Below are positions 1-21,444 of a stretch of 21,444 nt of DNA, one piece after another. The position numbers and the translations under genes were made by a program. Source of the stretch: a virus. The stretch lies in UHGV virus genome UHGV-1982450; one strand, given 5' to 3'. Within the stretch, counting starts at the first letter, position 1. The number at the start of each line of letters is the position of its first letter. The notes beneath the pieces are model-generated. The model had not been told where the DNA came from and did no database searches. It saw only the letters and a program-made list of their open reading frames with translations.

Positions 1-35
1 AAGGCCTTTGAATAAGACAAAAGGCTGCCTCATCG

Positions 36-218
36 CTAACTTTGCAACAGTGCCCTTTTATCTCTCATAACCACCAGCGTCGATGCCGCCGGAGATTGGT
101 ATTTGAATATTCTGGCCTGCGGTGCTGGCTTTGCCTCAGAGACAGGAATAGGACGAGATTGACATGCAGTGATAAGTAACGCGGAGGCAGCAACCAGAGG
201 AAGTAATACGTGTTTCAT
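36..218 (-). CDS. small putative lipoprotein (about 60 aa)
   Basis: Lies within ORF 36..254. The internal Met at 218 gives MKHVLLPLVAASALLITAC: a basic N-terminus, a hydrophobic core and the lipobox I-T-A-C. The upstream ATG (252..254) sits inside hairpin 253..272, so the 218 start is preferred. No family recognised. Confidence 0.45.
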   Translation of the reverse strand: MKHVLLPLVAASALLITACQSRPIPVSEAKPAPQARIFKYQSPAASTLVVMRDKRALLQS

Positions 219-252
219 TGTACCGAACAAAATCCTTATCTTTACGAAAATC

Positions 253-272
253 ATGGCGCCTCAAGGCGCCAT
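253..272 (-). terminator. candidate intrinsic terminator after the 92-aa ORF
   Basis: Perfect 8-bp stem ATGGCGCC / GGCGCCAT with loop TCAA. Read on the minus strand it is followed by GATTTTCG. It lies 6 nt downstream of the stop of ORF 278..556. Confidence 0.4.
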
Positions 273-277
273 AATGC

Positions 278-556
278 TCAATCGAGGCGTTTTAGAATAT
301 CGGCCAGATCTTCTTTGGTCATACCCGAGTTTTCGTAAATCTTCATGACCTTTTCACGAGCCTTTGCAGTAGTCTCTAATGACGTAGCTATCTTATCAAA
401 ATCACCCATCGTCATATTGGACAGCACCAGATTGATGATGTCTGCCTTTGACAGTTTTATGCTGCGTTCACGCAGTCGATTCTGAAAGGTCTCTAGTTTA
501 TCGTTTGCTTTTTCGGTTAACTGAACCTGGCAGTGTATAGCGCGTTTCTCGCTCAT
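278..556 (-). CDS. hypothetical 92-aa protein, coupled to the upstream helicase gene
   Basis: The ORF starts 3 nt after the helicase ORF ends (559), on the same strand. It is charged and helical in character. No motif recognised. Confidence 0.5.
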   Translation of the reverse strand: MSEKRAIHCQVQLTEKANDKLETFQNRLRERSIKLSKADIINLVLSNMTMGDFDKIATSLETTAKAREKVMKIYENSGMTKEDLADILKRLD

Positions 557-558
557 GC

Positions 559-2118
559 TTACTCTCTATTCAAAACAGTGAAATCGAATGTGCTGCCAAC
601 CGGCAAGACCCCCTCGGCAAACCCAGGCGTCGTGTCGATAATGTGTTTCCGCTCATATGAATGCGACATGAGGTATTTGTTGCTCACGTCGATGAAGTCG
701 GTAATAAAGCACACGTTAGCCTGATTCTTTTTGGCTCGAAGACCGCGACCCACACGTTGACGCATCTCCACTTCGGCTTTGCCGCCACCACCCAGAATCA
801 CCGCGCCTACGCTTGGAACGTCGACACCAACATCCAGAATGGTTGAACCAATGAGAACATCTATCTTGCCTGCCGCCAGACTATTAAGTTTTGCTTGTCG
901 GGTAGTCTGGTTTGATTCTCCGTAGATGAAATCGACCTTCAGGCCACTCTCTTTCATCATTTCCATCAAGATCTGACCATGACGCTTCAGACGAACCAAT
1001 GTCATACAGTTCAGACCGTGACTCTTGTACATTAGCGCTTCACGCACAATAGCTTCGTTGCGGCCCAGATTATAGACGATGCCTAACTGATAGGCTTTCT
1101 GGTAAGCCGTGCTCATTCCAACCCGAAAATTCAGGTGTTTTGAAGCAAGTTCGGCTCTAATCCGCGCCTCATCTGGAGTGTACGCGATTTTATGATATAA
1201 AAAGTATGGTTTCGCTAAAATACCTCTGTCGATCAAATATTTCTCCGTTACTTTTATCTCGATGCGACCCGCAACGGCCATGAGACGCATATTTGCTTCA
1301 GTCGAGTCCTTCATGAACGGCGTAGCTGTCAGCGCCAGACGGTAGTCGGCATTGATGCACAACCGGGCGATGTCGTAGAAGTTAGAACCAGATGATTCGT
1401 GTGCCTCTTCCAGAATCAGCAGAGAAACGCTGGACAGGAAGCGTTTAACCAGTTCCCGGCGCTTCAGGTGGTACTGTTTTTTCTCCGGTGATGCGTCGCG
1501 CGGTGGCTCTTCGAGAAAACTGGCCAGGGTCTGCACCGTGGCAACGTTGATATGGCGCGAGACCTGGAACTCACCCGATCCAATCACCCCAACTCTCTGA
1601 CCTTTCAGCCACGGCTCGCCATTCTCCGCGCGGTAGTCGATGGATTTCTGGAAGTTCTCTGCCATCTGGAACATCAGAACCGATCGCGTGGTTAAAAACA
1701 GCGTCATACGACCAATGCGAGCAGCAGCCTTACACGCTACGTTCGATTTACCGCCACCCGTCGCAATCTGGGCAATCATCATCCCTTCGCGCACCAGTGT
1801 TTCCACTGTCTGATCCTGATACGCGTAGTCCGGGTTATACGGGAATGGGTTAACCACCGGATTCGGCTTACCCAGCGCGGGAGCTTTTTCCTTGCGAACA
1901 TGCACGCATTTGATGCCAGCTTTCAGAAGATTGGTCGCAACTGGCTTCGCAAACCCAGCCGGGAACGCGTTTTTACTCCAGTTGAACATCGTGCTGGTCC
2001 CTTTCCAGTCACCAGCCTCCACTTCATAGCTCAACATCTCCTGAACAAGCCGTTTCACGTTGTCATCAGCGCCAGAAATCAGCGCATTGACTGCATTTGA
2101 TACAATCCGAACAGTCAT
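559..2118 (-). CDS. SF2 (DEAD/DEAH-like, ResIII/Helicase_C type) helicase
   Basis: Walker A is IATGGGKS, motif II is LILEEAH, motif III is LTATP and motif VI is QRVGRGLR. These occur in the canonical order in a 519-aa ORF. Confidence 0.85.
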   Translation of the reverse strand: MTVRIVSNAVNALISGADDNVKRLVQEMLSYEVEAGDWKGTSTMFNWSKNAFPAGFAKPVATNLLKAGIKCVHVRKEKAPALGKPNPVVNPFPYNPDYAYQDQTVETLVREGMMIAQIATGGGKSNVACKAAARIGRMTLFLTTRSVLMFQMAENFQKSIDYRAENGEPWLKGQRVGVIGSGEFQVSRHINVATVQTLASFLEEPPRDASPEKKQYHLKRRELVKRFLSSVSLLILEEAHESSGSNFYDIARLCINADYRLALTATPFMKDSTEANMRLMAVAGRIEIKVTEKYLIDRGILAKPYFLYHKIAYTPDEARIRAELASKHLNFRVGMSTAYQKAYQLGIVYNLGRNEAIVREALMYKSHGLNCMTLVRLKRHGQILMEMMKESGLKVDFIYGESNQTTRQAKLNSLAAGKIDVLIGSTILDVGVDVPSVGAVILGGGGKAEVEMRQRVGRGLRAKKNQANVCFITDFIDVSNKYLMSHSYERKHIIDTTPGFAEGVLPVGSTFDFTVLNRE

Positions 2119-2182
2119 AAACCTCTTTCCTTCGTGCCTTTTGTATGGTAATTGGCTATTATGTTAAGTAAGTGCTTACACA

Positions 2183-2611
2183 ATGTATCGTATCAAAAAT
2201 ATGGATGTGAAAATTACGATTCTACAGGTGGAAGTCGCGAACCTGCGTCCGAACCCCTGGAATACCAACTCCGTTGGGGCGCAAAACTTCGAAAAACTGA
2301 AAGGTTCCATCGAAAAGTTGGGCTTTTTTAAGCCAATTCTGGCGCGAGAGCTGGACGGCGGCATTTTTGAGATTCTCGGTGGCGAACATCGCTGGCGTGC
2401 CGCGATGGAGCAGGGCATTTCAACGGTTCCCGTCATCTCCGTGGGCAAAATTAACGACCTGGTGGCCAAACAGATGTTCCTCGTCGACAACGAGCGCTAC
2501 GGCGAAGACGATCAGGTCGCTTTGCAGCGCTTAATCGAAGAAATCCAGTCTGAAATCGACTACCGGTTACCCGAAACTGCTGCTGGCGCCTCGCCATCGC
2601 ATGTTTCCTAA
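2183..2611 (+). CDS. ParB-like nuclease (ParB N-terminal/sulfiredoxin-like) domain protein
   Basis: Contains the signature ILGGEHRWRAA (GxxR box of the ParB N-terminal domain), preceded by LRPNPWNTN. It is transcribed divergently from the helicase gene. Confidence 0.7.
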   Translation: MYRIKNMDVKITILQVEVANLRPNPWNTNSVGAQNFEKLKGSIEKLGFFKPILARELDGGIFEILGGEHRWRAAMEQGISTVPVISVGKINDLVAKQMFLVDNERYGEDDQVALQRLIEEIQSEIDYRLPETAAGASPSHVS

Positions 2612-3251
2612 GCTGAAGCCAACCACCAATACCACCGTGGCCAACCAGTATTGGGGGCGGTACGTGAACAACAACTTTGCGGTGATCAGCCGTTCCGTTG
2701 TGGACACTCAGTACCGCGGTGTCGGCGTCTCCTATCGAATGATTAACCTGGTTAGCAGGATGCACGACCGGCCAATCATCGAGATCCAGTCGTCGATGAG
2801 CAAATACAACCCGTTCGCCATGAAAGCAGGGTTCCAGTTCATCCGTCCGGAGCGTCCGAAGAGCTATGAGAGTGCGTTGCGCGTCTTCCAGCGTCATTTC
2901 CGTTCCGACCCTGGCGACAACGAAGCGATCGTCAAAGAGCTGTTTGCCATGAGTGAGTCTCGCCGTCGTCGTGCGCTGCGTGATCTGGTCGCTGACTACC
3001 ACAAGAACAGTTCCCTGGCCAAAGCCGGGCGTAATCGTGGCACGACGATTCAGGACATTGCCGACAGCCTGGTGGACGAGGCCAGCATCGTGAAGCTGCT
3101 CAAGGACATTCACAACCTGAGCTTCACGTCTCCGCTGTATGGCGTGTACCGAAACCCGGACTTTGGTCGTCAGCTGCCGGACACGCTGCCACTGCTGGCA
3201 TTCGACAAACAGCCTTTGAATAAACCTCTTGAAATTGCATTACCGGCATAA
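2601..3251 (+). CDS. hypothetical protein with a GNAT-like C-terminal half-fold near its N-terminus
   Basis: AVISRSVVDTQYRGVGVSYRMINL resembles GNAT motif A (Q/R-x-x-G-x-G/A). The following NPFAMKAGFQFI resembles the GNAT beta-strand region. Only about 30 residues precede motif A. The ORF overlaps the upstream gene by 11 nt in the +1 frame. Confidence 0.5.
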   Translation: MFPKLKPTTNTTVANQYWGRYVNNNFAVISRSVVDTQYRGVGVSYRMINLVSRMHDRPIIEIQSSMSKYNPFAMKAGFQFIRPERPKSYESALRVFQRHFRSDPGDNEAIVKELFAMSESRRRRALRDLVADYHKNSSLAKAGRNRGTTIQDIADSLVDEASIVKLLKDIHNLSFTSPLYGVYRNPDFGRQLPDTLPLLAFDKQPLNKPLEIALPA

Positions 3252-3260
3252 GGATTTGCC

Positions 3261-3527
3261 ATGACGTTGACCGACAAACAAAAAGACATCATCAAAACCA
3301 TCAATTTAGGCCATGAGCGTGGGCATCTGCTCGATCTGGACGAGCTGCTTGAAGTGCTGCCGTACAAAACGACCAAACAGAGTATGCAGTTCTCTATCCG
3401 CGCACTGGTGAAAAAGGGGCTGGTGGAGAAAGGAATGTGCCGCCAGCGCGGTGATTCCGGCTACCACCGTCGCACGCTGGGACTGACCACGTTAGGTCGT
3501 GCCAGAGCCAAATTACTGGTGATGTAA
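3261..3527 (+). CDS. small winged-helix (MarR/wHTH-like) DNA-binding protein
   Basis: 88 aa. QSMQFSIRALVKKGLVEKG followed by a basic wing (RQRGDSGYHRRTLGLT) is typical of a wHTH recognition helix plus wing. Confidence 0.5.
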   Translation: MTLTDKQKDIIKTINLGHERGHLLDLDELLEVLPYKTTKQSMQFSIRALVKKGLVEKGMCRQRGDSGYHRRTLGLTTLGRARAKLLVM

Positions 3528-3548
3528 GTCGGTCTGGGAGCCAGTTTG

Positions 3549-3611
3549 AGAGCCTGCTTCCGTATATATAAATACTAAGTGACTTATTAAATATATACGG
3601 AAGCAGGCTCT
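3549..3611. repeat. 63-bp palindromic hairpin element, copy 1
   Basis: Perfect 21-bp arms AGAGCCTGCTTCCGTATATAT (3549..3569) and ATATATACGGAAGCAGGCTCT (3591..3611). A 26-nt stretch, ACTTATTAAATATATACGGAAGCAGG (3582..3607), is identical to 11545..11570. Confidence 0.9.
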
Positions 3612-3644
3612 GAATACTCCCCAGCCCGGTTTTAAACACCCAGA

Positions 3645-3682
3645 AAACAAATTGGTTAGGCACTGAATTAAACAAGTTGTTT
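3645..3682. promoter_or_regulatory. tandem operator-like palindromes AAACAA-N-TTGTTT upstream of terS
   Basis: 3645..3657 is AAACAAATTGGTT (one mismatch) and 3670..3682 is AAACAAGTTGTTT (perfect). Both are followed by TAGG. The same motif occurs at 9514..9526 and 12443..12455. Confidence 0.55.
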
Positions 3683-3722
3683 AGGAGCGCAAGGATGCGC
3701 TCTGAGTGTTTTAGAGGGATCT

Positions 3723-4364
3723 ATGACTATAGAAAAAGACGAGAGCAAAACTCGCCTGACACCAGCTGAGTGGGCAGAAGCCGAAGCGAAGTGGACTTCC
3801 GGCGAATACACACTCTCCAAGCTGGAGGAAGAGTACGGCATTCGTCGTGAAACGCTCTCCAGACATTTCAAAAAGCGTGGATTAGAGAAAGGCGCGGACT
3901 CCGTTGGGAAGATGGTGCGCGAGTCGCTCAAATCCGACGCAGAGCTGCGTGCGAAGGCGCGTGCAGAGAAAATCGAAGAGCGCCGGACTCGTTACGACGA
4001 TTGGGCGTTCGCACTCGGTCGTATGGTGATGCATGAGGTGGCCATAGCCAAGAAGGACGGCAGGCCACTGGCAGCCATCGAAGATGACCTGAAGAGTCTC
4101 CAGCGTGCCAGCGGCACACTCGCTAAGTGCTTCGAAATATCGTCGAAAGCGCTCGGTATGGATCGCGTGGAGAACGAGGACGACGAAATCCCGAACCTGG
4201 TATTTGGCGAACTTACGCCTTCCCAGGTGGCGCAGCTGCGTAAGGAAGATGATGAGCCGGATCTGATTGATGACGATCTGCTTGAGTCACTCGAAGAGGA
4301 AGCACTGAGCGAAGCTGAGGGCGATTCTGAAGCGTCTGGTGATGAAAGTGATGGGAGCGTCTGA
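3723..4364 (+). CDS. terS: putative terminase small subunit
   Basis: N-terminal HTH-like segment (TLSKLEEEYGIRRETLSRHFKKRG) and a very acidic C-terminus. The stop lies 2 nt before the terL start. The call is mainly positional. Confidence 0.6.
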   Translation: MTIEKDESKTRLTPAEWAEAEAKWTSGEYTLSKLEEEYGIRRETLSRHFKKRGLEKGADSVGKMVRESLKSDAELRAKARAEKIEERRTRYDDWAFALGRMVMHEVAIAKKDGRPLAAIEDDLKSLQRASGTLAKCFEISSKALGMDRVENEDDEIPNLVFGELTPSQVAQLRKEDDEPDLIDDDLLESLEEEALSEAEGDSEASGDESDGSV

Positions 4365-4366
4365 CT

Positions 4367-5623
4367 ATGGCCATCCCGTCGTCTCTGAGTCTCGTACAGC
4401 TGCATTCTGGGCAGATGCAAGTCTTCCAGTCGCCACATCGTTTCAAAGTGGTGTGTGCGGGTCGACGCTGGGGTAAATCCCGGTTGTCGATCTCCACCAT
4501 CATCCGCGCGGCAGCCAAAGAGAAGAAGCAACGTGTCTGGTATGTCGCACCGACTTACCAGATGGCTCGCCAGATCTTGTGGGATGACCTGCAGGAAGTT
4601 CTGCCGCGCAAATGGGTTCGTAAGAAAAACGACACCACGATGACCATCGTGCTGAAGAACGGCTCTGAAATCGCGCTGAAAGGTGCGGATAAGCCCGATA
4701 CGCTTCGTGGTGTGGCACTGCACTTTGTGGTGCTCGATGAATTTCAGGATATGAAGCCTGACACCTGGTACAAGGTACTGCGTCCGACACTGTCCTCCAC
4801 CCGTGGCGGTGCGCTGATCATCGGTACGCCAAAAGGCTTCTCCGAGTTCCACAAGCTGTGGACTATCGGTCAGAACAAAGATTTGCAACGCAAGGGGCAG
4901 TGGAAGAGCTGGCAGTTCGTTACGGCCGATTCTCCGTTCGTACCGAGCGCGGAAATCGAAGCAGCGAAGAACGATATGGACCCTAAATCGTTCGCACAGG
5001 AATACCTGGCCAGCTTCGAAAACATGTCCGGACGCGTTTACTACCCGTTCGACCGCAATGTGCATGTGAAGCCACTCCAGTTCAATCCGAAACTGCCGAT
5101 CTGGGTTGGTCAGGACTTCAACATCGACCCTATGTCATCGGTCATCCTGCAACCGCAGCCAAATGGTGAACTGTGGGCTGTGGACGAATTGGTGTTGTTC
5201 TCTTCTAACACGGCTGAAGTGTGTGACGAGCTGGAGCGTCGATACTGGCGCTGGAAATCTCAGGTCACTATCTTTCCTGACCCGGCAGGTGCGTATCGCC
5301 AGCACGCACGCGGCGAATCTGACGTCGACATCTTCAAAGAGAAAGGTTTCCTTCGAGTCGATTATCCGAAGAAGCACCCGCCGATCGCAGACCGTGTTAA
5401 CGCAGTGAACCGCATGTTGATGAGTGCCTCGGGCGAAACCCGGTTGTACATCGATCCGAAGTGCAAACACCTCATCGACTCGCTGGAGAAGGTGATCTAC
5501 AAGCCAGGCTCACGCGATATGGATAAGACTGGCGGCATCGAACACAGTGCGGATGCGTTGGGTTATCCGGTTCATCGTAGGTATCCGGTGAAAAATCGTG
5601 TTATTCTTGGTGGATCTAGATAG
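4367..5623 (+). CDS. terL: terminase large subunit
   Basis: Walker A is VCAGRRWGKS and Walker B is HFVVLDEF. Size (418 aa) and position between TerS-like and portal-like genes fit TerL. Confidence 0.85.
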   Translation: MAIPSSLSLVQLHSGQMQVFQSPHRFKVVCAGRRWGKSRLSISTIIRAAAKEKKQRVWYVAPTYQMARQILWDDLQEVLPRKWVRKKNDTTMTIVLKNGSEIALKGADKPDTLRGVALHFVVLDEFQDMKPDTWYKVLRPTLSSTRGGALIIGTPKGFSEFHKLWTIGQNKDLQRKGQWKSWQFVTADSPFVPSAEIEAAKNDMDPKSFAQEYLASFENMSGRVYYPFDRNVHVKPLQFNPKLPIWVGQDFNIDPMSSVILQPQPNGELWAVDELVLFSSNTAEVCDELERRYWRWKSQVTIFPDPAGAYRQHARGESDVDIFKEKGFLRVDYPKKHPPIADRVNAVNRMLMSASGETRLYIDPKCKHLIDSLEKVIYKPGSRDMDKTGGIEHSADALGYPVHRRYPVKNRVILGGSR

Positions 5624-5638
5624 GTAAGTACTTACCTA
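5621..5638. promoter_or_regulatory. perfect 18-bp palindrome TAGGTAAGTACTTACCTA at the terL/portal junction
   Basis: It starts at the terL stop codon TAG and ends 18 nt before the portal ATG. Related copies lie at 11657..11674 (2 mismatches) and 2165..2182 (4 mismatches). Confidence 0.6.
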
Positions 5639-5656
5639 AGTGGAAAGGAAAATCAA

Positions 5657-7231
5657 ATGGAATTGACTGACAAGCAAATCAAAGACCTTGTGGCACGACG
5701 CCACCCTGAATATGAGAAGAAAAAAGAACATTGGGACTTCCTCGCCAGCACCTACGCTGGCGGGCGTGCCTGGTTCAACGACAATATCTTCCGTTACTTC
5801 AAAGAGGGCGATCAGGAGTTCAAAGAGCGCCTGGAACGCGCTTATCGCTTCAACCATACGCGCGAAGTGGTAAACCTCATCAACAAATACCTCTTCAAAG
5901 AGGTCATTCACCGCAACACTGATGAAGCACCGGAGCAGATCCGCAATTTCTGGAAGCGAGCCACGCGCCAGAACGCCTCCATCGATGCGTTTATGGCGGC
6001 TATCGATCTGCAATCATCCATTTATGGCCGTATCTGGGTTGTCGTGGATAGCACGATGAACGTCGATGTTGAGTCTGTTGCAGACGAGAAGAAAAATGAT
6101 GCGCGTGCCTACGCTTACTGGATTTCGCCGCAGCAGCTGCTTGATGTTGCCTGGGATGAAGACGGCAATATGTTGTGGGCGCTGATTGTTGAAATCGCGC
6201 GCGACGACGAAGATCCGTTCACTTCAACCGGGCAGGAATACCAGCGTTACCGTCTGTGGACGCAAAACGAGTGGTATCTGTTCCGTGAAGAAGTGAAGAA
6301 GGGTTCCGGAAATAGCGGTCGCCGTCAGGCCAAAGTCGTTCTGGAGGATAGCGGCCAGCATAATCTGGGCGTGGTGCCGGTGTTCCCGGTGGATTGCATT
6401 GGTGAAAGCGAGTCTCCGTATTTTAGCCCGTCGTTGATTGACGATATTGCCTATCTTGATCGCGCCGTGGCCAACTACCTGTCGAACCTTGACGCGATTA
6501 TTCAGGATCAGACATTCAGCCAGTTAGCGATTCCGGTTCAGTCCCTGCTGCCGGGCGATGAAAACCACACCAAAGTGCTCGAAATGGGGACAAAACGTGT
6601 CTTCACCTTCGATTCTGAGAGCGGTAATCAGCCATTCTATCTGTCTCCAGACCCGAAACAGGCTCAGATGATCATCACCACGATTAAGACGGTGATTAAT
6701 GAGATCTACCATTCCGTTGGTGTGGCTGGTGAGCGAACCAAGCAGGATAACGCGCAGGGTATCGACAACTCTTCGGGGGCAGCGAAGATGTACGACTTCC
6801 AACGTATTAACAGTCTGTTGGTGACAAAAGCAGAGCGCCTCGAAAGGGCAGAACGCCAAATGATGGAGTTGGCTGCGAAATGGATGGGCATCGAATTGGA
6901 TGAAGACCACTCTCTGATCGCTTACCCGGAGAGTTTCGATATTCGTGGTCTGACTGACGAATTTGCCGTCGCTGAGAAATTGTCGCTGTTACAGGCGCCT
7001 GATTCTGTACGTCGTCATCAGATGGAAATGCTCATAGAAAAGATCTTCCCGAATATTTCCGAAGCGATGCAAAAGGAATTTAAAAAAGATCTCTTGAAAT
7101 TTCCTCTAAAAAATGCTCCTGGCGCCCTTGAAAATAAGTCAGTACTTACTTATGATTGCGATACAGTCCAAGAAAGCGGACAAGATCAACCCCGAGGGAA
7201 TGGGGACTCATCTACTCAAGAGACCGAGTGA
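5657..7231 (+). CDS. putative portal protein
   Basis: 524 aa, immediately downstream of terL, with an RBS GGAAAGGAAA. The N-terminal pattern (ERLERAYRFNHTREVVNLINKYLF) resembles what I recall of DUF4055-type portals. Not verified. Confidence 0.6.
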   Translation: MELTDKQIKDLVARRHPEYEKKKEHWDFLASTYAGGRAWFNDNIFRYFKEGDQEFKERLERAYRFNHTREVVNLINKYLFKEVIHRNTDEAPEQIRNFWKRATRQNASIDAFMAAIDLQSSIYGRIWVVVDSTMNVDVESVADEKKNDARAYAYWISPQQLLDVAWDEDGNMLWALIVEIARDDEDPFTSTGQEYQRYRLWTQNEWYLFREEVKKGSGNSGRRQAKVVLEDSGQHNLGVVPVFPVDCIGESESPYFSPSLIDDIAYLDRAVANYLSNLDAIIQDQTFSQLAIPVQSLLPGDENHTKVLEMGTKRVFTFDSESGNQPFYLSPDPKQAQMIITTIKTVINEIYHSVGVAGERTKQDNAQGIDNSSGAAKMYDFQRINSLLVTKAERLERAERQMMELAAKWMGIELDEDHSLIAYPESFDIRGLTDEFAVAEKLSLLQAPDSVRRHQMEMLIEKIFPNISEAMQKEFKKDLLKFPLKNAPGALENKSVLTYDCDTVQESGQDQPRGNGDSSTQETE

Positions 7232-7253
7232 TAAGTAACGAAAAGGTATTTCT

Positions 7254-8021
7254 ATGAATCTGTGGCAAATGCTTATGGCCCGTCGTGGCCTGATGGATGT
7301 AGCCGAAGCGCATGAGCGCGGCGGCGCTGGTGGCGGTGCTCCTGCTGGAGACAATGAGCAGAGCATTCAAGACCCAGGCAAACAGGGCGAGCAAAAAGAG
7401 CAACCGAAGGGTGACGACGATGAGTATGCCGGTATGACTCAGGAAGAGTTGCTGGCAGAACTGCGTAAGTCTAAGAAAGCCGGTGCTGATCTGTTGAAAG
7501 AGAACATGAAGCGCAAGGAGAAAGAGCGCACATTGGCCGATCAGCTGGCTCAGTACGGTGATATTGACCCGACGCGTGCTCGTCAGCTTCTCGAAGCTGA
7601 ACAAGCCGCAGAAACCGCACGTCGGGAGGCGGAGCAGGCTGAACTGGAACGTCGTGGTGAGTTCGATGCTGTGAAAAAGCAGATGATCGAAGCACACCAG
7701 ACTGAACTGGCACAGCGCGACGAACGCTACTCCGCTCTGGAGAGCGAGAACGCCGCACTGAAGGCTCAACTGGTCGAAATGACTGTTGGTGTTTCCTTCA
7801 GCAGTTCTGCTTTCCTGCGTGACAAAGTTCTGATGACTCCGGCTATTGGCCTTGCACAAATTGCTGACGTTATGCCTCAAGTTTCTGCCGCAATGGATAA
7901 AGCGCAAGGCAATATCTCCAGTGGAGATACGGTACGCATCATCTTTGGCGTAGCTACCATTCTTGTGGCAGCATTCATTGCCTGGTCCCAGGTTCGCAAG
8001 CACCAGAAAGGATTAGTGTAA
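7254..8021 (+). CDS. coiled-coil, E/Q/A-rich protein with a C-terminal transmembrane helix
   Basis: Long heptad-like acidic segment (EQAAETARREAEQAELERRGE...) and a C-terminal hydrophobic stretch IIFGVATILVAAFIAWSQV. It occupies the scaffold position after the portal, but a TM anchor is atypical for a scaffold. Confidence 0.5.
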   Translation: MNLWQMLMARRGLMDVAEAHERGGAGGGAPAGDNEQSIQDPGKQGEQKEQPKGDDDEYAGMTQEELLAELRKSKKAGADLLKENMKRKEKERTLADQLAQYGDIDPTRARQLLEAEQAAETARREAEQAELERRGEFDAVKKQMIEAHQTELAQRDERYSALESENAALKAQLVEMTVGVSFSSSAFLRDKVLMTPAIGLAQIADVMPQVSAAMDKAQGNISSGDTVRIIFGVATILVAAFIAWSQVRKHQKGLV

Positions 8022-8023
8022 GT

Positions 8024-8275
8024 ATGTTCGACGGCCTGTTGTTCAAAATGAAATCCGCTTTGTTCACTCTGGCCGCCGTCATTCTAGTCCTTGTCGGCGC
8101 ATACTCCTATGGCGGGTATATGGCCAGACGCAGTATGGAAGAGAAAGAACGGCGGGAAGATAACAAGCGTCTTCAAAGCACAGTGGAAGTGGTGAATGAG
8201 ACGAACAGTGAAATACGTCAGAAAGATGCTTCTGCCATTCATCGTGAGCTGCATGATAAGTGGGTGCGTAATTAA
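8024..8275 (+). CDS. i-spanin-like (Rz-like) protein
   Basis: N-terminal TM ALFTLAAVILVLVGAYSYGGY followed by a charged helical region. The next ORF, a lipoprotein, overlaps its 3' end in another frame. Confidence 0.5.
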   Translation: MFDGLLFKMKSALFTLAAVILVLVGAYSYGGYMARRSMEEKERREDNKRLQSTVEVVNETNSEIRQKDASAIHRELHDKWVRN

Positions 8276-8411
8276 GCCACAGACCACCAGCGTGTTGTTC
8301 TGCGATGGCGCTGAACCTATTTATATCAGCAATGACGATGTAATGACCGAAGAAACCGAACGCCAAATCCTTTTTCACAATACGATGGGAGAGAGAGTTT
8401 GCGGTTGGTGA
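8196..8411 (+). CDS. o-spanin-like (Rz1-like) small lipoprotein, overlapping the i-spanin gene
   Basis: Signal peptide MRRTVKYVRKMLLPFIVSCMISGC with lipobox I-S-G-C. The mature part is about 47 aa. GGAAG lies about 8 nt upstream of the ATG. The ORF overlaps 8024..8275 by 80 nt, the classic overlapped spanin layout. Confidence 0.55.
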   Translation: MRRTVKYVRKMLLPFIVSCMISGCVIKPQTTSVLFCDGAEPIYISNDDVMTEETERQILFHNTMGERVCGW

Positions 8412-8421
8412 TGTCGAAGTT

Positions 8422-8437
8422 CCCCTCAAATGAGGGG
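8422..8437. terminator. weak bidirectional hairpin between convergent genes
   Basis: CCCCTC-AAAT-GAGGGG lies between the o-spanin stop (8411) and the GNAT toxin stop (8444). It lacks a strong U-run. Confidence 0.3.
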
Positions 8438-8443
8438 GACACA

Positions 8444-8965
8444 TTATTCTTCGAACAATTTTTCGATAGATTTTGTTGGATAGAACAAAGAACGATCGTT
8501 GTTACCAACCAGCTGGATAAAGCCCAAACTTTTATAAAACGCCCTGGCTTTATCGTTCAACGCCTCAACGAAAAGCCCATGAATGCCTACCGCAAGAGAT
8601 GCATTGTACACAACACGCATTGCGTGAGTTACAAGCATTGAGCCAAGCCCCTGACCTTGAAGAGATTTGTCCAAAGCCAGTCTGCCTAAAGTGATACTTG
8701 GGACATGCCGATAAGGCACTTTCTTTTGCTGACTCTTTGAAGGTAAGGTTTCTTTCTCAAAGCAGCTGCCTGACAAAGTGTAATAACCTAATACCTTTGG
8801 TATTTCTTCTTTAGTGCAAAGCACATAAGCGCGAAGAATTTTTCCTTCATGCTGTCTTTTTAAGTGGTTGGTCAAAAATGCGTTTAGCGACTCTTCGCCG
8901 CAATCAAAACCGTTTAGATCATAATCTTTCTCTCCAGAGAAAATCTCGATCGTCGTATTGCTCAC
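8444..8965 (-). CDS. GNAT-family acetyltransferase toxin (TacT/AtaT/KacT-like type II TA toxin)
   Basis: The N-terminus FDCGEESLNAFL, the GYYTL segment and acetyl-CoA motif A QGQGLGSMLV match the toxin family that pairs with DUF1778 antitoxins. The antitoxin gene sits directly upstream. Confidence 0.85.
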   Translation of the reverse strand: MSNTTIEIFSGEKDYDLNGFDCGEESLNAFLTNHLKRQHEGKILRAYVLCTKEEIPKVLGYYTLSGSCFEKETLPSKSQQKKVPYRHVPSITLGRLALDKSLQGQGLGSMLVTHAMRVVYNASLAVGIHGLFVEALNDKARAFYKSLGFIQLVGNNDRSLFYPTKSIEKLFEE

Positions 8966-8972
8966 GAGTAAA

Positions 8973-9242
8973 TTACTCCATGCTTTTCAGACGATTGGCA
9001 GCTCGTTTCAGCTTGTCGTTCGGTGCCGGAGGATTGCTTATAGCATCCATAACCAGATTCCAGGACTCTTCACTTAGAACCAGTCTACGGTGTTGCTCTA
9101 TCACCTTCACGGCACGTTCGGATGCACTGCTAACCATGAACTGGGTAATGCTCTGGTTAGACATTGCGGCAGCTTCCTCGATGATGCTTTTATCGTCATC
9201 GGTTAATCTCAAATCGATGCGCTGCTTTTTCAGTGCGGACAT
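8973..9242 (-). CDS. DUF1778 (RHH) antitoxin, TacA/AtaR/KacA-like
   Basis: RIDLRLTDDDKSIIEEAAAMSNQSITQFMVSSASERA is the typical DUF1778 N-terminal RHH pattern. The gene lies 7 nt upstream of the toxin gene and has an SD GGGGG. Confidence 0.85.
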   Translation of the reverse strand: MSALKKQRIDLRLTDDDKSIIEEAAAMSNQSITQFMVSSASERAVKVIEQHRRLVLSEESWNLVMDAISNPPAPNDKLKRAANRLKSME

Positions 9243-9513
9243 GTGTACCCCCTGATGGCCGGTGATGTAGGAAGGCCATCATTGCTCTCTATTTAAACTG
9301 AGTTTTCGACTCAAAGGTTATTTAACTGGGCTATAGCCCATTGCGTATGTGTCATCAAATTGTGTACGGCAATTTACCGTACTCGTAATATAGAGGTGAT
9401 TGTCACTTTTTTCAACAGACAAATGAAAACAGTTACTAGCAATAGGCAATAACAACCTACTAAATAACCTTTACACCGCAGCCGTAGGCATTTAGGCTAT
9501 ATCGCATATAAGA

Positions 9514-9526
9514 AAACAAGTTGTTT
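9514..9526. promoter_or_regulatory. operator-like palindrome AAACAAGTTGTTT over a putative parA promoter
   Basis: Perfect palindrome 36 nt upstream of the parA ATG. A candidate sigma70 promoter, TAGGCA (9485..9490) - N16 - TATAAG (9507..9512), ends 2 nt before it. Confidence 0.5.
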
Positions 9527-9561
9527 CATACGACAATAATTCACGCAAAGGAAACTCACCA

Positions 9562-10227
9562 ATGACCAAGATCATTGTGGTTGGCGGCACAAAAGGCGGC
9601 CCAGGCAAATCTACCGTTGCCCAGCAAATTGCGGTATGTCTCAAAGTTAAAAAGAAAAAGAAGGTTCACGTCACCGATATCGATATCCAGCGCACCACGA
9701 CCAGCTGGTGTGAAGACCGTCGCCAGAACGAAGATCTTGAACTGATCCCGTTCGCTTATGTGCAGGACGACATCGTCAAACATCTTAAATCGCTTCAGGG
9801 GCGAACTGATTATGTAGTGGTAGATGCTGGTGGCTTTGACTCCGAAATTCAGCGTCTGGCGATGCTTATGGCTGATGTAATCATCATCCCGCTGCGCCCT
9901 AAACGTCGTGATTTGAAATCTCTGCGTGATATCGACCCGATTATCGACAACGTTCGCAATGTGAACGAGAAAGTTAAGATCCGCGCGGTAATAAACCAGT
10001 GTCCGTCATTGCCTTCCCAGGTATCACGTATTCTGGCCGCGAAGGAAATTGTCGAAACTTTCGGCATCGAGGCTGCGCCGGTTAACCTGTACAACCGTAA
10101 CGTTTATGACGATGCGGAAGAGGCAGGTCGTTCTATCTTTGAAATGACTGGCGCTGAACGCGATAAGAAGGCAGAAGCCGAGTTCGAAGAGTTTGTAGAT
10201 TACATCTTGAGTCTGGAGGAAGAATAA
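9562..10227 (+). CDS. parA: ParA-family partition ATPase (small, type Ib-like)
   Basis: Deviant Walker A GGTKGGPGKST at the N-terminus. The protein is 221 aa and is followed by a 1-nt overlapping small RHH gene. Confidence 0.9.
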   Translation: MTKIIVVGGTKGGPGKSTVAQQIAVCLKVKKKKKVHVTDIDIQRTTTSWCEDRRQNEDLELIPFAYVQDDIVKHLKSLQGRTDYVVVDAGGFDSEIQRLAMLMADVIIIPLRPKRRDLKSLRDIDPIIDNVRNVNEKVKIRAVINQCPSLPSQVSRILAAKEIVETFGIEAAPVNLYNRNVYDDAEEAGRSIFEMTGAERDKKAEAEFEEFVDYILSLEEE

Positions 10228-10586
10228 TGTCCATGAGAATGGGAGACCTTGCAAAGCGCAATGAGCCTAAAGAACCGGCCAAAAGCAGCACTCCACTGCG
10301 CCAGCCAGTCAGACCGCAGGGGCGTCCGACTCGTGGCAAAGAGAAAATTAAAAGTCGCACAATGTCACTGGAAGACGAATACTTCGAACTGCTGGAGATG
10401 ATGAAGTTCATCCCTCGTTTCGAGAAGTTCACCCGTTCTGACGTGATTCGCGCTGCTATTTTCCATCTGGCAGAGAAGTCACCGCAGGAAATCGAGGACA
10501 TCGTGAAACTTAACGAGGCGATCACAGCTGCCGATGTCACGATGCGTACCGATGAAATCAAACGAGAGTTGATGAAGAAAGGTTAA
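10227..10586 (+). CDS. putative centromere-binding RHH protein (ParG-like partner of ParA)
   Basis: ATG overlaps the parA stop (TAATG). The N-terminal tail is basic and disordered. RTMSLEDEYFELLEMM...TRSDVIRAAIFHLAE fits a strand-helix-helix RHH fold. Confidence 0.55.
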   Translation: MSMRMGDLAKRNEPKEPAKSSTPLRQPVRPQGRPTRGKEKIKSRTMSLEDEYFELLEMMKFIPRFEKFTRSDVIRAAIFHLAEKSPQEIEDIVKLNEAITAADVTMRTDEIKRELMKKG

Positions 10587-10589
10587 AAA

Positions 10590-10624
10590 TTATGCATTGG
10601 CGCAATGTACGCGCCAATGCATAA
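10590..10624. terminator. bidirectional intrinsic terminator between convergent parG-like and GIY-YIG genes
   Basis: Perfect 14-bp stem TTATGCATTGGCGC / GCGCCAATGCATAA with loop AATGTAC. It is flanked by an A-run on the left. Confidence 0.65.
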
Positions 10625-10638
10625 GTACAGTGTCAGCT

Positions 10639-11406
10639 TTATGCCGCGCTAACACTATGTTCATTCCTAACCACCCCAACCTTCACAAAAGGGCTGCCGT
10701 AGCTTGGTGGCTTCTTGATTAATTTGCCTACATACAGTTTTCTAATATGCTCATCGGCTATTCTGCCAACAAATTCATAACGTTTTGTGTCGGGGCCAAG
10801 AGCTATATCCCTTGTAAAGTACTGCTGAGAACCGGCTTTGACCCAGCATTCAATCTGATAAACTTCCATTATCAGGCCCCCATATGTAGCGTAGGCATAT
10901 TTGAGATTCTCGTCTCTTGGAACCTTTGCCCATACGCCACGCGTAGCTTCATATAATGCCAGAGCGGACATTCCTGACTTGTAGGTGCTGTTTAGCAGGA
11001 AGGCAAGACCGGCGTGCTCAGGAGCAATTTCAGTTTCCTCTTGCAGCACTAAGTGATGGTAGGCGTCCAGTGATATTCTGCCCATCATGGAACCACTTCC
11101 TCGTACCTTATTCGTAAGCTCTCCGACCCCCATAAGGTCGATGCATGTCGCCTCAACAAGTTTGGCTGTGGTTTCATCCATACCATGACGAAGAATATCT
11201 ATGCCTAATTTTTTATTAGCCAAAAGTTCTTTGATCCGCATGGATTTGGGAGAGTCATCGGGATACTTGATGTGATCGAGACAACGAGTCGATTTGCCTT
11301 TTCCTATGTAAAACGGTCTTTTCATCTTGTCTTCTGTATCATAGAGACAGTAAACATAGTATTTAGCCTTATCCAATGATCTCGCGTATACCGATAAATC
11401 GTCCAT
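10639..11406 (-). CDS. GIY-YIG nuclease-domain protein with an uncharacterised C-terminal domain
   Basis: The N-terminus YYVYCLYDTEDKMKRPFYIGKGKSTRCLDH shows the GIY...YIG...R pattern. About 150 aa of C-terminal domain is not recognised. It is the only minus-strand gene in a plus-strand neighbourhood. Confidence 0.75.
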   Translation of the reverse strand: MDDLSVYARSLDKAKYYVYCLYDTEDKMKRPFYIGKGKSTRCLDHIKYPDDSPKSMRIKELLANKKLGIDILRHGMDETTAKLVEATCIDLMGVGELTNKVRGSGSMMGRISLDAYHHLVLQEETEIAPEHAGLAFLLNSTYKSGMSALALYEATRGVWAKVPRDENLKYAYATYGGLIMEVYQIECWVKAGSQQYFTRDIALGPDTKRYEFVGRIADEHIRKLYVGKLIKKPPSYGSPFVKVGVVRNEHSVSAA

Positions 11407-11517
11407 TATTGCATCTCTTAGCTACTGACTAATGCGTTCTATTTTACACATAAGTTTTTAATCAATTTTACAGGCTCAAAGTGTAGAGCTTCTGGGTGTC
11501 TAAGACGACAAGTTATG

Positions 11518-11570
11518 CCTGTTTCTGTATATAAATAATAAGTAACTTATTAAATATATACGGAAGCAGG
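11518..11570. repeat. 53-bp near-palindromic hairpin element, copy 2
   Basis: Arms are 11518..11543 and 11545..11570 (22 of 26 positions pair, 2 more as G:T). The right arm is identical to 3582..3607. It is immediately followed by the perfect palindrome GTCTTTTAAAAGAC (11570..11583). Confidence 0.9.
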
Positions 11571-11656
11571 TCTTTTAAAAGACACCCACCAGAACAACTC
11601 CCTTCCGTTTCCACTTCCCAAAAATATCTCCAGTCGCTATGATTCGCTCACTTAGA

Positions 11657-11674
11657 TAAGTAAGTACATACCTA
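11657..11674. promoter_or_regulatory. TAAGTAAGTACATACCTA, related to the 5621..5638 palindrome
   Basis: 16 of 18 positions are identical to TAGGTAAGTACTTACCTA. It lies 14 nt upstream of the GTG start at 11689. Confidence 0.5.
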
Positions 11675-11688
11675 TTAAAGGGAATCAT

Positions 11689-12414
11689 GTGAGCCAGATC
11701 TTCTTCAACACTATCGACAATGACCAGTACGATTTCATGACAGAGTGGAACACCGCAGTCATGGATAAGTGGGTAGCGGAGAACATTGGCCTGTCACGTT
11801 GCAAGGACGAGGCGGAACTGTTCGAAACCAAATGGTTTGACTATCGCGATATGCACCCGCTCATGGCCACATGCCTTTTCACTGAGGCATACAAGCGCCA
11901 GTACTCATACATCATGCTGTCGCATGGTCGTGAACACTATGAGACGGCTCCATTCACAACCGGTCTGAAGCGTGTGCCATATCAGGAGTTGTCGACTGCC
12001 AATAAAACGTCTCTATGGAAAGCACGCCAGTTTGCTGACCGCTATTGCTGCTCATACGACTACTTTATCTCCACCGTTCTTTCCGCAGCTGCACGACGGC
12101 TGTGGGACAAATTACCGCGCCCCCAGCATCTCTGGCAGCCCGAGTTGATCGATATATTCGAAGAGAAGTTAGCCAAACGCGCTGTAACCCGTCTGGATGA
12201 CTCTCTGGTGAGTTTTAAGCATCTTGGAGACATGCAGCGTGACCCGATTCAGGAACGCTATTTTGAGTGGATTCTGGAGCGTCTGCGTGGCATTACCCGA
12301 GATAAACGCATCCGTATCATCTTCTCCGCTGTCTGGTTGATGGAAATCGTGCCTGAGCGTGTGATTTACGCGCACTTCCCGGAAGAACTGGAAGAAGCAC
12401 GGCGATTCTGTTGA
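11689..12414 (+). CDS. hypothetical protein (241 aa), first gene of the replication block
   Basis: GTG start with AAAGGGAA upstream. Same strand as, and directly upstream of, the DnaB-like helicase gene. No motif recognised, so any loader or initiator role is only positional speculation. Confidence 0.45.
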   Translation: MSQIFFNTIDNDQYDFMTEWNTAVMDKWVAENIGLSRCKDEAELFETKWFDYRDMHPLMATCLFTEAYKRQYSYIMLSHGREHYETAPFTTGLKRVPYQELSTANKTSLWKARQFADRYCCSYDYFISTVLSAAARRLWDKLPRPQHLWQPELIDIFEEKLAKRAVTRLDDSLVSFKHLGDMQRDPIQERYFEWILERLRGITRDKRIRIIFSAVWLMEIVPERVIYAHFPEELEEARRFC

Positions 12415-12442
12415 TCCCCTATCTGGCTTTTTTAGTATTAGA

Positions 12443-12455
12443 AAACAAATTGTTT
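12443..12455. promoter_or_regulatory. operator-like palindrome AAACAAATTGTTT upstream of the DnaB-like gene
   Basis: Perfect palindrome 19 nt before the ATG at 12475. A candidate promoter, TTGATC (12411..12416) - N16 - TAGTAT (12433..12438), lies just upstream. Confidence 0.5.
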
Positions 12456-12474
12456 AAGCACCAAAGGAAAGCAC

Positions 12475-13815
12475 ATGACCGAACTTTGCCACACAGGACG
12501 AGGGTTGTCTGAAGAGTTCGACGACGACTTCCAGAATAGACTCGCTGCCTACTTCTGTCGCGACCATGAGTTTCTGACTCGCGCAGGCGATCTGGTTGCC
12601 CCAAACCAGTTCTCTAATGCGGCTAACTCCATTCTGGTTAACATGGTGTCGGGCTACTACAGAATGTATAAGAGCGCACCATCATCATCAGCCATCCTCG
12701 ACATGCTCAAACGCGCCAAACGCGATAAGACGATCCGCGAAGAGCTGTTCCCTGACGTTGTTGAGGCGTTTAAGCGCATTCTCGCTGAGAAGCTGTCAGA
12801 TACGGCGTACATGGTCGACCAGGTCGCGACATTTGCTAAAAGCGTAGCGTTCGACGATGCGCTAATTAAAGCGGCTGAGATGAAAGAGAAGGGCGATTTC
12901 CAGGGCGCGATGGCAATCATGGCTAAGGTCCAGCAAATTGGCTCTAACGAAGCGACCGGCATTTACGATTACTTCGCAGAATCAGCGGAGCGTTACAAGG
13001 CCCGTGAGTACGAAGCGTCCGACGATTACGTGCCAAACAGCATCACTACCGGCCTCCCGCTGCTCGACAAACTGCTTTACCAGAAAGGCTGGGCAAAGCG
13101 TGAAATGGTGCTGTTTATGGGCTTCGCTAAGTCTGGTAAATCGACGGCGATGGGGGAGTTTTCCATCAACGCCACGCTTGCCGGTTACAACGTCCTGTAT
13201 CTGTCGCTGGAAGTTCACACCTCCATTCTGTCAGATCGCTTTGACGCCCGTCTGTCTGAGACCGAAATGTCCAGGCTGGTGGAACGTCGCGATGACGTCC
13301 ATCGCAAACTGGCGGAGCTGGGTGCGACGAAAGGCGTGGGAAGTTTGTGGATTGTTGAACGACCGTCCGGAAGCATGTCGCCCGCAGATCTGGATCGTAT
13401 GTTGGGCAGCATGAAAGCCAACGGCATGGTCCCCGATATGGTTGTGGTCGACTACGCTGACCTGATGCGTGCCAGCTACGACCTCCGCGACGACCGCGCT
13501 AACATTCGCAGCATCTACACTGACCTGCGTGCGCTGTACGACAAACACAACGTTGCCGGCATCACGGCATCGCAGACTAACAGAGAAGGTGGCGCTTCTG
13601 AGGTGGCTACAATGATGCACGCAGCGGACAACATCGAGAAGGTGCGTATCGCTGACCTCGTTATCACTATCAACAAAACGGAAGAAGAAGAAGCGAAAGG
13701 CGAAGCGCGTCTTTACTTCGCTGGTTCACGTAACCAGAAAGGCGGCGTAAGCATCCGCGTTAAGCAGAACCTCGAACAAATGCGATTCATCGAACGCATT
13801 ATGGACGTCCTCTAA
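12475..13815 (+). CDS. DnaB-family replicative helicase
   Basis: Walker A GFAKSGKST, Walker B VVVDYADLM and an SQTNREG motif characteristic of the DnaB/RecA-like C-terminal domain. 446 aa. Confidence 0.85.
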   Translation: MTELCHTGRGLSEEFDDDFQNRLAAYFCRDHEFLTRAGDLVAPNQFSNAANSILVNMVSGYYRMYKSAPSSSAILDMLKRAKRDKTIREELFPDVVEAFKRILAEKLSDTAYMVDQVATFAKSVAFDDALIKAAEMKEKGDFQGAMAIMAKVQQIGSNEATGIYDYFAESAERYKAREYEASDDYVPNSITTGLPLLDKLLYQKGWAKREMVLFMGFAKSGKSTAMGEFSINATLAGYNVLYLSLEVHTSILSDRFDARLSETEMSRLVERRDDVHRKLAELGATKGVGSLWIVERPSGSMSPADLDRMLGSMKANGMVPDMVVVDYADLMRASYDLRDDRANIRSIYTDLRALYDKHNVAGITASQTNREGGASEVATMMHAADNIEKVRIADLVITINKTEEEEAKGEARLYFAGSRNQKGGVSIRVKQNLEQMRFIERIMDVL

Positions 13816-13821
13816 AAAAGA

Positions 13822-13848
13822 AGGCGTGGGGAAACACTCTCCACGCCT
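13822..13848 (-). terminator. hairpin with a U-run only in the minus orientation
   Basis: Stem AGGCGTGG / CCACGCCT. On the minus strand it is followed by TTCTTTTTTA; on the plus strand by TGTCTCC. It may block antisense read-through, and its function is uncertain. Confidence 0.3.
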
Positions 13849-13875
13849 GTCTCCAGAAGAGAACAAATTTCTCTT

Positions 13876-15087
13876 TTGCCAAAACCACAAAAGAAAAAAC
13901 ACATGAGCCTTTATGGTATTCAAATACCGAGGCTTATCAAGATATTACCTGCAAAAAATAGGGGTAAGAACGTGAGCGACTTGAAAGAATTACTGACCGA
14001 GCTGGATTTTGAGCAATGGCTCGATATGGAAGGGATCATCTACCGTCGTGGTGGAGTCAGTACTCGCGGACGAGAGGTCAACATTAAAGAGTGTCCGGTA
14101 TGCGGCAGCTCAAACTGGAAGGTTTATTTCAACCTGACCAGTGGTGTCGGCAAATGCTTTGCAGGCGATCATCCCGAAGAGATTCAGTTCAACAAGCTGG
14201 TCTTCCTAAAGCATTACAGCGGCAAATCTCGTCGCGATTTTGAAGAGTACGTCCAGAACGCGCTGATCTCACAAGGATGGGCACCGAAGAAGGAAGAGAT
14301 CGTACTGGCCAGCAAGGTTGAACTGGAAGGACCGGTAGCTCTCCCGCGCCATTACGAACTCCCCATTGACGGTCGTCTTCCTGATTATCTGGTGGAGCGC
14401 CAGATTTCCCCGGAGCTGGCCAAATACTTTGATCTGCGTTACTGCGTCGAAGGCAAGCACGCATACGTCGATCCGTACACAGACCAGGTCAAAGGACAGG
14501 TATTCGATATGCGAATACTGATACCGGTTTACGATCTGGATGGCGTGATGAAGACCTTCCAGGGTCGTGACATTACCGGTGCAGCAGAACGCCGGTATCT
14601 GTTCCCCATGCAGCTGCCAGCATCGGGTAAATTTCTCTACAACGGCCACAATGCAGTCGGCAAACAGACTGTAGTTGTCTGTGAGGGGGCGTTCGATGTT
14701 ATGGGGGTTAAACGAGCTATTTTTGATGAAGAAACATTACGCGATTACGTGGAACCGATAGGAACGTTCGGGATGCATCTATCTGGTAACACCACTCAGG
14801 ATGCAGAAGATCAGTTGGGCGCGTTCCTGACGCTCAAGGCGCGTGGATTACGTAATGTGATTATGATGTGGGATAGTGAAAAGCAAGCTATACGCAACAC
14901 GATGGCCGCAGCCAGGCGACTGACTAGTATCGGTCTTAATGTCAAAGTAGCGTGTTTGGGCGAGGAAGGACTCGACCCCGGCGATGCGACACCGGGGCAG
15001 ATTATCAAAGCCTACTATTGCGCAAAACCTTATTCACGACAGCTTGAACTTTTAAGCAAGGTAAAAGGCATAGCTGCATTAGTTTGA
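13876..15087 (+). CDS. DNA primase (Zn-finger + Toprim, DnaG/T7 gp4-like)
   Basis: Zn-finger CPVCGSSNWKVYFNLTSGVGKCFAGDH, Toprim glutamate VVVCEGAFDVMG, and an acidic MMWDSE motif. The track start at 13876 is TTG; the true start may be the ATG at 13903 or the GTG at 13972. Confidence 0.8.
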   Translation: MPKPQKKKHMSLYGIQIPRLIKILPAKNRGKNVSDLKELLTELDFEQWLDMEGIIYRRGGVSTRGREVNIKECPVCGSSNWKVYFNLTSGVGKCFAGDHPEEIQFNKLVFLKHYSGKSRRDFEEYVQNALISQGWAPKKEEIVLASKVELEGPVALPRHYELPIDGRLPDYLVERQISPELAKYFDLRYCVEGKHAYVDPYTDQVKGQVFDMRILIPVYDLDGVMKTFQGRDITGAAERRYLFPMQLPASGKFLYNGHNAVGKQTVVVCEGAFDVMGVKRAIFDEETLRDYVEPIGTFGMHLSGNTTQDAEDQLGAFLTLKARGLRNVIMMWDSEKQAIRNTMAAARRLTSIGLNVKVACLGEEGLDPGDATPGQIIKAYYCAKPYSRQLELLSKVKGIAALV

Positions 15088-15174
15088 ACCAGTATTATCA
15101 ACGGCTCGGTAGTGTCTAAATTATCCGTGGCGATTCAGTTCTTTTCGTGGGTATGTCTACTTATAGATATTTGT

Positions 15175-15202
15175 TTGTGTTGTGTTCTTGGTCGAATACA
15201 AT
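15175..15202 (+). promoter_or_regulatory. candidate sigma70 promoter of the island operon
   Basis: TTGTGT (15175..15180) - N16 - TACAAT (15197..15202), about 30 to 50 nt upstream of the possible DprA-like starts. Pattern match only. Confidence 0.25.
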
Positions 15203-15229
15203 TAATCTGCATGGTTAATGGACTAAAAA

Positions 15230-16216
15230 TTGTCGTTCTTTGGGGGAGAAGTGAACATTGTAGATGCTCTTGTTCTCAAGAAGTTAATGAGCGTTGGTGA
15301 TGAAACTGTTCTGTCAATCTTAAAGTTTTCAGCGTACAGCGGAGTGTCAACACTCGAAGAACTGGTAGTTAACTCCTCCAATCTGAAAATCTCAAATGGT
15401 AAATCTCGAGCAACTCTCGAAAGTTTCTTCGACGCTGCGAACTTCCAGGCTCTCAGGGACGAAGTAAAAACAGAGATTGATTCGTTCAAAAATAAAGGAG
15501 TTGAGATTGTTATCTTCGGTTCGAAAAACTATCCAATTTCGTTATATGATCTCCCGAAACCTCCACCCTTTCTTTACTGTAAAGGCAATCTAAATCTCTT
15601 AGAGAATAGGCTTTCATTAGCTGTTGTAGGAACTCGTGAAAACACCCCCAAGGGTGAAACCCTAACGATTAAAACTATTCAAAAGTTTGCGACTTATGGC
15701 TTCACGATAGTCAGTGGACTTGCACTGGGTATCGATACAATTGCTCATCGCGCGGCATTAGATGCCAAAACACCAACGATTTCTGTTCTTGTCGATGTGG
15801 AGTCTATTTCTCCCGCAAGTAATCGGGAACTCGCTAAGGAAATATTGGACGAGGGCGGACTTCTAGTTGCAGAGAATGCACCAGGAACCAAAGCAATACC
15901 TGCGTTCTTTGCTAAGCGAGACAGGATACAAGCAGGTTTATCTACTGCCGTCTTTGCTATTGAAACTTCGATAGATGGTGGGACGATGCACGCAGTCAAA
16001 TCTGCTATCTCTATGATGCGTCCTGTCTTCGTTCCTGACGTACATAAAGCTAAGTATCCAGATCTTACTATCAAGGCAATTTCAGGAACTCAACAGCTAG
16101 TTAACGAAGGGAGGGCGATACCATACACGAGCGAATCTTATGAAGATATTCGTCTTCAATTAGAAGATATCGCGAGTTCATTTGGGTCGTTGAAAGCAAA
16201 AGGTGGCCTGCTGTGA
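15230..16216 (+). CDS. DprA/Smf-family (Rossmann/SLOG-like) DNA-processing protein homologue
   Basis: The canonical DprA core runs YPISLYDLPKPPPFLYCKGN...LAVVGTRENTPKG...IVSGLALGIDTIAHRAAL...FFAKRDRIQAGLS...ETSIDGGTMHAV. The N-terminal part resembles the DprA SAM/HhH-like region. The track start is TTG (15230); GTG at 15251, after GGGGGAG, is an alternative. Confidence 0.85.
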   Translation: MSFFGGEVNIVDALVLKKLMSVGDETVLSILKFSAYSGVSTLEELVVNSSNLKISNGKSRATLESFFDAANFQALRDEVKTEIDSFKNKGVEIVIFGSKNYPISLYDLPKPPPFLYCKGNLNLLENRLSLAVVGTRENTPKGETLTIKTIQKFATYGFTIVSGLALGIDTIAHRAALDAKTPTISVLVDVESISPASNRELAKEILDEGGLLVAENAPGTKAIPAFFAKRDRIQAGLSTAVFAIETSIDGGTMHAVKSAISMMRPVFVPDVHKAKYPDLTIKAISGTQQLVNEGRAIPYTSESYEDIRLQLEDIASSFGSLKAKGGLL

Positions 16217-19200
16217 TAAAGGTCATCGTCCTCGATCTTGATGACACGCTTATTGATACATCAAGCCTCGAACCACTTCGGTTAGCTGGCCGATGGAGAG
16301 ACATACCCAGGTACTTTAATGGTTGTGTCATCAATCAGGACGTTGTCGGCCTTGTTACAACGGCTCGGTCGGTTGGAATCAAGGTTGCTATCTTCTCGAA
16401 TGCGCCTTCGAACTACGTTCAGGGGCTACTCAAACACTTCAGTATCACTGTTGATTATGTAGTAGCCTACCATGATGTAACGCAGCATAAGCCGAGCCCT
16501 GAGGGCGTTACTCGTATTCTCGAGTACTTCGGTGTTAGCGCCGACGAGTCAATTTATTTAGGAGATAGTAACCTAGATCGAGACGCTGCTTCCAATGCAG
16601 GAGTTGAGTTTTTCTCAGTAGATTGGGGTTCTGCCTCGGAGATCGATTCGTCACATAAGGGAATAAGCGGTCTCTCCGAGCTTATTGGAAAAAACTCGAC
16701 GCGGAGCTCCGCAAGAACTGGACGTTCTGAGTTAATACAATCTGGGAATAAACTTCATCTGGGATTCTATTTAGATGGTATCAAACAGGAAGTTTGGTCT
16801 TTCAAGGATAACAAGAATACTTCTGTTCGCCGCTGGGTTAACAAGACTGTTGAGCTAGCTTCTTCATTCCCAGCCATAGATATAGTTGTTCGAGCGTTAG
16901 GTCACGCTGAGCTTAGGGCTGAAGATGGCGATAAAGCATTAGATACCTTGGGCAAATCGCTGGCTGTTGCTTTAGGGGCTTCTTACCAACCTAAGATATT
17001 AGAGAAAGATCACGTATTAGATAAATCGACTAATTGCACTGCAGCACAAAGACTCCACCAGGTCAGAGGTGCCTATAAAGCCGATTTTGATTCAATAGAA
17101 GCTAATTCAAATCCGACATTTCTGATCATTGACGACGTATTAACTTCGGGGGCTACAACTGATGAGATAACACGCTGTCTATCTCAAGCTTTTCCGAATT
17201 CAAGTATTTACATTTTTACGTTGGTTAAAACTCTCTATAGATTGGAGCTATGCACTGACAGCCAAGAACAACAACACAATAACCAACTGTTTTCAGATTT
17301 GTACAACCCAATCATCGACTCGCTGGCGGACGAAAGTGAACTATCTAGACATGTCAGGTCGAAGTCTAGTAGCAGGCTTGTAAGCAAGAAGTTTTCTGCT
17401 AACTACGCGAGAACCAACCATAACTTCATTTTCCACAATCTTCTCCAGTATTCTATCTCGTCTGAAGCGGCGTCTGGACAGCTATTTGCAGCAATTCAAG
17501 TTCTTAAGAATATGCTTCAGAGAGGGAAGCCAACAATAGCCTCGCGGAAGCTGAGGAAGGCATTTGGCATTGAACTGGATCAGAACGTTCTTAATACACC
17601 AGCTCAGGCTCTTGTGTCAGATAAGCCGGTTTTTTGGAATAGATTGATTCGAGGCCACAAACAGTCAGGAAACTACCCAGCGAAAAGGTTTTTTGATGAG
17701 CTGATACCGAAGTATTTCGGTAAGTACATTTTTGTAAAACAACTAATGCTCCCTGAAGTCCAGATTTACGATATGACTCAGGTCTACGTTGAACAATTCC
17801 AGAACCGACAGGTAGATTTTTACATTCCTCAAGTTGGTTTAATTATTGAGATAGACGGTCAGCAGCACCAAAATTCTCAGCATTTAGATGAAATGAGGGA
17901 TGCGTTTACCGAAAGCCTGGGACTGAAGACTGTTCGATTCACTGTTCAAGAACTGGCATCTGAGAACCAGTCATTTATCAGTAAGATAAATTCGATTATT
18001 TCTCACATTCAGATCGTTGATGGTCTAGAGCGAAATGGTGTCCTAACGCCTCCTAATGGTATTTCTTTATTGAATTACCAAGAGGCTTACGAAAATGGAG
18101 TCGATGTTACTGACTCGCGATTGAGGCTGACCTCGGCGTTGCGTTTCCAGATACTGTTATTAGAGCTTCTTGAACGCGGTCAGATCAGACTAGGGGAGTT
18201 GAAAAAACTATTCATAGTCAATCGTGATGGAACTGATTTTGCTGAAGCGGCACTGGACGACCTGAACGATTTGTTATCGAATATCTTTCGTCTCATCGGC
18301 ATTGAAGAAAAGCGAATTGAGGTTGCGCTGATCGAATCAGATGAGCTTCCGAGCGAACGGTCTGGTGAAAATATATTCATCGACTTCAGCTTACTGGAGC
18401 GTTATGACGATTCCTTTCAAGTTAACCAAGACGTCATATATTCACGTACGGATTACTTCGATTTCTATCGAAACTTCGAAGATTCTGATGCTGTTTCAAT
18501 AGAAACCAGTCAATTGATTGACTATGACTTTTTTGAGCTTTCATGTAGTAACCCCATTACCTACAAGCTAGATCTTAGCCCAGGCAGCGAGCAGAGAGAG
18601 TCGCTGAGATACTTCCTCAGCAACCTGTTTCTACCATACCTAGAGGATGTAGATTTCAGGGAAGGGCAGGTTGGTATCATAGGATCTGCACTTTCGAAAA
18701 ACGGCACAATAGGATTGCTGCCTACAGGTTCGGGTAAGTCGATTTGTTACCAGCTGTCTGCGGTCCTGCAACCAGCCGTTAGCTTTGTCGTGTGCCCGAT
18801 AAAAAGTTTGATGTATGACCAGAAAGCAGATTTGGATAGCATCGGCTTCACTCGAAGCAATTTTATTACAAGTGATTTGAAGGCAGGAGAGAAGGCCAAA
18901 GTTCAGAGAGATTTCGGACGTGGTAAGTACTTCTTCGTTTTTATATCGCCTGAGCGATTCCAAACCCATGCGTTTAGAAAAGAGATGTTGGCTATCGGAC
19001 TAGATCTCTCATTTGCCTACGCGGTGATCGATGAAGCTCACTGTTTGTCTGAGTGGGGACATGATTTCAGGACTTCTTATCTGAACCTGGCAAATACAAT
19101 CGAACGGTTTGCTCCCAGTGCGAGTTATATAGGTCTAACGGCAACAGCATCAGTTAACGTCCTAAAGGATATTCAAACAGAGTTTGATATCCCAGATGAT

Positions 19201-20889
19201 TTTGTCCGTACCCCCATGGACTTCACTCGCGAGGAACTATCATTCCACGTCATTGACGATAAAGGCCGTAAAGGTGATGCAGTCGTCGAGCTTGTTTCTG
19301 AAATGGAGGGTAAATGGAATTCAGATGGGGAAGACGGCAATAAGGCGGGGATCATATTCACTTCTACCGTCAACGGAGCTAAGGGGTGTTATAGCTTAGC
19401 GGGCCGAATATCAACACTCTTGAAGATGGATGTTAGATATTTTTCGGGGTCGGCTCCGAAAATGGGTGGATTGCAGGGAGAGGCTTTCGATAGATATAAG
19501 CGCCAAGTTCAAGACGATTTTAAAGAAAATAAATACCGCCTACTTACTGCCACTAAGGCATTCGGAATGGGCGTGAATAAGGGAAATATTGCCTATACGG
19601 TTCACTTCGGAATACCTGGGTCGATGGAGGCCTTGTATCAGGAAGCTGGCAGGGCAGGGCGAGATAAAAAACTATTCAAGGAAGTACCCGCAGATTGCTA
19701 TGTGCTTCTCACAAAAGAGCCCAATTCAGCTATTCTCGACAAGATTTGGGACGCTAGCACGAACGTCAAAGATCTGAAGGAGTACGTGAAGTCATTGAGT
19801 CGCGATAGCGACCTGAACACAAATCTATTCCTGATGACAAACGGCTTGGGCACAATCAATGATGAGTTCAAGTTGATGGCAAATGTATACGAATTTTTTA
19901 AGTACAATCAGGAACACAACACGGTGACCATTACTGCCAGGCAGTTTGGTACGGAAAAGTTTAAATTGGAAAAGGCTATCTACCGCCTTTCTCAATTAGG
20001 TATTGTCTCTGACTGGGTAATCGAAGACTTTTTTAATGGAACGCTCTCTGTCGAGTTCCAGTGCCTATCGGAAGAAGGCCTGGAAAAGAAAATTGAGCAT
20101 ACCGTCAGAAAGTATGATCCTGAGTTTAAGCTCGCTGATGTGTTCAGTAGTGATAACCAGTACTACAAAATTCTCTGCGACAAGCTGAGAAAAGGGTCTA
20201 TCGATAAATCGCAATTTATCTTTCTTGTTCTTTTACTTTGGTCCTATGACCATTTTGTCTACAACCGCCGCCAGTCACAGAAGAACGTTTATGAACACTG
20301 TAGTTTATTTGCTGAAGGCAGGATGGATGGTAAAGAATTTAAGGAGAAGTTAGAGGGTTATTTCAGACACGACAAGTCGAGCCAACTTTTGCTCAATATG
20401 GCTGAGAATTCTGTGTCGGTGAAGTTATGGCCATCAGTTTTTTTTGAAACTGATGAAGAAGAGGGCTCGGAACATTTAGTAAGCAGCGAGAAGATGACGA
20501 TCCTACGAGGTCAGATTTCTCGATTCCTAGAGTCATACAAAGATAATGCATTCTTGAACTACTTGAGTGGTGTGCTGCGACTAGCTTCCGATGAGTTTGA
20601 TGATGCAGATGGAGAGCGAAGAATGGCATCGTCATTTGATCGGTTGATCAGTGATAATAGGGATGAAGCACTAGAGCTGGTCCGAAAAACTATGCAGTTA
20701 AAACCAATATTTTCTGAAAATGCGCGAAGTCGCTTTGCTCGTTTGGTCCATGAGAAATTTGAAGATTTGGATTTTCTTGGGGAAGTAAATGAAGAGCTAG
20801 GAGATCCGTTCTCCTATCACACTTTGTTAGCTCCACTGGCAATTAGACTTGAAAAACTTACCAGCCTATACAAGGGGATTAATTGGTGA
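16213..20889 (+). CDS. 1558-aa multidomain protein: HAD phosphatase + type I PRTase (ComF-like) + DUF559/Vsr-like PD-(D/E)xK nuclease + RecQ-family helicase core + unknown C-terminal region
   Basis: HAD motifs: DLDDT (D8/D10, nt 16234..16248), FSNAP, K93, GDSNLDRDAASNAG (nt 16561..). PRPP loop: FLIIDDVLTSGATT (nt 17119..17160). Nuclease motif: DFYIPQVGLIIEIDGQQH...VRFTVQEL (nt 17815..17955). RecQ motifs: FREGQ (18655), PTGSGKSICYQ (18721), VIDEAHCLSEWGHDFR (19027..), LTATAS, ATKAFGMGVNK, YQEAGRAGRD (..19665). The GTG start overlaps the DprA-like stop (GTGA, 16213..16216), with AAGGTGG 6 nt upstream. Confidence 0.9.
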   Translation: MIKVIVLDLDDTLIDTSSLEPLRLAGRWRDIPRYFNGCVINQDVVGLVTTARSVGIKVAIFSNAPSNYVQGLLKHFSITVDYVVAYHDVTQHKPSPEGVTRILEYFGVSADESIYLGDSNLDRDAASNAGVEFFSVDWGSASEIDSSHKGISGLSELIGKNSTRSSARTGRSELIQSGNKLHLGFYLDGIKQEVWSFKDNKNTSVRRWVNKTVELASSFPAIDIVVRALGHAELRAEDGDKALDTLGKSLAVALGASYQPKILEKDHVLDKSTNCTAAQRLHQVRGAYKADFDSIEANSNPTFLIIDDVLTSGATTDEITRCLSQAFPNSSIYIFTLVKTLYRLELCTDSQEQQHNNQLFSDLYNPIIDSLADESELSRHVRSKSSSRLVSKKFSANYARTNHNFIFHNLLQYSISSEAASGQLFAAIQVLKNMLQRGKPTIASRKLRKAFGIELDQNVLNTPAQALVSDKPVFWNRLIRGHKQSGNYPAKRFFDELIPKYFGKYIFVKQLMLPEVQIYDMTQVYVEQFQNRQVDFYIPQVGLIIEIDGQQHQNSQHLDEMRDAFTESLGLKTVRFTVQELASENQSFISKINSIISHIQIVDGLERNGVLTPPNGISLLNYQEAYENGVDVTDSRLRLTSALRFQILLLELLERGQIRLGELKKLFIVNRDGTDFAEAALDDLNDLLSNIFRLIGIEEKRIEVALIESDELPSERSGENIFIDFSLLERYDDSFQVNQDVIYSRTDYFDFYRNFEDSDAVSIETSQLIDYDFFELSCSNPITYKLDLSPGSEQRESLRYFLSNLFLPYLEDVDFREGQVGIIGSALSKNGTIGLLPTGSGKSICYQLSAVLQPAVSFVVCPIKSLMYDQKADLDSIGFTRSNFITSDLKAGEKAKVQRDFGRGKYFFVFISPERFQTHAFRKEMLAIGLDLSFAYAVIDEAHCLSEWGHDFRTSYLNLANTIERFAPSASYIGLTATASVNVLKDIQTEFDIPDDFVRTPMDFTREELSFHVIDDKGRKGDAVVELVSEMEGKWNSDGEDGNKAGIIFTSTVNGAKGCYSLAGRISTLLKMDVRYFSGSAPKMGGLQGEAFDRYKRQVQDDFKENKYRLLTATKAFGMGVNKGNIAYTVHFGIPGSMEALYQEAGRAGRDKKLFKEVPADCYVLLTKEPNSAILDKIWDASTNVKDLKEYVKSLSRDSDLNTNLFLMTNGLGTINDEFKLMANVYEFFKYNQEHNTVTITARQFGTEKFKLEKAIYRLSQLGIVSDWVIEDFFNGTLSVEFQCLSEEGLEKKIEHTVRKYDPEFKLADVFSSDNQYYKILCDKLRKGSIDKSQFIFLVLLLWSYDHFVYNRRQSQKNVYEHCSLFAEGRMDGKEFKEKLEGYFRHDKSSQLLLNMAENSVSVKLWPSVFFETDEEEGSEHLVSSEKMTILRGQISRFLESYKDNAFLNYLSGVLRLASDEFDDADGERRMASSFDRLISDNRDEALELVRKTMQLKPIFSENARSRFARLVHEKFEDLDFLGEVNEELGDPFSYHTLLAPLAIRLEKLTSLYKGINW

Positions 20890-21374
20890 ATGACATACAG
20901 AAACTACACCGGGTAATCGATTCACTCGAAGAGCAATCGACGCAAGTGGCACAGTTTAATGGCCTGTTGAGCGCCGTCAGCGATGCAAGAACTGAGATAG
21001 AGGCTGCGAAATCAACGCTCGTAAATCTAGCTTATGAACACGCTGAATTGTTTACGAAGAACTCGAATAAATTTGAAGAGTTTGACGGCCGCCTTATGTC
21101 ACTAAATGATCTTCTAGGCCAGATCAAAGATGAACAGTTGAAACTAAGGCGTGAGGTTGCAGCCTTGAAGTTTGTAACACCAGAGCAGTTTGAACAAGGC
21201 TGCACAGCAATTGATAGCCGCATTGCTAAACAATTAGCGGAATTGAAAAGCAAGTTAGAGGCGGCGGCGGAGTCTCAGCAAAGATCGATAAGCGGGCTAC
21301 GAACCATAGTTGTTTTAGGTATCTTGGTGTTGGCTGGAGGTGTCGGATTCTTGGCTATGAATATTTTTCTTTAA
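20883..21374 (+). CDS. coiled-coil protein with a C-terminal transmembrane anchor
   Basis: About 140 aa of heptad-like helical sequence, then TIVVLGILVLAGGVGFLAMNIFL at the extreme C-terminus. The likely start is GTG 20886, which overlaps the upstream stop (GTGA 20886..20889), with AAGGGGA 7 nt upstream. The track start TTG 20883 is in the same frame. Confidence 0.6.
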   Translation: MVNDIQKLHRVIDSLEEQSTQVAQFNGLLSAVSDARTEIEAAKSTLVNLAYEHAELFTKNSNKFEEFDGRLMSLNDLLGQIKDEQLKLRREVAALKFVTPEQFEQGCTAIDSRIAKQLAELKSKLEAAAESQQRSISGLRTIVVLGILVLAGGVGFLAMNIFL

Positions 21375-21444
21375 TTTTCAGATTGTCATTCAGTTTTTAG
21401 TTGTAATCAATAAGTTGGAATACAGAGGCTTTTTCCTCTGCTGT

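Follow-up and report, generated by a model that had tools for sequence, protein, structure and literature searches.

Several systems are known in which hairpins or palindromes recur in intergenic phage DNA, and the palindrome described here, found twice in the window (the whole stretch of 21,444 nucleotides that was analysed) and at three sites, designated A, B and C, in SSU5-like phage-plasmids, may be compared with each of them. Intrinsic (Rho-independent) terminators resemble it in the GC-rich stem base followed by a T/U-tract at sites B and C, in the position just after plus-strand genes, and in the drop in expression across the B copy of the SSU5-like prophage Cyrano. Unlike such terminators, the element has a long, near-perfect stem (21–26 bp) with an AT-rich top, one sequence has been homogenised at three sites, copy A lacks a U-tract, and the centres in distant lineages measure 45–100 nt. 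The RNase III hairpins of phage T7 offer a second, possible parallel, being long intergenic double-stranded RNA hairpins of at least 20 bp that are similar to each other, lie on one strand and mark block boundaries; T7 RNase III processing sites, however, have characteristic internal loops, whereas the stems of the element are nearly perfect.

A third parallel is provided by the PeSL “mobile regulatory cassettes” of T4-type phages, in which promoter and stem-loop repeats flank variable genes. The element is likewise a repeated stem-loop unit that edges hypervariable cargo (at site B) and bears signs of recombination between copies, but its copies number no more than three, their positions are fixed and deeply conserved, and a promoter forms part of the unit in the PeSL cassettes. 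Dispersed operators, such as the C1 operators of P1, the “stoperators” of mycobacteriophage L5 and the centromeres of N15, are short (13–17 bp) and numerous. They share with the element the use of one sequence at several intergenic sites of a prophage or plasmid-prophage, suggesting a single trans-acting factor, whereas three palindromes of 55–65 bp with variable centres are found here. Finally, the nut/boxB and put elements are near-identical RNA hairpins at the start of long operons with lineage-specific sequence, as is the present element; the boxB hairpin of lambdoid phages, however, measures 15 nt and is recognised by the N protein, and we know of no N-like or Q-like protein in SSU5-like elements.

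Structure and surroundings of the two copies

Copy 1, at site A, is a plus-strand palindrome at positions 3549..3611 with perfect 21-bp arms, AGAGCCTGCTTCCGTATATAT and ATATATACGGAAGCAGGCTCT (3549-3569 and 3591-3611), around an AT-rich centre of 21 nt that is itself near-palindromic; the same arms and centre had been given in the original prediction and were recovered here. The arms can be stretched to 24 nt at 96% complementarity (3546-3569 and 3591-3614), and no T-tract follows them. An outer helix is formed in the minimum-free-energy fold between a left inverted-repeat motif, GGTCTGGGAG (3531..3540, plus strand), and its right counterpart, CTCCCCAGCCCGG (3617..3629, plus strand); the left motif is found again at site A, at site C and at many of the B sites. 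Copy 2, at site B, is a near-palindrome, as had been proposed, with an extent of 11517..11571 on the plus strand (GCCTGTTTCTGTATATAAATAATAAGT-A-ACTTATTAAATATATACGGAAGCAGGT). Its arms contain two mismatches, both G·T on the plus strand, i.e. G·U in a plus-strand RNA. Directly 3′ of this hairpin lies the T-tract TCTTTT (11571..11576, plus strand), a terminator-type tail conserved at B and C, and the palindrome is again flanked by outer inverted motifs, TTCTGGGTGTCT on the left (11490..11501, plus strand) and AGACACCCACCAGAA on the right (11580..11594, plus strand).

The two copies share an exact 26-mer, ACTTATTAAATATATACGGAAGCAGG, which occurs twice in the window and was matched in none of 100 shuffles, so that chance was rightly discounted in the original prediction; the full direct repeat is even longer, 43 nt at 95% identity (3565-3607 versus 11528-11570). 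The 14-nt arm motif TATACGGAAGCAGG occurs four times in the window against 0.06 expected. The weaker similarity further downstream (ACACCCAGAAAACAA), mentioned in the original prediction together with the repeat, is a separate and far commoner 17-bp motif. Fold prediction, which had been recommended as a check, gave strong hairpins for both copies: the RNA of copy 1 folds at -52.5 kcal/mol (z = -10.2 versus shuffled sequence), and that of copy 2 at -28.2 kcal/mol on the plus strand (z = -6.5) and -20.9 kcal/mol on the minus strand (z = -2.8), while the corresponding DNA values against shuffles are z = -11.0 and z = -6.9. An Rfam scan of the whole window returned no family, the palindrome reaching only about 25 bits to miRNA-precursor models (gathering thresholds 60–84, E about 0.3). 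A simple terminator scan called neither copy; long interrupted stems are probably outside its loop and stem limits, and its silence is therefore not taken as evidence.

Both copies are intergenic and precede major plus-strand modules, as had been noted, namely the terS block and the helicase/primase block. The stop codon of an 88-aa ORF (3261..3527, plus strand) lies 21 nt before copy 1. Its product, which belongs to phrog_900 and has no Pfam match, is predicted to be a MarR/PadR-like winged-helix protein, in agreement with the earlier assignment: the model has a pLDDT of 86 and Foldseek TM scores of 0.70–0.76 to MarR, MepR and AF1382. A PDB sequence search with this protein found nothing, the matches coming from fold comparison only. 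The first gene 3′ of copy 1, starting 112 nt away, encodes a terS-like DNA-binding protein (3723..4364, plus strand) that is annotated in Cyrano as the small terminase subunit. Between the two, downstream of A, lie two copies of the abundant 17-bp motif and a small attenuator-like hairpin with compensatory changes (3684-3703), followed by GTGTTTTAGA just 5′ of the terS ribosome-binding site, and the terS leader is for this reason regarded as a composite control region.

Downstream of copy 2, the helicase/primase block opens with a homologue of SSU5_038 (11689..12414, plus strand). A Sigma-70-like promoter match, TTCCCA-17-TATGAT (11615..11643, plus strand), is located between copy 2 and this replication operon, outside the palindrome and as context for it, and is a consensus match only; inspection of the SSU5 and K. 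oxytoca sequences by eye shows hexamers of a similar kind. On the other side of copy 2 is a GIY-YIG nuclease gene (10639-11406, minus strand), an insertion that is absent from SSU5. Nothing obvious transcribes into copy 2 in the window. The original description of copy 2 as lying in a divergent promoter region without incoming transcription thus holds for the window but not in general, the minus-strand GIY-YIG insertion being specific to this plasmid, and copy 2 here looks like an inherited element that has no incoming transcript.

In sequence comparison the window matches E. coli plasmids, NZ_CP067400 among them, at 100% identity. Three pieces are colinear with SSU5 (97688-100208 with window 55-2574, 102277-103299 with window 2567-3589, and 1-4255 with window 3590-7845), after which the window jumps to about 28.4 kb of SSU5, then to 30.4–31.5 kb and then to 33.5–37.0 kb. 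Judged from these matches, it is an E. coli plasmid and a deletion derivative of an SSU5-like phage-plasmid that has lost the capsid, tail and most lysis genes. The endpoints of the large deletion are not at a palindrome. In intact SSU5, copies A and B are 33 kb apart and a third copy is present, so the apparent bracketing of the region 3.6–11.5 kb by two copies, to which the original prediction had drawn attention, reflects the deletion in the window relative to SSU5.

A family of three sites

SSU5 carries exactly three copies. Site A falls at the junction of the linear record, before terS; site B (33451-33513) precedes SSU5_038, the DnaB-like helicase and the primase; and site C (78294-78362) follows a Dam-like methyltransferase gene. 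Each copy begins about 20 nt past a plus-strand stop codon and ends about 110–120 nt before the next plus-strand start codon. Going by the annotation, the three sites appear to set apart one group of genes for packaging, structure and lysis, a second for replication and nucleotide metabolism, and a small-gene block with regulators.

The conservation in related phage-plasmids that had been proposed as a check was found, at fixed positions. Loci were fetched from IMG/VR by means of the flanking proteins and not by means of the element itself. Among 80 loci retrieved via TerS, the site A elements lie 100–117 nt upstream of terS (78 nt or less where the called arms extend outward), and in nearly all of 80 loci the site B elements lie 105–121 nt upstream of the SSU5_038 homologue. 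All three sites are occupied in the 21 IMG/VR genomes examined, and in nearly every genome of the SSU5 clade. The arms CCTGCTTCCG and CGGAAGCAGG are nearly invariant in 68 unique elements. An initial impression that site C holds an inverted copy came from one sub-lineage; it was overturned by the unbiased retrieval and rejected. About 800 plasmids in PLSDB carry the element, mostly non-mobilizable and of about 100–130 kb, from Klebsiella, Escherichia, Enterobacter, Yersinia, Salmonella, Citrobacter and Cronobacter; Y. pestis pMT1 and S. Typhi pHCM2 are members of the family. No annotated feature lies beneath the element match in any of the 40 PLSDB records listed, and literature searches with SSU5 and with the arm sequences found no description of the element.

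Copies inside one genome share lineage-specific variants. The centre “taaataataaat...” is present in all three copies of genome 2880329822, the rare arm variant CCTGCTTTCG is common to B and C of genome 2600255169, and the 55-nt cores of A and B are identical in genome 149282. The copies may be kept near-identical by gene conversion, by a shared trans-acting factor, or by both. In the more distant K. oxytoca plasmid pCAV1099-111 (TerS 62% identical), the motif takes the form ATCCAGAGCA(A/C)GG at the same three places; the hairpins are weak there, and ordinary terminators adjoin the degenerate B and C copies. Within the B region of this plasmid, the right half of the C site is found once more as a 60-nt copy, a trace of recombination between copies.

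Still further away, X. szentirmaii, X. hominickii and Morganella (TerS 56–57% identical) have palindromes at A and C with other arms that are mutually complementary, for example GCCTTGCTCCCATA and TATGGGAGCAAGGC, or AAGCCGTGTTCCCATA and TATCGGAGCACGGCTT. The C copies of Xenorhabdus and Morganella are strong hairpins (z = -6 to -12) with AT-rich centres of 45–100 nt and without T-tracts, and the folding of the distant lineages shows no consistent strand preference, the Morganella C hairpin folding better on the minus strand (-39.7 versus -29.6 kcal/mol). Since these lineages keep the palindromes at A and C with different but matching arms, palindromy and position are old, and both arms change in step from one lineage to another. 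The motif GGRAGCA(N)GG can still be recognised between lineages in which the rest of the intergenic DNA does not align. A 14-mer scan of IMG/VR with the Xenorhabdus-type arm gave almost only chance matches and did not recover the B site of that lineage, and nothing corresponding to the element could be recognised before terS in the Acinetobacter relatives (33% TerS identity).

Sense-strand features and transcription across the sites

The reading that we favour, and to which we give about an even chance of being correct, is that the family consists of sense-strand RNA hairpins, kept in three paralogous copies, by which transcription is stopped or restricted where one co-directional gene block gives way to the next. 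Site A would form the boundary ahead of the packaging and structural block, site B that ahead of the helicase/primase and DNA-metabolism block, and site C, past the Dam-like methyltransferase gene, that ahead of the small-gene and immunity-gene block. Each transcript would contain a hairpin of 21–26 bp with a GC-rich base (CCUGCUUCCG and CGGAAGCAGG) and an AU-rich top. At B and C the hairpin together with its U-tract would constitute an intrinsic terminator, by which the silent lytic block may be shielded from the transcription of upstream genes. Copy 1 at site A would present the same hairpin without a U-tract, and would thus be a leaky or factor-dependent barrier, or else a processing or stabilising hairpin before terS. 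The “regulatory RNA hairpin” listed among the original candidates comes close to this reading, the predicted sense-strand hairpins having the z values given above.

The downstream tails agree with such a division among the sites. In the first 9–10 nt past the arm, the mean number of T residues is 5.4–5.6 at B and C against 3.0 at A, the T-rich tails at B and C including TCTTTTT, TCTTTTAAA, CTGTTTTGT and CTTTTTAAG. The missing U-run of copy 1, correctly seen in the original prediction, is a property of site A throughout the clade, while a T-run is present at site A in K. oxytoca (T8) and in two Xenorhabdus species (T4). Copy 1, as described above, starts shortly past a same-strand stop codon; site B follows plus-strand genes in SSU5, Cyrano and most relatives but not in the window, where its neighbour is on the minus strand.

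A bias towards the plus strand is seen in the arms themselves. In a survey of 14 arm pairs across 71 unique elements retrieved via flanking proteins, 901 pairs were unchanged Watson-Crick pairs, 13 were compensated, 50 were G·U on the plus strand, 12 were A·C (and hence G·U only on the minus strand) and 18 were other mismatches; the G·U excess is a count of sequences and not of independent events. At arm position 9 the states were C-G in 21, U·G in 32 and U-A in 11, versus C·A in 7. Most B copies fold 3–8 kcal/mol better as plus-strand RNA, and the polarity of the centre is conserved, TATAAATA being confined to the plus strand in 38 elements and to the minus strand in 5. Arm covariation within the SSU5 clade was not significant, the observed values being reached in 71, 56 and 61 of 500 shuffles, and the arms hardly vary; because the test does not beat the shuffle control, no support from covariation is claimed inside the clade.

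Transcription across one of the sites can be followed in Cyrano, an SSU5-like prophage present as plasmid pLF82 of E. coli LF82, for which RNA-seq of the lysogen has been published (PMC9928086, S1 Table). The genes of the plus-strand ParA operon, CYRAN_28, CYRAN_29 and CYRAN_30, have normalised counts of 50, 89 and 55, and CYRAN_31, the first gene past the B hairpin, has a count of 6.2 with a floor of 5 (PMC9928086). In another condition the log2 value falls from 10.4 to 2.6 across the B copy, a difference of about 200-fold (PMC9928086, S1 Table); all of these are gene-level counts from a relative and not a mapping of 3′ ends. The intervening 193-nt gap contains the hairpin GACCTGCTTCTGTATATA...TATATACAGAAGCAGGTC followed by TTTTAAAG, i.e. 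a hairpin and TTTT, and no other comparable palindrome or structure was seen on inspection of this gap. Termination at the hairpin may thus be the cause of the drop. Both sides of A and of C are silent in the Cyrano lysogen (PMC9928086), and for that reason the RNA-seq is uninformative for these two sites. In macrophage samples the terS signal is 2–4-fold below that of the 88-aa gene (PMC9928086), which is the sole hint on site A in that data set.

A terminator role had been dismissed in the original prediction on the context of the two copies. That dismissal is not borne out by the wider family, in which site B always has its T-tract and mostly follows plus-strand genes, and in which Cyrano expression collapses across B. 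Several points nevertheless speak against this reading: the lack of a U-tract at A, the ordinary terminators beside the degenerate B and C copies of K. oxytoca, the lack of any obvious transcription into copy 2 in the window and, in the distant lineages, the C copies without T-tracts, their long centres, which are atypical of terminators, and the better minus-strand folding in Morganella. The homogenised copies and the retention of GGRAGCA(N)GG also count against it, a plain terminator needing neither, and on their account a DNA- or RNA-binding factor stays under consideration.

Alternative functions and biological meaning

One way in which such a factor could act is as a dedicated switch for which the palindromes are cis sites, one phage-plasmid factor reading all three block boundaries and gating transcription between temporal blocks. 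We consider this unlikely; the factor might work on RNA, as an antiterminator or terminator, or on DNA, in which case the conserved 88-aa winged-helix protein is a candidate.

Similarly doubtful is the reading of the element as a DNA binding site, with the GC-rich arms as inverted half-sites for a phage-plasmid protein, for instance the 88-aa winged helix, and with a role as operator, “stoperator”-like roadblock or looping site by which the blocks would be coordinated. The arm motif outlasts the surrounding intergenic DNA, as CGGAAGCAGG in the SSU5 clade, CCAGAGCA(A/C)GG in K. oxytoca and TGGGAGCA(A/C)GG in Xenorhabdus and Morganella, and the arms are the same among the paralogues of a genome and different between lineages, without a consistent strand preference in the distant ones, all of which is compatible with recognition by a protein. 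The ORF for the predicted winged helix stands beside site A, upstream of terS, in every lineage examined. The aligned homologues show hardly any change in the predicted recognition helix of this protein, KQSMQFSIRAL, which is apparently unaltered in the X. szentirmaii ORF (translated by eye), and the arm core AGCA..GG is likewise conserved. The spacing of the arms, however, is not fixed: it is 21–35 bp in the clade and 45–100 bp in distant lineages, the called-arm spacer of the clade measuring anything between 1 and 35 nt according to the extent of pairing in the centre, with the GC-rich cores 25–35 nt apart. This variability argues against a simple dimer site. Furthermore, a symmetric site would account neither for the conserved polarity nor for the excess of G·U on the sense strand nor for the T-tracts of B and C, and the winged-helix gene is at background in the lysogen, yet expression already falls across B.

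The same geometry, GC-rich arms around an AT-rich centre of variable length, would also suit lytic replication origins or structure-forming initiation sites, in which an AT-rich unwinding centre might lie between inverted recognition sequences. By analogy, herpes simplex virus has palindromic oriS and oriL, and plasmid ssi hairpins are used by an element-specific primase. The very stable DNA hairpins (z = -11 and -7), the three copies per genome, the location of copy B directly upstream of the helicase/primase operon and the retention of the palindromic form in distant lineages without strand preference are all in keeping with such a role. Against it stand the lack of a known initiator and the location elsewhere of the plasmid replicon (RepA/RepB with its own region), and an origin would account neither for the T-tracts nor for the position right past stop codons nor for the drop at B; we regard an origin as improbable.

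A comparably low probability is given to the proposal that the elements are recombination-prone “regulatory cassettes”, each a hairpin with its downstream control region, that serve as breakpoints for cargo exchange, a proposal that is compatible with the terminator reading. It draws on site B, where the right flank is conserved and the left flank hypervariable, the variable DNA often setting in a few bases from the left arm or else at the outer TCTGG motif; a GIY-YIG nuclease gene is found on this left flank in the window and other genes in SSU5. The partial C copy in the K. oxytoca B region and the identical rare arm variants in B and C of one genome fit exchange between copies as well. In the genomes examined, however, no variable regions adjoin sites A and C, the large deletion of the window does not end at a palindrome, and recombination may be a by-product of repetition and not the function.

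A role of copy 1 as all or part of a cos or pac site for the terminase, which had been among the original suggestions, is very improbable. Headful packaging is more typical of Terminase_6N and Terminase_3 than is lambda-type cos packaging, and these two are the best matches of the TerL. Copy 1 does lie 112 nt upstream of terS, and the GenBank record of SSU5 begins 1 nt before the right arm, with the Cyrano record beginning 1 nt from the same point; but SSU5 and 21 other genomes have three near-identical copies each, of which only A adjoins terS. Many IMG/VR contigs end at these repeats, as is expected of assembly breaks at a repeated palindrome, and the start of the SSU5 record inside the palindrome is better explained in this way. 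Cyrano is shown in a whole-genome comparison with SSU5 (PMC9928086), and its record was therefore presumably oriented to match that of SSU5. Literature searches found no paper discussing a cos site or the genome ends of SSU5.

Dispersed plasmid centromeres bound by ParB-like proteins, as in the phage-plasmid N15, are scarcely credible: the elements are palindromic and dispersed, with ParB-N domain genes upstream of copy A and a ParA gene upstream of copy B, but the ParB-like CYRAN_119 and CYRAN_120 give background values (5.0 and 9.5) in the lysogen, when partition must operate, the ParA is of the short form with a 119-aa neighbour that has no recognisable domain, the Y. pestis pMT1 records listed show two matching places each, read as one palindrome matched on both strands, and the arms and spacing are unlike those of sopC-type sites, which are 16-bp. 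Likenesses of the arm to loxP (CTTCGTATA), a T7-type promoter (TATAGGGAGA), a DnaA box and a T4 late promoter (TATAAATA) were noticed by eye and rejected; the loxP-like geometry is wrong, with no 8-bp spacer, and the SSU5 annotation lists no matching enzyme, neither a single-subunit RNA polymerase nor a universal tyrosine recombinase.

The element is best described as a terminator-type hairpin that forms a homogenised three-copy family at the module boundaries of a large phage-plasmid group, of which no description was found in the literature searched. Escherichia, Klebsiella, Salmonella, Enterobacter and Yersinia commonly harbour SSU5-like phage-plasmids, and phage-plasmids have been reported in the literature to carry resistance genes. 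The literature searched contains almost nothing on how SSU5-like elements silence their lytic genes as plasmids, and a conserved signal at three block boundaries supplies testable landmarks for that silencing. The element also indicates where cargo is inserted, namely on the left flank of site B, and explains the tendency of assemblies and database records to break at these points. If it is a terminator only, the result is a useful annotation and not a surprise; it would be surprising only if a dedicated factor reads the element. Should that unlikely case prove true, the switch would link the silence of the plasmid state with lytic development across a family that counts about 800 known plasmids.

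Elements flanking site A

A 17-bp palindromic motif, GAAAACAANTTGTTTWA, was found at window positions 3643–3659, 3668–3684, 9512–9528 and 12441–12457, and at 19–26 sites in SSU5, the Salmonella phage-plasmid used as the intact reference (retrieved stretches L001–L004). The motif is 6–8 times commoner than in shuffled sequence, is often preceded by TWAACNCCAAYAA and usually lies 10–20 nt 5' of a plus-strand start codon. The weaker similarity downstream of the two large palindromes, as noted in the original prediction, is indeed present, but it belongs to this motif and not to the palindrome. The motif, which we take to resemble the target of T4 RegA (AAAUUGUU), is a candidate that could act either as an operator or in the control of translation.

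Just 5' of the ribosome-binding site of terS, the small-terminase-type gene (3723–4364, plus strand), a small hairpin is located at 3684–3703, together with GTGTTTTAGA extending to 3713. This hairpin is kept across lineages with its loop AAGGA conserved, while the stem exhibits compensatory changes (GAGCGC/GCGCTC, GAGCAC/GTGCTC, GGTGCA/TGCACC, CGGCGC/GCGCCG and GGCGTC/GATGCC). It resembles an attenuator or an element of translational control.

The 88-aa ORF at 3261–3527, assigned to phrog_900 and without a Pfam match, is predicted to encode a winged-helix protein of the MarR/PadR-like type. The aligned homologues show almost no variation in its predicted recognition helix, and this helix is, as read from a by-eye translation, seemingly unaltered in the X. 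szentirmaii ORF.

Record ends and recombination at the palindromes

Position 1 of the SSU5 record (NC_018843) corresponds to window 3590 and that of Cyrano, the SSU5-like prophage of E. coli LF82 (OV696614), to window 3591, both inside the palindrome of site A, the first of the three palindrome sites (A, B and C) of SSU5-like genomes. Several IMG/VR contigs likewise terminate at the palindrome repeats. The starts of the SSU5 and Cyrano records in site A probably reflect an assembly or orientation convention and are not proof of physical genome ends. In K. oxytoca pCAV1099-111, the right half of the plasmid's own C site is repeated almost identically over 60 nt in the B region (L134:6270–6480, L135:8520–8600; both retrieved stretches of this plasmid), followed there by a canonical terminator and then by a degenerate B palindrome. 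This 60-nt repeat is a relic of ectopic recombination among the copies.

Variable genes and losses relative to SSU5

The hypervariable left flank of site B (window 11517–11571) contains a 255-aa ORF on the minus strand (10639–11406) in which Pfam recognises a GIY-YIG nuclease domain of the LEM-3-like type (E = 5.5e-07). This ORF has no counterpart in SSU5 and could represent a homing-type nuclease gene of the free-standing kind. Between this ORF and the convergent plus-strand gene at 10227–10586, a hairpin with perfect 14-bp arms and a 7-nt spacer (10590–10624) was the best-ranked minus-strand match in the terminator scan, and is probably a bidirectional terminator. Past the last SSU5-aligning stretch of the window, the 1558-aa ORF at 16213–20889, for which matching plasmids carry the annotation RecQ-family or helicase-related protein, is probably accessory cargo.

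Comparison with SSU5 demonstrated that SSU5 4256–28406 is missing from the window, with the junction at window 7840–7850; the end points of this large deletion do not coincide with palindromes. Approximately 2 kb of SSU5 sequence is also gone at window 2183–3251 (versus SSU5 100209–102276), comprising part of a ParB-like gene, a second ParB-like gene and ABC-ATPase-like genes, and this loss thus placed a shortened ParB-N ORF (142 aa), as a fusion, next to a truncated ATPase-like ORF. Since the SSU5 genes for capsid and tail, and most of those for lysis, are missing, the E. coli plasmid represents a deleted phage-plasmid, for which virion formation is probably not possible.

Follow-up and report, generated by a model that had tools for sequence, protein, structure and literature searches.

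A conserved 13-base palindrome in about 20 promoters of SSU5-type phage-plasmids, probably a dispersed operator network

In phage-plasmids of the SSU5/pHCM2/pMT1 type, the palindrome AAACAAnTTGTTT is a strongly conserved DNA site found in about 20 promoters. Four copies stand in a 21,444-nt stretch of the virus genome UHGV-1982450 (hereafter the window). Most likely a single regulator encoded by the element binds there and silences phage early, replication, partition and packaging genes in the plasmid state. The best explanation, which we consider probable, is a promoter-embedded DNA operator that is present at about 20 promoters, is bound by one protein of the element and represses in the plasmid state. 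No description of the motif strings or of SSU5-family operators was found in the searchable literature, and the feature would be a previously undescribed dispersed operator network of the plasmid/prophage kind.

Results

The window as a remnant of a phage-plasmid

E. coli plasmids such as p1585m1_B (NZ_CP086388.1) matched the window at 100% identity; matches at 81-92% identity came from parts of Salmonella phage SSU5, of Escherichia phage Cyrano and of Klebsiella phage-plasmids. The carrier plasmid p1585m1_B was a mosaic of IncF replicons, IS26/IS1, resistance genes and SSU5-type phage-plasmid blocks. The left block of the window contained a helicase gene, a truncated ParB_N gene, terS, terL and the portal gene; after the portal gene the order jumped to a KacAT toxin-antitoxin pair, parA, a dnaB-like gene, the primase gene and DprA. 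Morphogenesis genes were missing, indicating that the window is a degraded remnant of an SSU5-like phage-plasmid. Because IS26 deleted a portion of the left arm and morphogenesis genes have been lost, the palindrome sites found here are inherited regulatory parts.

The IS26 end occupied positions 1-61, and a 72-aa ORF at 36-254 (minus strand) was a truncated homologue of SSU5_122 with 85% identity over 54 residues. The insertion took out a FljA-like gene and everything to the left of it. Near the other end, positions 16213-20889 formed a single ORF of 1558 aa, which was absent from SSU5 at that position. In p1585m1_B this ORF was split by IS1 into a 'HAD-IA family hydrolase' and a 'helicase-related protein', and in other plasmids it was annotated as a RecQ-family helicase.

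Four intergenic copies and their surroundings

When at most one mismatch was allowed (pattern AAACAANTTGTTT), the 13-base palindrome matched exactly four times in the 21.4-kb window, against an expectation of 0.09 from 100 dinucleotide-preserving shuffles (0/100 reached four). The coordinates and sequences given for these copies in the original prediction were exact (Table 1). All four lay between ORFs. The site ended 40 nt before the start codon at terS copy 2, 35 nt before it at parA and 19 nt before it at the dnaB-like gene; the predicted spacing of 19 to 41 nt thus described the three perfect copies only, because the imperfect terS copy 1 sits 65 nt away. The extended form of the palindrome was AGAAAACAAnTTGTTT / AAACAAnTTGTTTTCT, and its 17-mer version was GAAAACAAnTTGTTTTC. 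Flanks said to be shared by the copies were so on the 5' side, where AGA was general among palindrome sites. However, the 3' flank AGGCAC was restricted to terS copy 1 and, as AAGCAC, to dnaB.

The sole other near-match, AACCAAATGGTTT at 11826-11838, had two mismatches and lay within the ORF at 11689-12414, and it was not counted as a copy. Shortening the core to 11 nt with two mismatches gave mostly noise (19 matches vs 13 expected). A looser relative, AGAGAACAAATTTCTCT, had been proposed in front of the primase gene (13857-13873). It was not conserved among 19 distinct orthologous primase-upstream sequences, showing that it is not a copy of the palindrome; the only conserved elements there were an upstream terminator hairpin and CTTTTGCCAAAACCACAAAAG.

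Table 1. Positions of the palindrome copies, candidate regulators and associated elements in the window
Feature	Position	Strand	Sequence	Remarks
88-aa winged helix-turn-helix protein	3261-3527	+		Gene immediately precedes the two terS copies
Palindrome copy 1 before terS	3645-3657		AAACAAATTGGTT	1 mismatch; 5' AGA flank
Palindrome copy 2 before terS	3670-3682		AAACAAGTTGTTT	Perfect; 25 bp centre-to-centre from copy 1
GC hairpin	3684-3703	+	GGAGCGCA-AGGA-TGCGCTCT then GAGTGTTTTA	Between the terS operators and the terS ribosome-binding site
Candidate parA promoter	9470-9498	+		TTTACA (9470-9475), 17-nt spacer, TAGGCT (9493-9498); read by eye
Palindrome copy before parA	9514-9526		AAACAAGTTGTTT	Perfect
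119-aa ORF	10227-10586	+		Overlaps the parA stop; partner of a small type Ib-like ParA
Palindrome copy before dnaB-like gene	12443-12455		AAACAAATTGTTT	Perfect; -10-like TAGTAT (12433-12438) ahead

The GC hairpin predicted behind the terS copies was present and stable (-12.6 kcal/mol, z -3.2), and it was flagged as terminator-like by its GC-rich stem and U run. Relatives carried a compensatory GAGCACA/TGTGCTC variant as well as wobble variants. The hairpin may serve as an attenuator/terminator or as a leader structure. At two places, 3549-3611 before the terS sites and 11518-11570 before the ORF that begins at 11689, the window had a long AT-rich hairpin, CCTGCTTCCGTATATATAAATA...TTATTAAATATATACGGAAGCAGG. 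It was conserved with covariation of its arms in relatives, and the deposited SSU5 and Cyrano genomes begin inside its right arm. It may function as a terminator, in packaging or as a further binding site.

Distribution and conservation in relatives

Scanning the carrier plasmid and relatives with the motif recovered sites across the family. Intact SSU5 (103 kb) contained 20 sites at no more than one mismatch and 21 with a PWM score of at least 12, and Cyrano contained 18. p1585m1_B had ten sites, all of them in its SSU5-derived parts; its IncF/resistance parts had none. Nine were present in 40 kb of a K. michiganensis relative (TerS 63% identical) and four in 40 kb of Y. pestis pMT1. By contrast, an Acinetobacter baumannii relative (TerS 33%) had three imperfect matches without the shared flanks, which is background. 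Besides this Acinetobacter branch, an Aeromonas branch also comprises lineages without the motif. A TerS search matched 955 plasmid records.

All 21 SSU5 sites were intergenic though 88.4% of that genome is coding, and random placement would give this with a probability of about 0.116^21. The predicted absence from coding sequence therefore extended from the window (4/4 between ORFs) to SSU5 (0/21 in coding DNA), and a similar frequency in coding regions was not observed. The SSU5 sites preceded terS, parA, the dnaB-like, cobT-like and nrdB genes, anti-repressor and methyltransferase genes, and, in the 80-95 kb interval, some ten cassettes of small genes.

Conservation at orthologous sites was followed in IMG/VR loci, using 40 distinct upstream sequences for terS, 53 for parA and 34 for dnaB. 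At terS copy 2 the entropy was 0.000 in the half-sites, 0.88 at the centre and 0.56 in the flanks. The corresponding values at dnaB were 0.054, 1.26 and 0.49, and two of its 34 sequences had a degenerate copy. The parA half-sites were invariant. Overall, the twelve half-site positions had an entropy of 0-0.05, compared with about 0.9-1.26 for the centre and 0.2-0.56 for the 30 bases of flank on each side; all four bases occurred at the centre. The copies are thus conserved in relatives, with half-sites that are invariant at orthologous sites while their surroundings drift.

The imperfect terS copy 1 was the identical variant in all relatives but one clade, in which an exact 25-nt deletion merged copies 1 and 2 into one perfect copy. 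Between the two terS copies, 8-10 nt varied by clade and both copies were retained. At parA, the DNA upstream of the conserved promoter block was unrelated cargo that differed among relatives. TTTTCAG heptad arrays (up to about 7 copies) lay about 250-300 nt upstream of parA in six loci (L089, L111, L114-L117), and GGTTTCAGTTTCTAG repeats lay near parA in L162/L163. By their sequence the TTTTCAG arrays resemble centromere-like iterons. As a general element next to parA such repeats were rejected, the TTTTCAG arrays being present in only 6/165 loci and the window having no tandem arrays.

Position relative to promoters

Aligning 45 sites from three genomes, with the start site assumed to lie 7 nt after the -10 hexamer, revealed two arrangements. 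Where the palindrome had the AGA flank (n=28), a -10-like hexamer began 19-20 nt ahead of it in 14/28, and 9/14 of these also carried an upstream TG (TGnGATAAT, an extended -10). Where it had the TTGTTTTC flank (n=13), the -10-like hexamer began 19 nt past the palindrome in 8/13. Under the assumed start, the operator centres fell at about +14 and about -38, the downstream class spanning about +8 to +20. Paired sites 51 bp apart flanked promoters in SSU5 (88319/88370 and 93662/93713) and in Cyrano (93114/93165), and the longer, better half-site GAAAACAA always pointed towards the promoter core. One promoter of SSU5 with both sites is that of gp104. The distance to the start codon was variable (12-150 nt); in many genes the motif ended 1-3 nt before the Shine-Dalgarno sequence. 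About 55 nt were similar around many sites, comprising a terminator hairpin, CCTTTT, nine unspecified bases (N9), GATAAT, AACACCAACAAGA and the palindrome.

The spacing locked to the -10 hexamer indicates that the sites are tied to promoters as DNA, and not to ribosome-binding sites or as RNA. As RNA, the palindrome folded with only -0.5 to -2.2 kcal/mol, no better than shuffles, unlike the stable GC-rich stem with a U run of an intrinsic terminator. Read as a sequence pattern, a perfect dyad with a free centre base is a signature of duplex DNA. The sites thereby show the general features of a dyad operator: conserved half-sites with a free centre, intergenic over-representation and a fixed position relative to promoters whose starts are predicted.

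A simple consensus scan called no canonical -35/-10 pair at the three window promoters, and their -10 assignments were made by eye. At parA the palindrome began 15 nt after the -10-like TAGGCT, and the conserved block opened at CCTTTACA in 53/53 sequences. TATAAG (9507-9512) had been suggested as the parA -10. At dnaB a conserved TAnnAT hexamer ended 4 nt before the palindrome, with TAGTAT/TATTAG at 12433-12441. The hexamers that the original prediction placed directly ahead of the palindrome do exist and the arrangement fits dnaB best; elsewhere the gap was mostly 13-14 nt, or the site lay near -38.

A second small dyad, TATATCnCATATA, was located at 9499-9513 directly before the parA palindrome; its arms were conserved and its centre was variable in relatives, and it may be a parA-specific operator. 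In Cyrano, the annotated starts of CYRAN_105 (95805-96155) and CYRAN_110 (97903-98253) are placed on or ahead of the palindrome. Both genes have a start codon past the palindrome that is served by a ribosome-binding site, indicating that the deposited starts are probably too far upstream.

Expression in the Cyrano lysogen

Published RNA-seq of an LF82 lysogen of Cyrano (PMC9928086, S1 Table), with a prophage background of 9.8, was used to follow the genes behind the motif. At or near background were 12/15 genes directly behind it, namely terS (7.1), the cobT-like gene (7.8), CYRAN_58 (5.7), 85 (7.0), 87 (7.1), 93 (6.3), 101 (7.5), 108 (5.7), 110 (6.7), 105 (12.8), 106 (12.2) and nrdB (12.9). 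The three exceptions were dnaB (21), CYRAN_111 (25.5) and parA (49.8). CYRAN_28 and CYRAN_29 reached 50 and 89, and the parA operon was expressed about 5-fold over background despite its palindrome. ParB_N genes of the SSU5 family were at background in the same data (PMC9928086). Motif-led promoters with a near-consensus extended -10 were silent, which implies repression. However, the lysogen data discriminate weakly and are supportive only, because most prophage genes are silent anyway.

By far the strongest expression of any Cyrano gene in the lysogen was that of CYRAN_43 (40268-40822, minus strand; 184 aa, phrog_28788), at 7084 vs 9.8 (PMC9928086). It adjoins a cassette of an integrase and an Xre-type regulator that is missing from SSU5.

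Candidate regulators

The original prediction identified no regulator in this window. The window does encode candidates, the 119-aa partner of ParA and the 88-aa winged-helix protein (Table 1). The 119-aa protein has a basic disordered N-terminus followed by a possible strand, IKSRTMS, and helices; by eye it resembles a ribbon-helix-helix adaptor with a basic tail. The pattern GRPTRGK..IKSRTMS.EDE...FTRSDVIRAAI was invariant down to 48% identity in relatives with the same palindrome, and no homologue was found in the palindrome-less Acinetobacter relative. The operon to which it belongs has a palindrome copy within the conserved parA promoter and is transcribed in the lysogen, the gene itself at 89 (PMC9928086). 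An hhalign comparison of the family with ParG and omega sequences gave no similarity. We tentatively put this protein forward as the likeliest binder of AAACAAnTTGTTT.

The 88-aa protein was predicted by AF2 with a pLDDT of 85 and a pTM of 0.74, and Foldseek gave TM scores of 0.66-0.76 to AF1382, MarR, MepR and PadR-type regulators. It was 76% identical in the K. michiganensis relative and 34% identical in the Acinetobacter relative. Its Cyrano homologue, CYRAN_123, was at background in the lysogen (7.8; PMC9928086). This protein more likely serves a second palindrome, AGTAAGnnCTTACT.

Three other proteins were considered as binders and rejected. SSU5_121 (L005:46897-47343, minus strand) and CYRAN_114 (L009:780-1301, minus strand) are strong homologues of FljA (PF03614, E 1e-80), which represses phase-1 flagellin, and they also show a faint similarity of the Sm/Hfq-like kind. 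The gene is expressed in the Cyrano lysogen and missing from the window's plasmid, and its product could act on host flagellin or on phage mRNAs. As binder of the palindrome it was set aside: the family is RNA-binding, identity of the protein falls to 37% in a relative with an unaltered motif, and nothing similar to the motif occurs in the E. coli fliC leader. CYRAN_45, an Xre-type 'putative repressor', is expressed in the lysogen but absent from SSU5 with its 21 sites; it is also present in the motif-less Acinetobacter relative, and its own divergent promoter region lacks the palindrome. The 92-aa ORF at 278-556 appeared ribbon-helix-helix-like by eye and is lysogen-expressed, but its putative DNA-reading strand differs between SSU5 and Cyrano, both of which have the motif.

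A gene annotated as a sigma-70 family sigma factor was noted in A. baumannii pCFSAN093707 (L288:30380-31045, record 82337-83002). It adjoins a MoxR/CobS-like gene, ahead of a DNA polymerase gene.

A second dispersed palindrome

A second palindrome, with a consensus of about ATAAGTAAGTACTTACTTAT and the core AGTAAGnnCTTACT, occurred in the window at 2167-2180, 5623-5636, 7137-7150 and 11659-11672 (4 sites vs 0.03 expected). SSU5 had about 15 such sites, and the A. baumannii relative had 26 in the form ATATT-AGTAAGCGCTTACT-TATAAT. The core abuts a -10-like hexamer, e.g., TTGAAA-ATAAGTCAGTACTTACT-TATGAT. It marks internal gaps of the late operon, the divergent helicase/ParB region and other genes, and it co-occurs with the 88-aa winged-helix protein. 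From its sequence context it looks like a family-wide promoter or operator type.

Discussion

Proposed mechanism

In the mechanism that we propose, AAACAAnTTGTTT would act as a double-stranded DNA operator whose binder is a symmetric oligomer of one SSU5-family protein. The operator would be built into about 20 promoters of the host RNA polymerase (sigma-70, often with an extended -10), either just past the start site at about +14 or over the -35 region at about -38. Some promoters would use both positions, 51 bp apart, and terS would use two copies 25 bp apart. An occupied operator would block binding or escape of RNA polymerase. In the plasmid-prophage state, the early cassettes, the dnaB-like, nrdB and cobT-like genes and others would be kept at background, as would terS, the entry point of the packaging/late operon. 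The parA operon would run at a moderate level under autoregulation.

A shared operator for one dimeric regulator, as first suggested, is backed by the intergenic restriction, the conservation footprint, the -10 geometry and the silence in the lysogen. We infer that binding represses rather than activates and that the binder is encoded by the element; the suggested plasmid-state repressor is thus probably right. The regulon is wider than the three operons first named. It includes terS, parA and dnaB, but it spans about 20 promoters that mostly serve early, DNA-metabolism and small-gene cassettes. Control of late genes holds for the terS promoter, which is the only late promoter with the motif, whereas internal late gaps carry AGTAAGnnCTTACT.

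Alternative explanations

The palindrome might instead be the site of a phage-encoded activator that marks a temporal class of promoters, the genes being silent since the activator is unmade. We regard this as unlikely. The 88-aa winged-helix protein would be one candidate, as its gene immediately precedes the terS sites and stays at the background level (7.8) in the lysogen; however, it also occurs in the Acinetobacter relative, which lacks this palindrome and has 26 copies of the other one. Thirteen sites near -38 have a class II-like position, but 28/45 lie past the -10 at about +8 to +20, where activators normally do not act. Although a canonical -35 was not found at the window promoters, many promoters of the family carry TGnGATAAT and would need no activator. 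A quite different reading places the motif in leader RNA by the ribosome-binding site, where a translational repressor such as the FljA-like protein (PF03614) would bind. SSU5_121 and CYRAN_114 are strong members of the FljA family with faint Sm-like similarity, the gene is expressed in the lysogen and missing from the motif-less Acinetobacter relative, and a post-transcriptional action of FljA on fliC mRNA has been reported (cited in PMC2652032). Against this, the K. michiganensis relative has the same motif but an FljA-like protein with only 37% identity, and nothing similar to the motif stands in the E. coli fliC leader. The end of the motif does lie 1-3 nt from the Shine-Dalgarno sequence in many genes, but the spacing is locked to the -10 while the start codon is 12-150 nt away, and 13 sites are upstream of the -10, outside the transcript of the promoter they flank. 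The perfect dyad with a free centre points to duplex DNA, and the RNA hairpin would be unstable. Action as RNA is therefore very improbable.

We give hardly any credence to a reading without a dedicated regulator, in which the palindromes are left over from promoter cassettes that were duplicated or mobile, or are sites of a host architectural protein. The similarity of about 55 nt around many sites could partly reflect cassette duplication rather than selection on each base, and in the variable part of SSU5 (80-98 kb) sites border small gene cassettes. However, the half-sites are invariant while flanks and centre drift, down to a TerS identity of 63%, and the motif is absent from the non-phage parts of p1585m1_B. 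As for a host protein, the core resembles the IHF consensus with two mismatches, but no palindrome site matches the IHF core WATCAANNNNTTR, whose only two matches in the window both lie away from the palindromes. Neither cassette duplication nor IHF binding needs dyad symmetry. A repressor operator thus remains the reading that we prefer.

Significance

Escherichia, Klebsiella, Salmonella (pHCM2) and Yersinia pestis (pMT1) commonly harbour phage-plasmids of the SSU5 type, a medically widespread family with some members that bear resistance genes. The silencing of lytic genes in their plasmid state is essentially undescribed, and a 13-bp operator at about 20 promoters gives a concrete handle on it: the operator predicts a regulon, offers sites that can be mutated and leaves a few small proteins as possible regulators. 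The control sites persist in decayed remnants on resistance plasmids, the window among them, and some of these have lost nearby genes. The retained sites could matter for expression of the remaining partition, helicase and terminase genes.

A more specific proposal is that the ParA partner (10227-10586) reads AAACAAnTTGTTT as a partition adaptor that doubles as a global repressor, the roughly 20 sites being both operators and a scattered centromere. We consider this rather doubtful. If true, segregation, copy number and lysis-lysogeny would be coupled through one protein-DNA interaction in pHCM2, pMT1 and the Klebsiella and E. coli resistance-carrying phage-plasmids. The link to copy number would arise from titration of a limiting adaptor by 20 sites per copy.

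Comparison with known systems

T4-type phages reportedly contain promoter-early stem-loop (PeSL) cassettes, as described by Arbiol et al. in 2010. The present sites are similar in that modules of a terminator and an early promoter are repeated around small ORF cassettes in a plastic genome region, and such modules may explain the similarity that extends beyond the operator. Unlike here, PeSLs are not defined by a conserved dyad operator, and the palindrome also serves the core operons of terS, parA and dnaB.

In IncP plasmid RK2, the ParB-family helix-turn-helix protein KorB binds OB, an odd 13-bp palindrome (TTTAGCSGCTAAA) with about a dozen or more dispersed copies. Both systems have a 13-bp palindrome with a free or degenerate centre, dispersed over a replicon of about 60-100 kb, with a link to ParA-type partition, varied positions at promoters and co-regulation of replication, partition and other operons (including transfer in RK2). 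The sequences are unrelated, and OB had no match here at up to two mismatches. The favoured candidate here is a small ParA partner, in a phage-plasmid with a lytic programme.

The operators of P1 C1 are asymmetric 17-mers (consensus ATTGCTCTAATAAATTT), and the late genes of P1 need a separate activator. P1 is likewise a plasmid prophage with many scattered operators that control separate operons without a single immunity region. It differs in the asymmetry of its operators, and ATTGCTCTAATAAATTT had no match in the window at up to three mismatches. Omega of the inc18 plasmid pSM19035 and ParG of TP228 are DNA-binding partners of a small ParA that repress their own operon, and repression by omega extends to copy-control and toxin-antitoxin promoters. 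The targets of omega are arrays of 7-bp heptads and those of ParG are tetramer boxes, whereas the sites here are single 13-bp palindromes and the regulon would include phage lytic genes. From these likenesses, our best reading is that the palindrome would form a repressor operator network like those of P1 C1, RK2 KorB and inc18 omega.

Follow-up and report, generated by a model that had tools for sequence, protein, structure and literature searches.

A divergent PD-T4-3/CMoRE-family GIY-YIG nuclease as probable exchangeable anti-phage cargo of an SSU5-like Escherichia coli phage-plasmid

Introduction

What is a solitary nuclease gene doing on the minus strand between the partition and replication modules of a phage-plasmid? 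The gene lies within the window, by which we mean the whole stretch of 21,444 nucleotides analyzed here. A reading made from the sequence only had described its product as a GIY-YIG nuclease with an unrecognized C-terminal domain and had proposed a moron-type insertion, either selfish or defensive. Our analysis leads us to conclude, with a probability of about 0.78, that the gene encodes a type IV restriction nuclease of the PD-T4-3/CMoRE family, carried as exchangeable anti-phage cargo by an SSU5-like E. coli phage-plasmid.

PvuRts1I/AbaSI, GmrSD, the EVE-HNH enzyme VcaM4I, and McrBC are other type IV enzymes directed at 5-hydroxymethylcytosine (5hmC) or its glucosylated form, and they target the hypermodified DNA of T-even-type phages. 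In these enzymes a reader of modified bases is fused to a nuclease and there is no cognate methyltransferase, an arrangement that the window protein is predicted to share.

PD-T4-3 first came to light through a functional screen (Vassallo et al. 2022, as cited in PMC12923530) and was subsequently characterized and renamed CMoRE (Liu et al., Nat Commun 2026, PMC12923530). Structures of CMoRE are available (PDB 9U75, 9U8D, 9U7U, and 9U7Z; E. coli O157:H7 and APEC O1). The enzyme binds and cleaves DNA containing 5hmC or glucosyl-5hmC but not DNA containing cytosine or 5mC, and its cut site is CN11/N9G. It is a tetramer, arranged as a dimer of dimers, and assembly is required for activity. Its direct defence gives E. 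coli about 10^5-fold protection from T2, T4, and T6 (all PMC12923530). PD-T4-3Capno from Capnocytophaga (Rodriguez-Rodriguez et al. 2025, PMC12366544) is a nuclease that acts in a modification-dependent manner and shares 48% identity with PD-T4-3. It works in E. coli and also cuts Mom-modified Mu DNA (PMC12366544). PD-T4-3 is active in a native clinical E. coli host. A 2025 preprint based on DefenseFinder records PD-T4-3 among the systems that SSU5-group phage-plasmids from E. coli and Shigella carry (10.1101/2025.09.12.675607).

Results

Genetic context of the nuclease gene

Positions 9000-13000 of the window are 100% identical to several E. coli plasmids and 81-92% identical to the phages SSU5, Cyrano, PhiR41_1, CMS-2020a, and pJN2-26. 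We therefore place the window within an SSU5-like phage-plasmid of E. coli. According to the annotations of related records and Pfam, it encodes ParA, a parG-like protein, a DnaB-like helicase, and a primase, and the first gene of the replication module codes for 241 amino acids. Putative terminase and portal genes were named from their translations. The parG-like gene had no Pfam match and matches PHROG 5111, a family of unknown function. The features around the nuclease gene are as follows.

10227..10586, plus strand: parG-like gene, located downstream of parA and outside the cassette; the slot is bordered on the left by its stop codon
10585..11517, no strand: variable cargo cassette of about 930 bp that fills the slot between the partition and replication modules, defined by the borders of backbone homology and by composition
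10585..10624, minus strand: hairpin resembling an intrinsic terminator (stem 10590-10624, then TTTTT on the minus strand)
10639..11406, minus strand: lone nuclease gene, ATG start, 255 amino acids
11407..11517, minus strand: AT-rich 5' part of the cassette, holding a motif like a Shine-Dalgarno (SD) sequence
11518..11570, no strand: conserved backbone palindrome with 26-nucleotide arms (85% complementary), the right border of the slot

The open reading frame, its strand, its GIY-YIG motifs, and the C-terminal strings that had been quoted for it were all as the sequence-only reading described. The protein begins MDDLSVYARSLDKAKYYVYCLYD...RPFYIGKGKSTRCLDH and contains KYYVY...FYIGKG...R41 together with the C-terminal strings RGVWAKV and YGGLIMEVYQIECW. 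The gene had also been called the only one on the minus strand, which is accurate within the run at 9562-21374; elsewhere in the window the minus strand carries the following genes.

8444-9242, minus strand: pair of GNAT-toxin and antitoxin genes, just upstream of the run at 9562-21374
278-2118, minus strand: two further genes

The nuclease gene stands alone with its own terminator-like hairpin. The inverted repeat at 10590-10603 and 10611-10624 forms a perfect 14-bp stem with a 7-nucleotide loop, as had been noted, but the earlier description of this element as a bidirectional terminator does not hold. A T-run follows the stem on the minus strand only (TTTTT at 10589-10585, overlapping the parG stop codon). 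The plus strand has no T-run after the stem, and the sequence there reads GTACAGTG. By the T-tract rule the hairpin therefore looks like the terminator of the nuclease gene itself. On the 5' side, an SD-like AAGAG is found at 11419-11415, 8 nucleotides before the ATG, within an AT-rich spacer (11407-11688, 35% GC). A scan for the σ70 consensus found no minus-strand promoter upstream of the gene. An ad hoc promoter scan gave nothing convincing either, its best candidate being a -10 element TAAAAT at 11446-11441 with a poor -35 element. The cassette is made up of the nuclease gene, the terminator that belongs to it, and AT-rich sequence upstream.

The composition of the cassette differs from that of its surroundings. 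The GC counts given earlier for two lines of the gene (26/60 and 27/60) were exact on recount. The cassette as a whole has 43.4% GC, as against 47.9% for the window, and the GC3 of the nuclease gene is 44.5%, as against 53-64% in parA, parG, rep, and dnaB. The GC3 of the gene resembles that of other accessory genes in the window.

The palindrome at the 5' side had been described as the second copy of a large palindromic element. This is correct, because the 43-nucleotide core at 11528-11570 is 95% identical to 3565-3607, inside the first palindrome at 3546-3614. Folded as single-stranded DNA, the segment 11470-11610 had a z-score of -5.6 relative to shuffled sequences. The palindrome at 11518..11570 is conserved in relatives without the nuclease gene, namely SSU5, Cyrano, pJN2-26, and six plasmids.

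A cargo slot with sharp borders

These same nine relatives, which carry seven other types of cargo at this position, define the limits of the cassette. Homology to the backbone of the window ends at 10582-10590 and resumes at 11508-11518, that is, at the parG stop codon on the left and at the start of the palindrome on the right. The space between is filled in the relatives by 816-1938 bp of alternative cargo. No empty junction was found among the nine aligned relatives or in a sample of 60 plasmids, which is not an exhaustive sample. The occupants of the slot are as follows.

Cyrano: one DUF2971 gene
SSU5 and pJN2-26: genes of 214 and 136 amino acids plus a DUF2971 gene
pHCM2 of S. Typhi CT18: DUF2971 annotation in a slot whose size is similar
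Many sampled Klebsiella and Enterobacter plasmids: DUF2971 annotation at the slot
Further occupant: KAP-family P-loop NTPase of 564 amino acids
Further occupant: protein of 352 amino acids, minus strand
Further occupant: protein of 225 amino acids, minus strand
Further occupants: pairs of 246 or 255 amino acids plus 136 amino acids
Further occupant: IS3 insertion

Among the PADLOC candidate systems, PDC-S31 is matched by the DUF2971 cargo (E = 2e-33 to 3e-41) and PDC-S49 by the KAP NTPase (E = 5e-22). The remaining cargo proteins matched nothing in searches of Pfam, PADLOC, NCBIfam, and PDB sequences, apart from a weak β-trefoil-like match of the 352-residue protein.

The nuclease belongs to the PD-T4-3/CMoRE family

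In PADLOC the sole match of the window protein was PD-T4-3 (PDLC04031), with an E-value of 1.3e-23 and an alignment of residues 11-231 to positions 11-238 of the 256-residue profile (89%). All 47 members of its clade likewise match PD-T4-3 and no other PADLOC family. A phmmer search of PDB sequences returned only the CMoRE entries 9U7U/9U7Z (E = 2e-15) and 9U75/9U8D (E = 3.4e-15), aligned over residues 12-230 and so across both domains. With blastp, identity to the solved CMoRE was 32% over residues 16-230. Together, the HMM E-value and the 288 homologues described below place the nuclease feature far beyond chance. The two domains map to the gene as follows.

11095..11373, minus strand: GIY-YIG nuclease domain, from Pfam LEM-3_GIY-YIG (PF22945) and the catalytic residues
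10672..11094, minus strand: C-terminal domain homologous to the CMoRE sensor, residue 105 to about 245, from sequence alignment and AlphaFold2/Foldseek

The only Pfam match was LEM-3_GIY-YIG (residues 32-104, 30.1 bits against a cutoff of 27). PF22945 is a label at the level of the domain only, and the protein goes by this name in RefSeq. NCBIfam gave no match for the protein, and in PHROGs it falls only in a family of unknown function.

The structure of the protein was modelled with AlphaFold2 from 47 homologues (pLDDT 84.3, pTM 0.79). The model shows two domains, with a linker of low confidence between them at residues 95-110. A Foldseek search with the full model placed the four CMoRE entries at the top, with E-values of about 1e-11 and a probability of 1.0, and the global TM-score to CMoRE was low at 0.38. 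The likely reason is that in the model the two domains are oriented differently around the flexible linker, and for this reason the C-terminal domain was given a model and a search of its own. Alone, it had a pLDDT of 82.5 and matched 9u75_D with an E-value of 1.4e-6, a probability of 1.0, a TM-score of 0.58, and a root mean square deviation of 3.8 Å; nothing else in that Foldseek search was significant. The domain earlier called unrecognized is thus the CMoRE sensor domain. That description has been overtaken by a structure solved in 2026. Judged from its sequence, the protein is a full-length homologue of PD-T4-3/CMoRE and a divergent member of the family.

Conservation and departures from canonical CMoRE

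A search of a collection of 5.8 billion proteins returned 288 homologues with E-values down to 6e-167, many of them of about 245-255 residues and 50-79% identity. The few named ones come from Salmonella, Pluralibacter, Providencia, Shewanella, Zobellella, and an uncultured gammaproteobacterium, and some lie on chromosome-sized contigs. One JGI homologue bears the old label "Uncharacterized protein conserved in bacteria". When 1.84 billion representative proteins were searched with a profile, 3,104 relatives reached E ≤ 1e-3 and 1,327 reached E ≤ 1e-10.

On alignment, the catalytic residues proved intact. The GIYxY-YIG motif is present with its third tyrosine (K-Y-Y17-V-Y19 ... F-Y33-I-G-K-G). 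Tyr-17, Tyr-19, Tyr-33, Gly-35, Arg-41, His-45, Glu-85, and Asn-99 are invariant in the alignment of 47 sequences, as are many C-terminal positions. Of these, Tyr-17, Tyr-19, Tyr-33, Arg-41, Glu-85, and Asn-99 align to the canonical Tyr-17, Tyr-19, Tyr-31, Arg-39, Glu-93, and Asn-105, and all six are kept in 110 of 112 full-length representatives of the wider family. The gene has a dN/dS of 0.079 relative to the copy in PhiR41_1, indicating purifying selection. Relative to distant homologues dN was 0.16-0.38 and dS was saturated.

The window protein and CMoRE are alike in being encoded by a single gene for about 255-262 residues, in their N-terminal GIYxY-YIG domain with the same Tyr/Tyr/Tyr/Arg/Glu/Asn set, and in their homologous C-terminal sensor domain, and the alignment is full-length. 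They differ in that identity is only about 32% and in that the window gene sits on a phage-plasmid and is known from sequence. PD-T4-3Capno is, like the window protein, a divergent member of the PD-T4-3 family.

The most conspicuous departure concerns the autoinhibitory loop. The 15-residue acidic loop of CMoRE is replaced by a short loop with two acidic residues, and the acidic lid between helices 2 and 3 is absent from the window protein. Specifically, the segment from His-45 to Ile-58 has 14 residues, HIKYPDDSPKSMRI, of which only the pair DD is acidic, whereas the corresponding segment of the crystallized enzymes has 22 residues and includes DDDE or DDDD (…GEVAAVDDDELL…). Of 112 related representatives, 73 have the 14-residue form, and a run of four acidic residues occurs in none of them. 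The acidic loop is found in most, not all, members of the CMoRE family (PMC12923530).

At the interface, the canonical Leu-96 is replaced by a cysteine that is invariant in the clade (Cys-88), the canonical Arg-80 corresponds to the invariant Arg-73, and the canonical Val-92 corresponds to Val-84 (Ile or Val). The canonical Tyr-127, whose main-chain oxygen contacts the 5-hydroxyl in CMoRE (PMC12923530), aligns to the variable Gln-122 in a poorly aligned linker. The fold and chemistry of the nuclease are well supported; for the clade, we infer its exact substrate range, its assembly into oligomers, its expression, and its protection from self-cleavage.

Distribution and exchange of the cassette

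The sequence-only reading had suggested looking for presence or absence of the gene at the junction of parG and the replication module, and its occurrence there proved patchy with conserved flanks. At least 80% of a query spanning the partition and replication modules and including the cassette is covered in 116 of 741 related plasmids. Copies of the nuclease gene with at least 99% identity occur in 136 plasmids. Among 5,426 complete E. coli genomes the cassette is present in 107 (about 2%), always on plasmids, which are of the SSU5-like phage-plasmid type.

The copy in PhiR41_1 is informative. Its nuclease gene and cassette are 98.8% identical to those of the window, whereas identity is 80-84% in parA, rep, and dnaB and takes intermediate values of 94-95% in parG and the upstream spacer. 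A cassette so much more similar than its backbone points to recent exchange, which we infer to have involved recombination that ended within or close to the flanks. Together with the low GC3 and the coverage in 116 of 741 plasmids, these values bear out the proposal of an accessory, moron-type insertion. The gene is not universal among relatives, its composition is not backbone-like, its catalytic residues are intact, and its product gave no match to a housekeeping function; the sequence-only reading stands on each of these points.

A tblastn search of PLSDB with canonical CMoRE found 181 records, 12 of canonical type (at least 80% identity) and 169 below 60%. The SSU5 cassette, present on about 136 plasmids and 32% identical to CMoRE, makes up most of these 169, so that by tblastn its gene is the commonest plasmid-borne relative of PD-T4-3 in PLSDB. 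The PD-T4-3 calls in SSU5-group elements in the preprint cited above therefore probably refer to this same gene.

Other contexts were examined for associated systems or traces of exchange. The chromosomal homologues in Providencia and Shewanella have housekeeping neighbours, and no obvious defence island was seen around them. The Leclercia plasmid context of a homologue was uninformative. In NZ_CP107722.1, IS elements surround a short 3' remnant of the cassette and an IS26 transposase lies directly downstream of it, so that IS-mediated truncation is most likely. The surroundings of this remnant led us to reject it as a recombination scar.

Discussion

Alternative explanations

Of the selfish and defensive options, homology to PD-T4-3/CMoRE over the full length supports the defensive one, and the homing option is disfavoured. 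A free-standing GIY-YIG homing endonuclease that cut a cargo-less parG/rep junction and was copied in by repair would account for the patchy distribution with conserved flanks and for a cassette far more similar than its backbone in PhiR41_1. However, the C-terminal half of the protein is the CMoRE sensor, and Pfam, phmmer, and Foldseek found no NUMOD, zinc-finger, or helix-turn-helix module. The window protein differs in this from I-TevI and from SegA-G of T4, lacking a DNA-binding domain of the homing type. No empty cognate site was seen among the nine aligned relatives or the 60 sampled plasmids, and alternative cargo within the same borders fits swapping at a hotspot. The close homologues, moreover, are single genes in unrelated chromosomal and plasmid contexts. 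With neither the predicted DNA-binding domain nor the empty site found, homing was rejected and we regard it as very improbable. A backbone role is harder still to credit. A nuclease serving replication, partition, dimer resolution, or packaging of the phage-plasmid is suggested only by the position of the gene between the par and rep modules, beside a conserved palindrome. That palindrome belongs to the backbone and not to the cassette, the composition of the cassette is unlike that of the backbone, and in about 84% of related plasmids the cassette part of the query is not covered (116 of 741 reach 80%). Such a function is excluded because SSU5, Cyrano, and pJN2-26 are viable phages without the gene.

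The most serious competitor keeps the fold and the defensive role and changes the trigger. The clade might recognize other modified bases, such as arabinosyl-hydroxymethylcytosine or Mom-modified adenine, or be controlled without the acidic safety catch, and its phage range would then differ. The absence of the acidic lid, the lack of conservation at the 5hmC-contact residue, the replacement of an interface leucine by cysteine, and an identity to CMoRE of only 32% all point in this direction. The cleavage of Mu DNA by PD-T4-3Capno also shows that substrates in the family are plastic (PMC12366544). On the other side, the sensor domain is clearly homologous, and every family member tested restricts T-even phages in a modification-dependent manner. 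The named 5hmC contact is made by the main chain, so that divergence of the side chain says little. We consider a different trigger rather unlikely, yet well ahead of homing or a backbone role.

Proposed mechanism

The reading of the gene as a PD-T4-3/CMoRE-type defence nuclease builds on the observed homology of both domains, the retained catalytic residues, purifying selection, the slot borders with their alternative cargo, and a distribution in E. coli confined to plasmids. By analogy with the characterized enzymes, the C-terminal domain would bind hypermodified bases in incoming phage DNA; for those enzymes, the bases are 5-hydroxymethylcytosine and glucosyl-hydroxymethylcytosine of T-even phages. 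The N-terminal GIYxY-YIG domain would then cut the modified DNA, probably as an oligomer. Unmodified DNA of the host and of the phage-plasmid would be spared, so no methyltransferase partner would be needed. The gain for the phage-plasmid would be a host that survives lytic T-even-like phages, and the cassette may spread between diverged backbones by recombination in its flanks.

Several observations count against the defence reading. Identity to any characterized enzyme is about 32%, and the function is a prediction. The acidic loop, one of the two hallmarks of CMoRE, is absent, and Tyr-127 and Leu-96 are changed. No consensus promoter was found upstream of the gene, and chromosomal homologues sit among housekeeping genes and not in obvious defence islands.

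Significance

The assignment offers a mechanistic name for a protein that RefSeq calls "LEM-3-like GIY-YIG domain-containing protein" and that is a gene of unknown function in PHROGs. The literature already describes the family, how it works, and its occurrence on SSU5-group elements, and the current understanding is unchanged. New here is a divergent, lid-less member of a PD-T4-3 clade whose activity is predicted. If the enzyme is active, phage-plasmids that carry it would make their hosts resistant to T-even-type phages, which would bear on phage therapy and on the ecology of phage-plasmids.

The more useful by-product may be the fixed cargo slot, a cheap place in which to seek new defence genes. 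Like the defence hotspots of P2 and P4 (e.g. PMC13586616), it has a fixed position, sharp and conserved borders, and small cargo genes that exclude one another, several of which are known or candidate defence systems. It differs from them in lying between the partition and replication modules of an SSU5-like phage-plasmid and in that most of its alternative occupants are uncharacterized. We put forward, tentatively and as somewhat less probable than the contrary, that the slot is a dedicated, recombination-driven defence hotspot whose unannotated occupants are undiscovered anti-phage systems, and that the lid-less clade has a different safeguard or range of modifications. The candidates among the unannotated occupants are the minus-strand proteins of 352 and 225 residues, the pairs of 246 or 255 plus 136 residues, and the genes of 214 and 136 residues beside DUF2971.

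Variable cargo beside the par operon

The interval between the stop codon of parG and a conserved AT-rich palindrome (window 10585-11517) is a cargo slot, which in the window holds the GIY-YIG nuclease cassette. In loci L001-L010, drawn from related phages and plasmids, and the window, seven or more kinds of cargo, which exclude one another, occupy this slot between identical borders. Several cargo proteins had no match in Pfam, PADLOC or NCBIfam, and these are candidates for new defence genes.

Unmatched cargo of the parG-palindrome slot
352-aa protein, minus strand
225-aa protein, minus strand
246/255+136-aa pairs
214+136-aa genes adjoining DUF2971

The palindrome that marks the right border of the slot is present in two copies (3546-3614 and 11518-11570) with a common 43-nt core of 95% identity. 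In each case a plus-strand module lies downstream, with ∼110-120 bp between the palindrome and the module's first gene (genes at 3723 and 11689). A second repeat, of 31 nt and 81% identity, follows each palindrome region (3642-3672 and 12440-12470). These regions may serve as a shared operator or regulatory site.

Comparison of the window (9466-12973) with the related phage PhiR41_1 (L003) gave 98.8% identity for the nuclease gene, intermediate values of 93.6% for parG and 94.8% for the spacer upstream, and only 80-84% for parA, rep and dnaB. This gradation suggests a recent tract of recombination, by which the nuclease cassette would have entered a diverged backbone. In one plasmid, NZ_CP107722.1 (L015, 3501-3658), the cassette is represented only by its hairpin plus the 3' end of the nuclease gene (158 bp, 96% identical). 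Because this remnant is surrounded by IS elements, with an IS26 transposase directly downstream, it was probably truncated by IS.

Another variable region separates the lysis genes from parA (window 8276-9560; L001 287-1443, L002 945-1779, L004 735-1292), and the par operon therefore has a cargo slot on either side.

Contents of the lysis-parA variable region
Window (8276-9560) and Cyrano, minus strand, GNAT-toxin/DUF1778-antitoxin (KacAT-like) pair
SSU5 and PhiR41_1, plus strand, two hypothetical genes
pJN2-26, minus strand, 185-aa gene

The parG-like protein itself (119 aa, 10227-10586) has no Pfam match and falls in a PHROG of unknown function. Its orthologue in phage Cyrano is annotated "RelE/ParE putative toxin," an annotation that found no support in the present analysis.

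A ShosA/PsyrA-like defence locus

Two overlapping genes form a low-GC defence locus at 15230-20889. One encodes a ShosA/PsyrA-like protein of the DprA family (PADLOC ShosA, E=1.5e-67) and the other a protein of 1558 aa.

Matches within the 1558-aa protein
aa 254-358, ShosT-like
aa 471-1471, DpdF/PsyrT helicase (E=3e-112)
aa 513-600, methyl-directed-REase-like

Compared with Shosta/PsyrTA-type systems, this fusion is unusually large.

Follow-up and report, generated by a model that had tools for sequence, protein, structure and literature searches.

A mobile three-gene cassette of an SSU5-type phage-plasmid, probably an anti-phage toxin-antitoxin module of the ShosTA/PsyrTA class

The validated ShosTA system consists of a DprA-like antitoxin and a PRTase toxin (Kimelman 2012; Rousset 2022; Millman 2022); the DprA and PRTase pair from a P2 hotspot is the same system, and structures are available (8zva-8zvd, 9vzo, 9w2p). 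Canonical ShosT carries an N-terminal HAD-type pyrophosphatase followed by the PRTase, and its toxicity is lost in the D331A/D332A mutant (PMC11961720). ShosA binds RecA and promotes recombination (PMC12961424); it does not bind ShosT, whereas RqlI does bind RqlH. In the likewise validated PsyrTA/RqlHI system, a RecQ-like helicase is fused to the toxic PRTase, which is held by a DprA-like antitoxin (PMC4670107; bioRxiv 10.1101/2022.05.11.491447; see also Sberro 2013; Russell & Mulvey 2015; Millman 2022). Here, too, the PRPP-site aspartate of the PRTase is needed for toxicity, which is lost in RqlH D663A (PMC4670107). ShosTA and RqlHI are bona fide toxin-antitoxin (TA) systems (PMC11961720, PMC4670107), and both ShosTA and PsyrTA protect against phage (10.1101/2022.05.11.491447; PMC9122126).

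The locus compared with these systems lies in a window of 21,444 nucleotides (UHGV-1982450), the whole stretch of DNA that was analysed. It is a cassette of about 6.3 kb (~15147-21426), inserted 3' of the primase gene (stop at 15087) in an SSU5-type E. coli phage-plasmid. Three open reading frames, 15230..16216, 16213..20889 and 20883..21374, all on the plus strand, are joined by GTGA start/stop overlaps at 16213-16216 (genes 1 and 2) and 20886-20889 (genes 2 and 3), just as an earlier, sequence-only reading had listed them. The Shine-Dalgarno-like motifs of that reading are also present: AAGGTG (16200-16205) precedes the gene 2 start codon GTG by 7 nt, and AAGGGG (20872-20877) lies 8 nt 5' of GTG 20886, or 5 nt 5' of TTG 20883, for gene 3. 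Operons often contain four-nucleotide overlaps, and a pair of identical ones is in itself unremarkable; more telling is the conservation of the gene 1/gene 2 overlap in 16/16 loci of the same long form. The three genes form one co-transcribed unit, as had been proposed.

The cassette indeed differs in composition from its surroundings, with a GC content of 0.432 against 0.498 for the backbone; GC3 is 0.37-0.45 in its genes, whereas the genes for primase and DnaB have 0.52-0.64. This AT-rich segment does not, however, begin at the primase stop as had been stated, but at about 15147, where homology to the E. coli chromosomal copy and to the Klebsiella and Raoultella plasmid copies starts; matches to the same copies stop at about 21426, so that the 3' untranslated end (21375..21426, plus strand) forms the right boundary of the mobile block. 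The primase stop and the cassette are separated by a remnant of an IS3-family element (15100..15140, no strand assigned), corresponding to its terminal ~40 bp; over 100 E. coli records contain transposase ends of the IS3 family that match it at 97.5%, and in NZ_CP025916 the same sequence sits at the 3' end of an IS3 transposase pseudogene. The conserved leader at the left boundary (15147..15250, plus strand) is presumably the promoter region; consensus promoter matches in it did not exceed those expected from shuffled sequence, and it contains neither an Rfam match nor an inverted repeat.

Gene 1 (15251..16216, plus strand) encodes a ShosA-type DprA-like protein, a putative antitoxin and sensor of ssDNA and RecA. 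Its start is most likely GTG 15251, giving 321 amino acids, rather than the mechanical ORF start TTG 15230, on the evidence of an upstream GGAG, the N-termini of homologues (MNI...) and the PGAP annotation in NZ_CP067400. The protein matches Pfam DNA_processg_A at 1.9e-53 and shares the Rossmann-like fold of canonical DprA, but scores below the NCBIfam DprA equivalog cut-off (160 vs 191). By sequence comparison it is nearer to ShosA (PADLOC PDLC03961, 1.5e-67) than to PsyrA (1.7e-28), and its best PDB matches are the ShosA entries 8zva/9vzo at 6e-34, against 1e-20 for DprA. The DprA and PRTase defence pair mentioned in the sequence-only reading is ShosTA, to which the cassette is related.

Gene 2 encodes 1558 amino acids, arranged in the order HAD, PRTase, linker, DUF559 nuclease, RecQ-family helicase, winged helix and helical domain; Pfam found each of the domains that had been named from the sequence, the PRTase weakly. 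The HAD-superfamily hydrolase domain (16213..16707, plus strand, aa 1-165) occupies the position of the ShosT pyrophosphatase and matches HAD_2 (2.8e-17 in Pfam) and the NCBIfam pyrophosphatase PpaX (1.3e-11). Its DxDxT motif (D8, D10, T12) is present in 47/47 complete N-termini, K93, D118 and D122 are conserved, and its profile matches the HAD region of ShosT at 2e-5. The PRTase gene did not acquire this domain, as had been proposed: canonical ShosT already has HAD and PRTase (PMC11961720). The PRTase domain (16720..17262, plus strand, aa 170-350), the presumed toxic moiety, was detected only weakly by Pfam (0.072), although its DD motif is invariant: the PRPP loop FLIIDDVLTSGATT contains D307 and D308, the equivalents of the mutated ShosT aspartates. 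PADLOC gave a partial match to ShosT at 1.4e-7, and NCBIfam a match to the GntX/ComF type, also at 1.4e-7. When an AF2 model of aa 1-470 was compared with the PDB, the top fold matches were the ShosT entries 8zvd/8zvb/8zvc (E ~8e-13, 387-407 columns), at about 15-16% identity; phmmer of gene 2 against ShosT gave no match, and stand-alone HAD-PRTase relatives provided no bridge to E. coli ShosT in pairwise search. As judged from the modelled fold, the first ~350 residues thus appear to be a divergent ShosT-like module, the link being a remote one. The module is followed by a linker at the fusion junction (17263..17385, plus strand, aa 351-391), which is the least conserved block of gene 2 and was modelled with low confidence (pLDDT ~50).

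The nuclease-helicase module follows on the same strand. Its N-terminal part (17386..18639, aa 392-809), a region common to all short forms described below, contains the conserved motifs SANYxxTNHNF and LQRGKPT, a spacer, and a DUF559/Vsr-type endonuclease (aa ~510-600, nt 17740-18012, plus strand) that exceeds the Pfam gathering score (1.1e-9), matches PADLOC mREase_II (7.5e-9), and has invariant D535, E546, D548 and H552. The RecQ-family SF2 helicase core (18640..19692, plus strand, aa 810-1160) matches Pfam DEAD (2.3e-17) and Helicase_C (9.2e-11) and RecQ in the PDB (1.8e-41); it passes the TIGR00614 RecQ-family cut-off (224 bits vs 220) but does not reach that of the RecQ equivalog (240 vs 640). 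Motif I GSGKS (K842), DEAH (940-943) and QEAGRAGR (1143-1150) are invariant; the last two it shares with canonical RecQ (DEAH, QxxGRAGR), from which it differs in having neither the four-Cys zinc-binding site nor an HRDC domain. A winged helix and then a conserved alpha-helical C-terminal domain complete the protein (19693..20889, plus strand, aa 1161-1558 and stop). All residues earlier proposed for mutagenesis (D8, D10, D307, D308, E546, D548, K842, D940 and E941) do not vary among 32-49 homologues with identities as low as 41%.

Gene 3 (20886..21374, plus strand) encodes a coiled-coil protein of 162-163 amino acids with a predicted C-terminal transmembrane anchor (aa ~139-163, nt 21297-21371, plus strand; hydropathy 2.2 over the last 19-25 residues). 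Searches of Pfam, NCBIfam and PADLOC gave no real family for it. It is an obligate partner of the nuclease-helicase module, since an overlapping downstream reading frame with a hydrophobic C-terminal tail was found in 15/15 long-form loci, down to 40-45% identity, and in 57/63 short-form loci, and presumably it tethers or gates the nuclease-helicase at the inner membrane.

The cassette resembles ShosTA in having a DprA-like partner that is closest to ShosA among solved structures and in PADLOC, in an effector that opens with a HAD-type hydrolase and continues with a PRTase bearing a catalytic DD loop, and in its location on mobile elements and in defence hotspots; it differs in that the ~350-residue module, unlike the stand-alone ShosT of 424 amino acids, is fused to a nuclease-helicase of ~1170 amino acids, and in its obligatory third, membrane-anchored gene. 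With PsyrTA/RqlHI it shares a RecQ-like SF2 helicase and a PRTase in one polypeptide, paired with a DprA-like protein, exactly the combination that the sequence-only reading had taken to be unnamed (PMC4670107; 10.1101/2022.05.11.491447). RqlH (690 amino acids), however, has its helicase N-terminal and its PRTase C-terminal, whereas gene 2 has the PRTase ahead of the helicase and carries HAD, DUF559, winged-helix and helical domains besides; rqlH precedes rqlI, but in the cassette the gene for the DprA-like protein stands first; and PsyrTA has no membrane partner. A fusion of an SF helicase with a Vsr/DUF559-type endonuclease in defence islands also recalls the concept of Hhe, reportedly a single-protein defence of helicase and Vsr-like nuclease (Gao, 2020), but the helicase family and domain order differ and the cassette has partner genes; a PADLOC search at E up to 0.1 gave no match by the name HheA. 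Matches to named systems were found in PADLOC in part, at the HMM level (ShosA, PsyrA, PsyrT, ShosT). Since both ShosTA and PsyrTA/RqlHI have been validated with a DprA-like antitoxin, the cassette is a new arrangement of known parts and not the undescribed class that had been suggested; what is new is the DUF559 nuclease-helicase fusion with its obligatory membrane partner.

The distribution of the cassette was unlike that of a core gene. The primase gene occurs on 544 plasmids, and the cassette adjoins it in 4 of these (at most 4 of the 42 whose primase has 99% identity or more); it was found in 7 of 5426 E. coli genomes and in none of 50,697 phage records. Copies 95-97% identical are present in Advenella, Pseudoalteromonas, Maribrevibacterium, Klebsiella and Raoultella, and IS remnants flank the cassette. 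Most records show it plasmid-borne; it also occurs on an ICE. The insertion site is itself a hotspot for cargo, being occupied by Phd/Doc and fimbriae in pLAO59 and by one ORF in SSU5, and empty in Cyrano. The chromosomal copy sits in an integrase-bounded defence island between R-M and MZA (Type I R-M, a PD-(D/E)XK nuclease and MZA), other copies have Type I R-M as neighbour, another has nSTAND, BrxR and Zorya, and yet another a reverse transcriptase and SSB. The cassette is therefore mobile accessory cargo and not part of the phage-plasmid core, unlike canonical DprA and RecQ, and it occurs in defence-island settings; the trio is strictly kept, being present in 16/16 long-form loci. In several copies gene 2 is disrupted by IS1 or IS5 insertions or truncated, as is typical of costly toxin or defence genes. 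Elsewhere the window encodes another TA pair, a GNAT toxin with a DUF1778 antitoxin.

The place of the cassette, directly 3' of the genes for the DnaB-like helicase and the primase and in their orientation, had suggested an accessory of phage-plasmid recombination or replication, in which a RecQ helicase and a DprA-type RecA loader serve the replisome. RecA binding and promotion of recombination by ShosA (PMC12961424) would fit, but this reading is very improbable and effectively refuted by the distribution just described, including its absence from phage records and the same block on unrelated replicons, while the GC content differs, an IS remnant parts the cassette from the primase, and genes 1 and 2 both miss their equivalog cut-offs. 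Post-segregational killing, serving chiefly to maintain the phage-plasmid and other plasmids and without a significant part in phage defence, would suit the TA nature of ShosTA and RqlHI (PMC11961720, PMC4670107), the plasmid-borne state of most copies, Phd/Doc in the same hotspot of a relative, and the GNAT-DUF1778 pair. We nonetheless regard it as rather improbable, given the copies in the R-M/MZA island, beside Zorya, BrxR and nSTAND and on an ICE, the phage protection by ShosTA and PsyrTA (10.1101/2022.05.11.491447; PMC9122126), and a four-enzyme toxin of 1558 amino acids with a membrane protein, which far exceeds the needs of addiction.

A somewhat stronger, though still unlikely, alternative is that the cassette mainly bars the entry of DNA or degrades it, with the membrane-tethered DUF559-RecQ nuclease-helicase and gene 3 as the true effector on phage, plasmid or transforming DNA that comes in, and with the ShosTA-like part as an add-on for regulation or back-up rather than the main toxin. 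The nuclease and helicase motifs are invariant, and the module with its tail-anchored partner stands alone in 63 short-form loci, none with a DprA or PRTase gene, which start at gene 2 residue ~380-392 and neighbour BREX, R-M, Cas3, Avs4, Tiamat and defence reverse transcriptases. It also has full-length homology to a restriction-side helicase: the best PADLOC match of gene 2 is DpdF (PDLC02868, 3.2e-112 over aa 471-1471, ahead of PsyrT at 8e-61), homologous throughout the DUF559 region, RecQ-like core and C-terminal domain. The same match could place the cassette in a Dpd-like 7-deazaguanine DNA-modification/restriction system, which is extremely improbable: the NCBIfam DpdF equivalog scored 139 bits against a cut-off of 550, dpdA/B/C and preQ0-synthesis genes were absent near every copy examined, and PDLC02868 is a sister family, because short forms score the same 362-424 bits against it; unlike DpdF, the cassette family has its own conserved small tail-anchored partner. 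As for the nuclease-helicase as the true effector, the ShosT-like catalytic residues of long forms are equally invariant, and the overlapping upstream DprA-like gene is never lost (16/16 long-form loci, down to 40-45% identity), which together argue that the PRTase is active, dangerous and in need of an antidote.

Overall, the cassette is probably a horizontally mobile, three-gene TA-type module that belongs to the ShosTA/PsyrTA class, travels as cargo on an SSU5-type phage-plasmid and acts against phage by abortive infection; toxicity, neutralisation and phage resistance are suggested by homology to those systems. Gene 1 would bind ssDNA and RecA and hold the effector harmless, by analogy with ShosA and RqlI, and gene 2 would be a composite effector in which a ShosT-like HAD-pyrophosphatase/PRTase, the toxic PRPP-using part as in ShosT and RqlH, is joined by a flexible linker to a DpdF-like nuclease-helicase. 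In the uninfected cell, translational coupling would ensure that the antitoxin is made first and gene 2 neutralised. On infection, phage ssDNA or replication intermediates may titrate gene 1, or host shut-off may deplete it; the freed PRTase would then upset the metabolism of nucleotides or DNA, with the helicase-nuclease engaging DNA at the same time, and the replication of both phage and host would be halted.

Three same-strand open reading frames (ORFs) were located at 15230..16216, 16213..20889 and 20883..21374, and the successive genes are joined by GTGA start/stop overlaps at 16213-16216 and 20886-20889, with AAGGTG 7 nt 5' of the first overlap and AAGGGG 8 nt 5' of the second. The cassette that they form has a GC content of 0.432 versus 0.498 in the backbone, and the GC3 of its genes is 0.37-0.45, versus 0.52-0.64 in the adjoining primase and DnaB genes. 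Coordinates and GC content thus confirmed what the sequence-only reading had described, namely three ORFs on one strand, two GTGA overlaps, the Shine-Dalgarno spacing and an AT-richer segment. That reading had the segment begin directly after the primase stop; the lower GC was indeed found, but the foreign block starts at ~15147, and the primase stop is separated from it by a 40-bp terminal remnant of an IS3-family element (15100-15140). In more than 100 E. coli records these 40 bp adjoin IS3 transposase genes, which suggests that the cargo was delivered by an IS. The start of gene 1 is most likely the GTG at 15251, since this codon has a GGAG upstream and agrees with the N-termini of homologues (MNI...) and with the 321-aa protein called by PGAP. 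Overlaps of 4 nt are ordinary by themselves, and the weight of the one upstream of gene 2 comes from its conservation in every relative that carries the full fusion (the long form). No convincing operon signal emerged from the promoter scan (10 sites vs 10.3 expected) or the terminator scan (8 vs 5.3 expected), no Rfam family was matched, and the cassette leader contained no operator-like inverted repeat.

Gene 1 (15251..16216) carries the DprA-like domain that had been expected of it, matching Pfam DNA_processg_A at 1.9e-53. Among PADLOC models, the ShosA model PDLC03961 matched at 1.5e-67 (covering 37-272 of 303) and a second ShosA model at 1.3e-37, far better than PsyrA at 1.7e-28 (covering 82-292 of 398). 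The nearest PDB entries are the ShosA crystal structures 8zva/9vzo (6e-34), with canonical DprA at ~1e-20. The protein is 321-328 aa long; antitoxins of the PsyrA/RqlI type are ~400 aa and carry a C-terminal HTH. It also fell below the cut-offs of the NCBIfam DprA equivalogs, TIGR00732 (159.7 vs 191.15) and NF008007 (130 vs 495). Since ShosA provides the best matches in both PADLOC and the PDB and the DprA equivalogs failed, gene 1 is classified by sequence as a ShosA-type DprA-like protein and not as competence DprA.

The 1558-aa product of gene 2 (16213..20889) begins with a HAD domain (aa 1-165), in which DxDxT is intact in 47/47 sequences and which also includes K93, D118 and D122, followed by a PRTase domain (aa 170-350) whose PRPP loop carries the invariant pair D307/D308. 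An AlphaFold2 model of aa 1-470 (pLDDT 80) retrieved three ShosT structures as its top PDB matches in Foldseek, at E ~8e-13 over 387-407 aligned columns, and generic HAD enzymes ranked next at 1e-7. The low TM-score to ShosT fits with the HAD and PRTase domains being set at a different angle in the model. At the sequence level, the PADLOC ShosT model gave a partial match of 1.4e-7, a 16-sequence profile matched ShosT through the HAD part alone (2e-5), and phmmer with aa 1-460 against the PDB returned generic HAD enzymes only and no ShosT; gene 2 covers ~0.43 of the ShosT and ~0.46 of the PsyrT PADLOC HMM, both of which are borderline. Because this sequence-level support is weak, the module is described as a distant ShosT-like relative. 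ShosT itself is a 424-aa protein with a HAD-like pyrophosphatase at residues 1-164 and a PRTase at 165-424 (PMC11961720), so that, contrary to the earlier supposition of an acquired HAD domain, ShosT itself already has one.

In a word-indexed search, aa 1-350 matched nothing beyond pseudogenes and fragments from the fused family itself. When 1.84 billion representatives were searched exhaustively by HMM, many stand-alone two-domain proteins of 365-506 aa were recovered, matching both domains at 1e-30 to 1e-54. These stand-alone proteins provided no bridge to E. coli ShosT in pairwise search, and their matches to the PADLOC ShosT model are no stronger than that of gene 2. The same HMM search returned five proteins (P0141, P0142, P0144, P0146 and P0158) in which the ShosT-like HAD-PRTase module is fused to other C-terminal extensions of 620-1180 aa, one of them with a HEAT/ARM-repeat PADLOC match, which suggests that this putative toxin module is a recurrent fusion partner.

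Residues 351-391 of gene 2 form a linker that is poorly conserved and of low model confidence, and from residue ~392 on a separate family was matched, marked by conserved SANYxxTNHNF and LQRGKPT motifs. The DUF559 domain anticipated from the sequence was found here as a predicted DUF559/Vsr-type endonuclease (Pfam DUF559, 38.5 bits vs a gathering score of 20.6), with D535, E546, D548 and H552 invariant. It is accompanied by a RecQ-family SF2 core (PDB RecQ, 1.8e-41) in which K842, DEAH and QEAGRAGR are invariant. This core passed the RecQ-family model TIGR00614 (223.6 vs 219.8 bits, 4.3e-66) and failed the RecQ equivalog TIGR01389 (240 vs 640); a winged helix is present, but neither the RecQ_Zn_bind domain that had been anticipated nor HRDC was matched in Pfam. 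Over aa 813-1153 the PADLOC PsyrT model matched at 8e-61, and the best PADLOC model for gene 2 was the one named 'DpdF' (PDLC02868), at 374 bits over aa 471-1471. Identity as DpdF was nonetheless rejected on the NF041063 equivalog (139 vs 550 bits), as was membership of a Dpd system, there being no dpd genes in the neighbourhoods examined. Relatives that consist of the nuclease-helicase part only (the short form) scored the same 362-424 bits against PDLC02868. Given the failed equivalog, the lack of dpd linkage and the like scores of the short forms, PDLC02868 is taken, by sequence comparison, to represent a sister family of the gene 2 module.

Gene 3 (20886..21374) matched no family in Pfam, NCBIfam or PADLOC. 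Its product has a conserved N-terminal motif, DIxKLxxVIxxLEEQS, followed by a coiled-coil middle and a strongly hydrophobic stretch in the C-terminal 22-25 residues, on the basis of which it is predicted to be a tail-anchored membrane protein.

The modular nature of the operon became apparent when the retrieved loci were combined and scored for linkage, the presence of HAD-PRTase being scored with a profile of aa 1-350, since the short forms share aa 392-470. With some of the loci being redundant copies of one cassette, the long form (~1550 aa; n=16 loci) had an upstream DprA-like ORF in 16/16, typically with a 4-nt overlap, the HAD-PRTase fused in all, and a downstream overlapping ORF with a C-terminal anchor in 15/15 where the sequence continues. 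The short form (~1100-1200 aa, from gene 2 residue ~390; n=63 loci) had the upstream DprA-like ORF in 0/63 and HAD-PRTase in 0/63, whereas a downstream overlapping anchor ORF of 156-264 aa was found in 57/63. From these counts, the most plausible reading is that the trio joins a ShosTA-type pair to a two-gene module, nuclease-helicase plus membrane anchor, that also exists on its own. The short-form pair occurs widely across Bacteroidota, Firmicutes and Cyanobacteria-related MAGs (loci L013-L017 and L025-L096; e.g. L013:8001-11958), and PADLOC has no family dedicated to it. At one short-form locus, from an Anaerobiospirillum MAG (helicase at L093:8086-11460), a DprA-like ORF lies ~0.9 kb (896 nt) downstream and matches the gene 1 profile at 2e-35; this may represent an independent PsyrTA-like association.

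Both forms keep company with defence genes. Neighbours of the long form include Type I R-M, MZA, Zorya, BrxR, nSTAND, reverse transcriptase and SSB genes, and those of the short form include McrBC, BREX, Tiamat, Type I/II/III R-M, Cas3, Avs4, defence reverse transcriptases and MADS. In two distant loci, an SSB gene lies ~0.1-1.8 kb downstream of the trio (L009:14480-14980 and L010:13202-13612); in the latter it directly follows gene 3 and is itself followed by a reverse-transcriptase gene. The position of SSB beside the trio is worth noting, as the mutations by which phages escape ShosTA map to their SSB.

E. coli plasmids such as pXJW9B263-1 match the window at 100% identity. Its backbone is of the SSU5 phage-plasmid type and includes genes for terminase, portal, ParA, a DnaB-like helicase and primase. 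A cargo hotspot is bounded by the primase on one side and by a conserved hypothetical-hypothetical-DNA ligase block on the other: phage Cyrano has nothing there, SSU5 a single reverse-strand ORF, and pLAO59 Phd/Doc together with a fimbrial operon. Of 544 PLSDB plasmids with the primase gene (at >=99% identity in 42), only 4 had the cassette beside it; the cassette was present in 0 of 50,697 phage genome records and in only 7/5426 complete E. coli genomes. The block at ~15146-21426 recurs at ~97% identity on E. coli chromosomes and on Klebsiella and Raoultella plasmids, where the plasmid copies adjoin Type I R-M. On the chromosome of strain ET846 it lies within an integrase-bounded island, flanked by Type I R-M on one side and by PD-(D/E)XK nuclease, restriction endonuclease and MZA genes on the other. 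The sparse distribution, the defence neighbours and the ShosA/ShosT matches together support the earlier proposal of a defence-type, variable cargo operon related to a DprA-plus-PRTase pair. Long-form proteins 95-97% identical were found in Advenella (Betaproteobacteria), Pseudoalteromonas and Maribrevibacterium (L018, L019, L020), which implies, at the level of sequence identity, very recent transfer between classes. The 43% GC of the cassette is closer to marine hosts of the Advenella/Pseudoalteromonas/Maribrevibacterium type than to E. coli.

Several copies are decayed: gene 2 is broken by IS1B in NZ_CP086388 and NZ_MG516909 and by IS5 in NZ_JBSAOW010000004, the other copy sequence being near-identical, and it is truncated in the Klebsiella plasmids H69-H71, in which DprA-plus-HAD remnants persist. 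Fragments of gene 2 carry the annotation 'HAD family hydrolase' or 'ComF family protein'. Elsewhere on the element, window positions 1-61 belong to one end of an IS26 and are 98% identical to IS26 in P1-like and other records; pXJW9B263-1 has an IS26 transposase gene immediately next to them. By the annotation of identical plasmids and of phage Cyrano, the minus strand at 8444-9242 encodes a second toxin-antitoxin pair, whose toxin (8444-8965) is an acetyltransferase of the GNAT/KacT type and whose antitoxin (8973-9242) belongs to DUF1778.

ShosT is lethal alone, and ShosTA protects against T7, lambda and SECphi phages. As Millman et al. reported, ShosTA and PsyrTA both use DprA-like antitoxins and PRTase-containing toxins (10.1101/2022.05.11.491447). 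The D331A/D332A mutation abolishes ShosT toxicity (PMC11961720), and ShosA binds ssDNA and RecA and neutralises ShosT without binding it, with ssDNA and host shut-off as the proposed triggers of ShosTA (PMC12961424, PMC11961720). Russell and Mulvey showed that RqlH (= PsyrT) joins a RecQ-like helicase to a PRTase at its C-terminus; genotoxicity depends on the PRTase and is abolished by D663A, although the PRTase alone is insufficient, and the PRTase is restrained by the helicase and by RqlI, which binds the PRTase domain (PMC4670107). Thus, the logic of a DprA-like antidote and a PRTase toxin, with or without RecQ helicase, is already established, and the idea of an undescribed class does not hold, since PsyrTA already pairs a RecQ-PRTase toxin with a DprA-like antitoxin. 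The cassette resembles ShosTA in its ShosA-clade DNA_processg_A protein and in the HAD and PRTase, with a catalytic DD in the PRPP loop, at the start of gene 2; however, ShosTA has two genes and a stand-alone toxin of ~420 aa, and here there is a 1558-aa fusion and a conserved third gene. With PsyrTA/RqlHI it shares a RecQ-like helicase and a PRTase domain in one polypeptide, but RqlH (~690 aa) has its helicase N-terminal and its PRTase C-terminal (PMC4670107), whereas in gene 2 the PRTase precedes the helicase, and the PsyrTA/RqlHI toxin gene lies upstream of the antitoxin gene, whereas here the DprA-like gene is upstream. A literature search on DUF559/RecQ defence, ShosA, PsyrA, DprA-like and SLOG found no paper on this fusion or on the short-form pair.

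On the observed anatomy, conservation and context, roles can be proposed for the three genes by homology. Gene 1 would be the antidote or sensor, and the HAD-PRTase part of gene 2 the toxic moiety, physically coupled to a DNA-tracking nuclease-helicase that gene 3 would tether or gate at the membrane. The effector would be freed by ssDNA arising from infection, or when host gene expression is shut off, and phage and host replication would then stop. The short-form pair looks like an uncatalogued defence candidate, which PADLOC brushes only through the sister 'DpdF' model. That this DUF559-RecQ and tail-anchored pair is an independent, unnamed two-gene defence system, and that the fusion, being repeated and strictly conserved, delivers the PRTase toxin to DNA through a translocating motor, are two linked readings, both tentative and rather unlikely.

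ShosTA and PsyrTA are validated defences, and the two structural papers on ShosTA disagree on the trigger. Russell and Mulvey speculated that the RqlH PRTase acts on DNA (PMC4670107); motor delivery, if true, would directly support an old proposal in which the targets of defence PRTases are DNA or DNA-bound bases and their effect goes beyond draining PRPP. The trio offers a natural experiment, in which the same PRTase module is joined to a DNA motor and nuclease and would still need a ShosA-type antidote, so that the question of PRTase action on DNA becomes testable with point mutants. For phage-plasmid biology, an IS-flanked cargo hotspot beside SSU5-type replication genes is documented, and the trio illustrates how defence systems grow through the fusion of complete modules.

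Follow-up and report, generated by a model that had tools for sequence, protein, structure and literature searches.

Three described systems come closest to the locus considered here. ShosT is a characterised toxin with a two-domain architecture, HAD plus phosphoribosyltransferase (PRTase); for its partner ShosA, intrinsic instability has been reported (PMC11961720). In RqlH/PsyrT, a PRTase lies in one chain with a RecQ-like helicase and a DprA-like antitoxin is encoded alongside; the PRTase is the genotoxic part, and both the helicase and the DprA-like RqlI restrain it (PMC4670107). Phage defence has been demonstrated for ShosTA and PsyrTA. The third comprises DpdF-like defence helicases of the RecQ clade, DpdF being part of the Dpd 7-deazaguanine system.

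We analysed a stretch of 21,444 nt (hereafter the window) from the virus genome UHGV-1982450, which carries three coupled genes in one mobile cassette:

15146..21426, plus strand: mobile three-gene cassette, a 6.3-kb insertion in an SSU5-like phage-plasmid
15287..16216, plus strand: putative ShosA-type DprA-like antitoxin gene, 309 aa from the ATG at 15287
16213..20889, plus strand: fusion protein of 1558 aa (ShosT-like module plus helicase-nuclease module), intact ORF with a GTG start
20886..21374, plus strand: gene 3, a 162-aa coiled-coil protein with a C-terminal TM helix at aa 140-158, translationally coupled through a GTGA overlap

The fusion protein combines two known defence systems in an uncharacterised hybrid and is not a new kind of enzyme, since in it a known toxin module is fused to a nuclease and a RecQ-like helicase, with a DprA-like antitoxin encoded alongside. 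The whole is probably a composite toxin-antitoxin/anti-phage cassette in which ShosT would be the effector, while the helicase-nuclease would sense or target DNA. An earlier, sequence-only reading of the fusion gene had missed the ShosT identity, the upstream antitoxin, the RqlH/PsyrT precedent and the third coupled gene. Its domain assignments (HAD, PRTase, DUF559 nuclease, RecQ-like core lacking the Zn/HRDC tail) hold up, as does its general idea of coupling nucleotide chemistry at the N-terminus to a DNA motor and a nuclease. PGAP names the fusion protein 'RecQ family ATP-dependent DNA helicase'. In other phyla the helicase-nuclease module, residues 389-1558, also stands alone (~1130-1290 aa), and we refer to these relatives as unfused.

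The insertion point has the primase gene of the SSU5-like backbone on one side and hypothetical/ligase genes on the other. Backbone similarity to phage-plasmids stops at ~15033-15062, and in the phage-plasmid Cyrano nothing separates the primase gene from the hypothetical and ligase genes. GC content is 0.41-0.45 in the cassette stretch versus 0.50-0.55 across much of the backbone. A promoter/terminator search of the cassette gave no signal above background. Plasmids of Klebsiella and Raoultella, together with three E. coli chromosomes, carry this stretch at 97% identity, and the finished E. coli plasmid NZ_CP067400.1 has it at 99.9%. Among 5426 E. coli genomes surveyed the cassette is rare, with a patchy distribution (7 carriers). 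The order DprA-like gene, fusion gene, small ORF is maintained across 43 to 97% identity. Carriers include the phage-plasmid, conjugative elements and plasmids, as well as chromosomal defence islands: neighbours of fused loci are nSTAND3, BrxR and Zorya, type I R-M with MZA, or HsdR, and those of unfused loci are McrBC, HsdR with large SF1 helicases, or AIPR.

A rival reading is that the cassette serves addiction alone (post-segregational killing), securing retention of the phage-plasmid or conjugative element, with no anti-phage role for the toxin-antitoxin pair; we consider this unlikely. The phage-plasmid is low-copy, partition genes and another toxin-antitoxin pair (GNAT toxin plus DUF1778) adjoin the cassette, the antitoxin and toxin genes overlap, the related ShosA is unstable by report (PMC11961720), and truncated copies retain the DprA-like gene plus the ShosT-like part. 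However, the chromosomal copies sit beside R-M, MZA and Zorya, the anti-phage function of ShosTA and PsyrTA is demonstrated, and a 1200-aa helicase-nuclease together with a membrane protein would be excessive for killing upon plasmid loss. Addiction and anti-phage roles are not mutually exclusive. Against the toxin-antitoxin/anti-phage reading as such, copies interrupted by IS1 or IS5 are still found, as are truncated ones; their persistence is compatible with a costly gene but also with a dispensable one.

The toxin-antitoxin/anti-phage reading depends on the N-terminal part of the fusion, which comprises:

16213..16692, plus strand: HAD-like phosphatase/pyrophosphatase domain, aa 1-160 (Pfam HAD_2, 2.8e-17)
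16720..17247, plus strand: PRTase domain, aa about 170-345, with the PRPP loop LIIDDVLTSGATT at aa 304-316
17248..17376, plus strand: fusion linker, aa 346-388, of low conservation and partly low pLDDT

On profile and structural-model matches, residues 1-345 are identified as a ShosT-type module (HAD plus PRTase). The HAD domain (pLDDT ~85-93) has the motifs D8-L-D10-D-T12, S62, K93 and G117-D118...D122, of which D8, D10, T12, T/S62, K93, D118 and D122 are conserved in homologues. Both the phosphoglycolate phosphatase and the PpaX pyrophosphatase models of NCBIfam match it; since the DxD catalytic set is complete, it may be a phosphomonoesterase and not a pyrophosphatase. In the PRPP loop (L304-IIDDVLTSGATT) residues D307, D308, V309, T311, G313, A314 and T315 are invariant, D307/D308 being equivalent to the D331/D332 that ShosT toxicity needs (PMC11961720). 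Pfam at E<=0.01 did not report a PRTase for the window protein; at E<=0.1, PF00156 was found in 19 of 19 full-length homologues of the scanned alignment, in which the window row was without its N-terminus. PADLOC assigns the PRTase region to ShosT (2e-8) and to the C-terminal PRTase of PsyrT (7.5e-5), and its best NCBIfam match is GntX/ComF (1.4e-7). A Foldseek search with aa 1-480 placed the ShosT crystal structures 8zvd/8zvb/8zvc on top, spanning both domains (E ~2e-12), with H. pylori ComF also among the matches. The relationship to E. coli ShosT is remote, with ~15% of residues identical when the structures are aligned, and a different orientation of the two domains keeps the TM-scores low; the N-terminal profile reaches ShosT at 3e-5, over the HAD part only. 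The PRTase assignment of the sequence-only reading thus gains support from PADLOC, NCBIfam, homologue-level Pfam matches and the ShosT structure match. Its pair of nucleotide-metabolism enzymes is indeed present, but as the ShosT toxin architecture and not as an ad hoc pair. Elsewhere, ShosT-like modules are joined to HEAT, TPR/Sel1, MORN, Hsp70-like and other nuclease-helicase partners, a variety typical of a portable effector placed on different sensors.

The upstream gene, whose longest ORF begins at TTG 15230, encodes a DprA-like protein (Pfam DNA_processg_A, 1.9e-53) that PADLOC places with ShosA (1.5e-67) rather than PsyrA (1.7e-28). Among solved structures, ShosA (8zva/9vzo) is its best match at 5e-34, versus 1e-20 for true DprA. 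This gene is present in five of five fused loci and in none of nine unfused loci, checked over ~8 kb around, less at contig ends. One may ask whether a non-toxic DNA-processing machine, comparable to ComFA (helicase)/ComFC (PRTase-like)/DprA, would help the mobile element deal with ssDNA, incoming or replicating, during establishment or recombination. Along with the DprA-like partner and the ComF matches given above, the carriers are conjugative or phage-plasmids and SSB genes adjoin the cassette in two loci; Russell and Mulvey drew the same competence parallel for RqlHI (PMC4670107). Yet the N-terminal module and the DprA-like protein have ShosT and ShosA, a toxin and its antitoxin, as their closest characterised relatives, rather than ComFC and DprA. 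The helicase resembles RecQ and not ComFA, an uptake role would not account for a DUF559 nuclease or for neighbours typical of defence islands, and the cassette occurs rarely and patchily. We regard a processing machine as improbable.

The remainder of the fusion protein, to which the defence reading gives the sensor or targeting role, is divided as follows:

17377..17676, plus strand: N-terminal domain of the helicase module, aa 389-488, conserved, no fold assignment
17677..17967, plus strand: DUF559/Vsr-like endonuclease domain, aa 489-585 (Pfam)
17968..18630, plus strand: alpha/beta domain, aa 586-806, conserved and well folded in the model
18649..19710, plus strand: RecQ-family SF2 helicase core, aa 813-1166
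19726..20058, plus strand: helical hairpin and probable winged-helix element, aa 1172-1282, in the position of the RecQ Zn/RQC region
20071..20886, plus strand: all-helical C-terminal domain, aa 1287-1558, conserved

In the first of these domains (pLDDT 78-97 in a model of aa 385-1558), A396, Y398, N404, F405, N433, Q436, R437 and G438 are invariant, unfused forms included. DUF559 is matched by Pfam in the window protein (1.1e-9, 38.5 bits against a cut-off of 20.6) and in 35/35 family members, and PvuRts1I-like_N in 28/35; PADLOC matches the region to a type II methyl-directed REase (7.5e-9). The motif reads D535...E546-x-D548 plus H552, and D535, E546, D548, H552, D559 and R562 are invariant, the first four also in unfused relatives. 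The HAD and DUF559 assignments of the sequence-only reading therefore have direct Pfam support. The alpha/beta domain (pLDDT mostly >85; invariant R644, Q646, D683, D724, R730, D733, R745 and Y748) found no match when its profile was compared with PDB sequences and Pfam. Neither did the C-terminal domain give a credible match in PDB sequences, or any Pfam match in any member; its pLDDT is mostly 77-93 and it conserves the motifs W..D.F.YNRRQS.KN.YE.C and RFLESY..N..LN..SG..RL. Two stretches had previously been taken for unassigned linkers: a true linker is confined to aa 346-388, the block with the lowest conservation in the protein (mean 0.35), while aa 389-488 and 586-806 are conserved domains. 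Unfused relatives start immediately past this linker, at an FSANY..TNHNF motif.

The helicase core has RecQ motif 0 (FREGQ, 815), motif I (LPTGSGKS, 836), the stretch VIDEAHCLSEWGHDFR at aa 938-953 and motif VI (QEAGRAGRD, 1143), with Pfam matches to DEAD (2.3e-17) and Helicase_C (9e-11). As proposed earlier, there is no four-cysteine cluster after GRAGRD, where C1162 is the only invariant cysteine, and the Pfam RQC, HRDC and RecQ Zn-binding models match no family member. That a housekeeping RecQ repair helicase incidentally carries nucleotide-salvage domains is very hard to credit: the PGAP name and a RecQ subfamily score above cut-off (TIGR00614, 223.6 against 219.8) speak for it, but the protein falls short of the RecQ equivalog cut-off (240 against 640) and has neither a Zn-binding nor an HRDC domain, the gene resides on mobile DNA only and is rare in E. 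coli, and every fused locus has the linked ShosA-like gene.

The GTG start of the fusion gene overlaps the stop codon of the gene before it (GTGA), and homologues begin at the same residue as the window protein (MIK..ILDLD.T). Isolates, complete genomes and metagenomes all contribute to the more than 95 full-length homologue clusters (41-95% identity, ~1510-1590 aa). The catalytic motifs of HAD, the PRPP loop, DUF559 and RecQ lie where first described and keep their catalytic residues throughout about 96 full-length homologues. Since the ORF is intact and its motifs are conserved across the clusters, it was not joined by assembly. We reject an assembly or annotation artefact merging separate genes, of practically negligible probability even though shorter relatives without the N-terminal 385 residues exist and two plasmids annotate the gene as two proteins, given the >95 independent clusters of the same length, the 99.9% identical copy in a finished plasmid, and the IS1 insertion that accounts for the split annotations.

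Gene 3 has its hydropathy peak (2.47) at aa 140-158. Every relative examined, whether fused or unfused, has a small protein of this design encoded immediately 3′ of it, with a C-terminal TM segment in 14 of 16 distinct loci and also in a near-identical copy of the window cassette (L004). These small proteins have a common N-terminal motif, and closer members score 91-178 bits in an iterated search.

Taking the toxin-antitoxin/anti-phage reading further, we propose two modules. The first, of ShosTA type, would have aa 1-345 as effector, a HAD-type phosphatase/pyrophosphatase with a PRPP-dependent phosphoribosyltransferase; by analogy with ShosA/RqlI, the DprA-like protein would buffer genotoxic effects via ssDNA and RecA-dependent repair, not by binding the toxin. 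The second is a two-gene unit, also found alone, of the helicase-nuclease protein and a usually tail-anchored small membrane protein. Its larger protein consists, in order, of the N-terminal domain, DUF559, an unassigned domain, a RecQ-like 3′-5′ motor, a WH-like element and the helical C-terminus. This part may engage DNA, the probable target being DNA ends or DNA that is foreign or replicating, and serve as sensor or targeting unit as well as nuclease, controlling or localising the PRTase effector, a direction of control that we infer. A putative PRPP-dependent reaction of the PRTase, perhaps rendered irreversible by the HAD domain, would damage DNA replication and halt both phage and host. 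The DprA-like protein would restrain the system until infection or loss of the element, and we speculate that the gene 3 membrane protein anchors or regulates the complex.

The covalent linkage had been called unusual. For the PRTase and helicase it is less so than claimed because RqlH/PsyrT was already described (PMC4670107); we did not find the domain order or the addition of HAD and DUF559 described. Prior characterisation therefore extends to sub-architectures (ShosT; PRTase plus RecQ-like helicase), not to the whole. Compared with canonical RecQs (E. coli RecQ, RECQ1, BLM, RECQL5), the window protein is without the four-cysteine Zn-binding subdomain and HRDC and has ~430 extra residues before the core and ~390 unrelated ones after it. 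PADLOC PDLC02868 (DpdF) aligns over aa 471-1471 (3e-112) and covers nearly entire unfused relatives (P0105, 2.8e-120), so the helicase-nuclease module belongs to the family that PADLOC files under DpdF. However, the NCBIfam DpdF equivalog score is 139 against a cut-off of 550, no dpd-annotated genes occur in the neighbourhoods examined, and the constant partner is the small coiled-coil, usually tail-anchored protein instead of Dpd proteins.

With PsyrTA/RqlHI the cassette shares a RecQ-family core and PRTase in a single chain and a DprA-like partner. Both PsyrT regions match the window protein in PADLOC (helicase 8e-61, PRTase at the value above) in swapped order, 813-1153 to model positions 20-337 and 245-340 to 593-684: the PRTase belongs to the N-terminal part here but to the C-terminal part of PsyrT. 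In addition, PsyrT (~690 aa) is without HAD, DUF559 and the extra domains, the window antitoxin is far closer to ShosA than to PsyrA, and the RqlHI antitoxin gene lies downstream instead of upstream. From ShosTA the cassette differs in that the remote ShosT-like part makes up the first 345 of 1558 residues, covalently tied to a nuclease-helicase, in its third gene, and in an antitoxin gene that lies upstream and overlaps the toxin gene. What the two have in common is a toxin module in which an N-terminal HAD-like hydrolase is followed by a C-terminal PRTase whose PRPP loop is acidic, an adjoining DprA-like partner whose best solved relative is ShosA, and residence on mobile elements or in defence islands.

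The window carries an SSU5-like phage-plasmid backbone, 81-86% identical over 1..15062 to Escherichia phages CMS-2020a and Cyrano and to Klebsiella phage pJN2-26, and its genes are arranged as follows.

559..2118, − strand, SF2 helicase
4367..5623, terminase large subunit
5657..7231, probable portal
8444..8965, − strand, GNAT-family acetyltransferase toxin (KacT-like)
8973..9242, − strand, DUF1778 antitoxin adjoining the GNAT toxin
9562..10227, ParA partition gene
10639..11406, − strand, LEM-3-like GIY-YIG nuclease
12475..13815, DnaB-like helicase
13876..15087, Toprim primase
15287..16216, + strand, DprA-like gene (Pfam, 1.9e-53)
16213..20889, + strand, giant gene, an intact ORF of 1558 residues
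20886..21374, + strand, gene 3 (162 residues), directly downstream of the giant gene with a GTGA overlap

Similarity to other phage-plasmids ends at ~15033-15062, and in Cyrano the primase gene is directly followed by the genes found past the cassette in the window, indicating that the three-gene cassette is a ~6.3 kb insertion. It has a lower GC content and an IS3 remnant on its right side. Klebsiella and Raoultella plasmids, as well as three E. coli chromosomes, contain the whole of 15146..21426 at 97% identity; of 5426 complete E. coli genomes, 7 carry it. Plasmid pXJW9B263-1 presents a partial IS3-family transposase remnant at the cassette's right (L003 15462..15581), just past the window end, and the shared right boundary (window ~21421..21444) has a short inverted repeat (acagagg...cctctgctgt); both may be traces of the cassette's acquisition. 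Promoter and terminator signals in the cassette were no more numerous than in shuffled sequence. On the backbone, the GNAT/DUF1778 genes constitute a second toxin-antitoxin pair, beside the ParA partition gene.

The GTG start of the giant gene overlaps the preceding gene's stop codon. Among 5.8 billion proteins searched, over 95 clusters share its full length (~1510-1590 aa, 41-95% identity), including homologues from the isolate Marinobacterium weihaiense and from MAGs assigned to Paracoccaceae and Alcanivoracaceae, and a finished E. coli plasmid harbors the cassette at 99.9% identity. The fusion is therefore genuine, and the junction artefact that the sequence-only reading had proposed to check for is ruled out. 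The same reading had asked for full architectures to be separated from partial ones: besides the full-length clusters, the helicase module and the ShosT-like module each exist alone.

Three of the four domains proposed from the sequence are directly backed by Pfam profiles: HAD_2 at aa 41-135 (2.8e-17), DUF559 at aa 533-594 (1.1e-9; 38.5 bits against a gathering cut-off of 20.6) and DEAD plus Helicase_C spanning aa 819-1151. Every motif listed in the sequence-only reading was found at its position in an uninterrupted frame. Across an alignment of ~96 homologues, HAD residues D8, D10, T12, T/S62, K93, D118 and D122 are kept, as are the PRPP-loop residues DDV.T.G.T and all RecQ motifs. DUF559 residues D535, E546, D548 and H552 are invariant and the Pfam match recurs in 35/35 family members; by its sequence the domain is a predicted DUF559/Vsr-like endonuclease.

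The phosphoribosyltransferase (PRTase) is by sequence the weakest assignment in the giant protein, which gave no Pfam PRTase match at E<=0.01 when scanned singly. Support comes instead from PADLOC (ShosT, 2e-8; PsyrT PRTase region, 7.5e-5), from NCBIfam GntX/ComF (1.4e-7) and from PF00156, which matches at E<=0.1 in 19/19 full-length homologues of the alignment scanned, together with structure prediction. AlphaFold2, run on aa 1-480 with a 15-sequence alignment, modelled aa 1-345 with confidence, and the model's top three Foldseek matches in the PDB are the ShosT crystal structures 8zvd, 8zvb and 8zvc (E 2-5e-12, 379-442 aligned columns, both domains covered), with generic HAD phosphatases ranking after them at 1e-7 or weaker. 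Judging from the model, the N-terminal pair is one known two-domain toxin module of ShosT type. The "two nucleotide-metabolism enzymes" seen earlier thus hold as domains, not as separate enzymes.

The upstream gene agrees with this assignment. Its product scores 1.5e-67 with PADLOC ShosA versus 1.7e-28 with PsyrA, and its best solved relatives are the ShosA structures 8zva and 9vzo (5e-34), ahead of genuine DprA (1e-20).

Relatives of ~1130-1200 aa lacking both HAD and PRTase are also present in the homologue list. In alignments these unfused proteins start at a conserved FSANY..TNHNF motif corresponding to aa ~390 of the giant protein, and aa 346-388 are its least conserved and least confidently modelled stretch, so that aa 346-388 can be taken as the fusion junction. 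The model of aa 385-1558 (mean pLDDT 88, pTM 0.84) places the following domains after it.

aa 389-488, small N-terminal domain
aa 489-585, DUF559/Vsr-like nuclease
aa 586-806, conserved alpha/beta domain
after the aa 586-806 domain, two RecA-like lobes
aa 1172-1282, helical hairpin and probable winged helix
aa 1287-1558, all-helical domain

The winged-helix-like element of this module is suggested by the model. Profiles of aa 596-812 and aa 1160-1558 gave no credible match in PDB sequences or Pfam; the best candidate, a pseudo-deubiquitinase (E 0.002 over a short stretch), was judged spurious.

The only database name for the giant protein is "RecQ family ATP-dependent DNA helicase", and the SF2 core with motifs 0-VI is indeed shared with RecQ sensu stricto: the NCBIfam RecQ subfamily model scores above its cut-off, and residues 25-331 of E. 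coli RecQ align with the giant protein at 3e-41, ending where the Zn-binding subdomain would begin. The four-Cys Zn-binding subdomain and HRDC of RecQ are, in contrast, missing. As anticipated from the sequence, past motif VI C1162 is the only invariant Cys, and RecQ_Zn_bind, RQC and HRDC have no Pfam match among 35 family members. The NCBIfam RecQ equivalog reaches only 240 against a cut-off of 640. Similarly, PADLOC model PDLC02868 ("DpdF") covers aa 471-1471 at 3e-112, and nearly all of the unfused proteins, but the DpdF equivalog NF041063 scores 139.4 against a cut-off of 550 and no gene annotated dpd lies in any neighbourhood examined; membership in a Dpd system was rejected for both reasons. 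When GTDB species genomes were scanned with the alignment of the helicase module, ordinary RecQ genes dominated; at least 8 informative loci emerged, none from the fused family among the matches listed.

Gene 3 encodes a long charged coiled-coil-like region followed by a C-terminal hydrophobic helix (aa 140-158), and in every relative examined a protein built the same way is encoded at the 3′ end of the helicase gene, overlapping or adjoining it. Such ORFs were found in fused loci, which carry the ShosT-like N-terminus (L001, L004, L085, L086, L087), and in unfused loci (L002, L005-L012, L091, L092) from Balneolaceae, Flavobacterium, Paludibacteraceae, Chitinophaga, a proteobacterial MAG, Dehalococcoidia, Caldilineaceae, Bryobacterales and metagenomes. 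A C-terminal transmembrane segment is present in 14/16 distinct loci examined, and likewise in L004, a near-identical copy of the window cassette. An N-terminal L..L......LE.Q motif is common to these proteins, closer members scoring 91-178 bits in an iterated search.

A tblastn search of the four parts against 14 loci (5 fused, 9 unfused) found the helicase module in 14/14 and the DprA-like gene in 5/5 fused and 0/9 unfused loci, searched to ~8 kb or less at contig ends. The small downstream ORF, in most loci too diverged in sequence for tblastn, follows both forms as judged by position and design. From this pattern, the operon is a ShosT/ShosA pair merged with a helicase-nuclease/membrane-protein pair, the merger being achieved by fusing ShosT onto the N-terminus of the helicase protein. 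The unfused helicase-nuclease with its small, usually tail-anchored, coiled-coil protein looks like a distinct two-gene module, widespread in several phyla.

The ShosT-like module is itself mobile among architectures. When 1.84 billion cluster representatives were searched with its profile, it appeared standalone (~360-500 aa) and joined to HEAT repeats (P0136), an Hsp70-like ATPase (P0139), a DprA-like region (P0179, possibly a toxin-antitoxin fusion), TPR/Sel1 repeats (P0255), MORN repeats (P0206) and another nuclease-helicase (P0195). Given such varied partners, it behaves as a portable effector mounted on differing sensor or targeting domains. No description of the effector-sensor fusions P0179, P0139, P0136, P0255 and P0206 was found in the literature examined.

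Disrupted copies of the cassette also occur. L089 (NZ_CP086388.1) and L090 (NZ_CP055510.1) show two kinds: IS1 splits the giant gene at ~aa 1110, within the second RecA-like lobe, and a Klebsiella plasmid retains only the DprA-like gene and the N-terminal ~568 residues, which comprise HAD, PRTase, the small N-terminal domain and part of DUF559. Besides these IS1-cut and shortened copies, IS5-cut ones exist. The IS1-split and ~568-residue forms could serve as ready-made domain-deletion variants.

Cassette neighbourhoods are rich in defence genes. In E. coli ET846 the cassette is flanked by a type I R-M system and, at its other end, by a PD-(D/E)XK nuclease, a restriction endonuclease and an MZA system; in a Klebsiella plasmid the cassette adjoins HsdR. 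A 45%-identical homologue is surrounded by nSTAND3, BrxR and Zorya, other homologues sit in conjugative or prophage-like DNA, and the unfused forms neighbour McrBC, HsdR and AIPR. In L091, a region that may be an uncharacterised defence island (474..8935) encodes two huge SF1-type helicase-like proteins of 1170 and 1596 aa (AAA_11/AAA_12, PIF1-like, SACS) between a type I HsdR gene and the unfused helicase-nuclease gene, with an Hsp70-like gene downstream. L085 and L001 also have an upstream gene for Endonuclease_1 (PF04231). In the distant homologous loci L085 and L086, SSB genes are located 1-2 genes downstream of the cassette (13480..13980, − strand, and 12202..12612, + strand, respectively). 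Their position deserves attention since phage escape mutants against ShosTA reportedly map to SSB and primase-helicase.

The analysis establishes what the domains are, that their catalytic residues are conserved, that the genes are strictly linked and the modules occur together, and that the setting is mobile DNA or defence islands. The cassette is a real and conserved hybrid of two known defence/toxin-antitoxin families. By analogy with them, it probably works as a composite toxin-antitoxin or defence system. A role in addiction only, which would not exclude defence, is unlikely. A DNA-processing role resembling that of ComFA, ComFC and DprA is quite improbable, despite the GntX/ComF and DprA-like matches. 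A housekeeping RecQ, as the database name would have it, is very hard to reconcile with the low equivalog score and the absent Zn-binding and HRDC domains. An artefact is scarcely conceivable given the full-length clusters and the finished-plasmid copy.

For the composite toxin-antitoxin or defence reading, ShosTA and RqlHI suggest how the parts might cooperate. The PRTase would be the toxic effector, causing replication-linked DNA damage, and the HAD domain would pull its reaction by removing PPi or a phosphate. The DprA-like protein would counteract the damage via ssDNA and RecA, the helicase-nuclease would sense or target DNA and gate or localise the effector, and the gene 3 membrane protein may anchor or regulate the complex. 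This would add a further case of defence cargo borne by a phage-plasmid at a defined site of insertion; even an inactive cassette would serve to correct the misleading name of the giant protein.

Comparison with known systems starts from ShosTA and PsyrTA, which defend against phages and have in common a DprA-like antitoxin and a PRTase-containing toxin (Millman et al., Rousset et al.). E. coli ShosT has 424 residues, with an N-terminal HAD-like hydrolase domain of reported pyrophosphatase activity and a C-terminal PRTase domain that binds PRPP and whose PRPP-loop aspartates D331/D332 are needed for toxicity (PMC11961720); neither its acceptor substrate nor its product is known. The giant protein has the same domain order embedded in a much larger chain. 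D307 and D308 of its PRPP loop LIIDDVLTSGATT, invariant in 15 diverse homologues and kept in ~96, correspond to D331/D332 by motif position rather than by residue-level structural alignment. Kinship is remote: identity to E. coli ShosT is ~15% in structural alignment, a single-sequence PDB search with the giant protein did not reach ShosT, and the 15-sequence profile reached it weakly (3e-5, HAD part only). ShosA, the antitoxin of ShosT, binds ssDNA and RecA, not the toxin (PMC11961720, PMC12961424); here too the DprA-like gene is adjacent and its presence tracks the ShosT module. ShosTA, however, consists of two genes with a toxin of ~420 aa, whereas the toxin of the cassette has 1558 aa with an added nuclease-helicase, and a conserved third gene is present.

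With PsyrTA the cassette shares the RecQ-like helicase core of the toxin (PADLOC PsyrT, 8.1e-61 over aa 813-1153). In RqlH/PsyrT a RecQ-like helicase carries the PRTase at its C-terminus (aa 509-690). That PRTase is the genotoxic element, is held in check by the helicase activity and by the DprA-like RqlI, and was speculated by the authors to act on DNA (PMC4670107). In the giant protein the PRTase lies upstream of the helicase (aa 170-345) and matches PsyrT model positions 593-684, with no PRTase signal in the C-terminal 400 aa; both halves of the model are thus matched in swapped order. The PsyrA/RqlI antitoxin, which combines a DprA-like/MoCo-binding-like region with a C-terminal HTH, is encoded downstream of its toxin, whereas the DprA-like gene here is upstream. 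A chain of RecQ-like motor and PRTase with a DprA-like partner therefore has precedent, and the covalent linkage earlier called unusual is less so than stated. In the literature searched there was no description of an N-terminal ShosT-type HAD+PRTase joined to such a helicase, nor, in this context, of the DUF559 nuclease, of three further conserved domains or of the tail-anchored partner; neither work on DUF559 and RecQ in phages nor work on ShosT-helicase fusions yielded a paper on this architecture.

That a ShosT module shares one chain with a DNA translocase and a nuclease suggests, as a "Rosetta-stone" hint, that the PRTase works at or on DNA. We go further in a joint conjecture that we regard as rather unlikely, namely that the PRTase acceptor is DNA, or a base on unwound ssDNA, and that the unfused helicase-nuclease and tail-anchored pair is an undescribed two-gene defence system. 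The repeated, presumably independent joining of PRTase and RecQ-like helicase in two opposite domain orders would point to DNA rather than free purines as acceptor, as would the added predicted nicking nuclease and, once again, a "repair" partner linked to DprA and RecA. If so, the PRTase would phosphoribosylate or otherwise modify DNA where the helicase has opened it, and the two-gene system would be widely distributed in Bacteroidota, Pseudomonadota, Chloroflexota and Acidobacteriota. The giant protein offers a single-chain reagent for testing the PRTase at DNA. It is valuable chiefly as a natural fusion that speaks for ShosT/PsyrT-type PRTases acting at DNA, which makes their substrate testable and bears on the unsettled chemistry of two validated anti-phage systems, ShosTA and PsyrTA.

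Follow-up and report, generated by a model that had tools for sequence, protein, structure and literature searches.

Does the DprA-family gene that precedes a PRTase-helicase gene in the virus genome UHGV-1982450 belong to a machinery for DNA uptake, or does this locus serve another function? An earlier note on this DNA had likened the locus to the competence trio ComFA, ComFC and DprA, and the interactions among these three proteins in Streptococcus pneumoniae to which it referred have a published basis in ComFA-ComFC-DprA complexes (Diallo 2017, cited in PMC9005727). The analogy as such is not new, as it was drawn for the DprA plus helicase-PRTase system RqlHI by Russell & Mulvey in 2015 (PMC4670107) and by Iyer et al. 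in 2017 (PMC5512222). We analyzed the whole stretch of 21,444 nucleotides (the window), in which all features described below lie on the + strand. Judging from its sequence, the locus is a new architectural variant of the ShosTA/PsyrTA anti-phage toxin-antitoxin systems and probably not a DNA-uptake machine.

A mobile three-gene cassette

The locus is composed of a DprA-family gene, a gene for a multidomain effector of 1558 aa (16213..20889) and a gene for a small membrane protein, in this order. The DprA ORF spans 15230..16216 when read from a TTG codon and matches Pfam DNA_processg_A with an E-value of 1.9e-53. Because homologues begin at the equivalent of residue 8, we favor GTG 15251 as its start (15251..16216; 321 aa, RefSeq WP_024172709.1), with TTG 15230 and ATG 15287, the start in another RefSeq record, as alternatives. 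The TGA stop codon overlaps the GTG start of the 1558-aa ORF by 4 nt (GTGA; CTGCTGTGATAAAGG), and AAGGTGG is located 8-14 nt upstream of this GTG. Distant homologues share the 4-nt overlap between the two genes. Translational coupling of a DprA-family gene to a gene for a PRTase and an SF2 helicase, as described earlier, is thereby confirmed. The third gene (20886/20883..21374; 162/163 aa) also starts with a GTG that overlaps the upstream stop codon by 4 nt (GTGA). As judged by their E-values, the domain matches in these proteins leave no room for chance. All three proteins are listed as being of unknown function in PHROGs.

Megablast searches showed that plasmids of Klebsiella and Raoultella as well as chromosomes of E. 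coli contain positions 15146..21426 of the window at ~97% identity and with different flanks, and we take the limits of these copies as the borders of a mobile cassette. Similarity to the phage-plasmid backbone ends at ~15033-15062 (Megablast), and the GC content of the cassette is 0.42-0.45 versus 0.50-0.55 in the backbone. The site after the primase gene that the cassette occupies is variable; in SSU5 and Cyrano, it is empty or contains other DNA. The E. coli chromosomal copy is flanked by a type I R-M system on one side and by PD-(D/E)XK, restriction endonuclease and MZA genes on the other, and a type I R-M system also adjoins the Klebsiella plasmid copy. Neighbors of more distant homologues include nSTAND, BrxR and Zorya, and McrBC is found next to short forms of the family (see below). 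Thus, the cassette resides in defence islands and on mobile elements.

The DprA-like protein and the N-terminal unit of the effector

Among PADLOC models, the DprA-like protein matches ShosA at 1.5e-67 and PsyrA at 1.7e-28, the latter only over model positions 82-292 of 398. Its best matches in the PDB are ShosA (8zva/9vzo; 5e-34), followed by competence DprA proteins at 1e-20 to 7e-18. The protein remains below the cut-offs for dprA equivalogs (TIGR00732, 159.9 bits vs 191.15; PRK10736, 130.6 vs 495). The protein is 309-328 aa long, and no HTH was detected with Pfam. By these scores, the protein is closest to the antitoxin ShosA, and its earlier equation with competence DprA has to be replaced by a ShosA-type assignment. 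In an alignment, the ssDNA-binding residues R139 and R234 of ShosA are kept and R261 is replaced by K (residues from PMC12961424). The earlier suggestion that the DprA-like protein may monitor ssDNA agrees with the experiments on ShosA (PMC12961424).

The 1558-aa protein has ~100 full-length relatives at 41-95% identity and is matched over its full length by PHROG 33220; its RefSeq name is only 'RecQ family helicase'. Residues 1-~160 (16213..16692) form a HAD-type phosphatase domain (HAD_2, 2.8e-17) equivalent to the N-terminal pyrophosphatase domain of ShosT, in which the DxDxT motif (D8, D10, T12), K93, D118 and D122 are kept across the family. It is followed by a ComF-like/ShosT-like PRTase domain at residues 172-352 (16726..17268), whose PRPP loop D307-D308-V-x-T311-x-G313-x-T315 (DDVxTxGxT) is invariant, including both aspartates. 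The span 15230-17250 considered earlier therefore comprises DprA, HAD and PRTase, because position 17250 falls in the codon for residue 346, and the PRTase ends almost exactly there; helicase and membrane protein fall outside of it. The N-terminal HAD phosphatase and the DUF559/Vsr-like nuclease (see below) were missing from the earlier description.

At the sequence level, the similarity to crystallized ShosT is weak. A family profile matches ShosT chains in the PDB at 4.4e-6, confined to the HAD region, and a PRTase-only profile retrieved no ShosT chain from the PDB. The PADLOC ShosT model matches 30/30 family members, again weakly (~1e-7 to 1e-10). An AF2 model of residues 1-470 (pLDDT 81.5) was used for a Foldseek search, and its top matches were the ShosT structures 8zvd/8zvc/8zvb with an E-value of 1e-13 over ~400 columns. 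In this model, residues 1-~365 adopt the two-domain HAD-PRTase architecture of ShosT. A linker of low confidence (residues 353-388; 17269..17376), with pLDDT values below 50 at residues 369-386, separates this unit from the remainder of the protein.

How ComF-like is the PRTase? In four tests, metabolic PRTases were more distant from it than ComFC/GntX and defence PRTases were. The clustering with metabolic PRTases that the earlier note had named as speaking against its proposal is therefore not observed. The ComF-like label appears to hold with regard to kinship, but not with regard to the hallmarks of ComFC. The NCBIfam models GntX and comF each match 30/30 family members with scores far below their cut-offs. 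The four-cysteine zinc finger of ComFC is absent, as residues 1-400 contain four scattered cysteines and no CxxC pair; E. coli GntX carries CWLC, CSVC, CPQC and CGRC. The nearest stand-alone relatives likewise have no CxxC in their first 70 residues (124/126). Hits to PADLOC PRTase_III-A were obtained for 8/30 family members and for 51/124 nearest relatives.

The nuclease-helicase core and its membrane partner

The core of the 1558-aa protein begins with a conserved region without an assigned fold (17377..17748), which contains the motifs SANYxxTNHNF and LKNxLQRGKPT and has no Pfam match. Its residues A396, Y398, N404, F405, N433, Q436, R437 and G438 are invariant. Residues 513-600 (17749..18012) constitute a DUF559/Vsr-like (PD-(D/E)xK) nuclease domain (Pfam DUF559, 1.1e-9) that matches the endonuclease-like protein 3hrl in the PDB and carries the invariant residues D535, E546, D548 and H552. 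The middle region (residues 601-812; 18013..18648) has conserved residues and no Pfam match at E ≤ 1. It leads into an SF2 helicase at residues 813-1153 (18649..19671; Pfam DEAD 2.3e-17, Helicase_C 9.2e-11). Contrary to the proposed correspondence with ComFA, this helicase belongs to the RecQ family: it exceeds the cut-off of NCBIfam TIGR00614 recQ_fam (223.6 bits vs 219.8), matches RecQ in the PDB (4tmu, 4.1e-41) and contains DEAHCLSEWGHDFR, the aromatic-rich loop after motif II that is a RecQ signature. This loop is invariant, as are the Walker A motif GSGKS and QEAGRAGRD. The RecQ accessory domains Zn, RQC and HRDC were not detected with Pfam or NCBIfam. The C-terminal domain (residues 1154-1558; 19672..20886) contains many invariant residues and has no Pfam match; PADLOC PDLC02868 covers it as far as residue 1471.

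The family occurs in a long and a short form, and the invariant residues listed above for the N-terminal region of the core are common to both. Short-form relatives start at about residue 389 of the 1558-aa protein. DprA and the HAD-PRTase unit occur together in 7/7 long-form loci and are missing from 8/8 short-form loci. The core thus needs neither DprA nor PRTase, and since the short form exists without them, the two modules might act independently.

That a membrane-anchored protein follows the helicase gene, as stated earlier, proved correct. The small protein appears coiled-coil-like and tail-anchored, with a predicted C-terminal transmembrane segment (TIVVLGILVLAGGVGFLAMNIFL; 21303..21371) and a mean Kyte-Doolittle hydropathy of 2.2-2.5 over its last 19-23 residues. 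In 12/14 long- and short-form loci, the helicase gene is followed by an overlapping ORF of 156-198 aa whose product shares an N-terminal L..L...I..LE.Q motif and a C-terminal TM segment. Because it is also present in short forms without DprA and PRTase, we assign the membrane protein to the nuclease-helicase core as its partner, and not, as implied earlier, to the DprA/PRTase pair.

Possible function and relation to known systems

With its RecQ-family helicase, ShosA-type DprA and ShosT-like HAD-PRTase unit, the locus falls into the ShosTA/PsyrTA defence class, as a member or as a variant. ShosTA is a type IV toxin-antitoxin/abortive-infection defence, and protection from phages is documented for ShosTA as well as for PsyrTA (Millman 2022 preprint; PMC9122126). 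Building on what was observed directly, namely the identity of the domains, the conservation of catalytic residues, the order and coupling of the genes, the way in which the modules co-vary and the location in defence islands or mobile elements, we consider it probable that the cassette is a three-gene anti-phage defence of the abortive-infection/type IV toxin-antitoxin-like kind, carried as accessory cargo of an SSU5-like phage-plasmid and made up of two modules. One would be the equivalent of ShosTA, i.e., the ShosA-like DprA protein and the ShosT-like HAD-phosphatase/PRTase unit. The other would comprise the Vsr/DUF559 nuclease, the RecQ-family helicase, the C-terminal domain and the tail-anchored coiled-coil membrane partner, with the ShosT-like unit having been fused onto the N-terminus of the nuclease-helicase core in the long-form family.

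PRPP binding is required for the toxicity of ShosT, and ssDNA and RecA binding are required by ShosA (PMC11961720, PMC12961424), whose interaction with RecA is sensitive to ssDNA (PMC12961424); the genotoxicity of RqlH requires its PRTase, with a contribution of the helicase (PMC4670107). By analogy to ShosTA and RqlHI, the PRPP-binding PRTase would provide the toxic or genotoxic activity, and the phosphatase may help by removing PPi. In uninfected cells, the DprA-like protein would keep the PRTase harmless through its binding of ssDNA and RecA. Infection might lift this protection when ssDNA or replication intermediates divert the DprA-like protein and RecA, or alternatively when host shut-off depletes a labile antitoxin. 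The roles of helicase, nuclease and membrane protein are conjectural: the helicase-nuclease, which the small protein would position at the inner membrane, might sense or track DNA and probably cleave it, which would couple toxin activity to foreign DNA.

Three other explanations have to be weighed against defence. The cassette might be a competence-like device for entry exclusion, in which a membrane-tethered helicase, the ComF-like PRTase and DprA recognize or intercept ssDNA that crosses the inner membrane during conjugation, transformation or phage injection. ComFC is a membrane-associated ssDNA-binding protein with DprA and ComFA as interaction partners (PMC9005727), the helicase has its conserved tail-anchored partner, and the ssDNA-binding arginines of the DprA-like protein are retained. 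In addition, DprA, PRTase and helicase recur together with several helicase families, and two marine homologues lie in conjugative-element-like contexts beside ssb, one of them also beside TraG_N. Nevertheless, we regard entry exclusion as unlikely: the helicase is RecQ rather than ComFA, the zinc finger that ComFC needs for membrane association and uptake (PMC9005727) is missing, and the membrane protein also occurs in short forms that lack DprA and PRTase. Moreover, a HAD phosphatase together with an intact PRPP loop suggests a catalytic protein similar to the toxin ShosT, and the characterized relatives ShosTA and PsyrTA act on dsDNA phages through toxicity and not through exclusion (PMC11961720; Millman 2022 preprint).

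A plasmid-borne toxin-antitoxin pair could contribute to maintenance instead of defence. Both ShosTA and PsyrTA initially came to light as toxin-antitoxin pairs whose antitoxin deletion was unobtainable (Millman 2022 preprint), ShosA is intrinsically unstable (PMC11961720), and the cassette is found on phage-plasmids and plasmids. Post-segregational killing, with a long-lived PRTase toxin acting on cells that lose the element together with the DprA-like antitoxin, seems to us quite improbable all the same, as the same cassette is also chromosomal within defence islands, the phage-plasmid already carries a ParA system along with a GNAT/DUF1778 TA pair, plasmids retain copies that are truncated or interrupted by an IS, and a 1170-aa nuclease-helicase with a membrane partner would be superfluous. 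Very improbable is a role as recombination or repair accessory, in which the RecQ-type helicase and DprA load RecA, process ends and aid recombination or replication restart of the element. The RecQ-family core, the DprA-family protein and the adjoining DnaB-like helicase, primase and ligase genes of the element would fit such a role, and ShosA, which binds RecA, was proposed to promote homologous recombination (PMC11961720, PMC12961424). However, most related phage-plasmids lack the cassette, which moves between unrelated replicons and has defence genes as neighbors elsewhere; a HAD-PRTase of the toxin type and a Vsr-like nuclease share one polypeptide with the helicase, and the RecQ accessory domains are not detected.

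As the cassette shows, a ShosTA pair can be welded onto a separate module of nuclease-helicase and membrane protein. PRTases of the same clade have also been joined, in independent fusions, to UvrD-like, Upf1-like and other SF2 helicases; in 2/3 cases checked, DprA is encoded immediately upstream. Thus, ComF-like-clade defence PRTases are repeatedly joined to helicases of different families and to a DprA-like partner, which argues that PRTase toxicity may be mechanistically tied to DNA tracking. More speculatively, ComF-like PRTase, DNA motor and DprA-family protein may form a recurrent functional triad that was put together independently with at least four helicase types, i.e., RecQ-like (the cassette, RqlH), other SF2 with MTES_1575 nuclease and UvrD-like SF1, with Upf1-like SF1 fusions as well. 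In that tentative reading, the PRTase would act on, or be gated by, DNA handled by the motor rather than simply drain a metabolite pool, e.g. by PRPP-dependent modification or ssDNA-coupled catalysis. If true, the machine would be held by its tail-anchored partner at the membrane, the site of foreign DNA entry, and these defence systems would make it tractable to study what ComFC does biochemically in natural transformation. The recurrence bears on what the PRTases of ShosT and RqlH do and on the role of the PRTase fold in ComFC during transformation. In practical terms, ~100 sequence clusters of the 1558-aa protein currently carry no annotation beyond 'RecQ family helicase', 'HAD-IA hydrolase' or 'DprA' and a transformation GO term, and defence surveys of plasmids and phage-plasmids would miss or misread them.

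Among known systems, ShosTA of E. coli (PDB 8zva, 8zvb-d, 9vzo), whose antitoxin neutralizes the toxin without binding it directly, shares with the cassette a DprA-like antitoxin gene adjoining the toxin gene, a toxin in which a HAD-fold pyrophosphatase at the N-terminus precedes a PRPP-binding PRTase at the C-terminus, the DD motif of the PRPP loop and the ssDNA-binding arginines of the antitoxin. The span 15230-17250 considered earlier coincides exactly with this pair. ShosTA differs in consisting of two genes with a free-standing toxin of ~420 aa, whereas the cassette fuses the ShosT-like unit to a nuclease-helicase of 1170 aa and adds a conserved third gene. PsyrTA/RqlHI likewise combines a RecQ-family helicase and a PRTase in one polypeptide with a DprA-like partner, and two parts of the PADLOC PsyrT model find a counterpart in the cassette family, positions 20-337 in the helicase (8e-61) and positions 593-684 in the PRTase (22/30 members). 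However, the PRTase is C-terminal in RqlH/PsyrT and N-terminal in our protein (PMC4670107). RqlH/PsyrT measure ~690 aa and lack the HAD domain, the Vsr-like nuclease and the long C-terminal domain, RqlI/PsyrA (~400 aa) have an extra C-terminal HTH that was not detected in the cassette protein, no membrane protein is present and the gene order differs.

ComFA/ComFC (ComF, GntX/YhgH)/DprA differ from the cassette in several respects. Besides the missing zinc finger, the RecQ-type helicase and scores far below the cut-offs of the ComF, GntX and dprA models, the cassette adds HAD, nuclease and C-terminal domains, lies in phage-plasmids and defence islands and not among competence genes, and has toxins instead of uptake factors as characterized relatives. 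Residues 471-1471, i.e., nuclease, helicase and C-terminal domain, match the DpdF-labelled PADLOC PDLC02868 at 3e-112. We rejected an identity with DpdF, as the score with the NCBIfam equivalog NF041063 is 139.4 bits, compared with a cut-off of 550; tgt/dpdA- or queC-type (Dpd) neighbors were found in none of the 14 loci inspected, and the conserved partner in the cassette family is instead the small tail-anchored protein. Finally, the PRTase belongs to the same broad defence-associated clade as the retron type III-A effectors and Ophion OpnC; PRTases of ShosT, PsyrT, retrons and OpnC have been placed in one clade (bioRxiv 10.1101/2025.09.30.679545). In contrast to these systems, which employ a reverse transcriptase, ncRNA, rSAM or PHP partner that the cassette lacks, the cassette PRTase has a DprA-like partner and is fused to a helicase.

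Gene layout of the cassette and domains of the large protein

Three tightly packed open reading frames (ORFs) occupy the + strand between 15.1 and 21.4 kb of the window. The first belongs to the DprA family (Pfam DNA_processg_A, E 1.9e-53). It is followed by the gene of a 1558-aa protein (16213..20889), whose GTG start is preceded by a Shine-Dalgarno-like AAGGTGG and shares four nucleotides (GTGA) with the stop of the DprA-like gene. The start of the third ORF in turn shares GTGA with the stop of the large gene; its 162-aa product is predicted to be coiled-coil-like and ends in a strongly hydrophobic C-terminal segment. The earlier note had described a locus of a DprA-family gene, a PRTase-helicase and a membrane protein, and the ORFs, overlaps and domains found on this strand bear out that observation. 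The span that it singled out, 15230-17250, extends into the large protein up to residue 346 and thus covers the DprA-like gene and the first two domains only.

The start of the DprA-like gene is ambiguous between TTG 15230 (the mechanical ORF), GTG 15251 and ATG 15287 (all + strand), of which GTG 15251 matches the position where the starts of homologues align. RefSeq records differ as well, using either 15251 GTG (321 aa) or 15287 ATG (309 aa), and one chromosomal copy carries an annotated 22-codon ORF just upstream of the gene and overlapping its start (window 15088-15286). A promoter and terminator scan of the cassette gave the same counts as shuffled sequence.

The large protein begins with a HAD phosphatase (residues 1-~160; HAD_2, 2.8e-17) with conserved DxDxT, K93, D118 and D122, and a PRTase (residues 172-352) with an invariant DDVxTxGxT loop. 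A linker (residues 369-386), modeled by AF2 with low confidence, leads into the N-terminal part of a nuclease-helicase core (residues 389-512; 17377-17748), which contains the strongly conserved motifs SANYxxTNHNF and LKNxLQRGKPT. The core continues with a DUF559/Vsr-like nuclease (residues 513-600; invariant D535, E546, D548 and H552) and a RecQ-family helicase core (residues 813-1153; PDB RecQ, 4e-41). The helicase passes NCBIfam TIGR00614 (223.6 bits vs. a cut-off of 219.8) and carries the RecQ-type signature DEAHCLSEWGHDFR. A conserved C-terminal domain of ~400 aa (residues 1154-1558; 19672-20886) follows, with invariant W1268, W1343, R1352 and R1437. Pfam at relaxed thresholds gave no match for residues 380-520, 601-812 and 1155-1558, and two strongly conserved regions, the N-terminal part of the core and the C-terminal domain, are without a detectable family. 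In PHROGs, all three cassette proteins fall into entries of unknown function. The PADLOC profile PDLC02868, labelled DpdF, matches residues 471-1471 (17623-20625) almost end to end (3e-112). The DpdF identity prompted by this label was rejected, as the score with the NCBIfam DpdF equivalog fell far short of the cut-off and the loci inspected showed no Dpd-type neighbours; the label may span a family outside Dpd systems.

A ShosTA-like unit and the affiliation of its PRTase

Comparison of the DprA-like protein with the DprA-like antitoxins of known defence systems favoured ShosA (PADLOC 1.5e-67) over PsyrA (1.7e-28). Among PDB sequences, ShosA (5e-34) also scored better than the competence DprAs (1e-20 to 7e-18), and the protein lies under the dprA equivalog cut-off. 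Judging from these scores, it is a ShosA-type protein. Two of the ssDNA-binding residues of ShosA (PMC12961424), R139 and R234, are kept, while R261 is replaced by lysine. ShosT, the toxin of ShosTA, has a PRTase at its C-terminus, preceded by an N-terminal HAD-fold pyrophosphatase (PMC11961720, PMC12961424). When residues 1-470 of the large protein were modeled with AF2 (pLDDT 81.5), Foldseek placed the three crystal structures of ShosT at the top of its hit list (E 1e-13, ~400 aligned columns). Thus, the span 15230-17250 is equivalent to ShosTA, with the toxin forming part of a larger fusion protein. In a second system with a DprA-like antitoxin, the toxin PsyrT/RqlH combines a RecQ-like helicase with a PRTase at its C-terminus (PMC4670107). 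The PADLOC PsyrT model covers these two domains in the large protein as well, in the opposite order.

The earlier note had called the PRTase ComF-like and had itself named clustering with metabolic PRTases as the test, which the claim survived by NCBIfam, hhalign and Foldseek. In a sample of 30 diverse family members of the large protein, the NCBIfam GntX and comF models matched all 30 (best E 6e-12 and 1e-10, respectively), and metabolic PRTase models matched at most 19, with weaker scores. In like-for-like hhalign comparisons, the module profile aligned to E. coli YhgH/GntX, a ComF homologue, with 96.6% probability (E 6e-10), whereas Apt and PyrE from the same organism reached 28.9% and 28.7%, respectively. 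Foldseek ranked ShosT (1.0e-6) and ComFC (1.4e-6) above APRTs. Folds were compared for lack of sensitivity at the sequence level: searched against PDB sequences, a PRTase-only profile yielded just PRPP-loop matches to metabolic PRTases, with ShosT and ComFC not among them.

Membership in the ComF family proper was rejected, as the module reached 36 and 23 bits against curated cut-offs of 304 and 233.55. The 4-Cys zinc finger, the defining ComF feature (PMC9005727), is absent from the PRTase module of the large protein and visible in the GntX sequence. Among 1.84 billion representatives, a search with the module profile returned 800 proteins at E <= 1e-10. Among the nearest 124 non-fusion relatives, the PADLOC ShosT model matched 121, the PRTase part of PsyrT 105 and the retron III-A PRTase 51, and the N-terminal CxxC is missing in 124 of 126 shortlisted PRTase relatives. 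These matches and the missing CxxC argue that the module belongs to a defence-associated, zinc-finger-less sister group of ComF. The nearest stand-alone relative, P0131, lies on a 3.6-kb contig with uninformative neighbours.

Modular composition and genomic context

Full-length relatives of the large protein form ~100 clusters (41-95% identity). Five diverse relatives with 42-66% identity keep the order of DprA, large protein and overlapping small ORF, as do the 97%-identical cassette copies elsewhere. Shorter relatives (~1130-1200 aa) start at residue ~389 and are without HAD and PRTase. By local tblastn, a DprA plus ShosT-like unit was present in 7/7 long-form loci and in 0/8 short-form loci, three of the latter having just 0.5-1.2 kb of upstream sequence. 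An ORF of 156-198 aa overlaps the helicase stop in 12 of 14 loci, covering both forms, and these ORFs have in common a motif at the N-terminus and a TM segment at the C-terminus. Thus, the membrane protein belongs with the nuclease-helicase core and DprA with the HAD-PRTase unit. When genome contigs were scanned with the family alignment, generic RecQ genes dominated the hits, since the derived patterns HCLSEWGH and AFGMG[VI]NK are RecQ-wide; just five loci, all short forms, were true family members, and the statistics on gene neighbourhoods are therefore based on 14 loci, not dozens.

The window is an SSU5-like phage-plasmid whose backbone similarity stops just past the primase. SSU5 and Cyrano have other content, or none, at the cassette's site, and GC content falls inside the cassette. 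At 97% identity, the cassette (15146-21426) recurs in Klebsiella and Raoultella plasmids and E. coli chromosomes, and the E. coli chromosomal copy is flanked by a type I R-M system and by PD-(D/E)XK, restriction endonuclease and MZA genes. Distant homologues adjoin nSTAND, BrxR and Zorya genes, short forms McrBC, and other homologues integrase or TraG/SSB genes. In two marine homologues, SSB genes lie ~1.5 kb or less downstream of the cassette (L087, 11480-11980; L088, 10202-10612); TraG_N is also encoded near one of them and a reverse transcriptase near the other, which hints at conjugative-element or retron-rich contexts. A literature search on defence hotspots of SSU5-type phage-plasmids found nothing specific.

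In some copies the large gene is split by IS1B or IS5, its parts then being annotated as 'HAD-IA hydrolase' and 'helicase-related protein', and other plasmids retain DprA alone or DprA and the N-terminal part (interrupted or partial cassettes: NZ_CP086388.1, NZ_MG516909.1, NZ_JBSAOW010000004.1; Klebsiella NZ_CP055510.1, CP025214.1, NZ_CP084846.1). Repeated inactivation of the large gene would be consistent with a system that is costly or toxic. In many phage and plasmid records, an IS26 end (inverted repeat) is 98-100% identical to the first ~60 bases of the window (1-61), so the window begins within an IS26 copy or at its border. A separate type II toxin-antitoxin pair, formed by a GNAT/KacT-like acetyltransferase toxin gene (8444-8965, - strand) and an adjacent DUF1778 antitoxin gene (~8973-9242, - strand), sits on the phage-plasmid backbone beside ParA-like partition genes (9562-10586).

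Proposed mechanism and relation to known systems

The PRTase clade of the large protein also occurs in fusions with other helicases (SF2 with an MTES_1575 nuclease, UvrD-like SF1 and Upf1-like SF1) and with HEAT or MORN repeats. Three PRTase-helicase fusion loci were checked, and two have DprA immediately upstream, namely those of P0148 (L095), where HAD is a separate gene, and of P0165 (L097/L098); at the third, P0204 (L096), a PLD-like gene follows downstream, and a pair of DprA and PRTase-PG_binding lies nearby. The several helicase fusions and the recurrent upstream DprA argue for a functional coupling of PRTase and DNA motor, beyond mere co-location.

If the cassette works like ShosTA and RqlHI, its PRPP-dependent PRTase would be the toxic activity, assisted by the phosphatase, and the DprA-like protein would oppose this toxicity via binding of ssDNA and RecA. 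Infection would then take this protection away, and the helicase-nuclease, anchored by the small protein, might provide DNA sensing or cleavage.

The earlier note had likened the locus to the competence trio ComFA/ComFC/DprA, perhaps repurposed against incoming ssDNA. The competence analogy has already been published for RqlHI (Russell & Mulvey 2015, PMC4670107; Iyer et al. 2017, PMC5512222), and a DprA that senses phage DNA and activates a PRTase was proposed by Rousset et al. 2022 (PMC9122126); this interpretation is therefore a rediscovery. In the literature searched, we found no description of a ShosA followed by a fusion of ShosT, Vsr-like nuclease, RecQ-like helicase and C-terminal domain and then by a tail-anchored protein, and likewise none of the breadth of PRTase-helicase fusions. 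Inferring function by analogy, we regard the cassette as a probable variant of known defence systems.
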